Assembly: GCA_051362555.1 (NCBI GenBank)
Contig: CM120647.1
Location: 19,940,651-20,004,650, forward strand
Direction of reading: 5' to 3'
DNA: 64,000 nt
Source of the DNA: Lingula anatina
Lineage: Eukaryota > Animalia > Brachiopoda
Part shown: positions 1-64,000 of the stretch, one piece after another
Numbering within the stretch: position 1 is the first letter of the stretch
Layout of the letters: each line of letters opens with the position of its first letter
The notes under the pieces: model-generated
What the model was told of the DNA's origin: nothing
The model's input: only the letters and a program-made list of their open reading frames with translations
Database searches by the model: none
Program-made: the position numbers and the translations under genes

Positions 1-769
1 TGTGCACAGGTGAGATTTACCTGGTAGGGTTGATTTGCTCGGCTTATGAGTGAAATTTATCAAAACTGGTGTCCTTGCCTTGGTAGCTGTTTGCTGGGGC
101 AAACTTTCAAATTAAGGAATTTAAGTAAAGACGTGGTTAAACAATGGGTGATGTTTATGATGATGAGTCTATTTGATCTGATTTTTGTTTATTAAATCTG
201 GGTTTGCTTAGCCAAGATGGGATTATGGTGTGGGCGGGATTTGTTTGTTTCGTCTTGAACTCCTTTGTCAGAAAATATTTTAATGCCACAACAGTTACTG
301 TAGTAAGAGTTTGGTGTTAATCATAAGAAAAGGAAAGACTGATAAAAGTTTATTAAACATGATTTGTGTAGTAACATGTAAATGTGTTCTGTCATAAATA
401 ACATTATTTCTATTGATAGAAGTTTTCTGCATGAAGTGTTGATAGTGTCAACGTAGCATTCCTTTGTTTCCTTTTTCTGTAATCTAGTTTGGCAGTAGTA
501 GACCAGTTGAGGATAACAAAGTTGTATAATTTATAAGTTAAAGTATATTTATGATATATTTCTCTCTCTCTCATCTTCATCTGTTTTTCTCGGAGCCTTT
601 CCTCCCAAATCTCTCTCTCTCTCCCTCTCTCTTTATCTCCTTTTCTCTCTCTCTCTCTCTCACAGAGAGTATCAATCAGTTTTTAGTCAGCCACTTAACC
701 CAATCAGTTTACCTTGTGTACATAGTCCAGAAGACAGGAGAGCCACTGTATATTATAAGAGCCAGTTAT

Positions 770-1004
770 ATCTTAGACTGGGTTCCCATACTTAGATCGA
801 TCCAACTGGATTGACCTAATTCCATGGGGCTTCACGCTAAATTGCGATCAGCTCAAGAGGCTTAAATGTCTGTCATGCCTACCGAATCAGCTAGGGGTAA
901 AGATTTACTAGGTGTGACAGACATTTAAGATGGTTACCTTGATAGTAATTTAGTGAGACTCCCCATGGAAATAGATTGATCCAAATATCTGTGGGAATGG
1001 TTCC
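770..1004 (+). repeat. Diverged interspersed repeat (MITE-like); inverted relative at ~9746-10005
   Basis: Shared blocks GGGTTCCCATAC, CGCTAAATTGC..TCAGCT, ATGTCTG..A.GCCTAC, TAGGTGTGAC, GGAATGGTTCC. Confidence 0.65.
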
Positions 1005-3070
1005 TTACCTTATCATCCTCAGTGGGGTAGTGATACTGATATTGGTAAGGGGAGACCCATTGGTCCCAAATTCATATCACTTAAGAAGAAGAAAGATGTG
1101 ATTGTTTACAGCACAGTTTAAGTATGGAGAAGATATCAACACTGGTAGGCCGAAGGAGGCCAGTTTAAGGTTAGGTTTGGATTTGTGCTTAATGAAACTC
1201 TGTTGTGCCTTAAAAAACAATCAGAGAAATTAGGCAGGGATAACTGTATGTGGTAGTTCACTGAATTCTTGTGGGTTTGGATTTGTCATTAAACTCAGTC
1301 CAGGAAAATTAGGCAAGGATAACTGTGTAGTTCCTGGTGTGTCGAGGTCGAGGTGAAAAGGGAAAAAAAAAGAAGAAAAAAGGAAAGACATTTTGGAACA
1401 TTTCCCAAGTGAGCGTGGGATATGTCGTCTGAATTGTTTTATAACATCAGAAGTGTTTATGGATGTTTTAAAAAGCTTTTTAATGGTTAGTTTGTCTGGA
1501 TTTGTTGGCAAATTTTATTGGACCAGGTCACTTATAACCTAAACCATTGACTTAGCTCAAATGAAGTGAAATTTAGTTCATTAAACAAGTAGAAATGCAA
1601 TGAGTAAATCTTAAATTTACTTGTCTGTTAAAATATAGAACTATGTGTGTTTAAATATGAAAAGAAATAAATGCTACTTATCAAATAAATTGTAATAAAA
1701 GAAAATATTTCTTTAGTAAAATGATATACAAAAAAAGAACACAACCTGCTCAAGCAGTGAAATTTGTTGTAACATATTGGAAAAAATGTTCCTGTTCAAA
1801 AATCAAGTTACGTGAATATAAGCAGACATTTAGGTGTTAAAACTATCTTTTAAAAAAAGAATGCAGGAAAAGATAATTTAAAAAGGAAAAAATATTACAT
1901 GTTTCCAGAACTTTTGTAAGTGCATATCACTATAAAGAAAGAAAAAATATATAATGTTACCTGTGGAGACCTTATGTGAACAACAACAAAAAAATTTTTA
2001 TACAAAAAAAAAATAAAAAAAAGATAATAACTTTAGTTCTACCTTAATAATAAAAAAGTAGTAGATGCAGGCAAGTTAATGGATGAGCTATACGTAAAAC
2101 ATAATAATTATAGAAAATCAGCGTAACTGGATATCATAAAATGGGAGAAATCACTCTGGCTCATTGTTCAGGCAGTCAGCCTTTCACCAGCTGATCTCCA
2201 AGCAGTGTGTAAAGCCAACAGTGATTATACCAATTTCCAAATAAATCACTCTTAAAGGGAATTCTCTCTGCTGTTTGGACGGTCTTTGTCCTCCTTTAAC
2301 AGAGGTAAAGTGTTAACAAAAACGAAGCGTGTCTGCAGTAAAAGTCTTTGTTAAACCAACTGACTTCAAAAACGGTTCAAAACAAACCTGTTTCATTTTA
2401 AAGTCGCTTCGTCAACATGAACCCATTGCGGTCACAGTTAAGTGGAGTTTTGTCAACAAGCTTTTCCCTATTTTTTGGCCCAACGCTGCACGTCCCGCTT
2501 TACGTAGAGTGAATTAGGTGGATATTAAGTTTCATTATGTTATAAATTACGGACCCCACCAGGTTTGTCAAGCTGGATAACAACACGCCACTCACAATAT
2601 CTACATACGTCAGAGGCAAGTTCACCTTCAAGGTTTTTTTTTTCTTCGTCTTTTTTTTTTTTTTTTTTTTTTTTTTCGCTTTGGAATCTTTACATAGACA
2701 AGTTGCCTGAGTTCCTACTGTAAGACAGAGATTGGATGTTTTACCAGTTACACAGGAATAGCTTAGAGGCCAGGAGGTTTCCTGTTATGAATTATTAACA
2801 CCAAGGGACATTGTTTGATATATACAAAGTGACTACACTGAATTTTTCATCTTTCTCTTTTTTTTCACCTGAATTATTTTTGCCTGTGATATTTCCTGTT
2901 GTGATGAAGGCACGACACTGTGTGCTACAAGGGATGGTATAGTCTTTCAGCAGTAGAGTCATTTTGATAACGACAGTGAACAAATCACATTGGAGTCTAC
3001 TTTCACAGGTGCTTTGATTGCTGGAATAATGAAACAAAGGAGATACCAATTCCATGGTGTAGTAGTGAGT

Positions 3071-3122
<52 letters not shown>

Positions 3123-3299
3123 CTTATTGGACTGGGAATTAAGACTGTTTTGTGTCAAAAAAGTAACATCAGAAGAAGCATAGACAGCCAAAAAAACACT
3201 TAACATTAAAAGCTATTACACGTTATTATTTTTTTGAGAAGCAAAGATGTTTTTCATTCTCTACAGCATCCAAGACTTTGTTATGAGAACAATTACCCT

Positions 3300-6200
3300 T
3301 AGTCGAGTCGCCACTCCCATAGGCCCAATAGTCGAACCCTGCAATGTTCTTTCCTGTAAACTTTTTTTGCTGAAATGCATTCTTCAGGTCGAGAGAAGCA
3401 AAATTAGCTTGGTTGCTATTTCCGAGACCTTGAGCTTTTTTCAATATGGCCGTCAATTTATGACAAAAAATAGAAAAACGACCAGAAGTCACCGGGTAAA
3501 CTTCATTGACAGCTTTTTTAAACGTGTATCCTATCAGGAGAGCACAACAGTACTAGTGAATACGCTTAATCGCGTACCACTTAGCAAAAAAACCAAAATG
3601 GCCGTCAAAACATACGGCAGAAGATGATAAAAGCTGCAGAATCAGTTTGTTTTTTGCATATTTAGTTTTATTAAAACCATATCCCCTTTTAATATTTATG
3701 TTAATTATAATATTTTGTTAGTCATGATCTTAAACTCTTGGAATCACCTTATCTGACAATTCAATAACCCCCCAAGAGTCTGTTTGCTACTTCCCTGGGT
3801 CCCATAGTCAAATACTTAGAATGTTATTCCCTGAAATTTTTAAAAGAATTTAATACTTGGGGGGTATAAAAGCCAATTTGATTTGGGCTTTCTTGGCAGT
3901 GGCTACATACAGAACATTGATCAATTTTCAAAATTCAAGATGGCCGTCAATGATATAAGAAATATATTATAATATCATTATATAATAAATAAATAATTAT
4001 GTAACATAGCAAAGAGTCGGGTTTAAAGTGCATGGTGTTCCGCATTTCAAATGACCGCTAAAACATGCCCAAAAAGGTAAAAAAAAAATCAGTTAAATTA
4101 CGCTTTAAACTGATAATTCGGCGTATAATATATATCAAACCCTTTTATTTATTGACAAAGTGTACTTGAAAGGTACAGTTAAACTAAAACTCTATAAAAG
4201 AGGATCATTGATAATGCTGACCATTATGTAAGTTCTCTTTTTAATACAGTCTCAATCTGATGAAAAGTTTATCAAGGGCCAACAGGAGGTTCTGCAGGAA
4301 TTTGGGCACAGGGAGTCCAAAATCTTTTGGTTATATACTGACAGCCATTAAAATCTTTCAGGCCATATTCTTCAAAATAATTGTTATTTTGAAGCACTAA
4401 ACTGGATTATTTTCATATGAATCATTTCTTTAGGACATTGGTAGACAGAACCATAAAATCTTAAGTTTCATGAATAGTTTCAAAACAAAAATGGCACCAG
4501 CCCAACACAAAGTTACAACAGTCAATAGCCGATACGATCTCCGCTTGCTTCGATGCAGGCGGCGATCTGTTGGCGCATGCTCGGACAATAAGTGTGGATG
4601 GGATGGTGTCGTGCGAAATCCTATTCCAGCCTTGTCATAGTGCCTGGATCAGCTGCTGCCTTGGCCAACGGACGGCCAAGATATATGTAGTACCACAAGT
4701 GTTTAATCGGATTCATATCCGGTGAGTAGACAGGCCGGGGTAGGACATCCACCCTTGGGACTCCAGATGCACTTGGATCATTTGTGCCGAATGTGAACGG
4801 GTCTTGTCCTGTTGGGTAACGGTGGTATCAGTTTTCTGCTGCATGAACGAGGTCATGTGGCTTTGCAGAATCTGATCTATGTAGTGACAAGCACTTACTG
4901 GTATGTTGCCATCAACGATCACCATCGGTTGACCCCCAGCAAGCGTCGACGCACAGAGGGACTGCTGCTCCGGTTGGCGAAATTGGTCCCGCAGCTGATG
5001 CAACTTGATGTAGCGATCCTGGTCTGGAGTTGAGACTCTCTCGCCCAGGCTGCGGTATATAGCTAACAGAGCCTGGCATGTTGTGGCATTCAACCAGGTT
5101 CCTGATTGTGGGGTGGGAACAGCCCCTACATTGTAGCTCAAATCAGACTCCCCTCACACCCAGTGCCCAGAGATGTACGTTGTTCACATGATAGACATGG
5201 CATGATTCCGTTCACTGGACTAACAACATTGGTGACCTTTTTTGGGCCTTTATAGGCCTCCAAAACCAATCCTCAAAATGTGCAGGTGCCCACTGAGTAT
5301 TGCTCAATGTGTATTTGGTCCATTTTTGCAAAAAAAAAAAAAAATAAAAAATAAAAAAAATAAAATAAAATAAAGGCTTACCCATGTGCAATGAACCATG
5401 TCAACATTACAACTCATCATTATTTTAACTACCCGAGCACTAAGTCATCAATAAATCCACAATGAATAATTACATCTACCCTACAAGTATAAAAATGCAT
5501 ACATTCCTGTCTCAAAGCTTCCATTATCTGTAAGTATAAATTGGCAAAAACAACATTTCAAATACATGATGTCGATGGGTAGCCCTCGCATATCCCCGAA
5601 CCATGTCACGTTGTCAAGAATAGCTGACCTCATGGGCCCTTACCGCTGGATTTGTATACCCCTGCTTGGATCTTGATTATTTATAATAAAATTCATTATT
5701 AAACAACAAAAATGCCTTAGGTGTTAAAATATTTAAAAAGTTTACAAAAAAAAAAAAAAAAAAGGATTAGAATAATCAAACCTGAAGAAAAACTATTTGA
5801 CGCATTTTTTTATTTCAAAATCATTTAGTTTACACATACTAGAATGATAATGCCTTTCATTAAATCATCCACGATGTAATTTTTGATTTAGAATGAAAAA
5901 CTAGTTGTCAGGACTGAGATATCCGCAATCAATGTTTGGTTTGATCATAGAGTAGCATTGACGGACATATTGGTTTTCGTTTTTCGTATCATTTAACCTA
6001 AAAATATGTTTTATTGTGTGCTATGTTTTGAACGCAGGTATATCGGTTTTTTCTTTATATATGTATTTATATTTGTTCCAGTTAAAGTCTATTTCAGTTA
6101 AAAGCCTTGTAGTTTTACAGTTGTTTCTTTGCCCTTCCAATATGTTTTGGAGGCCATTTTTATTAAAATAACTTGCAAAAATGAAATAAATGATCGCACT

Positions 6201-6956
6201 TTGCATGTATATAAACATAAATATGCATTGATGAACAATGAAGTGAAGCATCAATTTTTTTATTTGAATGTATGGCTCTTCATATAACAAATTGACGGCC
6301 ATCTTGAATTTTGAAAAAATATCAATATCTCGTATGTATCATCTAGCAAATAAAGTCAAGCTTATAAGCTTCTGTAAGTTTTGTAACCCAGATGAAATGA
6401 TTTCTTTTTAAAAAGCTTGTAACATATAACAAAGCAAGCTTTGACTATGGGGCTCGTCGGAGTGGCAAATGGACTCTCAGGAGATGGCAGCGTCTGCCAC
6501 CATCTGATTGATGTCAAATAAGCAGTTTCTGAGAGTTTAGGGTCATGACTAACAAATTATCATAATGGATATAAATAGAAAAGGCAGATATGTTTTTAAA
6601 AAGACTAAATTTCCAAAAAACGAACTTATTTTGCAGCTTTTTTCACATTCTGCCGTATGTTTTGACGGCCATTTTGGCTTTTTTGCTATATGTAACTGGC
6701 TTAACTGTATTCACTAGTACTGTTGTGCTCTCCTGATCGGATACACGTTTAAAAAAGCTGTCAATGAAGTTTACCCGGTGACTTCTGGTCGTTTTTCTAT
6801 TTTTTGTCATAAATTGACGGCCATATTGAAAAATGCTCAGTGTCTCGGAAATAGCAACCAAGCTAATTTTGCTTCTCTCAACCTAAAGAATGCATTTCAG
6901 CAAAAAAAGTTTACAGGAAAAAACATTGCAGGGTTAGTGTTCTGGCTACTCGACTA
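3300..6956. mobile_element. Academ-like non-autonomous DNA transposon with ~650-bp imperfect TIRs and 3-bp TSD (CCT)
   Basis: Termini TAGTCGAGTCGCCA ... TGGCTACTCGACTA; CCT at 3297-3299 and 6957-6959; inverted homology ~3300-3950 vs ~6290-6956. TAG..CTA ends with a 3-4 bp TSD fit Academ. Confidence 0.8.
4522..5203 (-). pseudogene. Internally deleted, frameshifted Tc1-family transposase
   Basis: Minus-strand fragments: MPCLSCEQR...CSHPTIRNLV...PGRERVSTPDQDRYIKL (HTH region), VIVDGN...QQDKTRSHSA (QQDNA-like), SPDMNPIKHLW, QQLIQAL, SMRQQIAACIEASGDRIGY* (Tc1 C-terminus). Confidence 0.85.
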
Positions 6957-7645
6957 CCTAAACTATATAAAAATGTACAAACAGGGTATTCTCTTAAAAA
7001 AATACATAAAAGATAGACATACAGAGAAGTAAAAATTAAAGTTGCTTATTAGATCGAAACACTTTTAACCTCCTAGACATACATGTAATGTGTGAATACC
7101 TGGTCCAACCACTGATTTTAATTTGAGAATTAGGCAATTCTTAGCTCTCTGTATTGAACCAGGCTTTGTTTTCACAACCAGATGTGGTACATTGTGATGT
7201 GTTTAGTTAGTAGTAGGTAGTACTGTAGTAAACTTAATGAAAAACTACAAGACGGAGTAATGATGAGTGAAAAATATAACCCTGTATGCATTTGAAAATA
7301 GTATGACTAATGTTTTTAGTGGGAGCTTTGCCTTATTTTTTTGAAGAACCTAGATTAGTTTCTTAAGAAGTTAATGGCAAAATTGTTCTCTTTTGTTTCT
7401 TCATTATTTATCCTCTCATTTTGTATTCTCATGTTATGCATTTTTACTGACTTTTTTTTTTCTAATTAAGCTTCATAACAGTGTTGGTAATGTATAAACA
7501 ATTTTCTTAACATACGAGTATTGTATTAATTTATAACATGTACGCTATTGAGTGGCATTGCACTAATTTTTGATTTGATTGTTTAATTACTCGCTGTTTG
7601 TCTTTTGCAACTAATCAACCCTTTCATTTCTCTCTCAGTGTTATG

Positions 7646-7679
7646 GTTGCTAAGCGACGTGTGTTGTAACCTTGGTAAC
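7646..7679. promoter_or_regulatory. Tandem RFX X-box motifs
   Basis: GTTGCTAAGCGAC (7646-7658) and GTAACCTTGGTAAC (7666-7679); the latter matches GTNRCC-N0-3-RGYAAC. Confidence 0.55.
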
Positions 7680-7680
7680 C

Positions 7681-7770
7681 ATGAAATCTCCCCAGCTCCG
7701 GCCAATGAGTGCTGAGAGAGGGCATTCTGGGAAGAAAGTCAGTTATGTTACCCTCCCATCTCTTGTCCAG
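7681..7770 (+). CDS. Candidate alternative first coding exon of DYRK4 (MKSPQLRPMSAERGHSGKKVSYVTLPSLVQ)
   Basis: aaccATG start, 30 codons, phase-0 donor CAG|gtaaat compatible with the phase-0 135-bp exon; possible acceptor tctctctcag ending 7638; X-box motifs adjacent. Confidence 0.55.
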
Positions 7771-9745
7771 GTAAATTTTACTTCATATCCTGCATGCTTT
7801 TAGATGCATACATGTAACAGTTGCTGCATAGAACTTTTAAGTGAGAGAGTATTGGAAAATGTGACGGGCATCACCATAGCAACTGGTTGCTTGGTAATGA
7901 GTCCCCATGCAACAACTCGTGTATTTTGTAGCATGTTTCTGGTTAATGAAATTGGTTTTGTTGAGGTCTAAATAGAAGCGTGATTAGTTGAGAATCATGA
8001 GATTTTCATTGTCATTGTGAAAGAGGGATCGATACCAAATAAAAGATAAATGCTTAAGAGTGACCTCTGCTTGACCCTTGGTCACTGAATGTGGTTATCC
8101 AATTAAGACCACAACAGTGAAAGCTTTTGTGGACTTGTCTTGCTCATAGAACAAAATTTGTGTTTGACTGTGTGATTGGTGCAATTAAGTGATTTGTCCT
8201 TTGGGAATTAACCAGTAATTGCGGGTTTTATCACGTTTCTTCAATTGTTATGTGTTGGTGTCAGATTCAATGCTTGAGTTAGTTGTCAATACTGGTATAT
8301 GCCAAAATAATGCATGTGCCAGGTAGTATTGTATCCAAGTTATTAGTTCAGTGGAATAAATATTCAACCTGAAAATGTTTTATCCAGTTTGAATATTTAT
8401 CAAATTATCTTGCATCAGGGAAGACTAACTTTCGATCTCAAGATATTTTGTCCAACCAAGCCCTGGCTAATATATTTGTTTAAGTCTATCTCTGTGTCAT
8501 CCATATCAGTTTAAAAATTATAAAATTCAGATAATCGAATATAAATTGACTTTGGTAGTACTCTTTTAAATACACTGTCAAAACAAAATGACAAATATAT
8601 TTGCTTAAATCAGTTATTATGCCTTTAAATAGGCTGTTTGAATAGTGTAAATAATAGTATCAAGTTTTAGACCTTAAACGTGACTTTGAAAATACAATTT
8701 TCAACTCTGGGGTGAAACCTGATAATTAGTAATATTTGCTTGAGGGAGTGTCTGTGGCCTCCAATAAACTTCTTAAATAGTGCAACTTTCAGAATAGGCC
8801 TAGAAGTAGATACTTAGATATGTAGAACTAAAACATAGCTTTGAAAATACACTTTTTAATGGGACAAAACATGAATGCCAGTGATATTTTTCACACCACT
8901 GACCACACTTTCTTTAAAGTTGTTTGAGTAGTACATAATTCCTGATTTAATGACTTAGATTTGACTGTTTTGAAATATTGTTTGAAAAAGGTGAAACTGT
9001 TAGAAATAAACTATCATGGCTCAAGTTCAAATACAGTCTGTTGAAGAGGGTAACATGTGGAATAGCCTGTGTGCTGCATTACATCACTGGTTGCTGCACA
9101 TTACAGTACGCTAACCTGTTGTTTGTTTTGGTTACGATCATAATTTATATCATTCTTTTTGGTCCCCTTGGGCCTGGTTTTAGGAACAGTGACTTTTTTT
9201 ATAAGTGAATAAAGCACAAGACCCTTTTTCAATTAATTTATTTTTTGAGATTCTTTTTTTAAGTTGTGTGAAATATCTTGAAACCCTAGGAGTCCTAGAT
9301 AGCAGAAAAGGAAAGAAATAAAAGGAAAAGTGTGTGTGCCTTGGTCTAGCCTATTATTAAACAAATGATGTATTAATCCTGTGTAATCATTATAATTGTT
9401 GTTATCATTTATCAACTCCAGGTGAAGATAATTGACGACTTAGGCAAAATGACAATAGCAATGGAATGGCACACAGATTTTTTTTCTTTTCTTTTAATTT
9501 CCCTGACAATTTATGTTCAACCTATTATTATATCCTAAAGCTATGCCCTTCTATATTCCCCACACAGCCATTCTGCAGGTTACTCCTTCTGTAGTCCCCC
9601 AGACAATATAATTAATTCCCAGCATGCATCCTATTAATACCATACATCACACAAGGAAGGCCAGACACCCCTTAGGGAGAGTGGGGGTTCACTTAAGGGG
9701 CTTTTTGAACTGAAGAGATACAATATAGCTGAAATGATGGTGTTC

Positions 9746-10005
9746 GGAACCATTCCAAGACCCTATCGTACTAACTGTGGAATGATTGATATATCTCTGA
9801 GGGAATCCTCTCTAAATTGTAATCAACTTAGGTGGCTTAGTCACACCTACTGAAGCTTCTAGGGGGAAATGAATTGTGGTTTAGCAGCTTCAGTAGGCGT
9901 GCCAGACATCTAAACTGCTTAAGCTGAAAGCAATTTAGCGAGAAACGCCTTGGAGATGGATCGATCTTGTTAAATCAGTCTAGGTATGGGAACCCAATCT
10001 TAGAT
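9746..10005 (-). repeat. Diverged interspersed repeat, inverted relative of 770-1004
   Basis: The reverse complement aligns by eye to 770-1004. Confidence 0.65.
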
Positions 10006-10202
10006 TTAATGAAGAGAGACTGGTGTCATGATGTGGAGAAAATATTAAGATATAACCTGGAGTTGTCAGTAGTGTCAGATGGATGTGTATACAATAGTAT
10101 GGGTGTTAATGCTGGGGAAAATTTGTGTAAGATCAATATACCTTTGATGTCACAAATGTACCCCCCCCCCACCCCAACATTATCACCACCACCTATGATT
10201 GA

Positions 10203-10370
10203 CAGGGGCGGATCCAGAGATATTTTCTGACAGTCTTCCAAATTATCTTTGTTAATCCATCCTCCATTTCTGACCGTCTTCCAACAGAAAAAATAAGATA
10301 TCTGTTAATGTAAACTTGAAAATCTGACCGTCTTCAGGAAGACCCAGAAGACGGCCTCAATCCGCCCCTG
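10203..10370. mobile_element. 168-bp MITE, hAT-like CAGGGGCGGAT termini, 5-bp TSD ATTGA
   Basis: TIR CAGGGGCGGAT/ATCCGCCCCTG; ATTGA on both sides; sister copy at 11472. Confidence 0.85.
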
Positions 10371-10934
10371 ATTGACTTTATCCTTTAAGCCATTTAGAAT
10401 ATTGTTCTTGCTCAGTAAAACCCATCATTTTTCCATACTTTTTTTAAATATTTTACCTATGTATGGCATGTTTCTAATCAAATTATCAGATCCCAGTTAG
10501 TGTGTTGAAATAATCACCAGCATCAGAATTGGAGAAGCTTGAAATAAAAAAAGGAGAACAACTTGTAAGACTGTATCCCTGTATGCATCCTTGGACTCCC
10601 TTCAGGAGGCCTCTTTGGGATGTCTGAGTGTGATCAACTTGGGAGAGGGGGTGTGAATGATTTAACAGTCAGCTGGGAAAGTTATGTCATACTGCAGGGC
10701 AATTAATAGGGCATTGCCTTCATGTGGCCTGTCTGGAATGAAGGAAACGCTCTGGGAAAGAATTAAATGAATTTTTTATTGGGTTAATGTGATGTAAAGG
10801 TGGTGTTTACACTTAGCAGTCTGGAGTGGCTTGCCTGCCCACTTGGCTTGCAACACTGGACTGTGTAAACAGGAGGGGGTGGTTTAAAAGTTGTGATTGA
10901 ATTAAACCAGTTTCTTTCTCACTCTTCTCATACA

Positions 10935-10936
<2 letters not shown>

Positions 10937-10994
<58 letters not shown>

Positions 10995-11068
10995 CTTTCT
11001 TGATTTTTCTCCCTTATATCTTTAATTGTATTTTATCTTTGCCTGCTACCTTCCATTTCTTCTATCTC

Positions 11069-11112
<44 letters not shown>
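10937..11112. repeat. (CT)n microsatellites, two tracts
   Basis: Direct reading: ~10937-10989 and ~11065-11112. Confidence 0.95.
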
Positions 11113-11114
<2 letters not shown>

Positions 11115-11471
11115 ATTTCAGTGTCCTCACTACACCAACAGGGGTCAGCAGTTCCTGCCTGTGGAGCTGTGAAGCCTGCAGTTTGCTGGGGGTGAGTCAA
11201 GTCAATTGATTGAGTGATAGGGAGACACAGGTCAACAGCTCTGTGTACTATGTTATAAATGAGCTGAATAATAGAGGATAAGGGTGAGAGATGGAGGGAG
11301 CAGGGAAGAGAGAGAGAATATGTGTGTTTTTGAGAGAGGAAGGAAAGAAATAGGCAGGGATGGATGGCAAGAAAGATGGAAAGAGTGAGAGAGGTATCAA
11401 CTAGGAAACTGAGAGGAAGAGATGGAAAGTGGGGCTAAAAGTTAAGGAGAGATAGGGAAAGGAAAGTATAT

Positions 11472-11639
11472 CAGGGGCGTATCCAGAGATATTTTCTGAG
11501 AGTCTTCCCATTTGTCTCTGTTGATCCATCCTCCATTTCTGACCGTCTTCCGACAGAAAAAATTAGATACCCGTCAATGTAAACTTGAAAATCTGACCGT
11601 CTTCTGGAAGACCCAGAAGATGGCCTAAATCCGCCCCTG
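11472..11639. mobile_element. 168-bp MITE, same family, 5-bp TSD TATAT
   Basis: Same length and highly similar to 10203-10370; TATAT on both sides. Confidence 0.85.
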
Positions 11640-14600
11640 TATATGGAGAAAAGAAAAAAAAGGAGAGAAAGGAGCAGGTAGGGAGAGAGAAAATGAAAAG
11701 GCTAGAAGAACTGCTAAGGGAACAGTTCTCACTATTAAAAGAAGGCTGGAAAATGGAAGAAAAGAAGAAATATCAGTCCTGTTGAAATATGTACTGAACG
11801 AGGCAATGCCCCTCATTGAAAAAATGTCTCAGTTAGAAAATGCAGCGAGACTTACACAAACTAATTGACTTTTAAATGTTTTTCCACTTTTTTTTTTCAC
11901 ACTTGTCCAACTCTGGTACTTGTTACTCTATTTTACCACATGTTTGACATTTGGTGATTATCATCATGGAGCCCATAGAAAGCTATAATGTTTTTTAACA
12001 AATGGTACTTGAGTAAGAACTATAGGTGAGGTGAAGTAAAGCCTCCCTCCCCCCCCCCCCCCAAAAAAAAAAAAAAAGAATTAGGGGAGGGAGGCCCTAG
12101 TTGACATAAAAAGAATCAGTCACTTTTTTCATTTTTGATGTCATACTGTTTTTTTTTTGGACATGAGCAGCTGCATGGCTTTTTGAAATTGTTTAGTATA
12201 GTTCTAGGAAGTAGCAGCAATTGGAATGTGTTTGTAAATGTGTGACATGTTTTTTTTTTTTTTTTCCTTCCAAGTACGTACCACTTGTTACTGTTAGTTA
12301 AAGCATGTTTTATGAATTTCTTTTTGGACAGATGATGACAGATGTGTGCATTGTTAAGCAGGGGTTTGTGCTATTGTGTAAGGTATGTGTGTGTATGTGT
12401 GTGTTTTCTTCTCAGATATTTCTTCTTTGGATATAAGAGATAAACAAGTTTTTTTACAAACTTTTTTCAGGCTGTCTTTTTTCTGAATGGAAACATGCCT
12501 TAAAGTTAGGTGTAAGTAAACATCTTACAAAGGAAAAAAAAATAGTCCAGTGTGTGTAATAAGAGGGATAGGACTTTTCCTCTTTTAAGAGAATCCTTTA
12601 TGCCCATAATACTTAAATATCAAGGTAGTTTTAAGATGAAAGAAAAAAAGAGATCAAGTGAATTAACTATTCATGTATTTCATTTATTGGGTGTGACAAG
12701 ACAAATGCAAAATAATAATAATAACCATGATAATAATGACTATTGAAGCATTTTATTTATTAGGTGTTTAGGACACAGGATGAATGATAAGCAGGTCTGT
12801 GAATGGCCTTCTTTTTGGAGGATTCACTCCTTTCTTTTCATTTGAAACATGAAATTTTGGGTTCTGGATTTTATAGTGAAGTGTTTACAAACAGGTGAAT
12901 TAATTGCAGGTATGAAGTATATTGTGAGAAGGATGTTTATCTATTTATTTATTTATATATTGAGTTTTTTTTCTTTATCTCATTCTTTGTTTCCATTCTT
13001 AGAAAGTACATTTGCAGTTTATCTGGTAAGAACGAATACATGCTCACATAGTAAAATGAGATTATTGCCCAGCCATTAAGTCGGTTATATTTGTATGTCA
13101 CCACTTTCCACTTAAGGTTACTGACAGTGTTTACATGTTGACTACTCCTGCATCGTTGACTGTCACATTTTTTCACGCACACAGCTCTGTGTGTTAGGCT
13201 TCGTGGGGGTAACACTTGCCAAGATCTCGTGACCTTGTGGTTGATAGTACGATCTTGTGGTCGTCTGATTGAACAATAAGAGCAAAGGTTTGACAAATGT
13301 CAGGGATTGGTTTTGAAATGTATTTCAGATAGCAGGTACTCGTGGATCTTCTTGGCAGATGTTTTGATGTATGTGTAAGATATCTTTACGCAATAAATTC
13401 ATGTAGATAAAGGTAATGGGACCAGTGTGTGTAACTTTGTACTATGAATTTCATTCTGACATTTTATTTAAAAAATGCACTGAAAGATCATCAATAAATA
13501 ATTATGTGAGAAAAATGTGAAAAAAATCTCAGATCTTGCAGCTTTGAGAAAGATTTATCAGCTTGAAGAAGCCCCTTTACATAGACCCAAGCGCCCTCTT
13601 TTGAGAAAAAATTTCTTCAGTATGACATAAGTCCACAACCAAATGAGAGAAGCCTAGTTTTGAGATATCAGTGCAAGAATGATGTACACTGATGTGCTCT
13701 GATTTTCAGCTTTTCATTTTTTTTAATTTATTTATTTATTTATTTATTTATTTATTATTTTTTATTTTTTATTTTATTATTATTATTATTTTATTTTTAT
13801 TTTTTATTAATTTTATTTTTATTTTTTTTTTTTTTTGGAGGGTTGAGGGTGGCTTGCATGGTCATAAATTTCTTGAAAAAAGCTTAATTAATGATATCCT
13901 TCCTAAATTGACTTGAAGCCTTTCAGCTATGACTTCTGTATAGTTTTACCCCTGGATATTCTGCAAGTTTCTTATTGCATAACATCCAGGTGCACAGTTT
14001 GTCACCGTCTCCAGTGTCAAAAGTGATAGTGTCACACAGTGTGACTGTCCCGCGGGGAGCTCAGGTGACAAATACGATACTGTCCTTTTTATCACAAGTG
14101 TCGCAGTGGACCTCCTTGAGGAGCAGGCAAAAGTGCGACGATAGCGACACAAATAGAGTGTGGAAGGAGCGCAAATAAGGTACTCAAATATTCAATATTT
14201 GCTCAGACGTAATAGAGCCGTCTGAAGTACTGTTGGAAAGAATTCCCATTCTTGACACCACTTTATTACGGTATTTAAACCAGGAGGACCCATTCACTTG
14301 ATGCTGTTAGATTTTTCAACTGAGTCTATTAAAGGGGATTTTTGAACAGAGTTGTGTAATAATGGACATTTATACCCTTTTAATAGAAGAAACCCTACCA
14401 CTTTATAGGTTAAAAAATAAACAGTTGCTGGCTGTGAGAGTTGCTTTCTCACACAGAGAGAAGGTTTAGGGGGCAATATATACAGCCAGGATTACCCTTA
14501 GCCCTGGATAGAGTTGCTAAACTTGGAGTTAGGTTTAAATGGAAAACTCATTAGCCTAATTGTGTATAACACTCACGTCAACCTTGAATATATTGAGTAT

Positions 14601-16739
14601 ATTTTTATTGGAAATTTAAGGAAATATCAGCTCAGGTAGAGATCACTTGAGGACAGACTTCTTATAATTTTTTATTTATTTTATTTATTTATTTTTTTTT
14701 TTGTATAATCTGAAATATCATAGTATATTTTATGCCATGTTGATATTTGCTGGAAAAAAATTGGCAGGTCTTTTTGTATTTTTTATAAGCTATATTACTT
14801 TGTGATTTGAGTGTTAAAGAGGTTTATGTTATGAAGCTTGAGAAGTTGCATCATATAGAAGCATTTAAAACCTGAAGCATTGTACCTTGGCATTTAACTT
14901 TATTTCAGACGTTAATAACAGGAGACTCATAAAAAAGGAACACTTTTTCTTCAGAATTCACCAGGAATCCTTTGCTATTTATCGTGTAACACGCTTGGTT
15001 TCCAGTAGTTCCACACAAATGCACAAGGCCAATTCTAACTAGATGTGGCGTGTAATTTTTCAGTAAACATCCCCGTTAATAAGTCTGCGGCAAAGTCAAA
15101 GAATCAGCCGGAGCACAGTCTTTAAGACTACAACCCCTGGGTCAGCAGGTGACGGTAAAAGTCGTGCTCAACTCCTCTTTTTAGACCTCTATAAAAACAA
15201 TTCATTGGTGGGTTTCTTTGGGTTAGTATACATCTTTTAACCCTTGTCAAAACATTGCCACCTGTGCTGTGAGCACCTATTGCCCTTAGTAAATAACAAC
15301 AGTGAAGTCAAAGAAAAAACTAGATGGTCTGATAAAGGTGTATGGGTGGAGAGGACTAAATTTGGAGTTTAGGCTTAACAAACAGGTTGCCATCTTAATT
15401 TGGGGCTTAAGCATTGTCGTCTAAATTTGAGGCTTTGCCTTTTATTAATTTATTTATATGTGGATATCACCTGTTTAAGAGCAAAAATCAATTTCTAATA
15501 AGGTAGTTATAGGTCATTTTGCTGTTATATCACCCTCTGTATGGATGAATGAATCATTAGTTGATTAACTTAAAGAATCAGTCAAGAGCTTCGCCAATTT
15601 GTTCTTGTAATTTTAGCAACTGTTAGTTAAAGGCAAAGAGTTTTGGTGGTTACAATTGTTATTATAGTATGTATTCATGTAGCAGTATGAAAATGTGTTA
15701 TTTAATCTGACTAGTATTAACATGATGATCATATATATAAGCAGTCATTAAAACAGAAATGAAGTGTGGGAGATTACTTTTTTTTTCTTTTAAGTTTACT
15801 ATTTATTACAAAAAGAACCAGAGACATGAAAATATAGTTATAATCTCTTCACCCTATCATTTTTGTTTCAAAATATAGTACTACGTGAAATTTAATAAAA
15901 ATGTACTTTCCCTGTTCATGTAGCAGCAAATGTTAATTACCAAAATGTAATATACAACAAAAGATCATTCATACAACAATAGGACATTAACAAGAAAAAA
16001 ATTAATTTGCAAGTAATCAGAGTAGAATAAAACAGGCTTCTTTGCAAATGAGCTATGAATCTTTCCTTAATATAGTGGATACAATTTTTAAAATGCACAC
16101 TTGAGTCCCTTGCCCCGAGGTGGAGCTGAGTGGTCTAACAATAGTGTCTGAGAACCACAAGCTTTAAGTGGAGATCGTGGGGATCACCATTGCATAAAAT
16201 TAGGCTAATGCTGTATGCTAACATTTAGCATGAATGAACACACGCCTCGAGAAAAAACCTTCCATTGAACATTCGTCTGCATGAATGCTCGCGATTGCAA
16301 CGTGCGTTCTGCTCTTACCCCCTCTGTGACATTGAGTGCGTTTTCCATTCAACCAATCATGGCTCTATATTCATGGTTGATCAGAGCCGCAACAAAGCCC
16401 TGGTTTTATTCATGTGTGAATTCAATATTTTGATTATGCCATTTGAAAACCTATCCATTATACCATTTGCCAGGCCCATTGAAAGATAAAGCATGGCCAT
16501 TATATGTATGGTCAATACTAGCCATGAATTATCCATAGGCAGTGGCATAATAGAGTAGCAATGAGTGCCCTGAGTCTGTATGAATGGATGGGGAAGCTAA
16601 ATGGCAAAACTAACAAGTGGTTCAATGGAAAAGTTGAAAATAGCTTGATACATTTTAAAGAGTTCCGCTACAGGTATTGGTTGCATGTAGTGTGTGGGGG
16701 TACTGTATTTGTATACGGAGGTAACCATCTGGAAAATAG

Positions 16740-16940
16740 CCTCAAAGGCGGCTTACGGCTCAGCAAAGACAGCTTCTGGCCCAGCAGTCAGGTGGGCAGT
16801 GATTGGAGAACGGGACTCGCTTAGCAACTCTCGCTTTACAACGAGCGTGAAGTCACGTCTTTGCGACGTACAAGGGGTTCTGTCACACATACACACTCGC
16901 AACTAAACTTTTGAGGAACGCGATTTCAGTATGTCGCAAT
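16740..16940 (+). promoter_or_regulatory. Candidate internal promoter (CpG-enriched; ATTGG, X-box, CRE-like); duplicate at 35575-35775
   Basis: GATTGG at 16801, CTCGCTTAGCAAC at 16816-16828, GTCACGTC; 200-300 bp upstream of the candidate first-exon ATG. Confidence 0.45.
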
Positions 16941-17128
16941 GACATCTGGGTGTGTGAACTTGGGATTTTCTCCCTGGCCCAGTGAGGAAGATTCAGTCAA
17001 ACACACCATAAGAGGAGGAACCACTTCTCACTATGTAGGAGTAGCTGGATAGGATAGTTATCCCCTCACATATATATATATATATATATCACATCACTTC
17101 ACACCTGTCACGAATCACAACTTCACAG

Positions 17129-17173
17129 ATGTCGAATGTCTACTGGGGAGTTAGTTTTCCTAAGAGATCACAG
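17129..17173 (+). CDS. Candidate alternative first coding exon of DYRK4 (MSNVYWGVSFPKRSQ), copy 1
   Basis: ATG plus 14 codons then phase-0 donor CAG|gtatgt; downstream of a CpG-enriched patch with ATTGG and X-box motifs. Confidence 0.5.
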
Positions 17174-17174
17174 G

Positions 17175-17242
17175 TATGTCTCCTGATACAACTAGTTACA
17201 TTGTATATATGTCTCCTGATACAACTTGTTACATTGTATATG
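17175..17242 (+). repeat. Short two-copy tandem repeat (~33 bp) just inside the intron after the candidate first exon
   Basis: TATGTCTCCTGATACAACT(A/T)GTTACATTGTATA x2. Confidence 0.75.
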
Positions 17243-18029
17243 CTGTATGTCTCCAGGTGATATTGTATTGATTTGTATCAGGTTGTATTGGTAAAGGTGT
17301 TTATTAGTATCTACAGTATCAAGTTATATCAATTAATGTAAAACATAATGTATCATATTGTATCAGTAATGACATACAGTTCATATTGTTTTGTATCAAC
17401 ATTGGCAATATTTGGTGTTATTGGTACATTGTTGCTTTACGTTTGAATATGGATTTGGCATTACAATTATCGTTTGATAAATTATGACAGTACAAACATT
17501 TATGTATTTAAATGTGAGGAAAAGGTAAAAAATGACGCATGTCCATTTAGCTGTTGAACCATGATAGAATGTACCGCCAGTCAAAAGTTGTTATAATGTC
17601 TTTCATACAGTTTTCAAGGCATAATGAGATAAATCCAAAAAGCATAGTGTATGTCAAAGTAAATTGGACATTTGTGTTGTGGAATGGTTCTGAAACTATT
17701 TTTACAAATCTAAATTCATTCAGAGATAGCATTAGGGATATTTGAGTGCCAATGTAAGCCTAACTTGAGGCTAAGTGTGGCAAAGGTATATTCATACACT
17801 AATAGTCCTTTTTCCCCAAAAAAATTTTTTTGCATATCTAAATAGAGACTAAAGAATACAGTATAATGCCCACAAGCACTGGAGAGAGTCAGGGAGCCCA
17901 GATTTATCAAGTAATTATTACTTTACAGTATTATTGAAAAGAAGTCAGTCAGTTGTCTTATTATCTGTCAGTTATCAGACTTCGCCGCCCAACTGCATTT
18001 GAAAGGTGAGGGTAGCGAGGGCCTAAGTC

Positions 18030-18236
18030 ATGGTTACAAAAGTCATGAACTGTCTTCCAGTGAGATTAACAAAACAGAATTGCATTGAAGGCAACGCAAT
18101 GCTTACGGACAGGTCATTGTAAAGGGGGTTATGATGGTTACAAAAGTCATGAACTGTCTTCCAGTGAGATTAACAAAACAGAAGTACATTGAAGGCAATG
18201 CCATGCTTACGGACAGGTCATTGTAAAGGGGGTTAT
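18030..18236 (+). repeat. Two-copy tandem repeat, period 104 bp (duplicate at 36865-37071)
   Basis: ATGGTTACAAAAGTCATGAACTG...GGGGGTTAT starts at 18030 and 18134. Confidence 0.9.
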
Positions 18237-19269
18237 CTGGACTGAAGTGGCAGTTGTCATTGACCACTTCCATGAAATGTAGTGTGAAATTGCGTTGGGC
18301 AGCCCCTTTTTTTCTTGTTCTTGAGTGGATAGTTTTTGCTTTAAAGTTAATGCGAGATGTGATGTCTGTAGCTGGTGGCTGTTTTTGTTAAATTTCTCGT
18401 CAGGTGTAATTTGATGATTTGATTTGTTGCCTCATGGAGTGGAAAATATTTTGAGCTGTTTTATGTTGAAGAGCATTTGTAGATCCATTTTCTTTTATAC
18501 TAACATTTGAGAAAAAAAAGTAACAAGTGTCAATTTTTGGATAAGATGCCTTTAGGTTTGATGTATAATTTTGATTAAGTTCCAGACTTTGTTAACAAGA
18601 TGTAAAATGTTTATTGCAATCTGTATCAATTGGGGCACAGTTGTGCAGCTTTGTTATAGCACATAATACATGAGTACATAGTTATGATTGAATTGCAGGA
18701 ACAAAACCTGCCATGTTGAATTAATTGAGATGAGTGCACAATGATTTTGAATTGATTTGGCAAGTTTAATTGTCACGCTGAGTATTGATATTTAAAAAAT
18801 GCTTTCCTTTCCTAGACATGAGTTCACTCTTTTTTTTTTTATTATTTCTTTATTGTTATGATGATGAATTTTTAAATTTATTCATTTTGCTTTTTTCCAT
18901 TTATATATTATTTAGTTATGTATTTTTTGCATATTTTCTTCATTTCCCAGCTCCTACCATTGATATCCGATACAAAGTAGCGTAAATAATGAAAAAGTTT
19001 GCCCCAAAAACAAATAAAGCTAGTTGCAATGCTATAAATAAACCTAAGCCACATTCAGACATGTTTCAGGTTAAGACCGGTTTATGGCCAGATCAAGTTT
19101 ATAGATTATTGGTAGAAATCTGTGGAGTAATGGGGTCTCTGTGCACTCCTAATTGACAAATGCTTGCGGCCAAATTAACCCAGTTACTATTGAACAAATG
19201 TTCATGATTGTCTAAAAAAAAACCTTACAAAAGAGAAATGGAACCTGCCTTCACAGATATTGACAGTAA

Positions 19270-19527
19270 GGCTTCATTCACATGCAATGTCTATTTTCTA
19301 AATTCTATTTTCTATTCGCGGTATGTCTTATGATCACGGTCTGTGCCCTGAATATCCCGCGGCATAATTACTGGCAGTGCGAGCCAGTTACTATAAGTTA
19401 CTATAAGTAACTGGCTCGCGCTGCCAGTAATTACGTGGCGGGATATTCAGGGCACAGACCGTGATCATAAGATAGCGCGTATAGAAAATAGATTTTTAGA
19501 AAATAGACATTCCATGTGAACGAAGCC
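19270..19527. mobile_element. PIF/Harbinger-like palindromic MITE (258 bp), TSD TAA, copy 1
   Basis: GGCTTCATTCACATG...CATGTGAACGAAGCC; almost the whole element is one inverted repeat; TAA on both sides. Confidence 0.88.
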
Positions 19528-22239
19528 TAAAACTGTACATCATTTCTCGTATTGACTGATGCACGAATCGCTGATTAAAAACCAAGAGTGGTGAGAAGTA
19601 AGTCACGATTATTGCCTGCAGCTGGTATGGAGGATGCTCTTGTTGGTTATGCTTTAATGGCAGTTGGGAAATTGGGAATTGAAGAGAGAGGATGGGTCAA
19701 GTGATCAAGTGATGTTTTATATTGCTATGAAACATTAAAAATATAGCAGTACTGGAACAGGTTTCTAATTTTTGGAAATTTAAATTATTTCAGTGGAGTA
19801 AGACAAAGGATACTGAATCATCTTAATAACATTAAGTAGCATTCTTTTTTTTTTTTTTTTTTTTTTTTCTTTTAAGCAAAAAATTAAAGTTTTAACCATT
19901 TTCATTTTATACAGAAACATATATTTTGTCATTTAAAAGAGGAAATTATTTTTATTCAGTGGTGTCTTGCAGCTTTTATTTCTCTTTTAGAAAATTAAGA
20001 TAAACATGATATTTTTTGCGTGAATTTTTATGTTATTTCAAAACTATTTGTTAGCTAATCTTTTTTCGACAAATCTATAAATTTGTCTATATCAGGATAA
20101 TTTTTAATCCCCTAAAAAGTTATGCAGTCATAATTCAGTTCTAAGCAGTTGGGATTTTTTCTGCAGTTAAATTTAAAATATAACAGAATATATATTTTAA
20201 GATATTAAAATTTAAACATCCAGTAAGACAAGAACTGCCGGCACGTTGTTGTTTGGTCAGTGAACAGTGATCTACAAACAGCGGTCAGAAGGTGCAGTTA
20301 TTTCACAGAAAGAGGTCTTTAAGGTCACAGTTAAATATAATTGTTACTATGCACTTGGTCGAATACCAGTGTTTGATGTGACATAATAGACTACTATATA
20401 CGCTAGTATTTCAACGGCATATATACAAGGCTGGGCTGCAGTGCAGTTCTTCTGTGACATAATCTCCCGCAACATGTTTCATATTTTAATAGTCTGTTAC
20501 AACATACTACACTGTTTCATGTTTTATGAGTAAGCAAGGGTTGTGGTTGCGGTATGGTATGGTGCTATAGTTTAACAACAAGGAACAATGGGTTTGTTTC
20601 ATATTTAAAACCATACAGAGGATTTGGTTACAGTAAACTACGAGTGTGATGTAATTCGAACAAAAGTATCACCCAGTATGCCTCAATACCAGATGATTAT
20701 ACACAGCTATTATGTAAGCTGTACATGTTTTATAACACCAGGAAGACGCACCTTAGCATTCATAAACATTTAAGAAAACACAGTTCACTTCTCAATGCAA
20801 ATTTAGCCAAATAATCAACATGTTGTAATCTGTATTAAGCGAGTGGAGGTGTGTAAGAATTTTTGCATTAAGGAGAGGCAGGGTGTCTTTGTAAATGTAA
20901 TGTTAACGTCAAAGCAGGTGTTTAATTAGGGTCGGCCGAGGGGTCAGTCCGTAGAGAAGCTATGGCATGGTACATCTTCATGGAGTGTGAAACTAGCTTT
21001 TGTTGCTTTCTGCACCAATGGTTGCATTGTAGTTTCTGCCAAAGAATTAAAGCGGTATTTCTCACAATGAAGTGAAGATTATTACCGAGATGCTTCTGAT
21101 AAACTTGGATTTCTTTTTAAATGACTTGGTTGCACAGCAGGTTGATGGTGTTAAGTAGAAATCTGTTTGTGTTTGCCCTTGGAAATGAAGGGCTAATGTG
21201 GCCCTTTAAAAGATAAAATGATTTAAAATTGGGGATCGGTTATAAGGGCTTCAGGTGCCTGGGATGAATCAGTATGAGTCACTTAAATGAGCCTGTTTTA
21301 TTCTGAAGAGGAAGCTTCTTATCATTTAGACAAATAGATATTATTTGTACATTATTTGTACATTTTAGTAGACTTTACAATTCAAATACATTCTGGCTTG
21401 AATTTGATCAAAACTTTTGGTCTTAAAGCTTAGACTAACTTTTATCATTTGATATCTTTGGTCAGACTGATACTTGATGATGCAAAAAAAAGATGTCTGT
21501 AAAAGAGCAATGATCTCAGTTCATCACATCCTGACACAATGGTGATGTCACACCTGATGCAACTGTTTTAAAATAAGAGAGCTTTAAATTAAGAAGTTTT
21601 AATTTTTGTGAGGCAAGTTTTTGGGCCTGTGAATTAGGACAGCTCTGGAAAACTCTATCAGGAAGGAGGACAAAAAAGACCTAGAGGTAGACAAAGAAGT
21701 GCATTTTTCAACCAAAGTGTTGACTGAAGCTAGTTCACCTAATTTTGTAATTATAACTCTTCACACAAAAATATATAGCATCTATAAGTAAGATTCTGGC
21801 CTAGGAGGGACCCAGTGCTGTATTTTAAAGGTATTAGTACTGCCCATATCCCTCTACTTGGTGTCCTAAGATTACATCAGTGCCCCTTGGGTCACATCCC
21901 ATTCATATGTAACTCTTCATAGAAATATATAATAGCAACACCAACCTCCCAACCCAACCTGAGTCACTCAACCTACTGAATAAAGACAGAGACTTCTTTT
22001 CAGACTGGCTCTCAGCTGTGAATGCATGTTGACAACGTGCACGCGACGGCACAGCGTGCTGTCCTTGGGGTGTTTATTTTGATAAGGTGTCTACCTTGTT
22101 GTAACAGTAGCAAAGGTCTTCCCTTGCCTCAGGTGTTTGAATTCTCCCCTAGCCTTCCGCCATTGTATCTGCACCTTGTGTGTTGAAGTATTAACAAAAA
22201 AAGCAATATGTTACACTGTAAATGAACTACGATTTGACT

Positions 22240-22345
22240 TTATTGGTTACCGCACATTGCGCTAATTAAAGACTGAGTAAACAACTAATGGGTGCATGCG
22301 TTTAGTGGTCTGAACTGTGATTGGTCAGTTTACGTCATCTCTATT
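22240..22345 (+). promoter_or_regulatory. Candidate further internal promoter (two inverted CCAAT boxes plus CRE-like site); duplicate at 41075-41180
   Basis: ATTGG twice and TTACGTCA (22330-22337). Confidence 0.3.
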
Positions 22346-22758
22346 CGGTGGATTTCAGTACCTTTGTCTGGTAGTCTAGGCTTGGGTGAAAGAGCAAGAC
22401 TTTAGAGTAGCAATTTTTGTAAAGTGTTTTGTACTGTAGGGGGTATACCAAGTATGCTGTCCCAAATAACAAGCTTTGCTTCTTTTGGAGTAACTTCATA
22501 TGACTTAAAGATTTTGAGCACCAGAAGTTTGCTTGGTTAAGTTTCACTAAAGAAACTTTAAACCAAAAGTTAGCCTTTATACCACACTGTTTTTATTTTA
22601 TTATTTAATTTTTAATTTTTTATTTTTTAGTAAATCCACATTATTATGTGGCCATTGTTTCTGGTAATGGCTTCATGAATCTGTGAATTTTCTATTCTAG
22701 ACTAGTGTATTTGTTAAGTAACAGTTTCTCTGCCCCCTCCCCAACACACACACATGCA

Positions 22759-22790
<32 letters not shown>

Positions 22791-24524
22791 GCCTTTGCCA
22801 TTCCCAACCAGGCTGCATGTAATACCAGCCCAGAGCACTTATTGTGGATGAACCAAGTAAGGAGAAAATACACAGGAACCAAACCAGCCAATCATCTTAG
22901 TTGAAGATGAGCATTGTTTATCCGCCTTAGAGGTTAAGATAAAAGCAGATTATTTATTTACCTTGCAAGGTTTTGGTCTCAATTTCTTGTTTTTAAACCC
23001 AAAGGGATGTGTATTCATAGCACTTGCTGTGGGCAAGAATTTGTTCAATTTTCCTCTTACCTGATGAGGTTTTGACCATGCATTTCCCTCACAAATTGGA
23101 CAGGAATTTGCCTTACTTGCTATTTACCCAGCAAGTGTTTGATTAGGATTTCTTTAGTTTAGGATTTTACATTTCATACTAATTGGACAAGAATTTGACC
23201 AGGTAGATCAGATAACCCACATTTTGAGGTGGCATTTGTACTTTACATGGGGACTAGAATTGGTAAATGTAGGATACTAGTTCTTCATGTTTTTTTTTTT
23301 TTTTTTTTTAATCCAAACCAGTAATTCTTCTTTCCACTTCAATAAACATCCCTAGGGCAAAACAAATGGTTGTCCTTGTTCTGAACTCTCTGTACATTAA
23401 CTAGGAATTGTTTTGTAAGTCTTGAAGGTTTAGATGGAAATGCATGTTAAGTAAAACACCTCAGATGTCTGTGTTTTTTTTAAGGTTCTTGTATTGGTAG
23501 ATGTGGTTTGTAATTATTCAGAATGGTAAAATAAAACTTTTTTCTTTGGCATCAGCTTTCTATGTCCTGTAGCATTTTTCCATAGAGTATTTGGATGCCT
23601 GAAAAGAAAATGGAATTATCAAGAAATTCTTTGCACAATTATCTCTATATTTATTTATAAATAATGTTTATTATCATCATTATTATGTCATTTATTTTAT
23701 TTTAATTTAATTATTATTATTATTACTTTTTTTTTTTTTTTTTTTGCCAATAAAGGTATTACGTGCCAGTAACAAGTATACAGGGTAGTGTGCTTGGTCA
23801 CCATGACAACAAACTATTTCTGTATCAAACTGTGAACAAGGTGCTGATGTCAGCATTAATGCTGTAATCTCGTCATTCTGCAGGGCATTAATTCCCATTT
23901 TCTCAGAACACGTTGCAAATTTAGCCATCAACATATTAATCTTCAGTGCAAACATAACAATTTATCTTCTAGATGTTGTTAATGACTGTTCTTTATGGGC
24001 TGTTACACAACAGAGCCAAGAGTGTTTTCCCAGAATTTGGGTAAAGGTGATCATATTAACCATGAGTCAACCTATTTTTTTTTTAATCTTTGTTTAGTTT
24101 CTGAAGTGCACTTGTTACTGTGAGCCTGTATTTTGTACTCAGGCAGATGTTTTTAACATCAATGCAAAGTTTCTGGGTTACCTGCTCATGGAGAAAAGTT
24201 GTAAAGAAAACCTTGTTGGCTACTTGGATAAAAGAGAAAAAAAAATTGAGAAAGAAATTAGTTTGGGAGTTCTTTGTGCCTAAATAGTAATACTGTTAAT
24301 AGATTTCAATTAGTTGTTTTTTCTTTGACTGATTAATTGATTTATGTTGCTATCATTCACTCTTGTAAGAATTGGAAGATGATTCTTTGCAAGGAAGTTA
24401 TTAGGAAGTATTAAATGTCATCACAGGAGATACTAGTAAAACCTCTGAAAGAATCTTCTTGGGCTATATTTAGCTTTTAATTCAGATTTGAAGATTGGCA
24501 TGATATTCACTATCAGATCAGCTT

Positions 24525-25016
24525 TAGGCCTGTAGCCAGCAGCTTCATAGGAGAGTGGAGTTTTTTTTTTTTTTTTTTTTAAGTGGACGTTTGTACCATG
24601 ATACTGACTAATACCTGGTAGGACCTAGATCAAATTTTGATTCAGAGCAGATCTTTTCACAGCCAAAAGGATGATGTTTCAGAAACCCCGTCTTCCAAAA
24701 ATTATGAGGATAAAGAATTCCCTACTGGCTTCCTGTGTGATAGGTGGATAGGTTATAGGGTAGAACTGATAATGGCTGGTATTTCAAGGTGTCTGGGCTG
24801 AAAAGGGCAAATATCTGTGATATATGCAACAGCCATATCAACAATGTTACAAAGATGCAATCCCGTAACCAGCAATATTAAAAAAGTGGACCTTTTACCA
24901 TGAAACCTACATGTACCTTCATAAAATTTTACCCAGAGGGGACCTTTTCCTGACAAAAAGAGGGGGTTCTTTGAAACTCCGAAATTCCCGAACCCCACCC
25001 CTGGCTACCGGCCATG
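24525..25016. mobile_element. Putative old hAT-like MITE (duplicate at ~43360-43851)
   Basis: Inverted ends GGCCTGTAGCCAG / CTGGCTACCGGCC; no clear TSD. Confidence 0.4.
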
Positions 25017-26755
25017 AAGATGTATGAATCAGGGTATTATTAGCAAACGAGTGAAAACACTGTAGTTTTTAATACAGTAGTACTATATAGTCAGTGCAGT
25101 GTTGACGTCAAATGGCTAGGGTATTTTAGACATTAGGTGGGAGTGATAGATTTGAAAACAAGACTGGTTTAGGTGATAGTAATTGGACTGCTCATGGGAG
25201 TTTTCCCTTGCTATATTTTATCAATGAATATACAGAACATAACTGAGAGTAAGTGATTTTGAATTGTTGAAATCAGTATGACATTTTTTTTATAAAGAAG
25301 GGATGAAGGTGAAATAAAGAACGGAAAACCCCAAGAAGTGAATTTGTTAGAATAAATAAATAAAAATTGGTAACAAGTTTCTTAGAGGATGTGCCACAGA
25401 CATTTCCTCTTGAAATGAAATGCATTCCAGTAAAAACAGTATTAGTTGTAAGTTCCCTGCTTAGGAGCAATAATGGCAACATGGATACACAAAGGAAGGA
25501 GGTGGAATACAATTTGTATCTATCTGGCTGGCAATACAGTACACCATGACTCTGGATCTTTAACATGTGGAAGTAAGTAAGACTGGCAGCCAGGTGAGAT
25601 ACCCAGGTTTTCATAGATCTACTTAAGTTGATCTGTTCTCACAGCATACAAGTTCATTTGGTAGAGGTGATGGAGTTATAATCAGACATGAGCTTTTCAA
25701 TTCCGATGGCTTCTTCTGAGATTTTTTTTTTTTTTTTTACCAGGCTCATGTCTGTATAATCAGAACTTTGAAACATTCAGTTCTTTTTCTTTTTTTATTT
25801 TAATATGACATTTTATTTTGTGATTTTTAATGTTTTTCTTTAAATTCTTCCCCTATGTCACCTCTGGTACCTTCCCAGTTTTGTAGTTTACTGGAGACTC
25901 TCTGTAGTTCTCAGTATATATTTCTCCCAGTAGAGGTGAGTTAATCAGGGCCTGGAAACTCAGGGCACATTTGACCCAAAGGGAAGTAACATAAAACTGA
26001 TGAGTGCAGCATATTACTGGGTAAAGTGCCAAGGATCACTGCAAACACTCCCGGTAATTCTGAAAATCCTGGTAATTGGGTTGGAATGTTCTGGACCAGC
26101 TTGTCGTATCTCTGAGGTAGCTGAAAGTGATACAGGTACAGGTGCGTGTGTAGACTCAAGGAAATGTTATGAATTACTCATCAACTTCCGGAAACCACAA
26201 GTCATTTTTGTTTTTTTGTTGTTTTTATTTTTTCTCACTCTCCTGCTTGATGAGGTGTCATCCATGTGGGCAGAGAGCTATAAAAAGGCAAGCGAGTGAG
26301 TTTCTTTCATACGCTCAACAGAGAGCAAGAGAGAGAGAGAGCGAGAAACAGAGAGAGACAAGATAACACAGATTACTGGAGTATTTATACAGCGTAGGGG
26401 TACATAAATCTGAAAATGTTGATGTTTTTTATGCTGATGATGAGAGGGTATAGGGCCCAAGGAAAACCGGAGAAAAAGAGAAAAAGTCATTGCAAAAGAT
26501 CAAAGGCAGCTTACCACAGAAAGAATAAGTTGCACACAAAGCCTGGGAAAACACAAGAAGGCAGGGCAATAGATTCCAGAAGTATGTGTCATTATGTACA
26601 TGTATGTGTAGGAGCTTTCTGTGTTTGTCAGATACCTGTATATGTTTTTATTTACCATGAGTGAAGTGATTAAAATGTAAGTGATCAATTTCATCTATAG
26701 AATATGCACAGGTGCATGTTATTAATATATGGAATTGTACAGGGGTTTGTGTGAT

Positions 26756-26796
<41 letters not shown>

Positions 26797-27247
26797 AAAA
26801 AACATTTGTGTGTTTCTTTATACAATGAGTCCATGAGGTGGTCATTTACTTCTGTGGATTGTACATGAATGAATAATACATGTATAAGTACACAAAATCT
26901 ATATGTGAGGATTTTTTAATTTCTGAATGCTTCTAGGATACTTGTATGTTTTTATTTGCTGCTAGATGACTTGTATGCTGAATACTGCTAGGATACTCTA
27001 TATTTTATTTACTGCTAGGTGACTATCATCCTTTTAGCCAATTTCATCTGTACATAAGTTTATGTTATTTTATATTTTTGCCAGGAACTTCCGCAAGACA
27101 TCTTCCGATTTTTCTCATCAGCTTTTTTTTTCAGAGGAGAAAATAATTCAGTATAACCTACATCTACATCTGTTTAAGAGTATCATCCACAACATTAATT
27201 AAATGTTTTTGCATTTTATTTCATTCCTACATGTTTCTCTCCTGCAG

Positions 27248-27382
27248 AGTCCTGGTAGTAACAATATTCACCACCAGAGGTCCCAGAAGTTAAATGGTCT
27301 GTCAAGATACCCCACCCAGCTCACCATTACTAACACAAAGTCCAGTAAGACCTCCAGTGGAAAGAGCCATGCCTATCAGGAT
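27248..27382 (+). CDS. Duplicated DYRK4 135-bp phase 0-0 exon, copy 1
   Basis: Identical to 46083-46217 with intact splice sites. Confidence 0.6.
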
Positions 27383-27778
27383 GTAAGTAGGAATACACTG
27401 ACTCTTGGTATATAGCAGTGGCTGATGAGAATTGGTTTAAGCTATTAAATGAGATTTGTATAAGTTTTTTTTTTTTTTTTTTTTTTTTAATAATATTTTG
27501 TCAAATTTTATCATTTCTGTTCTTTGGAATCCATATTAAATTATTTTAATCCTTTTTAAGTTTATTTTTCTAATACTAATGGCAGACAATCATTTTAGGC
27601 CCATTTTAAAAGTTTTTTTTTTTTTTTCATAAATGGCTATTTCCTACTAGATATAACACTTTAACCTCTTAATGATTTATTTCAACCTGATAGTAGAAAA
27701 AGAAAATCAGCAGATTCATTTCACCTTTACCCAGACTGCTATTTGGGAATAAAAGTTGTTGTCAGATGTTTACTTACT

Positions 27779-30700
27779 CAGTAGGACACATACTGTCGAA
27801 AAGCGGTGTACTTCGGCAAGTCATGATTGTTGTTTTGCTACGTCCGCGTAACAAAATAGCCCGAGAACGGCGACTCGTTGAAAATGTGTACGTTACACGT
27901 AAATCTATATTGCAAAAAATCTACAGTGGCTTGAACTTTTATATTTTAAAAAGTGAATAAGCATTTGTTCTTCTGTCGAAAAATTGCATAGTTTTACCAA
28001 TAAACCGTAAAGAATTCTTTCCACCGCGTCCTGAATACAGAGGACGGAATTTTTTACAGAACCAAAAACGCAAATGTCTAGGAAGGGACTATAATGCGAT
28101 AAATTTGTTTACAAATATAATATTCGCTTAAATTGCGAAAAAAGATTGCTAAAGTATAAAGGTTTTCAATTTTTAAAGGAAAATCCCGCACACTCTTCGG
28201 TTTGTCAGTCTCGACCGAAAATCTGGGAAGTTGTCAAAATCAGCGGAAATTTACTCCCGCGCAAAACCATCGAATAAAATACCCATTTTTGCCGTCATTC
28301 AAGCAAATAAACACCTTTATTCACTCTAAAAAGTTTCAAACTAACCTCAAATTTCACATAAGGTGCTATGATCCACACTTTTGTCCTAAGCAGCAGACTA
28401 CTGACCTTGAACTGGTTTGATTCGTAAATATCATGTGACAGAAGTCATATGTGACATGCTGATTGGGCCTTCAAATTATGCATTTCTTAAGTCCAGTGTG
28501 ATCACAAATAAGGTTTTCAGTTTATTAGGACAATGATTGCATGAAATAATAAAAATACAACTTAAAATTAATGCCGAAGAACCAATTTTGCCTCTCGTTT
28601 TGCGGGAGTTTGTCTGACCTATTTTCATTGGAAATCCCGCAATTTTATCACGAGGGTGGACAGGTGGAGTGAATTGTGCGGCCAGTTTCGAATTGCACCA
28701 AAACTTGCGGAAATTTGTGACCCACACATGTAAACTATATATGAAGATTATAATGAGGTAGGTATAGATTTTCAACAGAATTCAGAAGTTATACTTTATA
28801 CGAAAAAAGTGTATGCCTTCCCCCCAACTTCAAGATCATGTTCGGTATATAGTACATTTGGATATGTCCAAGTTGTAAGTTATAGTATACAATGTATCAT
28901 ACATGTAGTTTTGTTAATAGGGGGTGTTGTTCATTCTGCACTGTGTGACCTACCCCGACTCATTTACATCACTTTAGTCAACAGATTTACTTAATTTTTG
29001 GCAAGTCTGAATAATGATACGAAAGCAGTTTACCAGCGCGAGCACCTGCCAAGATTCATTTGATAAGTATACGGGGTACATATTTAATCTTCAATTATAC
29101 ACTTCTAATTGTTATACAGCTATATCTCAAAGTACATTCCACAATAGGGGCCTACAAATCTACAGTAGAAAATTTTTGAGCATCATCATATTAGTTCCCA
29201 GGAAAGCATTATTATGTAATTCATAGTAAACTTTGTAACGGTGCCTTATGTACCCCCGGTACCATTAACTATGTGTGGATCGGTTGTGGTCTTCTGTAGT
29301 AAGTTTTGATACATGTTCTCAATTTATGTAAATGAAAATGTTTATCTTTAACCATGGTCTCTAATAATTTATGTTGTAGTGGTATTTTTTCATTGCAGGT
29401 GAAAATGAAGAGTTTCATGCAAGTAACAGGAAAAGTGGGTGCTACATAATGTGAAAGTGATCATGATGATATCAATAACGCAACCTTTGTTTATGTATTT
29501 ATTTCTATACCTCTATTGATAGAGATATGCAAGATATATTTACTGAGTGTTTGGACAGATCTAAAGCAACTAAAGACATAGACTTGAAAGTAATTTTTCA
29601 ATAAAAGTTGATAATTGCAGAAAACCAATAGCCCATGGTTTACCACTTAATTGTTGGCTTATAATATTCAAAAAGAAAGACAGCAAAGGAATGGAAAAAG
29701 AAAACAAGGGAAACAGACATTTTGCAGTTTAGTATACATTAATCATGCCCTCTCTAAGAATTCATGATTTTGTAAAAAAAACATGCAAAATTATAATTTT
29801 GTGATTAATGTTGAAAATGACACTATCTTTAAATAATAATTATAAACATTATGAGACATGATCACAAAGCTTAAATATGCTTTGTGACATTTTTCTTTTC
29901 ATTTTCTTTCATATAGTAAAACTAGTATTCGCTGTAACAAGAAAGTCCATGTGTTTTTAAACAGCCGGTTGTACTTGATAATAAATGCAAATTAAGTGCC
30001 CTGGTTATATACAATGTCTTCAAATATTTTAATTGCCAAATGCCTACAGAGAAGTTCTTTAACATAAAACAATCAAAAACTGCATTTATAAATTATATCA
30101 CTGACAATGCAACACATGGTGTAGATTGTAACAGCATGATGCCTTGGTTTTGAAGGTGGATTTATTAGTATCATCATCTTAATTTATTATTTTTTTCTAC
30201 TATTATAACTTGCCAGATAAAATTGTTCAACATGTTTCAGTATGTTGTATATGTTGAATAAAGGATTTTAAAGAAATATATGCTTATTAAAAATACTTAT
30301 CTGCCAATTAAAATGAAGAAAACAATCCACTTATCTTATCAATGTCACATAAAACACAGATAACATTTAGAAATACATATATTAGCCAATTTAAGCTTGC
30401 ACATTTACCACTGAAAATTTTGACCAGCTCCTTAGATATTGTTTTTGTACAAATATCAGTCGTAACATCGTAAAATGGAATTAGGCTAAACCTTATACAA
30501 ACAGTAACATATATCAACATAAAAATAGAATTACCGACCATATTTAAAACAAGTATTCCCCAAAGTGCAAATAGGTGAAAATGTAAACAAACATTCAGTT
30601 GGGCTCGTCTTGGCCGATGGATGACGTCAAATCCTGAATTTTACACTATCTTCCTACGAAAACAGCTGAGGCATTTGTTTACAAGGATAGATTTGAATAA

Positions 30701-31054
30701 AAATTTAGCCACACAATTATGGCTTTTAAACACATTATACAGGCTCTGGAATTTCCCGCACACTCTCTAGTTTGCAAATTTAAAGGAAAGTTACGATGTT
30801 GCCAAGGAAAAATGTCACCGCGACGTGTGAGTTTGGCAAACATAAACTCGGTCAAATGAAACATTTCAAAATAAAATATTACATGGGTATGAAGCTTAAA
30901 TACCCAATTAATATAACATCTGATTGGAAGTATTAGATATTTACTTCTGCAGATAATATTGACATTTTTCGGTCAAATTTCCACTGTTTCACAAAACGAA
31001 CGCGACGTAACGTAATGGCGCGTGAAAAAACGACGTAAAAACCCTACGCCGTGA
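27779..31054. mobile_element. 3.28-kb insert at the duplication junction, probably a non-autonomous DNA transposon (unclassified)
   Basis: Unique sequence between the copies, with CpG-rich ends unlike the CpG-poor flanks. The right end reads (T)CACGGCGTAGGG on the minus strand. No long ORF and no clear matching TIR. Confidence 0.55.
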
Positions 31055-34000
31055 CAATTGGAATGTGTTTGTAAATGTGTGACATGTTTTTTTTTTTTTT
31101 CCTTCCAAGTACGTACCACTTGTTACTGTTAGTTAAAGCATGTTTTATGAATTTCTTTTTGGACAGATGATGACAGATGTGTGCATTGTTAAGCAGGGGT
31201 TTGTGCTATTGTGTAAGGTATGTGTGTGTATGTGTGTGTTTTCTTCTCAGATATTTCTTCTTTGGATATAAGAGATAAACAAGTTTTTTTACAAACTTTT
31301 TTCAGGCTGTCTTTTTTCTGAATGGAAACATGCCTTAAAGTTAGGTGTAAGTAAACATCTTACAAAGGAAAAAAAAATAGTCCAGTGTGTGTAATAAGAG
31401 GGATAGGACTTTTCCTCTTTTAAGAGAATCCTTTATGCCCATAATACTTAAATATCAAGGTAGTTTTAAGATGAAAGAAAAAAAGAGATCAAGTGAATTA
31501 ACTATTCATGTATTTCATTTATTGGGTGTGACAAGACAAATGCAAAATAATAATAATAACCATGATAATAATGACTATTGAAGCATTTTATTTATTAGGT
31601 GTTTAGGACACAGGATGAATGATAAGCAGGTCTGTGAATGGCCTTCTTTTTGGAGGATTCACTCCTTTCTTTTCATTTGAAACATGAAATTTTGGGTTCT
31701 GGATTTTATAGTGAAGTGTTTACAAACAGGTGAATTAATTGCAGGTATGAAGTATATTGTGAGAAGGATGTTTATCTATTTATTTATTTATATATTGAGT
31801 TTTTTTTCTTTATCTCATTCTTTGTTTCCATTCTTAGAAAGTACATTTGCAGTTTATCTGGTAAGAACGAATACATGCTCACATAGTAAAATGAGATTAT
31901 TGCCCAGCCATTAAGTCGGTTATATTTGTATGTCACCACTTTCCACTTAAGGTTACTGACAGTGTTTACATGTTGACTACTCCTGCATCGTTGACTGTCA
32001 CATTTTTTCACGCACACAGCTCTGTGTGTTAGGCTTCGTGGGGGTAACACTTGCCAAGATCTCGTGACCTTGTGGTTGATAGTACGATCTTGTGGTCGTC
32101 TGATTGAACAATAAGAGCAAAGGTTTGACAAATGTCAGGGATTGGTTTTGAAATGTATTTCAGATAGCAGGTACTCGTGGATCTTCTTGGCAGATGTTTT
32201 GATGTATGTGTAAGATATCTTTACGCAATAAATTCATGTAGATAAAGGTAATGGGACCAGTGTGTGTAACTTTGTACTATGAATTTCATTCTGACATTTT
32301 ATTTAAAAAATGCACTGAAAGATCATCAATAAATAATTATGTGAGAAAAATGTGAAAAAAATCTCAGATCTTGCAGCTTTGAGAAAGATTTATCAGCTTG
32401 AAGAAGCCCCTTTACATAGACCCAAGCGCCCTCTTTTGAGAAAAAATTTCTTCAGTATGACATAAGTCCACAACCAAATGAGAGAAGCCTAGTTTTGAGA
32501 TATCAGTGCAAGAATGATGTACACTGATGTGCTCTGATTTTCAGCTTTTCATTTTTTTTAATTTATTTATTTATTTATTTATTTATTTATTATTTTTTAT
32601 TTTTTATTTTATTATTATTATTATTTTATTTTTATTTTTTATTAATTTTATTTTTATTTTTTTTTTTTTTTGGAGGGTTGAGGGTGGCTTGCATGGTCAT
32701 AAATTTCTTGAAAAAAGCTTAATTAATGATATCCTTCCTAAATTGACTTGAAGCCTTTCAGCTATGACTTCTGTATAGTTTTACCCCTGGATATTCTGCA
32801 AGTTTCTTATTGCATAACATCCAGGTGCACAGTTTGTCACCGTCTCCAGTGTCAAAAGTGATAGTGTCACACAGTGTGACTGTCCCGCGGGGAGCTCAGG
32901 TGACAAATACGATACTGTCCTTTTTATCACAAGTGTCGCAGTGGACCTCCTTGAGGAGCAGGCAAAAGTGCGACGATAGCGACACAAATAGAGTGTGGAA
33001 GGAGCGCAAATAAGGTACTCAAATATTCAATATTTGCTCAGACGTAATAGAGCCGTCTGAAGTACTGTTGGAAAGAATTCCCATTCTTGACACCACTTTA
33101 TTACGGTATTTAAACCAGGAGGACCCATTCACTTGATGCTGTTAGATTTTTCAACTGAGTCTATTAAAGGGGATTTTTGAACAGAGTTGTGTAATAATGG
33201 ACATTTATACCCTTTTAATAGAAGAAACCCTACCACTTTATAGGTTAAAAAATAAACAGTTGCTGGCTGTGAGAGTTGCTTTCTCACACAGAGAGAAGGT
33301 TTAGGGGGCAATATATACAGCCAGGATTACCCTTAGCCCTGGATAGAGTTGCTAAACTTGGAGTTAGGTTTAAATGGAAAACTCATTAGCCTAATTGTGT
33401 ATAACACTCACGTCAACCTTGAATATATTGAGTATATTTTTATTGGAAATTTAAGGAAATATCAGCTCAGGTAGAGATCACTTGAGGACAGACTTCTTAT
33501 AATTTTTTATTTATTTTATTTATTTATTTTTTTTTTTGTATAATCTGAAATATCATAGTATATTTTATGCCATGTTGATATTTGCTGGAAAAAAATTGGC
33601 AGGTCTTTTTGTATTTTTTATAAGCTATATTACTTTGTGATTTGAGTGTTAAAGAGGTTTATGTTATGAAGCTTGAGAAGTTGCATCATATAGAAGCATT
33701 TAAAACCTGAAGCATTGTACCTTGGCATTTAACTTTATTTCAGACGTTAATAACAGGAGACTCATAAAAAAGGAACACTTTTTCTTCAGAATTCACCAGG
33801 AATCCTTTGCTATTTATCGTGTAACACGCTTGGTTTCCAGTAGTTCCACACAAATGCACAAGGCCAATTCTAACTAGATGTGGCGTGTAATTTTTCAGTA
33901 AACATCCCCGTTAATAAGTCTGCGGCAAAGTCAAAGAATCAGCCGGAGCACAGTCTTTAAGACTACAACCCCTGGGTCAGCAGGTGACGGTAAAAGTCGT

Positions 34001-35963
34001 GCTCAACTCCTCTTTTTAGACCTCTATAAAAACAATTCATTGGTGGGTTTCTTTGGGTTAGTATACATCTTTTAACCCTTGTCAAAACATTGCCACCTGT
34101 GCTGTGAGCACCTATTGCCCTTAGTAAATAACAACAGTGAAGTCAAAGAAAAAACTAGATGGTCTGATAAAGGTGTATGGGTGGAGAGGACTAAATTTGG
34201 AGTTTAGGCTTAACAAACAGGTTGCCATCTTAATTTGGGGCTTAAGCATTGTCGTCTAAATTTGAGGCTTTGCCTTTTATTAATTTATTTATATGTGGAT
34301 ATCACCTGTTTAAGAGCAAAAATCAATTTCTAATAAGGTAGTTATAGGTCATTTTGCTGTTATATCACCCTCTGTATGGATGAATGAATCATTAGTTGAT
34401 TAACTTAAAGAATCAGTCAAGAGCTTCGCCAATTTGTTCTTGTAATTTTAGCAACTGTTAGTTAAAGGCAAAGAGTTTTGGTGGTTACAATTGTTATTAT
34501 AGTATGTATTCATGTAGCAGTATGAAAATGTGTTATTTAATCTGACTAGTATTAACATGATGATCATATATATAAGCAGTCATTAAAACAGAAATGAAGT
34601 GTGGGAGATTACTTTTTTTTTCTTTTAAGTTTACTATTTATTACAAAAAGAACCAGAGACATGAAAATATAGTTATAATCTCTTCACCCTATCATTTTTG
34701 TTTCAAAATATAGTACTACGTGAAATTTAATAAAAATGTACTTTCCCTGTTCATGTAGCAGCAAATGTTAATTACCAAAATGTAATATACAACAAAAGAT
34801 CATTCATACAACAATAGGACATTAACAAGAAAAAAATTAATTTGCAAGTAATCAGAGTAGAATAAAACAGGCTTCTTTGCAAATGAGCTATGAATCTTTC
34901 CTTAATATAGTGGATACAATTTTTAAAATGCACACTTGAGTCCCTTGCCCCGAGGTGGAGCTGAGTGGTCTAACAATAGTGTCTGAGAACCACAAGCTTT
35001 AAGTGGAGATCGTGGGGATCACCATTGCATAAAATTAGGCTAATGCTGTATGCTAACATTTAGCATGAATGAACACACGCCTCGAGAAAAAACCTTCCAT
35101 TGAACATTCGTCTGCATGAATGCTCGCGATTGCAACGTGCGTTCTGCTCTTACCCCCTCTGTGACATTGAGTGCGTTTTCCATTCAACCAATCATGGCTC
35201 TATATTCATGGTTGATCAGAGCCGCAACAAAGCCCTGGTTTTATTCATGTGTGAATTCAATATTTTGATTATGCCATTTGAAAACCTATCCATTATACCA
35301 TTTGCCAGGCCCATTGAAAGATAAAGCATGGCCATTATATGTATGGTCAATACTAGCCATGAATTATCCATAGGCAGTGGCATAATAGAGTAGCAATGAG
35401 TGCCCTGAGTCTGTATGAATGGATGGGGAAGCTAAATGGCAAAACTAACAAGTGGTTCAATGGAAAAGTTGAAAATAGCTTGATACATTTTAAAGAGTTC
35501 CGCTACAGGTATTGGTTGCATGTAGTGTGTGGGGGTACTGTATTTGTATACGGAGGTAACCATCTGGAAAATAGCCTCAAAGGCGGCTTACGGCTCAGCA
35601 AAGACAGCTTCTGGCCCAGCAGTCAGGTGGGCAGTGATTGGAGAACGGGACTCGCTTAGCAACTCTCGCTTTACAACGAGCGTGAAGTCACGTCTTTGCG
35701 ACGTACAAGGGGTTCTGTCACACATACACACTCGCAACTAAACTTTTGAGGAACGCGATTTCAGTATGTCGCAATGACATCTGGGTGTGTGAACTTGGGA
35801 TTTTCTCCCTGGCCCAGTGAGGAAGATTCAGTCAAACACACCATAAGAGGAGGAACCACTTCTCACTATGTAGGAGTAGCTGGATAGGATAGTTATCCCC
35901 TCACATATATATATATATATATATCACATCACTTCACACCTGTCACGAATCACAACTTCACAG

Positions 35964-36008
35964 ATGTCGAATGTCTACTGGGGAGTTAGTTTTCCTAAGA
36001 GATCACAG
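35964..36008 (+). CDS. Candidate alternative first coding exon of DYRK4 (MSNVYWGVSFPKRSQ), copy 2
   Basis: Identical to 17129-17173 at offset 18835. Confidence 0.5.
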
Positions 36009-38104
36009 GTATGTCTCCTGATACAACTAGTTACATTGTATATATGTCTCCTGATACAACTTGTTACATTGTATATGCTGTATGTCTCCAGGTGATATTG
36101 TATTGATTTGTATCAGGTTGTATTGGTAAAGGTGTTTATTAGTATCTACAGTATCAAGTTATATCAATTAATGTAAAACATAATGTATCATATTGTATCA
36201 GTAATGACATACAGTTCATATTGTTTTGTATCAACATTGGCAATATTTGGTGTTATTGGTACATTGTTGCTTTACGTTTGAATATGGATTTGGCATTACA
36301 ATTATCGTTTGATAAATTATGACAGTACAAACATTTATGTATTTAAATGTGAGGAAAAGGTAAAAAATGACGCATGTCCATTTAGCTGTTGAACCATGAT
36401 AGAATGTACCGCCAGTCAAAAGTTGTTATAATGTCTTTCATACAGTTTTCAAGGCATAATGAGATAAATCCAAAAAGCATAGTGTATGTCAAAGTAAATT
36501 GGACATTTGTGTTGTGGAATGGTTCTGAAACTATTTTTACAAATCTAAATTCATTCAGAGATAGCATTAGGGATATTTGAGTGCCAATGTAAGCCTAACT
36601 TGAGGCTAAGTGTGGCAAAGGTATATTCATACACTAATAGTCCTTTTTCCCCAAAAAAATTTTTTTGCATATCTAAATAGAGACTAAAGAATACAGTATA
36701 ATGCCCACAAGCACTGGAGAGAGTCAGGGAGCCCAGATTTATCAAGTAATTATTACTTTACAGTATTATTGAAAAGAAGTCAGTCAGTTGTCTTATTATC
36801 TGTCAGTTATCAGACTTCGCCGCCCAACTGCATTTGAAAGGTGAGGGTAGCGAGGGCCTAAGTCATGGTTACAAAAGTCATGAACTGTCTTCCAGTGAGA
36901 TTAACAAAACAGAATTGCATTGAAGGCAACGCAATGCTTACGGACAGGTCATTGTAAAGGGGGTTATGATGGTTACAAAAGTCATGAACTGTCTTCCAGT
37001 GAGATTAACAAAACAGAAGTACATTGAAGGCAATGCCATGCTTACGGACAGGTCATTGTAAAGGGGGTTATCTGGACTGAAGTGGCAGTTGTCATTGACC
37101 ACTTCCATGAAATGTAGTGTGAAATTGCGTTGGGCAGCCCCTTTTTTTCTTGTTCTTGAGTGGATAGTTTTTGCTTTAAAGTTAATGCGAGATGTGATGT
37201 CTGTAGCTGGTGGCTGTTTTTGTTAAATTTCTCGTCAGGTGTAATTTGATGATTTGATTTGTTGCCTCATGGAGTGGAAAATATTTTGAGCTGTTTTATG
37301 TTGAAGAGCATTTGTAGATCCATTTTCTTTTATACTAACATTTGAGAAAAAAAAGTAACAAGTGTCAATTTTTGGATAAGATGCCTTTAGGTTTGATGTA
37401 TAATTTTGATTAAGTTCCAGACTTTGTTAACAAGATGTAAAATGTTTATTGCAATCTGTATCAATTGGGGCACAGTTGTGCAGCTTTGTTATAGCACATA
37501 ATACATGAGTACATAGTTATGATTGAATTGCAGGAACAAAACCTGCCATGTTGAATTAATTGAGATGAGTGCACAATGATTTTGAATTGATTTGGCAAGT
37601 TTAATTGTCACGCTGAGTATTGATATTTAAAAAATGCTTTCCTTTCCTAGACATGAGTTCACTCTTTTTTTTTTTATTATTTCTTTATTGTTATGATGAT
37701 GAATTTTTAAATTTATTCATTTTGCTTTTTTCCATTTATATATTATTTAGTTATGTATTTTTTGCATATTTTCTTCATTTCCCAGCTCCTACCATTGATA
37801 TCCGATACAAAGTAGCGTAAATAATGAAAAAGTTTGCCCCAAAAACAAATAAAGCTAGTTGCAATGCTATAAATAAACCTAAGCCACATTCAGACATGTT
37901 TCAGGTTAAGACCGGTTTATGGCCAGATCAAGTTTATAGATTATTGGTAGAAATCTGTGGAGTAATGGGGTCTCTGTGCACTCCTAATTGACAAATGCTT
38001 GCGGCCAAATTAACCCAGTTACTATTGAACAAATGTTCATGATTGTCTAAAAAAAAACCTTACAAAAGAGAAATGGAACCTGCCTTCACAGATATTGACA
38101 GTAA

Positions 38105-38362
38105 GGCTTCATTCACATGCAATGTCTATTTTCTAAATTCTATTTTCTATTCGCGGTATGTCTTATGATCACGGTCTGTGCCCTGAATATCCCGCGGCAT
38201 AATTACTGGCAGTGCGAGCCAGTTACTATAAGTTACTATAAGTAACTGGCTCGCGCTGCCAGTAATTACGTGGCGGGATATTCAGGGCACAGACCGTGAT
38301 CATAAGATAGCGCGTATAGAAAATAGATTTTTAGAAAATAGACATTCCATGTGAACGAAGCC
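38105..38362. mobile_element. PIF/Harbinger-like palindromic MITE, copy 2 (inside the duplication)
   Basis: Identical to 19270-19527. Confidence 0.88.
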
Positions 38363-41300
38363 TAAAACTGTACATCATTTCTCGTATTGACTGATGCACG
38401 AATCGCTGATTAAAAACCAAGAGTGGTGAGAAGTAAGTCACGATTATTGCCTGCAGCTGGTATGGAGGATGCTCTTGTTGGTTATGCTTTAATGGCAGTT
38501 GGGAAATTGGGAATTGAAGAGAGAGGATGGGTCAAGTGATCAAGTGATGTTTTATATTGCTATGAAACATTAAAAATATAGCAGTACTGGAACAGGTTTC
38601 TAATTTTTGGAAATTTAAATTATTTCAGTGGAGTAAGACAAAGGATACTGAATCATCTTAATAACATTAAGTAGCATTCTTTTTTTTTTTTTTTTTTTTT
38701 TTTCTTTTAAGCAAAAAATTAAAGTTTTAACCATTTTCATTTTATACAGAAACATATATTTTGTCATTTAAAAGAGGAAATTATTTTTATTCAGTGGTGT
38801 CTTGCAGCTTTTATTTCTCTTTTAGAAAATTAAGATAAACATGATATTTTTTGCGTGAATTTTTATGTTATTTCAAAACTATTTGTTAGCTAATCTTTTT
38901 TCGACAAATCTATAAATTTGTCTATATCAGGATAATTTTTAATCCCCTAAAAAGTTATGCAGTCATAATTCAGTTCTAAGCAGTTGGGATTTTTTCTGCA
39001 GTTAAATTTAAAATATAACAGAATATATATTTTAAGATATTAAAATTTAAACATCCAGTAAGACAAGAACTGCCGGCACGTTGTTGTTTGGTCAGTGAAC
39101 AGTGATCTACAAACAGCGGTCAGAAGGTGCAGTTATTTCACAGAAAGAGGTCTTTAAGGTCACAGTTAAATATAATTGTTACTATGCACTTGGTCGAATA
39201 CCAGTGTTTGATGTGACATAATAGACTACTATATACGCTAGTATTTCAACGGCATATATACAAGGCTGGGCTGCAGTGCAGTTCTTCTGTGACATAATCT
39301 CCCGCAACATGTTTCATATTTTAATAGTCTGTTACAACATACTACACTGTTTCATGTTTTATGAGTAAGCAAGGGTTGTGGTTGCGGTATGGTATGGTGC
39401 TATAGTTTAACAACAAGGAACAATGGGTTTGTTTCATATTTAAAACCATACAGAGGATTTGGTTACAGTAAACTACGAGTGTGATGTAATTCGAACAAAA
39501 GTATCACCCAGTATGCCTCAATACCAGATGATTATACACAGCTATTATGTAAGCTGTACATGTTTTATAACACCAGGAAGACGCACCTTAGCATTCATAA
39601 ACATTTAAGAAAACACAGTTCACTTCTCAATGCAAATTTAGCCAAATAATCAACATGTTGTAATCTGTATTAAGCGAGTGGAGGTGTGTAAGAATTTTTG
39701 CATTAAGGAGAGGCAGGGTGTCTTTGTAAATGTAATGTTAACGTCAAAGCAGGTGTTTAATTAGGGTCGGCCGAGGGGTCAGTCCGTAGAGAAGCTATGG
39801 CATGGTACATCTTCATGGAGTGTGAAACTAGCTTTTGTTGCTTTCTGCACCAATGGTTGCATTGTAGTTTCTGCCAAAGAATTAAAGCGGTATTTCTCAC
39901 AATGAAGTGAAGATTATTACCGAGATGCTTCTGATAAACTTGGATTTCTTTTTAAATGACTTGGTTGCACAGCAGGTTGATGGTGTTAAGTAGAAATCTG
40001 TTTGTGTTTGCCCTTGGAAATGAAGGGCTAATGTGGCCCTTTAAAAGATAAAATGATTTAAAATTGGGGATCGGTTATAAGGGCTTCAGGTGCCTGGGAT
40101 GAATCAGTATGAGTCACTTAAATGAGCCTGTTTTATTCTGAAGAGGAAGCTTCTTATCATTTAGACAAATAGATATTATTTGTACATTATTTGTACATTT
40201 TAGTAGACTTTACAATTCAAATACATTCTGGCTTGAATTTGATCAAAACTTTTGGTCTTAAAGCTTAGACTAACTTTTATCATTTGATATCTTTGGTCAG
40301 ACTGATACTTGATGATGCAAAAAAAAGATGTCTGTAAAAGAGCAATGATCTCAGTTCATCACATCCTGACACAATGGTGATGTCACACCTGATGCAACTG
40401 TTTTAAAATAAGAGAGCTTTAAATTAAGAAGTTTTAATTTTTGTGAGGCAAGTTTTTGGGCCTGTGAATTAGGACAGCTCTGGAAAACTCTATCAGGAAG
40501 GAGGACAAAAAAGACCTAGAGGTAGACAAAGAAGTGCATTTTTCAACCAAAGTGTTGACTGAAGCTAGTTCACCTAATTTTGTAATTATAACTCTTCACA
40601 CAAAAATATATAGCATCTATAAGTAAGATTCTGGCCTAGGAGGGACCCAGTGCTGTATTTTAAAGGTATTAGTACTGCCCATATCCCTCTACTTGGTGTC
40701 CTAAGATTACATCAGTGCCCCTTGGGTCACATCCCATTCATATGTAACTCTTCATAGAAATATATAATAGCAACACCAACCTCCCAACCCAACCTGAGTC
40801 ACTCAACCTACTGAATAAAGACAGAGACTTCTTTTCAGACTGGCTCTCAGCTGTGAATGCATGTTGACAACGTGCACGCGACGGCACAGCGTGCTGTCCT
40901 TGGGGTGTTTATTTTGATAAGGTGTCTACCTTGTTGTAACAGTAGCAAAGGTCTTCCCTTGCCTCAGGTGTTTGAATTCTCCCCTAGCCTTCCGCCATTG
41001 TATCTGCACCTTGTGTGTTGAAGTATTAACAAAAAAAGCAATATGTTACACTGTAAATGAACTACGATTTGACTTTATTGGTTACCGCACATTGCGCTAA
41101 TTAAAGACTGAGTAAACAACTAATGGGTGCATGCGTTTAGTGGTCTGAACTGTGATTGGTCAGTTTACGTCATCTCTATTCGGTGGATTTCAGTACCTTT
41201 GTCTGGTAGTCTAGGCTTGGGTGAAAGAGCAAGACTTTAGAGTAGCAATTTTTGTAAAGTGTTTTGTACTGTAGGGGGTATACCAAGTATGCTGTCCCAA

Positions 41301-41593
41301 ATAACAAGCTTTGCTTCTTTTGGAGTAACTTCATATGACTTAAAGATTTTGAGCACCAGAAGTTTGCTTGGTTAAGTTTCACTAAAGAAACTTTAAACCA
41401 AAAGTTAGCCTTTATACCACACTGTTTTTATTTTATTATTTAATTTTTAATTTTTTATTTTTTAGTAAATCCACATTATTATGTGGCCATTGTTTCTGGT
41501 AATGGCTTCATGAATCTGTGAATTTTCTATTCTAGACTAGTGTATTTGTTAAGTAACAGTTTCTCTGCCCCCTCCCCAACACACACACATGCA

Positions 41594-41625
<32 letters not shown>

Positions 41626-44600
41626 GCCTTTGCCATTCCCAACCAGGCTGCATGTAATACCAGCCCAGAGCACTTATTGTGGATGAACCAAGTAAGGAGA
41701 AAATACACAGGAACCAAACCAGCCAATCATCTTAGTTGAAGATGAGCATTGTTTATCCGCCTTAGAGGTTAAGATAAAAGCAGATTATTTATTTACCTTG
41801 CAAGGTTTTGGTCTCAATTTCTTGTTTTTAAACCCAAAGGGATGTGTATTCATAGCACTTGCTGTGGGCAAGAATTTGTTCAATTTTCCTCTTACCTGAT
41901 GAGGTTTTGACCATGCATTTCCCTCACAAATTGGACAGGAATTTGCCTTACTTGCTATTTACCCAGCAAGTGTTTGATTAGGATTTCTTTAGTTTAGGAT
42001 TTTACATTTCATACTAATTGGACAAGAATTTGACCAGGTAGATCAGATAACCCACATTTTGAGGTGGCATTTGTACTTTACATGGGGACTAGAATTGGTA
42101 AATGTAGGATACTAGTTCTTCATGTTTTTTTTTTTTTTTTTTTTAATCCAAACCAGTAATTCTTCTTTCCACTTCAATAAACATCCCTAGGGCAAAACAA
42201 ATGGTTGTCCTTGTTCTGAACTCTCTGTACATTAACTAGGAATTGTTTTGTAAGTCTTGAAGGTTTAGATGGAAATGCATGTTAAGTAAAACACCTCAGA
42301 TGTCTGTGTTTTTTTTAAGGTTCTTGTATTGGTAGATGTGGTTTGTAATTATTCAGAATGGTAAAATAAAACTTTTTTCTTTGGCATCAGCTTTCTATGT
42401 CCTGTAGCATTTTTCCATAGAGTATTTGGATGCCTGAAAAGAAAATGGAATTATCAAGAAATTCTTTGCACAATTATCTCTATATTTATTTATAAATAAT
42501 GTTTATTATCATCATTATTATGTCATTTATTTTATTTTAATTTAATTATTATTATTATTACTTTTTTTTTTTTTTTTTTTGCCAATAAAGGTATTACGTG
42601 CCAGTAACAAGTATACAGGGTAGTGTGCTTGGTCACCATGACAACAAACTATTTCTGTATCAAACTGTGAACAAGGTGCTGATGTCAGCATTAATGCTGT
42701 AATCTCGTCATTCTGCAGGGCATTAATTCCCATTTTCTCAGAACACGTTGCAAATTTAGCCATCAACATATTAATCTTCAGTGCAAACATAACAATTTAT
42801 CTTCTAGATGTTGTTAATGACTGTTCTTTATGGGCTGTTACACAACAGAGCCAAGAGTGTTTTCCCAGAATTTGGGTAAAGGTGATCATATTAACCATGA
42901 GTCAACCTATTTTTTTTTTAATCTTTGTTTAGTTTCTGAAGTGCACTTGTTACTGTGAGCCTGTATTTTGTACTCAGGCAGATGTTTTTAACATCAATGC
43001 AAAGTTTCTGGGTTACCTGCTCATGGAGAAAAGTTGTAAAGAAAACCTTGTTGGCTACTTGGATAAAAGAGAAAAAAAAATTGAGAAAGAAATTAGTTTG
43101 GGAGTTCTTTGTGCCTAAATAGTAATACTGTTAATAGATTTCAATTAGTTGTTTTTTCTTTGACTGATTAATTGATTTATGTTGCTATCATTCACTCTTG
43201 TAAGAATTGGAAGATGATTCTTTGCAAGGAAGTTATTAGGAAGTATTAAATGTCATCACAGGAGATACTAGTAAAACCTCTGAAAGAATCTTCTTGGGCT
43301 ATATTTAGCTTTTAATTCAGATTTGAAGATTGGCATGATATTCACTATCAGATCAGCTTTAGGCCTGTAGCCAGCAGCTTCATAGGAGAGTGGAGTTTTT
43401 TTTTTTTTTTTTTTTAAGTGGACGTTTGTACCATGATACTGACTAATACCTGGTAGGACCTAGATCAAATTTTGATTCAGAGCAGATCTTTTCACAGCCA
43501 AAAGGATGATGTTTCAGAAACCCCGTCTTCCAAAAATTATGAGGATAAAGAATTCCCTACTGGCTTCCTGTGTGATAGGTGGATAGGTTATAGGGTAGAA
43601 CTGATAATGGCTGGTATTTCAAGGTGTCTGGGCTGAAAAGGGCAAATATCTGTGATATATGCAACAGCCATATCAACAATGTTACAAAGATGCAATCCCG
43701 TAACCAGCAATATTAAAAAAGTGGACCTTTTACCATGAAACCTACATGTACCTTCATAAAATTTTACCCAGAGGGGACCTTTTCCTGACAAAAAGAGGGG
43801 GTTCTTTGAAACTCCGAAATTCCCGAACCCCACCCCTGGCTACCGGCCATGAAGATGTATGAATCAGGGTATTATTAGCAAACGAGTGAAAACACTGTAG
43901 TTTTTAATACAGTAGTACTATATAGTCAGTGCAGTGTTGACGTCAAATGGCTAGGGTATTTTAGACATTAGGTGGGAGTGATAGATTTGAAAACAAGACT
44001 GGTTTAGGTGATAGTAATTGGACTGCTCATGGGAGTTTTCCCTTGCTATATTTTATCAATGAATATACAGAACATAACTGAGAGTAAGTGATTTTGAATT
44101 GTTGAAATCAGTATGACATTTTTTTTATAAAGAAGGGATGAAGGTGAAATAAAGAACGGAAAACCCCAAGAAGTGAATTTGTTAGAATAAATAAATAAAA
44201 ATTGGTAACAAGTTTCTTAGAGGATGTGCCACAGACATTTCCTCTTGAAATGAAATGCATTCCAGTAAAAACAGTATTAGTTGTAAGTTCCCTGCTTAGG
44301 AGCAATAATGGCAACATGGATACACAAAGGAAGGAGGTGGAATACAATTTGTATCTATCTGGCTGGCAATACAGTACACCATGACTCTGGATCTTTAACA
44401 TGTGGAAGTAAGTAAGACTGGCAGCCAGGTGAGATACCCAGGTTTTCATAGATCTACTTAAGTTGATCTGTTCTCACAGCATACAAGTTCATTTGGTAGA
44501 GGTGATGGAGTTATAATCAGACATGAGCTTTTCAATTCCGATGGCTTCTTCTGAGATTTTTTTTTTTTTTTTTACCAGGCTCATGTCTGTATAATCAGAA

Positions 44601-45590
44601 CTTTGAAACATTCAGTTCTTTTTCTTTTTTTATTTTAATATGACATTTTATTTTGTGATTTTTAATGTTTTTCTTTAAATTCTTCCCCTATGTCACCTCT
44701 GGTACCTTCCCAGTTTTGTAGTTTACTGGAGACTCTCTGTAGTTCTCAGTATATATTTCTCCCAGTAGAGGTGAGTTAATCAGGGCCTGGAAACTCAGGG
44801 CACATTTGACCCAAAGGGAAGTAACATAAAACTGATGAGTGCAGCATATTACTGGGTAAAGTGCCAAGGATCACTGCAAACACTCCCGGTAATTCTGAAA
44901 ATCCTGGTAATTGGGTTGGAATGTTCTGGACCAGCTTGTCGTATCTCTGAGGTAGCTGAAAGTGATACAGGTACAGGTGCGTGTGTAGACTCAAGGAAAT
45001 GTTATGAATTACTCATCAACTTCCGGAAACCACAAGTCATTTTTGTTTTTTTGTTGTTTTTATTTTTTCTCACTCTCCTGCTTGATGAGGTGTCATCCAT
45101 GTGGGCAGAGAGCTATAAAAAGGCAAGCGAGTGAGTTTCTTTCATACGCTCAACAGAGAGCAAGAGAGAGAGAGAGCGAGAAACAGAGAGAGACAAGATA
45201 ACACAGATTACTGGAGTATTTATACAGCGTAGGGGTACATAAATCTGAAAATGTTGATGTTTTTTATGCTGATGATGAGAGGGTATAGGGCCCAAGGAAA
45301 ACCGGAGAAAAAGAGAAAAAGTCATTGCAAAAGATCAAAGGCAGCTTACCACAGAAAGAATAAGTTGCACACAAAGCCTGGGAAAACACAAGAAGGCAGG
45401 GCAATAGATTCCAGAAGTATGTGTCATTATGTACATGTATGTGTAGGAGCTTTCTGTGTTTGTCAGATACCTGTATATGTTTTTATTTACCATGAGTGAA
45501 GTGATTAAAATGTAAGTGATCAATTTCATCTATAGAATATGCACAGGTGCATGTTATTAATATATGGAATTGTACAGGGGTTTGTGTGAT

Positions 45591-45631
<41 letters not shown>

Positions 45632-46082
45632 AAAAAACATTTGTGTGTTTCTTTATACAATGAGTCCATGAGGTGGTCATTTACTTCTGTGGATTGTACA
45701 TGAATGAATAATACATGTATAAGTACACAAAATCTATATGTGAGGATTTTTTAATTTCTGAATGCTTCTAGGATACTTGTATGTTTTTATTTGCTGCTAG
45801 ATGACTTGTATGCTGAATACTGCTAGGATACTCTATATTTTATTTACTGCTAGGTGACTATCATCCTTTTAGCCAATTTCATCTGTACATAAGTTTATGT
45901 TATTTTATATTTTTGCCAGGAACTTCCGCAAGACATCTTCCGATTTTTCTCATCAGCTTTTTTTTTCAGAGGAGAAAATAATTCAGTATAACCTACATCT
46001 ACATCTGTTTAAGAGTATCATCCACAACATTAATTAAATGTTTTTGCATTTTATTTCATTCCTACATGTTTCTCTCCTGCAG

Positions 46083-51242
<5,160 letters not shown>

Positions 51243-54200
51243 GACAAATAGCTTTGGATGATTTGAGCATGTCCTTTTTAGGACCACCTGTGCTGCCCAT
51301 GGGGGTTTGAGCATGCAGGCACATTTCTTGTGTTATAATTAACTGCAGGCAGTCAAGTGGTCAGTTATTTTGACTGGTCAGTGTCCAGTTTAGTAACTTC
51401 ATGCTGGATATCATCATATTACTGTGATATTTATTTGTTGTTGATGGTGTTGGTGTAAATGTCGGTTTACTTTTCTTATAACTTTCCATGATTGTAACAC
51501 TTGTGGTGTACCATGTAGAATAATTCTGCATTGCAATTTCTTGAAGCCTGAATAGGGAATTCAGGGCAAAGGGCTAATTTTCTACTGGTGTTGTTCTCAC
51601 CATGTGATAGCAAACCGTCCAATCACATCTATTTTTGAATGATCCTAGTTGTAGAACTTGAAACACTTTATGACAGGAAGTTATGTATTGGAACGCCATT
51701 GTTTGTCACAGCTAACACAATTGCAAGAGAGCAAGCAAAAGGAAATCCATGACATATTTTTCAGATCCAATAAATATGCCCAAACATTTAAAAAGAATAC
51801 TGCATTGTAGACAAAAACAAAATTTAATTTTATAACCTTTCCCACATTTCTCATCCAAATTAGATATAAATAGCACTTTTTTCAGAGTTGAAAAGAACAG
51901 AGAAAAAGATATGATAAAATATCACTAATGCTAAATATTTCCTAATTGGGTACAGTCTTCCTTTTTATCTTTGCATTTTTCTATTCAGGAAAAAATTATA
52001 ATGAGCTGTAATTCCAAATATAGTTGGTCTCTGAAAACAAGAACCAACGTGAGAAAAACTTTGCATTTGAAAATTAATTTCTGTGCAAATCCCATTCCCA
52101 GGTATGTGGCAGCTACATGACCAATAGACAAGAAGCTAAGTCAGATTTCAAAATATTACAAATATGTATATGTACAGTGTATGTATATTTGAATATTTAT
52201 ATGCTATCGATTATTCTCTTTGAAGGATATAACCATTTAGCAATATATAAGGAATATAAATGAATTATATTTAGCAACATATTTTTAGCAAAGGCAATGT
52301 TATGCATAGAGATAATCAGGATGAAAAATCAGTGATATTAATCAACTTGATGTGGACAATCATATAAACTTTTAACTGCTCCTGCAATCCAGATTACCAC
52401 AATCTTGTATAGAAAAACTCTCCTTGGCTTTGAACTCAAGTCTCTTGCCCTGTCAAAGTCTTATGATTTTATAGTTTAATCTACAAACTTGTAGTTTATC
52501 TCTCTTTGATTTAAAAATATGTAGATTTAGTCCTTTTTAACCCTAGGAGTTTAGAGCTTAGTCACACAATACGTGTGCGTGTAAATATGCATTTGTTTTA
52601 GTTAATATTGTAGTACGTAGAACTTGGTTTACGTACGTTCCTTTACCTGAGAACTTGCTCAATAATGAGAGGGTTCTCACTGGAGACTTGGGGAATGCTG
52701 GGATACGTCGGCAGCTCAGTCATTGGCTCGAACTAATCTTTGTATTTGTTATGGAATTCTTAGTTGATTTACACTGTAAAATTTCAGAGAGGCTTTACAA
52801 CCTGCTAGATGTTCAAATTCCGAATTATATATTTAATTAATGAGGCTATACATTATAATGATGAACTATACACAAAAAACAATTGCATATGAGGAAGCTC
52901 AGCTGGTAACCTATTAGTTCTTGAAGAGCACCAAAAATCTGACCAAGTTGACATTTTTCCGTGCTGTTCCCCATTTCACCAGTGGTAATCCTCTGTAGGT
53001 TTGCAATATGTGTATTCTGTAAATAGAGCACCTTGCGCATGCTTCTTTATCTGACCTACTGTTTGGTTTTATTGTGGACATTTCTTCCATTTACTTAGTG
53101 AAGAGGACTTGCAGCTACAGGATTTTGTTAAATAGAGAGGCGCGGACCAAATAATAATATGAATATATAAAAAAACATGATAATTTTACTATAATATGTA
53201 GGCAAAAAATTGGTTGGCTGTGCCTATTTCCTTAAGTCATGCTTTTTTGGAGAGGGTGACATTGAGTAAGGTGTGGGAGTACCCTGCTCTAAACCCACCC
53301 CAACCCCCAAAAGATCCAGCTTGAAGAGTTCATAATTGGACACTGGGGTGAGATACAGGAGGGGGTGTTGAAAGTTGGGTTGGTTTTCCTAGTGCAGACT
53401 TCAACTGTTGTTTACTAACTCTGTCATATTGCTTTACGTAGGGCTAGTAAATTAAATCTTGAGGCTAATAGAGGAGCCAATTAGTTGTATGATAATGTGG
53501 CACAATGGCTCCCGCATCATCCCCATTAAAGAGAATGACCATGAATCATGCCACTGTTCAACAAAAGTGGTGTTTTCCAGGTAGATCACTTGTGCAAACC
53601 TCAGTGTACATAACATAATCCCAGACAATAAGAGTTGAAATTTATCTTCAATATTTGCCTAATGATATCAAAACTTGTACATTCGGCTAAAGTGAATATA
53701 GCATAATACTTCCAATGTTGCAATCTTATGCAAGAGATTTCAGCATGTGCTTGGTCCTGACTCGCCCATTTCAGGGCCACCTGACTTTTTGGTTATGCCC
53801 AGTCCTCCAGCAGCACTAATATATGGTGTTTACCTTCAGTTCCAATATACAGGTGAATGCTTACTAGAAAACATGTCAGTCTTTTTAATTATCTAATGGT
53901 TTATATGGTTGGATATTTATGTATCTATCTGTTGTAGTTTAATTTTAGTTTCATCTGTCGCACTTAATTCATCTGATAAAGGCAGAGCTTGCCAAAGGAA
54001 TGCCTTTATATATTACAGTTGATACATGGTAATTTATATTTCTGTACATAGTTTAATTGAGCCCTTGTTTTATTTTTATCTGAGTTTTTGACAATATTGT
54101 AATATGTGGTTTTTGTGACTCATACAGAGTGAATATATAAAAACATACTATACATATACTGTACATGTACTAGTATACCTGAAATATATTTGTTAAAAAT

Positions 54201-55489
54201 ACAGTATTTTTATCAAGTTTTAGTGTTATATACATATTCCATGTTACTTATAAATGACCTCTCTATAGAAAGGGCAAAGGTGAATTAGATTTTCTACAGG
54301 CATACATATTCAAAGTTGACCTGGGTGTAAAGTTGACCCAAAGATAGGTCCATTTTCACTAAAATACTTAAGACCAGTAATGGTGGTTTTAATCAGATCA
54401 AAGTTAATGCCCATATCCCTGTAGCTGTCTTTAATATTAGCTGCTTTTTGTTTTCATATTATGTTTTATTTCATTTTTATTAAATTGTTATTATTTTTAC
54501 TTTATAACAAAAAGGACCAAAAGTTTAACTTGAATTTTTTTTATTGTATTTATATTTATTTAATTCCATTATTCACAAACCAAGCACAGTAGTTTATATC
54601 ATTCTAATAGACAACTACTGAATTATCTTTGGTCACAGAATACTATATGTTTTGGTACGTTGATAAAGACCAACAGTCTGTTGTGAGATCTGTGAAACTG
54701 GACTTATGGTAATGTTTACTGTAATTTGCATCTGGGAAACAAAGTGTATACAGGTTTGCCCCAACACAATATATTTAGTAAATATCCGTCCACCTATAAC
54801 AGTATAAGCAGATGATTATAGAAATATTTGAAGAATTATCTATTTACATATAAAATGGTTTACACAAACGATAAAGATAGTTCCGTCCCATAGTTTTACA
54901 TTGGTGGTACAAATTCTAATAATTACAATTATACATGTATAATTACTCATCACATGTATTTCAAACTCTTCTTATGTCAGACCATTTATCCTTTCAGTCA
55001 TTGCATGTTTAGTGTTCACAATAGTAAAATATAGGATTATAAACTCAAGTGCTGTATTTCTTTTTATTATTATTATTTATTCTTTTATAAGTCCAAATAA
55101 AATGTTTTCAGTGTTGATCAAAAATTGTGAGTAGTAAATGTAATGGACTACCCCAATCCGTCCGTTTACTCTGAATGTCAACTTGCTTATGGTAATATTG
55201 TATATGTATATTGTATACAGTATTGTTATGTACGGGAAATGGTACATGCATTCCTGATGTTGTCATAATGTCACGTGACTCAACACAGTATGGGCGTGGC
55301 AGTTATAAGACAATAAATCTGACAAAAATATTTACTCCTTCCCACTGTCTTGTTATTAAAAAATGGCTGTTTTAATAAAAAAAAATTCTTTTTTATCAGT
55401 TCATCACAAGTATGCAAAAACTGAGAGCATCCAGCTGAACAAAAGTCAGTATTTTTCCAAGAACCAGTTAGTGCATTGGATATAGCTGT

Positions 55490-55625
55490 ACTGCAGCTTT
55501 CACCCAGCACCTGCTCCTTAAAACGTAGAGGCTCTGCGTGGTTTCTCTGTGCAGATATACTACGAGCTAATTCATGTATTGTGACTGCTGTCTCTTTGTG
55601 GATGTGGAATTCTCCCAGTACAGCG
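55490..55625 (-). pseudogene. Decayed TPR repeat relic downstream of the stop codon
   Basis: A different frame reads VLGEFHIHKETAVTIHELARSISAQRNHAEPLRFKEQVLGESCSTAI, the same repeat with indels. Confidence 0.75.
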
Positions 55626-55640
55626 TATCTACTTCTACAT

Positions 55641-58600
55641 CTATAAACAAATACAGCACGCTCTGGGTTTACAATCTGTATCATTTATTGAGCTAGATCT
55701 TGTATCTTGTTGCGACTTTCTCCGAGCCAGAGCTGAATTTCCCATCTGACTCATTTTGTGACGTACGTTGGGCAGCACAATGGGTGTATAGCCACTTTCA
55801 CCCAAAAGTGGTACATCTATGCGTAGAGCTCGGAGTTCTTCTGCATAGTTTTCTTGTGCACGAGTTAATTCATGTTCTGTGACTGCTGTCTGTTCATGGC
55901 ATTCTCCCAGTATCTTTTCCTTCATAGCCAGAGCTCTCCTGAGGACGTCCATAGCACCGGCTGTATTGCCAATCTTTATCATTTCAGTACCTATGTTGTG
56001 TAGTGTATTGGCTGTACTGTTACTTTCACCCAGCACTTGTTCCTTTATACAAAGAGCTCTTTGATGTGTCCTGAGGGCCTCTTCATGGTTTGCCTGTGCA
56101 GATATGCCACGAGCCAATTCATGTATTGTGCCTGCTGTATCTTCATGGTATTCTCCCAGTATCTTCTCCTTCATAGCCAAAGCTCTCTTAAAGGCATCCA
56201 CAGCACCGTCTACATTGCCCATCTCCATCATTTCATGACCTATATTATTTAGAGTAGTAGCTGTTTCTTGACTCTCACCCAACACTTGTTCCTTAATACA
56301 AAGAGCTCTCTGGTATGTAATAAGAGCCTCTGCGTGGTTTCCCTGTGCAGATATGGCACGAGCCAATTCATGTATTGTGCCTGCTGTATCTTCATGGTAT
56401 TCTCCCAGTATCTTCTCCTTCATAGCCAAAGCTCTCTTAAAGGCATCCACAGCTTCGTCTACATTGCCCATCTCCATCATTCCATGACCTATATTATTTA
56501 GAGTAGTAGCTGTTTCTTGACTCTCAACCAACACTTGTTCCTTTATACAAAGAGCTCTTTGATATGTCCTGAGGGCCTCTTCATGGTTACCCTGTGCAGA
56601 TATGGCACGAGCTAGTTCATGTATTGTGCCTGCTGTATCTTCATGGTATTCTCCCAGTATCTTCTCCTTCATAGCCAAAGCTCTCTTAAAGGCATCCACA
56701 GCACCGTCTACATTGCCCATCTCCATCATTTCATGACCTATATTATTTAGAGTAGTAGCTGTTTCTTGACTCTCACCCAACACTTGTTCCTTAATACAAA
56801 GAGCTCTCTGGTATGTAATAAGAGCCTCTGCGTGGTTTCCCTGTGCAGATATGGCACAAGCCAATTCATGTATTGTGCCTGCTGTATCTTCATGGTATTC
56901 TCCCAGTATCTTCTCCTTCATAGCCAAAGCTCTCTTAAAGGCATCCACAGCACCGTCTGTATTGCCTGTCTCTATCATTTCATGACCTATGTTGTGCAGC
57001 GTAACGGCTGTATTAAGACTTTCACCCAGCACTTGTTCCTCTATACGTAGAGCTCTTTGATATGTCCTGAGGGCCTCTTCATGGTTTCCCTGTGTAGATA
57101 AGGCACGAGCTAACTCGTTTAGTGTGGTTGCTGTCTGTTCATCATATTCTCCCAGTATCAACTCACTCATAGCCAAAGCTGTCCTGAAAACATCCACAGC
57201 ACCTTCTGCATTGCCTAGCTCAATCATTACCTGCCCCATGCAGTTGAGTGTACAGGCCATGCTGCGACTTTCACCCAATACTTGTTCCTTTATGTGTACA
57301 GCTCTTTTGTATGTACTGAGGGCCTCTGCGTAGTTTGCCTGTGCAGCTAGTGCATGGGCTAGTTCATGTATTGTGACTGCTGTGCTTTCGTGATATTCTC
57401 CCAGTATCTTCTGCTTCATAACCAAAGCTTGCTTGAGGACATCCTCAGCACCTTTTGCATTGCCCAGCTTTATCATTTCCTGACCAATGCAGTGCAGAGT
57501 ACTTGCTGTGCTGCGGCTTTCACCCATCACTTGCTCCTTTATACGTAGAGCTCTCTGGTATGTACTGCGGGCCTCTTCATGGTTTCCCTGTGCAGATATG
57601 GCACGAGCCAATTCATGTATTGCGCCTGCTGTATCTTCATGGTATTCTCCCAGTATCTTCTCCTTCATAGTCAAAGCTCTCTTAAAGGCATCCACAGCAC
57701 CGTTTGTATTGCCCGTCTCTATCATTTCATGACCTATGTTGTGCAGCGTAGCGGCTGTATTACGACTTTCACCCAGCACTTGTTCCTCTATACGTAGAGC
57801 TCTTTGGTATGTGTCGAGGGCCTCTTCATGGTTTCCCTGTGCAGATAAGGCACGAGCTAACTCGTTTAGTGTGGTTGCTGTCTGTTCATCATATTCTCCC
57901 AGTATCAACTCACTCATAGCCAAAGCTGTCCTGAAAACATCCACAGCACCTTCTGCATTGCCTAGCTCAATCATTACCTGCCCCATGCAGTTGAGTGTAC
58001 AGGCCATGCTGCGACTTTCACCCAATACTTGTTCCTTTATGTGTACAGCTCTTTTGTATGTACTGAGGGCCTCTGCGTAGTTTGCCTGTGCAGCTAGTGC
58101 ATGGGCTAGTTCATGTATTGTGACTGCTGTGCTTTCGTGATATTCTCCCAGTATCTTCTGCTTCATAACCAAAGCTTGCTTGAGGACATCCTCAGCACCT
58201 TTTGCATTGCCCAGCTTTATCATTTCCTGACCAATGCAGTGCAGAGTACTTGCTGTGCTGCGGCTTTCACCCATCACTTGCTCCTTTATACGTAGAGCTC
58301 TCTGGTATGTACTGCGGGCCTCTTCATGATTTCCCTGTGCAGATATGGCACGAGCCAATTCATGTATTGCGCCTGCTGTATCTCCATGGTATTCTCCCAG
58401 TATCTTCTCCTTCATAGCCAAAGCTCTCTTAAAGGCATCCACAGCACCGTTTGTATTGCCCGTCTCTATCATTTCATGACCTATGTTGTGCAGCGTAGCG
58501 GCTGTATTACGACTTTCACCCAGCACTTGTTCCTCTATACGTAGAGCTCTTTGGTATGTGTCGAGGGCCTCTTCATGGTTTCCCTGTGCAGATAAGGCAC

Positions 58601-61600
58601 GAGCTAACTCGTTTAGTGTGATTGCTGTCTGTTCATCATATTCTCCCAGTATCAACTCACTCATAGCCAAAGCTGTCCTGAAAACATCCACAGCACCTTC
58701 TGCATTGCCTAGCTCAATCATTACCTGCCCCATGCAGTTGAGTGTACAGGCCGTGCTGCGACTTTCACCCAATACTTGTTCCTTTATATGTACAGCTCTT
58801 TTGTATGTACTGAGGGCCTCTGCGTAGTTTGCCTGTGAAGCTAGTGCATGGGCTAGTTCATGTATTGTGACTGCTGTGCTTTCGTGATATTCTCCCAGTA
58901 TCTTCTGCTTCATAACCAAAGCTTGCTTGAGGACATCCTCAGCACCTTTTGCATTGCCCAGCTCTATCATTTCCTGACCAATGCAGTGCAGAGTACTTGC
59001 TGTGCTGCGGCTTTCACCCATCACTTGCTCCTTTATACGAAGAGCTCTCTGGTATGTACTGAGGGCCTCTTCATGGTTTCCCTGTGCAGATATGGCACGA
59101 GCCAATTCATGTATTGCGCCTGCTGTATCTTCATGGTATTCTCCCAGTATCTTCTCCTTCATAGCCAAAGCTCTCTTAAAGGCATCCACAGCACCGTTTG
59201 TATTGCCCGTCTCTATCATTTCATGACCTATGTTGTGCAGCATAACGGCTGTATTACGACTTTCACCCAGCACTTGTTCCTCTATACGTAGAGCTCTTTG
59301 GTATGTGTCGAGGGCCTCTTCATGGTTTCCCTGTGCAGATAAGGCACGAGCTAATTCATGTAGTGTGGTCGCTGTCTGTTGATCATATTCTCCCAGTATC
59401 AACTCACTCATAGCCAAAGCTGACCTGAAAACATCCACAGCACCTTCTGCATCGCCTAGCACTATCATTACCTGCCCCATGCAGTTGAGTGTACAGGCCG
59501 TGCTGCGACTTTCACCCAACACTTGTTCCTTTATGTGTACAGCTCTTTGGTATGAACTGAGGGCCTCTGCGTAGTTTGCCTGTGCAGCTAGTGCATGGGC
59601 TAGTTCATGTATTGTGACTGCTGTGCTTTCGTGATATTCTCCCAGTATCTTCTGCTTCATAACCAAAGCTTGCTTGAGGACATCCTCAGCACCTTTTGCA
59701 TTGCCCAGCTCTATCATTTCCTGACCAATGCAGTGCAGAGTACTTGCTGTGCTGCGGCTTTCACCCATCACTTGCTCCTTTATATGTAGAGCTCTTTGGT
59801 ATGTACTAAGAGCCTCTGCGTGGTTTCCCTGTGCAGATATGGCACGAGCTAATCCGTGAATTGTTACTGCTGTCTGTTCGTGGGATTCTCCAATTATCTT
59901 TTTCTTCATAGAAAGAGCTCTAGAGAAGAAATCCATAGCATCATCTGCATTGCCCATCTCTAGCATTTCCTGGCCAATACAGTGCATTGTTACGGCTGTA
60001 CTGCAACTTTCATCCAGCACCTGCTTCTTAATACAAAGAGCTCTCTGGTATGTAATAAGAGCCTCTGCGTGGTTTCCTTGTGCAGATATGGCACGAGCCA
60101 ATTCATGTATTGTGACTGCTGTATCTTCATGGTATTCTCCCAGTATCTTCTCCTTCATAGCCAAAGCTCTCTTAAAGGCATCCACAGCTTCGTCTACATT
60201 GCCCATCTCCATCATTTCATGACCTATATTATTTAGAGTAGTAGCTGTTTCTTGACTCTCACCCAACACTTGTTCCTTTATACAAAGAGCTCTTTGATAT
60301 GTCCTGAGGGCCTCTTCATGGTTTCCCTGTGCAGACATGGCACGAGCTAGTTCATGTATCGTAGTTACTGTGCTTTCATGGTATTCTGTCAGCAAATTCT
60401 CCTGCATAGCCAAAGTTCTCTTAATGACATCCACAGCATCGTCTGCATTGTCTAGCTCTATCATTTCCTGACCCATGCAGAGCAGTGTACTTGCTGTACT
60501 GCAACATTTACCCAGCACTTGCTCCTTTAAATGTAGAGCTCTCTGGAATGTACCGAGAGCCTCTGCGTGGTTTCCTTGTGCACATTTGGCACGAGCTAAT
60601 TCATGTATTGTGGCTACTGTGCTTTTATGGAATTCTCCCAGTATCTTCTCCTTCATAGCCATAGCTCTCCTGAAGACATCTACAGCACCGTCTGCATTGT
60701 CCATCTCTATCATTTCCTGTCCAATGCAGTTCAGGGTAATGGCTGTACTAAGACTTTCACCCAGACCTTTCTCCTTTATATGTAGGGCTCTCTGGTATGT
60801 GCTTAGGGCCTCTTCATGGTTTCCCTGTGCAGATATGGCACGAGCTAATTCATGTATTGTGACTGCTGTGCTTCCATGGTATTCCCCCAGTATCTTCTCC
60901 TTCATAGCCACAGCTCTCATGAGGACATCTACAGCACCGTCTGCATTGCCCATCTCTATCATTTCCTGTCCAATGCAGTTCAGTGTAATGGCTGTGCTAA
61001 GGCTATCACCCAACACTTTGTCTTCTATATGTAGGGCTCTCTGGTATGTGCTTAGGGCCTCTTCATGGTTTCCCTGTGCAGATATGGCACGCGCTAATTC
61101 ATGTATTGTGGCTGCTGTGCTTCCATGGTATTCCCCCAGTATCTTCTCCTTCATAGCCACAGCTCTCATTAGGACATCCACAGCACCGTCTGTATTGCCC
61201 ATTTCTATCATTTCAGTACCTATGTTGTGCAGTGCACTGGCTGTGTTGCGACTTTCACCCAACACTTGTTCTTCTACACGTAAAACTCTTTGGTACGTTT
61301 TAAGGGCCTCTTCATGGTTTCCCTGTGCAGATTTGGCACGAGCTAATTCATGTATTGTGACTGCTGTCTGTTCATGGTATTCTCCCAGTATCTTCACCTT
61401 CATAGCCAGAGCTCTCATTAGGACATCCACAGCACTGTCTGTATTGCCCAGCTCTATCATTTCGTGTCCAATGCAGTTCAGGGTAATGGCTGTACTGAGT
61501 CTATCACCTAACACTTGTTCTTCTATACATAGAGCTCTTTGGTAAGTTTTTAGGGCCTCTTCATGGTTTCCCTGTGCAGATATGGCACGAGCTAATTCAT

Positions 61601-62663
61601 GTATTGTGACTGCTGTCTGTTCATGGTATTCTCCCAGTATCTTTTCATTCATAGCCAGACTTCTCCTGAGGACGTCCACAGCACCGTCTGCATTGTCCAT
61701 CTCTATCATTTCCTGTCCAATGCAGTTCAGTGTAATGGCTGTGCTAAGGCTATCACCCAACACTTTGTCTTCTATATGTAGAGCTCTTTGGTAAGTTTTT
61801 AGGGCCTCTTCATGGTTTCCCTGGGCAGATATGGCACGAGCTAATTTATGTATTGTTGCTGCTGTGCTTTCGTTGTATTCTCCCAGTAACTTTTCCTCCA
61901 TAGCAAGAGCTCTCCTGAGGGCATCTTCAGCACTTTCTGCATTACCCAACTCTATCATTTCAATTCCCATGTTGTATAGTGTACTGGCTGTATTTCGACT
62001 TTCACCGAATACTTTTTCCATAATACTACGGGCTCTCTGGTATGTACTGAGGGCCTCTGCGTGGTTTCCCTGTGCAGATATGGCTCGAGCTAATTCATGT
62101 ATTGTGACTGCTGTATGTTCGTCACATTCTCCCCGTAACTTCTCCTTCATTGCCAGAGCTCTCCTGAGGACATCCACAGCAGCGTCTGCACAACCAAGTT
62201 CTAGCATTTCAAGACCTATGAAGAGTAGTGTGGTTGCTGTACTTTTATTTTCACCCAGGACTTGCTCTTTTACATGAAGTGCCCTTTTAAGTGTACTGAG
62301 GGCTTCTGCGTGGTTTCCTTGTTCAGACATGGCACGTGCGAGCAGATGCATTGTTTCTGCTGTCTCTATGTGGCATTCCCCAAGGAACTTCAATCTGATA
62401 TCCAGCGTGTTTTTCAGGATATTGATAGCACCCCCTGCGTCACCTAAAACTACCAAACAAGACGCCATGCCTTCTAGTAGGTCGATCATGTGAGCATTAT
62501 ATGTCTTCGCCAATGACAAATATGTAGCTTCCTTCAGAACATGAGAATCTGCAGCTATGGCACTACTCACAGTTCCAAACTGTTTATCACAAAGAGCTTC
62601 GAGACAGGTGAGTGCATGGGCGTATTCACGTATTCGAAGGAGTGTTTTTGCGAGTAGTTCCAT
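55641..62663 (-). CDS. Giant TPR array (~54 repeats of the 41/42-aa kinesin-light-chain/nephrocystin-3-like type) with C-terminal CaaX; sensor part of the NB-ARC-TPR receptor
   Basis: 2340-aa uninterrupted ORF; alternating TAxTIHELARAISAQGNHxEAL and TAxTLxxIGxEMxExGNxxGAVD repeats; ends DCKPRACCICL*. Confidence 0.9.
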   Translation of the reverse strand: MELLAKTLLRIREYAHALTCLEALCDKQFGTVSSAIAADSHVLKEATYLSLAKTYNAHMIDLLEGMASCLVVLGDAGGAINILKNTLDIRLKFLGECHIETAETMHLLARAMSEQGNHAEALSTLKRALHVKEQVLGENKSTATTLLFIGLEMLELGCADAAVDVLRRALAMKEKLRGECDEHTAVTIHELARAISAQGNHAEALSTYQRARSIMEKVFGESRNTASTLYNMGIEMIELGNAESAEDALRRALAMEEKLLGEYNESTAATIHKLARAISAQGNHEEALKTYQRALHIEDKVLGDSLSTAITLNCIGQEMIEMDNADGAVDVLRRSLAMNEKILGEYHEQTAVTIHELARAISAQGNHEEALKTYQRALCIEEQVLGDRLSTAITLNCIGHEMIELGNTDSAVDVLMRALAMKVKILGEYHEQTAVTIHELARAKSAQGNHEEALKTYQRVLRVEEQVLGESRNTASALHNIGTEMIEMGNTDGAVDVLMRAVAMKEKILGEYHGSTAATIHELARAISAQGNHEEALSTYQRALHIEDKVLGDSLSTAITLNCIGQEMIEMGNADGAVDVLMRAVAMKEKILGEYHGSTAVTIHELARAISAQGNHEEALSTYQRALHIKEKGLGESLSTAITLNCIGQEMIEMDNADGAVDVFRRAMAMKEKILGEFHKSTVATIHELARAKCAQGNHAEALGTFQRALHLKEQVLGKCCSTASTLLCMGQEMIELDNADDAVDVIKRTLAMQENLLTEYHESTVTTIHELARAMSAQGNHEEALRTYQRALCIKEQVLGESQETATTLNNIGHEMMEMGNVDEAVDAFKRALAMKEKILGEYHEDTAVTIHELARAISAQGNHAEALITYQRALCIKKQVLDESCSTAVTMHCIGQEMLEMGNADDAMDFFSRALSMKKKIIGESHEQTAVTIHGLARAISAQGNHAEALSTYQRALHIKEQVMGESRSTASTLHCIGQEMIELGNAKGAEDVLKQALVMKQKILGEYHESTAVTIHELAHALAAQANYAEALSSYQRAVHIKEQVLGESRSTACTLNCMGQVMIVLGDAEGAVDVFRSALAMSELILGEYDQQTATTLHELARALSAQGNHEEALDTYQRALRIEEQVLGESRNTAVMLHNIGHEMIETGNTNGAVDAFKRALAMKEKILGEYHEDTAGAIHELARAISAQGNHEEALSTYQRALRIKEQVMGESRSTASTLHCIGQEMIELGNAKGAEDVLKQALVMKQKILGEYHESTAVTIHELAHALASQANYAEALSTYKRAVHIKEQVLGESRSTACTLNCMGQVMIELGNAEGAVDVFRTALAMSELILGEYDEQTAITLNELARALSAQGNHEEALDTYQRALRIEEQVLGESRNTAATLHNIGHEMIETGNTNGAVDAFKRALAMKEKILGEYHGDTAGAIHELARAISAQGNHEEARSTYQRALRIKEQVMGESRSTASTLHCIGQEMIKLGNAKGAEDVLKQALVMKQKILGEYHESTAVTIHELAHALAAQANYAEALSTYKRAVHIKEQVLGESRSMACTLNCMGQVMIELGNAEGAVDVFRTALAMSELILGEYDEQTATTLNELARALSAQGNHEEALDTYQRALRIEEQVLGESRNTAATLHNIGHEMIETGNTNGAVDAFKRALTMKEKILGEYHEDTAGAIHELARAISAQGNHEEARSTYQRALRIKEQVMGESRSTASTLHCIGQEMIKLGNAKGAEDVLKQALVMKQKILGEYHESTAVTIHELAHALAAQANYAEALSTYKRAVHIKEQVLGESRSMACTLNCMGQVMIELGNAEGAVDVFRTALAMSELILGEYDEQTATTLNELARALSTQGNHEEALRTYQRALRIEEQVLGESLNTAVTLHNIGHEMIETGNTDGAVDAFKRALAMKEKILGEYHEDTAGTIHELACAISAQGNHAEALITYQRALCIKEQVLGESQETATTLNNIGHEMMEMGNVDGAVDAFKRALAMKEKILGEYHEDTAGTIHELARAISAQGNHEEALRTYQRALCIKEQVLVESQETATTLNNIGHGMMEMGNVDEAVDAFKRALAMKEKILGEYHEDTAGTIHELARAISAQGNHAEALITYQRALCIKEQVLGESQETATTLNNIGHEMMEMGNVDGAVDAFKRALAMKEKILGEYHEDTAGTIHELARGISAQANHEEALRTHQRALCIKEQVLGESNSTANTLHNIGTEMIKIGNTAGAMDVLRRALAMKEKILGECHEQTAVTEHELTRAQENYAEELRALRIDVPLLGESGYTPIVLPNVRHKMSQMGNSALARRKSQQDTRSSSINDTDCKPRACCICL
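56800..59790 (-). repeat. Four near-identical 747-bp higher-order repeats (6 TPRs each) inside the TPR ORF; boundaries approximate
   Basis: Antisense shadow ORFs recur at 57366, 58113, 58860 and 59607 (step 747). The protein repeats the HCIGQE/NCMGQV/HNIGHE triplet four times. Confidence 0.9.
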
Positions 62664-63960
62664 GGTGGGGCAAAATTCTTCTTTAAGTCATTCGACAATG
62701 CACTGAAATAGTGTATGCAATTTACATAATTATCCCTCTTTTTTTCAAAATGTGTGAATGTGTTGCTTTCCTTGACAAGTCTTGTGATGCTGGGCTCCAT
62801 ATATCTTATGAAATGTGTCATGAATCTATTTCTGTCTTCTTGTGAAGTTTTGTACTCGGCAAAGTCCCGAATTACACTGTGCATCACAAAACACTCCCTT
62901 GCTTTATCAGCTGTCAACAAAGACTTGTCGCACAGCACACCAATAAAGTGTAGGTGTTTTAATTTCGTAACTGTTTTCAGTTCTTTGCTGACCAGCTGAA
63001 ACGCTTCGTCAGCGGTGAAGTACAATGGAAAAAGTGACAACAATAGATACAGTGTCCTCTCAGTTTGGCACAGACGGTTATATGTAAGGCTAATGCAAGC
63101 GTAGGGATCAAAAGGTTCAGCACTCAAAGTGAATAAGGACCTATCATTGGTAACACGTTCGTTAAGGAGATCGACAGCGTTGCAACCCTGACGCAGTAGG
63201 AAGCCAAAAAGGTGAAGCAATAGTGCCATAAACCCACATTTCATTGCTAGCTTGTCGCCTTCAACGCTATTCAAAGATGGCGAATACCAGCGTAACAAGG
63301 ACAATGATGCATCTTTTGATAAAGATTGAAGCTGATGTAATTCAACCTTTAAATTGGGTAAATGTATTGTGTCACGTGATGTACACAAAACATACGCGTT
63401 TCTGCAGTTCATGTTGATGTATCCCAAAAACGATTTCAATTGTTCATGGTTTTCACTACTTAGGATAGTCTCACAAGTGTCAAGAATAACCAAAATCTTC
63501 TTGCCGTATCCTGATATTTCCTGAAAGACTTTTCTGTTTAACTCGCTCAATCGTTTATTTTCGGTTTCAACGGCAGGTGCTATTTGCAACAATCCCCCAT
63601 CCTTGTGCTGCAGCCCTTTGTCATAATTTATGATCAAATCTGTGCTTGTAAAATCTGTACTTGACTTTAAAGCAATTAGAAGGCATTTTGCAATATCTTC
63701 CTGGTCAGACACGTACCTCATGTCAGCCATCACAGAACGGATGCCCCATCTCGAGACAAATTCATGACCAATTTCGGTTGCCAAAGCGGTCTTTCCTTGT
63801 CCCCCAAACGCCTGAATAATGACCAGCCGACATCCATTCATGAGAAACGCTTGGCAGATTTTTTCTACGTCTTCCTCACGACCTTCAAAGCACTCCGGCC
63901 GCTCTGGAATAGAGGAATCCTCGAGGATGGATGCTGAAAGGACGTTGGACAATTGATGTG
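62567..63960 (-). CDS. STAND NTPase (NB-ARC type) region of an NLR-like NB-ARC-TPR receptor; 5' exon(s) outside the window
   Basis: FEGREED motif, Walker A AFGGQGKT, Walker B ILVILDTCE, sensor-1-like VLCTSR, GLPL-like CGFMALLL, SLTYNRL, MHD-like VMHSVIRDFA. Acceptor (ta)n-tag| at 63961/63960, phase 1, so the track's TTG start is probably not the real start. Confidence 0.85.
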
Positions 63961-64000
63961 CTATATATATATATATATATATACAATAAAAGAAAAAGAA

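Follow-up and report, generated by a model that had tools for sequence, protein, structure and literature searches.

Death-fold/NB-ARC/TPR genes are known in several animals: placozoans (Trichoplax), Hydra, corals (Acropora), amphioxus and Nematostella (PMC6321704; PMC4083563; PMC2246300). In the accessible parts of these sources, the encoded proteins resemble the Lingula family analyzed here, combining a CARD or death-like domain with an NB-ARC module and with TPRs in place of WD40 repeats or LRRs, and showing lineage-specific expansion. As far as we compared these partial descriptions, repeat-level identity, higher-order repeats and shuffling are absent from them. NLRs with highly conserved repeats have also already been reported for animals. 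The preliminary description opposed this locus to canonical animal NACHT-LRR receptors, a contrast that overstates its novelty because death-fold/NB-ARC/TPR genes and NLRs with highly conserved repeats have both been described in animals. Fungal NLRs, represented by the Podospora NB-ARC/TPR protein Pa_2_10340 and by HET-E (PMC4986451; PMC13449251), share with the Lingula copy, in the text available to us, an internal identity of at least 85% over 100 amino acids, a mosaic structure of the repeats, concave-side variation and broken alleles. Unlike them, the Lingula copy has an animal host, a predicted CARD effector, alternating A- and B-type repeats and 3-unit higher-order blocks. Moreover, length polymorphism, positive selection and allorecognition were demonstrated in the fungus according to these sources, which sets it apart from the Lingula copy. 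Finally, Apaf-1/CED-4 and the archaeal STAND-TPR protein PH0952 lead the structural matches listed for the NTPase model, but they share only 16-17% identity with the NTPase, and the sensor here is made of TPRs rather than WD40 repeats. The available text of one study reports that Apaf-1 itself was not detected in L. anatina (PMC11463336).

The window that we analyzed covers 64,000 nt of Lingula anatina (GCA_051362555.1, contig CM120647.1, 19,940,651-20,004,650), with the feature under study at 55641..63960 (Table 1). The gene lies on the minus strand, where a T-rich acceptor precedes the start of its exon at 63960. This exon presents, in the order expected for NB-ARC, Walker A, Walker B, sensor 1, a GxP motif and an MHD-like motif. 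The preliminary description listed the same motifs; all are present except that its GLPL-like motif is a degenerate GxP without the proline. This feature and the alanine at the start of Walker A are both common to the Lingula relatives. The Pfam NB-ARC model (PF00931) matches the NTPase with an E-value of 5e-4 and 19.8 bits, below the gathering cut-off of 23.5, and the relative P0005 clears this cut-off with 26.4 bits. The structure model of the NTPase (pLDDT 88.6) has Apaf-1 (E = 2.5e-13; TM 0.61), PH0952 (E = 1.1e-11), NRC1/2/3/4 and CED-4 as its top matches among those listed, and a profile search retrieved AfsR, PH0952, NRC4 and Apaf-1. No NACHT protein appeared among the structure and profile matches listed, the NACHT Pfam model remained under its cut-off (E = 0.03; 14.6 bits against 26.7), and a PDB search with the single sequence yielded nothing meaningful. 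Fold and profile thus point to an Apaf-1-like NB-ARC module rather than NACHT, and NB-ARC is what had initially been proposed.

Table 1. Coordinates in the 64,000-nt window of the features discussed in the text.
Feature	Position	Strand	Basis
3' end of intron	63961..64000	-	T-rich tract, TA repeat, AG acceptor (sequence)
NB-ARC (AP-ATPase) STAND module: NBD, helical domain, winged helix, following helices	62690..63960	-	motifs, Pfam, model, profile
Walker A	63811-63788	-	
Walker B	63496-63470	-	
Sensor 1	63388-63374	-	
GxP motif, degenerate, without Pro	63238-63221	-	
MHD-like motif	62884-62870	-	
Frame-shift zone (NTPase frame to -1 frame)	62656..62689	-	profile of relatives, P0127 alignment, contigs
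Out-of-frame tail, ~39 codons in NTPase frame, TGA at 62569-62567	62567..62686	-	frame reading
First ATG of TPR frame, strong start context (A at -3, G at +4)	62661..62663	-	
Consensus splice-donor hexamer spanning the NTPase-frame stop (candidate only)	62565..62570	-	
Open TPR frame of 2348 codons, free of introns, stops and indels	55641..62687	-	frame reading; Pfam
26 complete units of 249 nt, pairing an A-type TPR (42 aa) with a B-type TPR (41 aa)	55893..62366	-	
Four copies of a 3-unit, 747-nt higher-order block (units 11-22)	56889..59876	-	
Units 23-25, young block with 2-unit period	56142..56888	-	
Degenerate unit 27 (deletions), non-repeat C-terminal tail and stop, decayed out-of-frame repeat remnant beyond the stop	55450..55892	-	

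The closest proteins are uncharacterized proteins of Lingula anatina: LOC106167851, LOC10616786x (P0002), LOC106165459, LOC106162306 and LOC106159931 (together P0001-P0003, P0005 and P0127). The NTPase is 46-49% identical to three Lingula CARD-NTPase-TPR proteins, and the copy forms one clade with its Lingula relatives (SH-aLRT 100, in a tree built without NPHP3 sequences). These relatives share with it the unusual GxP motif and the same 83-aa double TPR unit (47-55% identity). In contrast to the copy, they are annotated in one frame through the junction and carry an N-terminal CARD, except for P0127, whose N-terminal part is missing. Their arrays are much shorter and internally 0.53-0.70 identical, and they have a capping repeat as well as a longer linker. 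The CARD is found in 4/4 of the closest full-length relatives, which align to the NTPase exon from residue ~100, directly after their own CARD (13-91). Because the closest relatives are CARD-NB-ARC-TPR proteins, the upstream effector is likely a CARD, predicted to be encoded by one or more exons beyond the window. A search with the TPR frame retrieved P0001 first, followed by 21 distant long TPR proteins (23-34% identity), none of them an intact long-array orthologue. In the literature open without subscription, we found no paper that describes the family in brachiopods, nor one on invertebrate receptors whose TPR arrays are shuffled.

The TPR frame matches the Pfam models TPR_12 (1031 bits) and TPR_10 (898 bits). 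It contains 26 complete pairs of 83 aa that keep an exact 249-nt register, a degenerate 27th pair and one extra TPR in front, and therefore about 54 TPRs in an intronless array, in agreement with the preliminary description. Amino-acid identity is 74% among A-type repeats, 68% among B-type repeats and 31% between the two types. Internal identity reaches 100% over 100 amino acids at a lag of 249 amino acids, relative to a threshold of at least 85%. The repeats had been called nearly identical at the DNA level, which holds for the young block alone (units 12-25 and 9). Indeed, nucleotide identity among the 26 units averages 80.0% (range 68.3-100), with 16/325 unit pairs reaching 95% and 36/325 reaching 85%. 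A partner at 95% or more exists for 15/26 units, and 19/26 have a partner with at least 85% amino-acid identity. The copies of the 747-nt block differ at 10-39 positions per 747 nt, the longest exact in-register match spans 486 nt, and unit 24 is 95% identical to the distant unit 9 (60126-60374).

We further analyzed the history of the array. The PHI test was significant on 26 and on 17 units (P = 0.001 in both cases), a signal to which clustered mutation could add. Together with quarter-unit mosaics and the resemblance of unit 9 to unit 24, this indicates exchange between repeats (concerted evolution). The dN/dS ratio is 0.26-0.44 for older unit pairs and 0.73 for the 16 youngest pairs. Groove positions, that is, the predicted binding face, were numbered following the TPR convention. 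Replacements are enriched at those of the B repeats (P = 0.007 relative to other non-core sites; 6 B sites; enriched positions 2, 5, 6 and 9) and over all 12 sites (P = 0.037). The replacement rate at the B-repeat groove sites is not above the silent rate (pN 0.32, pS 0.37), and the enrichment therefore falls short of demonstrating positive selection. These results bear out the repeat dynamics that had been proposed, since the array shows duplicated blocks, units of mosaic composition and an enrichment of variation at the predicted groove positions. Private changes are neutral-like in young units (5 silent, 15 replacing, some at otherwise invariant sites) and also in old units (21 silent, 55 replacing). 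New repeats show neutral-like changes even in working genes, according to the accessible part of one source (PMC5120217), so the ratio in young units constitutes weak evidence of decay. None of the 96 private substitutions in the 6.5-kb array creates a stop, relative to 2.7-3.8 expected (probability 0.02-0.07 under neutrality), so that the break described below must be recent unless the TPR frame is still in use; among the 20 youngest changes, the stop test has no power (P = 0.45-0.57).

The NTPase and the TPR array are both real, but they do not form one exon encoding one receptor as first described. The NTPase frame ends at 62567 and the TPR frame opens at 62687; their registers differ by one base, the TPR frame being -1 relative to the NTPase frame, and both are open only across 62687-62570. 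Since the Lingula relatives read through the junction, the shift can be placed at about 62656-62689: a profile of four of them scores 87.6-92.1 bits with a switch in this zone and 73.0 bits without it. P0127 is collinear across the break without a gap, its two readings being separated by a small difference (159 vs 148). The tail read in the NTPase frame matches the relatives no better than shuffled sequences (P = 0.39-0.91). The TPR-frame tail outperforms shuffles against P0003 (P = 0.0005) and P0002 (P = 0.039), marginally against P0001 (P = 0.054), and gives no signal against P0005 (P = 0.80). The contigs of two DNA runs, X1 (62056-63953) and X2 (62482-63635), both carry the shift with 0 other letters and 0 gaps, although the assembly may have been built from X1, X2 possibly comes from the same animal, and contigs drop rare variants. 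This gapless agreement argues against an assembly slip, and no in-frame allele was found in either run (one study, possibly one animal). At the genome level, the NTPase and the TPR sensor are thus not encoded as one polypeptide, and only recoding or splicing would allow the copy to be read as a single receptor.

We read this locus as a paralogue in a brachiopod-type CARD-NB-ARC-TPR family, with an array grown by block duplication and exchange between units. Because its halves are out of frame, it is probably a predicted innate-immune sensor gene that was broken recently. A young age of the break is likely, since many substitutions have left the array open. According to the accessible text of PMC13449251, fungal NLRs commonly have alleles broken by a frameshift or a stop.

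Alternatively, the locus might still work, which we judge unlikely. Splicing from the donor at 62570 to a cryptic acceptor within TPR unit 1 (for instance 62164 or 62284) would restore a full NTPase-TPR receptor with a new linker, or a CARD-NB-ARC chain and a TPR-only chain started at 62663 would assemble in trans. Several observations fit this scenario: the consensus donor crosses the stop, stop-free in-frame joins exist, the array is fully open without the expected stops, X1 and X2 hold no in-frame allele, and the ATG at 62663 is the only one of 94 in-frame ATGs in an RCCATGG context (8/2678 ATGs of the window have this context). However, donor and ATG were noticed after the fact, with ~0.06 consensus donors expected by chance in the 120-nt overlap, and the ATG aligns (by eye) with an internal methionine of P0001 and P0002. 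The in-frame acceptors are weak, with a pyrimidine fraction of at most 0.59, unlike the T-rich acceptors of the gene and of the neighbor's last exon, and 0/260 in-frame donor/acceptor pairs are strong at both ends. Furthermore, no split or short relative (233-742 aa) scored among 4603 candidates, although this is a weak test. A more specific version, which we regard as distinctly doubtful, would make the shift a working switch yielding a sensor-less CARD-NB-ARC chain plus, through donor 62570 or start 62663, the full receptor or a free 54-TPR sensor. If true, this would represent an animal split or splice-gated NLR whose TPR array is reshuffled somatically or meiotically, and an apoptosome stand-in in a lineage reported without Apaf-1. 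As a side observation, 0 reads covered 61880-63990 in ~6/100 of RNA runs X4 and X7, where the presence of the organism is not established. Likewise, DNA runs X3 and X13-X17 contain next to none of the words of the locus, which is no proof of absence.

It is very unlikely that the family instead has a non-immune, housekeeping role as a scaffold of the STAND-TPR type, for example as an NPHP3 orthologue. The immune function of the family is predicted only, and the TPR_NPHP3 model reaches 505 bits on the array (cut-off 100), but this score is summed over 26 stretches and lies below those of the generic TPR_12 and TPR_10. NPHP3_N gave no match in the NTPase at E = 0.1, NACHT reached only E = 0.03, structure and profile indicate an Apaf-1-like NB-ARC, the relatives possess a CARD, and the family is multicopy and fast-changing. 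Programmed -1 ribosomal frameshifting, which would unite the frames and set the ratio of stub to full receptor, is highly improbable. The shift is indeed -1 and two near-slippery heptamers (62687 and 62678) lie in the zone, but none of the 5 candidates is a canonical slippery heptamer and downstream hairpins are not significant (z -0.4 to -1.5; 13, 71 and 16 of 200 shuffles fold as well); in addition, the five Lingula relatives are annotated in one frame through the junction. The idea that faulty sequencing or assembly created the shift in an intact receptor gene, as initially described, is hardly tenable. It is largely refuted by the gapless agreement of both runs at depths of 51 and 61 with no indel listed, and is further opposed by a zone without a long homopolymer and by X2, which looks like a second technology (its contigs break at GATC sites, as with proximity-ligation short reads), even if the possible shared origin of the runs and the loss of rare variants in contigs would favor it.

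Returning to a recently broken sensor, translation of this copy would end 39 codons past the shift and produce at most a CARD-NB-ARC stub without sensor. By analogy with Apaf-1 and other STAND proteins, the TPR superhelix of intact members would keep the NB-ARC switch in its ADP state. Once a foreign or damage-linked protein bound in the groove of the TPRs, nucleotide exchange and ring assembly would follow, and the clustered CARDs would recruit an adaptor or a caspase with a CARD. Repeat number and groove residues may change through unequal crossing-over and conversion between 249-nt units, a putative mechanism whose benefit is presumed, and an immune or allorecognition role and variation in array length between individuals may be expected.

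The locus likely adds a recently broken member to an already known type of predicted immune receptor. In its present state, it is mainly an example of birth and death within a gene family that evolves fast. It also provides a clear, fully assembled animal case of a sensor design based on repeat shuffling, which has been studied in fungi, and its duplication history can be read from 3-unit blocks, mosaics and variable groove residues. It points to an uncharacterized CARD-NB-ARC-TPR family in a group where Apaf-1 is reported missing, according to the part of PMC11463336 available to us. The animal multigene family anticipated by the preliminary description is well supported: its closest members carry an N-terminal CARD, and each DNA run contains 5 further records diverging at Walker A, which implies that paralogues exist. 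These paralogues, which we regard as intact, constitute better targets than the broken copy.

Ordered NTPase motifs are found in the NLR-like gene: Walker A, Walker B, sensor 1, a GxP-like motif without the proline, and an MHD-like motif. The Pfam NB-ARC profile matched this domain with E 5e-4 (19.8 bits, below the cut-off of 23.5) and the NACHT profile with E 0.03. We modeled its structure (pLDDT 88.6) from 100 aligned sequences, comprising the window and 99 of the 152 proteins found. The model's fold resembles that of Apaf-1 (E 2.5e-13; TM 0.61), the other best structural matches being PH0952, NRC proteins and CED-4. A profile search likewise matched AfsR, PH0952, NRC4 and Apaf-1 across the NTPase. 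These results confirm that the domain is NB-ARC and not NACHT, as the preliminary description had proposed.

The nearest relatives are three uncharacterised Lingula anatina proteins (P0001-P0003; 46-49% identity), each composed of a CARD (residues 13-91), an NTPase and TPRs; a fourth Lingula protein, P0005, presents the same layout. In a tree of 148 of the 153 sequences (five were left out for want of a 250-aa domain match), the window clusters with P0001-P0003 (SH-aLRT 100) and with P0005 (94). Since the window exon aligns from residue 100-103 of these CARD-bearing relatives, their comparison suggests that an upstream exon beyond the window likely encodes a CARD. The protein search returned 643 representatives at E 0.001 and only 3 at 1e-30; farther named matches include other Lingula proteins, corals (Dendronephthya, Oculina, Paramuricea) and one Anaerolineae protein. 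Together with the multi-exon DYRK2-like gene next door, these matches agree with an animal origin, probably from a brachiopod or a related group. The family is multicopy in this Lingula genome, because each of two DNA sequencing runs (X1 and X2) contains five further records that agree over the Walker A stretch and diverge afterwards, and because summed X1 depth reaches 6805 on a TPR unit vs 51 for unique sequence. The Anaerolineae and JGI proteins fall in a 36-row clade, in one weakly resolved group with the Lingula sequences (support 91) that shows no direction of transfer. P0001 also carries, after its TPRs, a C-terminal Nal1_C/peptidase S64-like (trypsin-like) domain (residues 1624-1698), which may be a protease effector built into the receptor or may reflect a fused gene model.

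Features of the window
Feature	Position	Strand	Remarks
NTPase exon	start 63960	-	T-rich acceptor directly upstream
NTPase frame	63960 to stop at 62567	-	encodes P-loop NTPase
TPR frame	55641-62687	-	2348 open codons; encodes TPR array
DYRK2-like kinase gene	47300-51242	+	multi-exon; tail to tail with NLR-like gene
15.56-kb direct duplication	12218-27778 and 31055-46613		99.987% identity; 2 gap letters
Inverted pair, 430 nt	3335-3765 with 6507-6935		89% identity; about 2.7 kb apart
Imperfect palindrome, 260 nt	19269-19528 and 38104-38363

Relative to the NTPase frame, the TPR frame is shifted by -1; the two are open together only over 62687-62570. The single 8.3-kb reading unit described previously is therefore absent in the DNA as written. 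We located the break with a profile of four relatives, switching frame with an X: scores were 87.6-92.1 bits for a switch at 62689-62656, against 73.0 when the frame was left unswitched and about 70 when the switch was placed later. Compared with shuffles, the TPR-frame tail resembled P0003 (p 0.0005) and P0002 (p 0.039), was marginal for P0001 (0.054) and gave no signal for P0005 (p 0.80), and the NTPase-frame tail gave no signal against any of the four. P0127, an uncharacterised Lingula protein outside the profile, aligned across the break without gaps, but by a margin of just 159 vs 148. The architecture, duplication history, mosaicism and frame shift of the gene are direct observations. 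We consider the locus to be probably a recently broken paralogue that would yield at most a CARD-NB-ARC stub, with the CARD predicted.

Rescue of the array by splicing, or as two chains, appears unlikely. At 62570 a consensus donor spans the stop of the NTPase frame, where chance would place about 0.06 such donors in the overlap, but its in-frame acceptors are weak and none of the 260 in-frame donor/acceptor pairs is strong at both ends. Of the 94 in-frame ATGs of the TPR frame, the first alone sits in an RCCATGG context, but it corresponds to an internal Met of the relatives. The array was kept open until recently, because none of its 96 private substitutions creates a stop, against an expectation of 2.7-3.8 (P 0.02-0.07). 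The 20 youngest changes are too small a sample to show whether the frame is still maintained. Silent-to-replacing ratios are neutral-like among these 20 (5:15) and also in old units (21:55). New repeats are reported to evolve under relaxed constraint (PMC5120217). Consensus donor hexamers also occur at 57161, 57908, 58655 and 59402 (minus strand), in every copy of one unit type of a 3-unit block, and many B repeats contain a weak in-frame acceptor, so that repeat-skipping splice forms are conceivable.

That the family is a non-immune scaffold of NPHP3 type is improbable, since a Pfam search of the window NTPase for NPHP3_N gave no match at E 0.1. We give still less credence to programmed frameshifting joining the two frames: the five candidates include no canonical slippery heptamer and downstream folding is ordinary. 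Assembly error is the least credible explanation, since the X1 (62056-63953) and X2 (62482-63635) contigs carry the window's letters with zero gaps and no indels are listed, but X1 may be the source of the assembly and X2, from the same study, perhaps derives from the same animal; the ends of the X2 contigs fall at GATC sites, as would be expected of proximity-ligation short reads. The frame shift is real DNA, in two runs perhaps from one animal.

The preliminary description also reported about 27 intronless, nearly identical and reshuffling TPR pairs. One open frame indeed contains 26 full 249-nt units in exact register, each with an A-type and a B-type TPR, and a degenerate 27th. Near-identity does not hold: mean identity is 80.0%, and just 16 of 325 pairs reach at least 95%. 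Repeats have been shuffled within this one array: a 747-nt block of three units occurs four times in a row as units 11-22 (10-39 differing sites between copies), unit 23 is 99% identical to unit 25, and unit 24 shares 95% identity with unit 9 although fifteen units lie between their positions in the array. Tree-like descent was rejected by a PHI-type test at p 0.001, both with all 26 units and with 17 units below 95% identity, and nearest neighbours differ between quarters of one unit. The dN/dS ratio, calculated over unit pairs that are not independent, is 0.26-0.44 for older pairs but rises to 0.73 in the 16 youngest. Replacements are enriched (p 0.037 overall; 0.007 in B repeats) at TPR positions 2, 5, 6, 9, 12 and 13, which we take to be the concave face; at these positions in B repeats, pN (0.32) is not above pS (0.37).

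In intact paralogues, by analogy with Apaf-1 and STAND proteins, the TPR superhelix would restrain the NB-ARC switch, ligand binding would trigger oligomerisation, and the CARDs would bring in a caspase or adaptor; specificity may vary through exchange between repeats. The receptor design is a known one, and the locus is a tidy animal case of it, in an out-of-frame copy. Placozoan NLR-like genes are mostly NB-ARC (39/42) and carry CARD or death-like domains together with WD40 or TPR repeats (PMC6321704), TPRs take the place of WD40 in the Apaf-1 homologues found in amphioxus, sea urchin or Nematostella (PMC2246300), TPRs are found in Acropora NACHT/NB-ARC genes (PMC4083563) and TPR tracts exceed 3000 aa in other coral genes (PMC12314368). 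Apaf-1 was reported as undetected in L. anatina (PMC11463336), and our literature search found no description of the Lingula CARD-NB-ARC-TPR family in brachiopods. Fungal TPR NLRs combine high internal conservation with concave-face variation (PMC4986451), and a 2026 survey extends high internal conservation to animal NLRs (PMC13449251). Among the 152 fetched proteins, internal identity of at least 85% over 100 aa was found in two, P0100 and P0149 (in a clade with an Oculina protein), relative to 0.53-0.70 in the Lingula relatives. Both have an NB-ARC-TPR architecture whose 41-42 aa repeats are near-perfect, varying at a few positions, and their sequences make them intact-looking candidates for the repeat-shuffling design first proposed for the window.

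Elsewhere in the window, the last exon of the DYRK2-like gene encodes a Lys/Glu-rich repeat. Upstream of the kinase exons, a unique 3276-nt spacer separates the copies of the 15.56-kb duplication, which is either very recent or an assembly artefact. The inverted pair and the palindrome both resemble transposon ends or miniature elements.

What the first reader, a model, noticed from the sequence alone, without database searches (positions are those of the whole stretch)
55641..55730. C-terminal CaaX prenylation signal (…RRKS…DCKPRAC-CICL*) on an NLR-like protein
Seen: the ORF ends C-C-I-C-L-stop, preceded by another Cys and basic residues after a short polar linker. Known: CaaL is the geranylgeranyltransferase-I consensus, and neighbouring Cys/basic residues act as second membrane signals in Ras/Rho proteins. 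Inference: the far end of the TPR solenoid is membrane-tethered, so the receptor could survey a membrane or vacuole surface. I do not know of this architecture in described NLRs.
Basis: partly seen in the sequence, partly recalled or inferred. Interest (0 to 1): 0.75.

Follow-up and report, generated by a model that had tools for sequence, protein, structure and literature searches.

The report
Frameshift-exposed lipid-anchor tag, brachiopod receptor
The lipid-anchor signal at the end of this likely lamp-shell (brachiopod) immune-type gene is really in the DNA, but it is a worn-out repeat read in the wrong frame, is missing from the related genes that were read, and lies on a gene copy whose reading frame is broken further up, so it is likely a recent accident rather than an established membrane-tethered receptor.

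Summary
The motif is real: the minus-strand ORF 55641-62687 ends C-C-I-C-L-stop, and CICL behaves like a canonical GGTase-I substrate in a published yeast screen. But the tail is a decayed TPR unit read one base out of frame. Intact units of the same array already spell CCGCL-stop in that frame (6 of 26), so a frameshift here often ends in a CaaX-like word. The repeat's own frame continues past the stop with only frame-keeping indels, so the switch is probably recent. The syntenic genes of two same-species assemblies and four other paralogue ends lack any CaaX (0 of 6), as do four Lingula anatina proteins. The NB-ARC head lies in another frame (one base missing near 62683), so as assembled no NLR-like protein carries the tag. 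RNA gave no test. For the idea: two distant CARD-NB-ARC-TPR proteins end in clean CaaL boxes (2 of 150; 0.3 expected), and the scan noted a CaaX-ending NB-ARC-TPR in another genome (unchecked). Verdict: likely accidental, haplotype-specific, prenylatable tag on a decaying receptor copy; about 20% that it is a selected anchor.

The parts
55644..55655 (-). CaaX word C-I-C-L (stop TAG at 55643-55641; extra Cys codon at 55658-55656)
   Evidence: behaves like canonical GGTase-I words in the yeast screen
55641..55727 (-). 28-codon tail plus stop: a decayed 41-residue 'B' TPR unit read one base out of frame
   Evidence: DNA alignment to intact B units, local score 49.5 against 24.2 +/- 3.3, 0 of 1000 shuffles; positional homologue in B1
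55280..55726 (-). same DNA in the repeat's own frame: TPR-like B unit with a TAA at 55687-55685, then an A unit and the start of a further B unit (TPR-like to about 55470); frame open from 55684 to 55280
55728..55910 (-). degenerate last A unit (35 residues) and partial B unit in the own frame; inferred deletion junction near 55730 that switches the frame
   Evidence: the junction mechanism is inferred
55911..62384 (-). 52 intact TPR units (26 pairs of a 42- and a 41-residue unit; 249-nt period)
62661..62663 (-). first ATG of the TPR ORF, in CCACCATGG context (Kozak-like; consensus recalled); possible start of a TPR-only product, untested
62682..62684 (-). A-run where the window has one base fewer than two intact paralogues: frameshift between NB-ARC and TPR parts (real lesion or assembly error not decided)
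   Evidence: L009 and L011 are open across this point
62567..63960 (-). NB-ARC (STAND ATPase) coding stretch with Walker A, Walker B, sensor and MH motifs; ends out of frame at 62567; upstream exon (CARD in relatives) lies outside the window
   Evidence: (Pfam NB-ARC 19.7 bits, below the 23.5 cut-off); CARD in P0003-P0005; exon start at 63960 inferred from the sequence
46671..55330 (+). neighbouring DYRK-type kinase gene (label from recalled motifs), last exons and a long 3' UTR, convergent with the TPR gene; used as synteny anchor
   Evidence: (two GT..AG joints, RNA depth to about 55300)

Best explanation
The C-terminal CICL is a decayed TPR repeat unit read one base out of frame, likely exposed by a recent haplotype-specific deletion near 55730; it would likely be geranylgeranylated if the protein were made, but it sits behind a second frameshift that cuts the repeats off from the NB-ARC head, so it is likely an accidental tag on a decaying receptor copy. 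Shown: homology of the tail to the B unit, the Cys-rich shifted frame of intact units, absence of the tag from syntenic and paralogous ends, the upstream frameshift as assembled. Inferred: the deletion event and its recency, the decay of the copy, prenylation (from yeast data on the tetrapeptide). Mechanism if translated (established CaaX pathway, recalled): GGTase-I adds geranylgeranyl to the Cys at -4, Rce1 and Icmt trim and methylate, the Cys at -5 could be S-acylated, and the far end of the TPR solenoid would sit on endomembranes. As assembled, that product would need an allele without the 62683 frameshift or a start at the ATG at 62663.
For: (1) Tail DNA aligns with intact B units, ungapped over the last 15 codons. 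(2) At the motif position the shifted frame of the 26 intact B units reads CCGCL-stop in 6, SCGCL-stop in 2, CCGCH-stop in 1, CCGCFQ in 4; random entry into this frame ends C-x-x-x-stop in 9.5% and C-x-C-L-stop in 4.2% of 2078 positions. (3) Behind the stop the own TPR frame is open for 134 codons, and all 5 net indels there against the B1 homologue (-6, +6, -21, +6, -15) keep that frame, which suggests it was translated until recently. (4) In B1 the same DNA is a TPR remnant in its own frame, reading CCGCLQ in the shifted frame and ending without CaaX; the syntenic genes of B1 and B2 end in a family-type cap, TIPR-stop and AIPR-stop. (5) 0 of 6 genomic ORF ends (L003, L004, L006, L014, L015, L016) and 0 of 4 L. 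anatina proteins (P0003, P0004, P0005, P0010) end in Cys-x-x-x. (6) pN/pS against B1 over the 21 codons before the stop does not favour the shifted frame (0.38/0.46, own frame 0.37/0.49). (7) The gene copy has a one-base frameshift and lacks roughly 130 residues of helical region present in L009 and L011.
Against: CICL is in the 137-of-8000 canonical class, whereas the ancestral-type CGCL is not (E-scores 0.035 and 2.27), and three of four predictors call CICL prenylated against one of four for CGCL: the changes moved the word towards a better substrate. About 90 degenerate codons before the stop are free of stops, although B1 has a stop in that frame. The 6.5-kb TPR array has no stop, so decay, if any, is very recent. 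The stay-open argument from stops alone is weak (63 codons stay open 19% of the time at 25% divergence); it rests on the indels, read from one pairwise alignment. The locus carries deeply diverged haplotypes (NB-ARC 74% against UTR 86-88%), so absence from B1 and B2 does not date the tail. Two distant family members end in clean CaaL boxes. Several paralogue loci in B1 and B2 were not read to their ends.
Confidence: 0.65

Rival explanations
1. Born by frameshift but kept by selection: a working haplotype encodes CARD-NB-ARC-TPR-CICL, geranylgeranylated and held on endomembranes, as OAS1 p46 is; the break at 62683 is an assembly slip or a new null allele.
For: CICL canonical in yeast data while CGCL is not; stop-free degenerate linker; intact NTPase motifs and confident Apaf-1-like fold (pLDDT 86.7); two other CARD-NB-ARC-TPR proteins end in CVLL and CSIL, 2 of 150 against 0.28 expected, P about 0.03, post hoc, and a cluster mate of the second ends in CISM; the break lies in an A-run.
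Against: No conservation in 0 of 10 related ends read; no frame-specific constraint; own frame preserved past the stop; weak basic second signal; P0025 has no close relative in which to test conservation.
Confidence: 0.2
2. The real C-terminus lies further on: a short intron removes the frame switch and the stop and returns to the TPR frame, so CICL is only an unspliced read-through or a minor isoform.
For: Two GT..AG pairs restore the own frame: 55716-55641 (acceptor with 9 of 13 pyrimidines) and 55766-55676 (donor with 4 of 6 consensus matches); it would explain why the own frame stays open behind the stop.
Against: Each pair has one poor site (donor 1 of 6 matches; acceptor 5 of 13 pyrimidines); the TPR arrays of the paralogues read are uninterrupted up to their ends.
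Confidence: 0.07
3. The tail, or the frame switch at about 55730, is an assembly artefact at the edge of a long repeat array.
For: Neither other assembly holds the tail at high identity; the window has a 15.6-kb near-perfect duplication that may be a mis-assembly and an A-run frameshift.
Against: The tail differs from every unit by 13 or more of 45 bases and is positionally homologous to a remnant in B1 and a shorter one in B2, which a consensus error would not produce; the duplicated block has 0 mismatches in 15,561 bases and the 7-kb ORF is unbroken, suggesting accurate base calls.
Confidence: 0.08

Closest known systems
Lingula anatina CARD-NB-ARC-TPR proteins LOC106167851, LOC106167867, LOC106165459
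   Same: 44-47% identity over the NB-ARC part; same 42/41-residue TPR units
   Different: None ends in Cys-x-x-x; their frames are unbroken; far fewer repeats than the 52 here
Animal NB-ARC proteins with CARD or death-like heads and TPR or WD40 repeats (placozoans, Hydra; PMC6321704, passages read); solved STAND relatives Apaf-1, AfsR, PH0952
   Same: STAND ATPase fold with a C-terminal repeat domain; death-fold head in the relatives
   Different: [quoted passage not shown]
Human OAS1 p46 (PMC8357416, passages read)
   Same: Works-like comparison: an allele-dependent C-terminal CaaL that is geranylgeranylated and moves an innate sensor to endomembranes
   Different: Unrelated protein; made by a splice variant, shown by experiment; that paper also shows a CaaX alone was not enough in one construct. 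Here the word comes from an overlapping frame and is untested
S-acylated NOD1 and NOD2 (PMC13286793 and bioRxiv 10.64898/2026.09.30.755683, search listing and start of abstract only)
   Same: Lipid-dependent membrane recruitment of an NLR is known
   Different: Reversible palmitoylation by ZDHHC5 of NACHT-LRR proteins, not C-terminal prenylation
New C-termini from frameshifts in tandem repeats or stop-codon changes (PMC12871928, PMC4494051; abstracts only)
   Same: Same route of origin; such ends are often recent and polymorphic, and some are assembly errors
   Different: No CaaX case in the abstracts read

Membership tests
CaaX prenylated proteins (GGTase-I substrates) | Cys four residues from the C-terminus of the ORF | tested here: met
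CaaX prenylated proteins (GGTase-I substrates) | a2X residues accepted by GGTase-I | tested here: met
   Looked up in published yeast data: CICL E-score 0.035 at 37 C, CVLL 0.0096, CASQ 0.99; class defined. a2 is Cys, outside the paper's V/I/L consensus; yeast enzyme, not brachiopod
CaaX prenylated proteins (GGTase-I substrates) | Second membrane signal (polybasic patch or S-acylated Cys) | tested here: inconclusive
   Adjacent Cys present; 5 basic and 3 acidic residues in the 28-residue tail
CaaX prenylated proteins (GGTase-I substrates) | Motif conserved in orthologues or paralogues | tested here: not met
   0 of 6 genomic ORF ends, 0 of 4 annotated proteins
CaaX prenylated proteins (GGTase-I substrates) | The motif is the end of an expressed protein and is lipidated in cells | not testable with these tools
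   Available RNA runs come from other haplotypes; no biochemistry
NB-ARC-TPR STAND proteins (NLR-like) | NB-ARC ATPase domain with Walker A/B, sensor and MH motifs | tested here: met
   Motifs read; family profile hits AfsR at 1e-42, NRC4 and Apaf-1; model matches Apaf-1 at E 2.5e-13, TM 0.58. Pfam NB-ARC alone is below its cut-off
NB-ARC-TPR STAND proteins (NLR-like) | C-terminal TPR array | tested here: met
   52 intact units; TPR_12 1031 bits
NB-ARC-TPR STAND proteins (NLR-like) | ATPase and repeats in one reading frame | tested here: not met
   One-base frameshift near 62683 against L009 and L011; lesion or assembly error undecided
NB-ARC-TPR STAND proteins (NLR-like) | N-terminal effector domain (CARD) | not tested
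   Outside the window; present in P0003-P0005 and upstream of paralogue L010
NLR in the strict sense (NOD plus LRR) | Leucine-rich repeats | tested here: not met
   No LRR family among the 25 of 27 Pfam hits shown for the repeat ORF; all leading hits are TPR

The most novel reading that the evidence does not exclude
The TPR units of these brachiopod receptors carry a latent CC-x-CL-stop in their overlapping frame, so one deletion in the array can hand the receptor a geranylgeranyl anchor; this haplotype has done so and tuned the word, and prenylated CARD-NB-ARC-TPR receptors (also P0025 and P0159) are a recurring, undescribed class of membrane-tethered animal STAND sensors.
Probability: 0.2. 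Interest if true: 0.75.

Novelty: new variant of a known kind. Interest (0 to 1): 0.38.

Why it matters
If accidental, it is a clear case of how a repeat array can produce a biochemically valid targeting signal by frameshift, and a warning that terminal motifs on repeat proteins need a frame check. If selected, it would be a traceable birth of a prenylation site on a STAND receptor, testable with one Cys-to-Ser change, and would point to membrane-tethered CARD-NB-ARC-TPR sensors in animals, including a lineage in which Apaf-1 was not detected (PMC11463336, passages read).

Tried and rejected
Expression: no RNA holder was listed for 55000-57000. 8 of the 9 same-label runs were laid, 6-26% of each read. 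At 90% likeness no read covered 55611-55897 in 4 of 4 runs. At 85% the reads near the tail in X6 and X8 leave the window at 55497, 55532, 55858 and 55884 and run on as intact TPR sequence, i.e. paralogue transcripts; no joint matched the candidate introns; the bins are too coarse to exclude single reads over 55641-55727. The runs that cover the kinase gene differ from the window at fixed sites, so they are other haplotypes: no test either way. No own genome is held, so paralogues of the same assembly could not be counted. Protein search with the last 120 residues among proteins of 910-2595 residues: 4 generic TPR hits, none with the tail. Search with P0025: itself plus distant hits at 21-31%, those named being bacterial; 0 of these 119 end in Cys-x-x-x. 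A selection test against single intact units was dropped: it gave opposite answers by choice of donor unit, and its simulated odds are post hoc. Yeast FTase data for CICL were intermediate and not used. Atlas search with P0159 gave death-fold-STAND-TPR clusters, commonest in Cnidaria, without sequences to check ends. Literature: 0 papers hold NB-ARC, CaaX and TPR together; searches listed no title on a prenylated NLR or STAND protein; the library lacks most subscription papers, and the Lingula immune survey (Gerdol et al. 2018) was seen only as a reference. Structure of the tail and complexes were not predicted (not informative here).

Full report
Observation. The minus-strand ORF 62687-55641 (2348 codons) ends ARRKSQQDTRSSSINDTDCKPRACCICL-stop. 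The CaaX word is CICL at 55655-55644. The ORF is almost all TPR: 26 pairs of a 42-residue A unit and a 41-residue B unit, then a degenerate A unit, part of a B unit and the 28-residue tail. The NB-ARC part is a separate ORF in another frame, from the window end to 62567.

What gene this is. The closest proteins are three Lingula anatina CARD-NB-ARC-TPR proteins at 44-47% identity, so the source is probably a Lingula-type brachiopod (inferred; earlier notes on this genome say the same). Pfam NB-ARC is just under its cut-off (19.7 against 23.5 bits), but a 64-sequence family profile hits AfsR, NRC4 and Apaf-1 and the model (pLDDT 86.7) matches Apaf-1 first. It is an NB-ARC-TPR STAND gene, a kind reported from placozoans and Hydra (PMC6321704, passages). 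The CARD exon is outside the window and only inferred from relatives.

Is CICL a usable word? Yes, in yeast. In the GGTase-I screen of all 8000 CXXX words, those with an E-score under 0.2 at 37 C (137 words) are mainly canonical geranylgeranylated ones (PMC10942308, section 17 read). CICL scores 0.035, CVLL 0.0096, the non-substrate CASQ 0.99, and CGCL 2.27 (PMC11304957, supplement rows). Three of four predictors call CICL prenylated and both call it cleaved; CGCL gets one of four and none (PMC9231725, supplement rows). The second signal is modest: an adjacent Cys, and 5 basic against 3 acidic residues.

Where the tail comes from. The tail DNA aligns with intact B units (local score 49.5; shuffles 24.2 +/- 3.3, 0 of 1000 reach it). 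In the repeat's own frame it reads as a worn B unit with one TAA, followed past the CICL stop by a worn A unit and the start of another B unit. Read one base earlier, intact B units already give a Cys-rich peptide: at the motif position CCGCL-stop in 6 of 26, SCGCL-stop in 2, CCGCH-stop in 1, CCGCFQ in 4. Entering this frame at any of 2078 positions of the array ends in C-x-x-x-stop in 9.5% and C-x-C-L-stop in 4.2% of cases, against 0.7% and 0% in the other shifted frame. The Cys pair, the second Cys, the Leu and several basic residues are thus by-products of the TPR codons. The switch of frame near 55730 is best read as a deletion between two units (inferred). In the paralogue loci the same position reads mostly CCG-C/R-P, in some cases followed by a stop, and none of the units tallied reads CCGCL-stop, so the ready-made L-stop form is a feature of the window's array.

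Conservation. Two other assemblies carry the same species label (B1, B2). Neither showed a high-identity match to the tail (only the best 12 matches per genome are listed, so weak homologues are not excluded), and their best NB-ARC matches are 74% identical over the exon in B2 and only short pieces in B1. Using the 3' UTR of the neighbouring kinase gene as anchor (86-88%) I read the syntenic loci. In both, the NB-ARC-TPR type gene ends in a family-type capping helix, AIPR-stop in B2 and TIPR-stop in B1. Between that stop and the UTR lies a TPR remnant homologous to the window's tail: long in B1, behind a LINE-like insertion, short in B2. The B1 remnant is open in its own frame, reads CCGCLQ in the shifted frame, and ends without a CaaX. 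Four more paralogue ends (L003, L004, L006, L016; two of them may be splice read-throughs) and four L. anatina proteins also lack it: 0 of 6 and 0 of 4. Other paralogue loci seen were not read to their ends.

Timing and selection. Against B1 the window's remnant has one net indel before the stop (-9) and five after it (-6, +6, -21, +6, -15), all keeping the own frame, and that frame is open for 134 codons behind its TAA. This suggests the post-stop DNA was still translated while it diverged, so the CaaX frame took over late (inferred; one pairwise alignment; lack of stops alone is weak, 19% at 25% divergence). pN/pS over the 21 codons before the stop is the same in both frames (0.38/0.46 and 0.37/0.49): no sign of constraint on the new frame, with little power. 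On the other side, the change from Gly to Ile moved the word into the canonical class, about 90 degenerate codons are stop-free, and the locus holds deeply diverged haplotypes (tail region 59-74% against about 93% in the UTR), so the tail could be older than it looks.

The upstream break. Two intact paralogues run in one frame from NB-ARC into the repeats; the window has one base fewer in an A-run at 62684-62682 and lacks roughly 130 residues of the helical region. As assembled, translation ends at 62567 and the CaaX is on no NLR-like protein. It may be an assembly slip, but a 15,561-base duplication in the window has no mismatch and the 7-kb ORF is unbroken, which suggests good base calls. 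An ATG in CCACCATGG context at 62663 could start a TPR-only product (speculative).

Expression. Not tested: the RNA runs that could be laid come from other haplotypes; details under Tried and rejected. Two short GT..AG pairs would skip the CaaX and restore the TPR frame, each with one poor site.

The wider lead. Among 150 family representatives 8 have Cys at -4 (2.8 expected) and 2 end in canonical CaaL words (0.28 expected, P about 0.03, post hoc): P0025, CARD-NB-ARC-TPR ending CCVLL, and P0145/P0159, CARD-NB-ARC-TPR ending in a basic stretch and CSIL. Both are unnamed; P0025 has no close relative. An earlier, unchecked note of this scan describes a CaaX-ending NB-ARC-TPR family in an amoeba genome. 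No paper in the library holds NB-ARC, CaaX and TPR together.

Comparison and verdict. It would work like OAS1 p46, where an allele-dependent CaaL moves a sensor to endomembranes (PMC8357416, passages), and lipid-dependent membrane recruitment of NOD1 and NOD2 is known (search listing). New ends from frameshifts in repeats are a known route (abstracts). Best reading, 0.65: a recent accidental but prenylatable tag on a decaying, haplotype-specific receptor copy. Selected anchor 0.2, assembly artefact 0.08, spliced out 0.07. Interest 0.38; new variant of a known kind.

Noticed in passing
window 12218-27778 and 31055-46613: 15,561-base direct duplication with 0 mismatches and 2 single-base gaps near its start: very recent tandem duplication or assembly artefact.
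   Followed up: partly
window 46671-55330 (+): DYRK-type kinase gene (label from recalled motifs) with a roughly 4-kb 3' UTR covered by RNA reads, ending about 300 bases from the receptor's stop, convergently.
   Followed up: partly
L013/L015 (B1) and L014 (B2) against window 55400-63960: Identity falls sharply at the end of the kinase UTR, and a different NB-ARC-TPR gene sits at the same place in the other two assemblies: deeply diverged receptor haplotypes at one locus, as at plant R-gene loci (comparison recalled).
   Followed up: partly
L015:3238-3804 (-): In B1 the TPR remnant is an open frame of 188 codons behind a LINE-like insertion and has a possible splice acceptor before it; it might be an alternative last exon.
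   Followed up: no
proteins P0025, P0145/P0159/P0160: Unnamed CARD-NB-ARC-TPR proteins ending in CCVLL, CSIL and (cluster mate) CISM: better candidates for prenylated STAND receptors than this gene.
   Followed up: partly
L016:4253-12302 (+) and P0003: Some paralogues carry, behind the TPR array, a further domain that looks protease-like (a GDSG motif; label recalled, not scanned), so C-terminal add-ons vary in this family.
   Followed up: no
L003, end of the TPR ORF: One B1 paralogue ORF ends in a hydrophobic stretch that could be a membrane tail or read-through into an intron.
   Followed up: no
window 56957-59700 (-): Within the array a block of three A/B pairs (747 bases) recurs almost unchanged about four times, showing recent higher-order expansion.
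   Followed up: no
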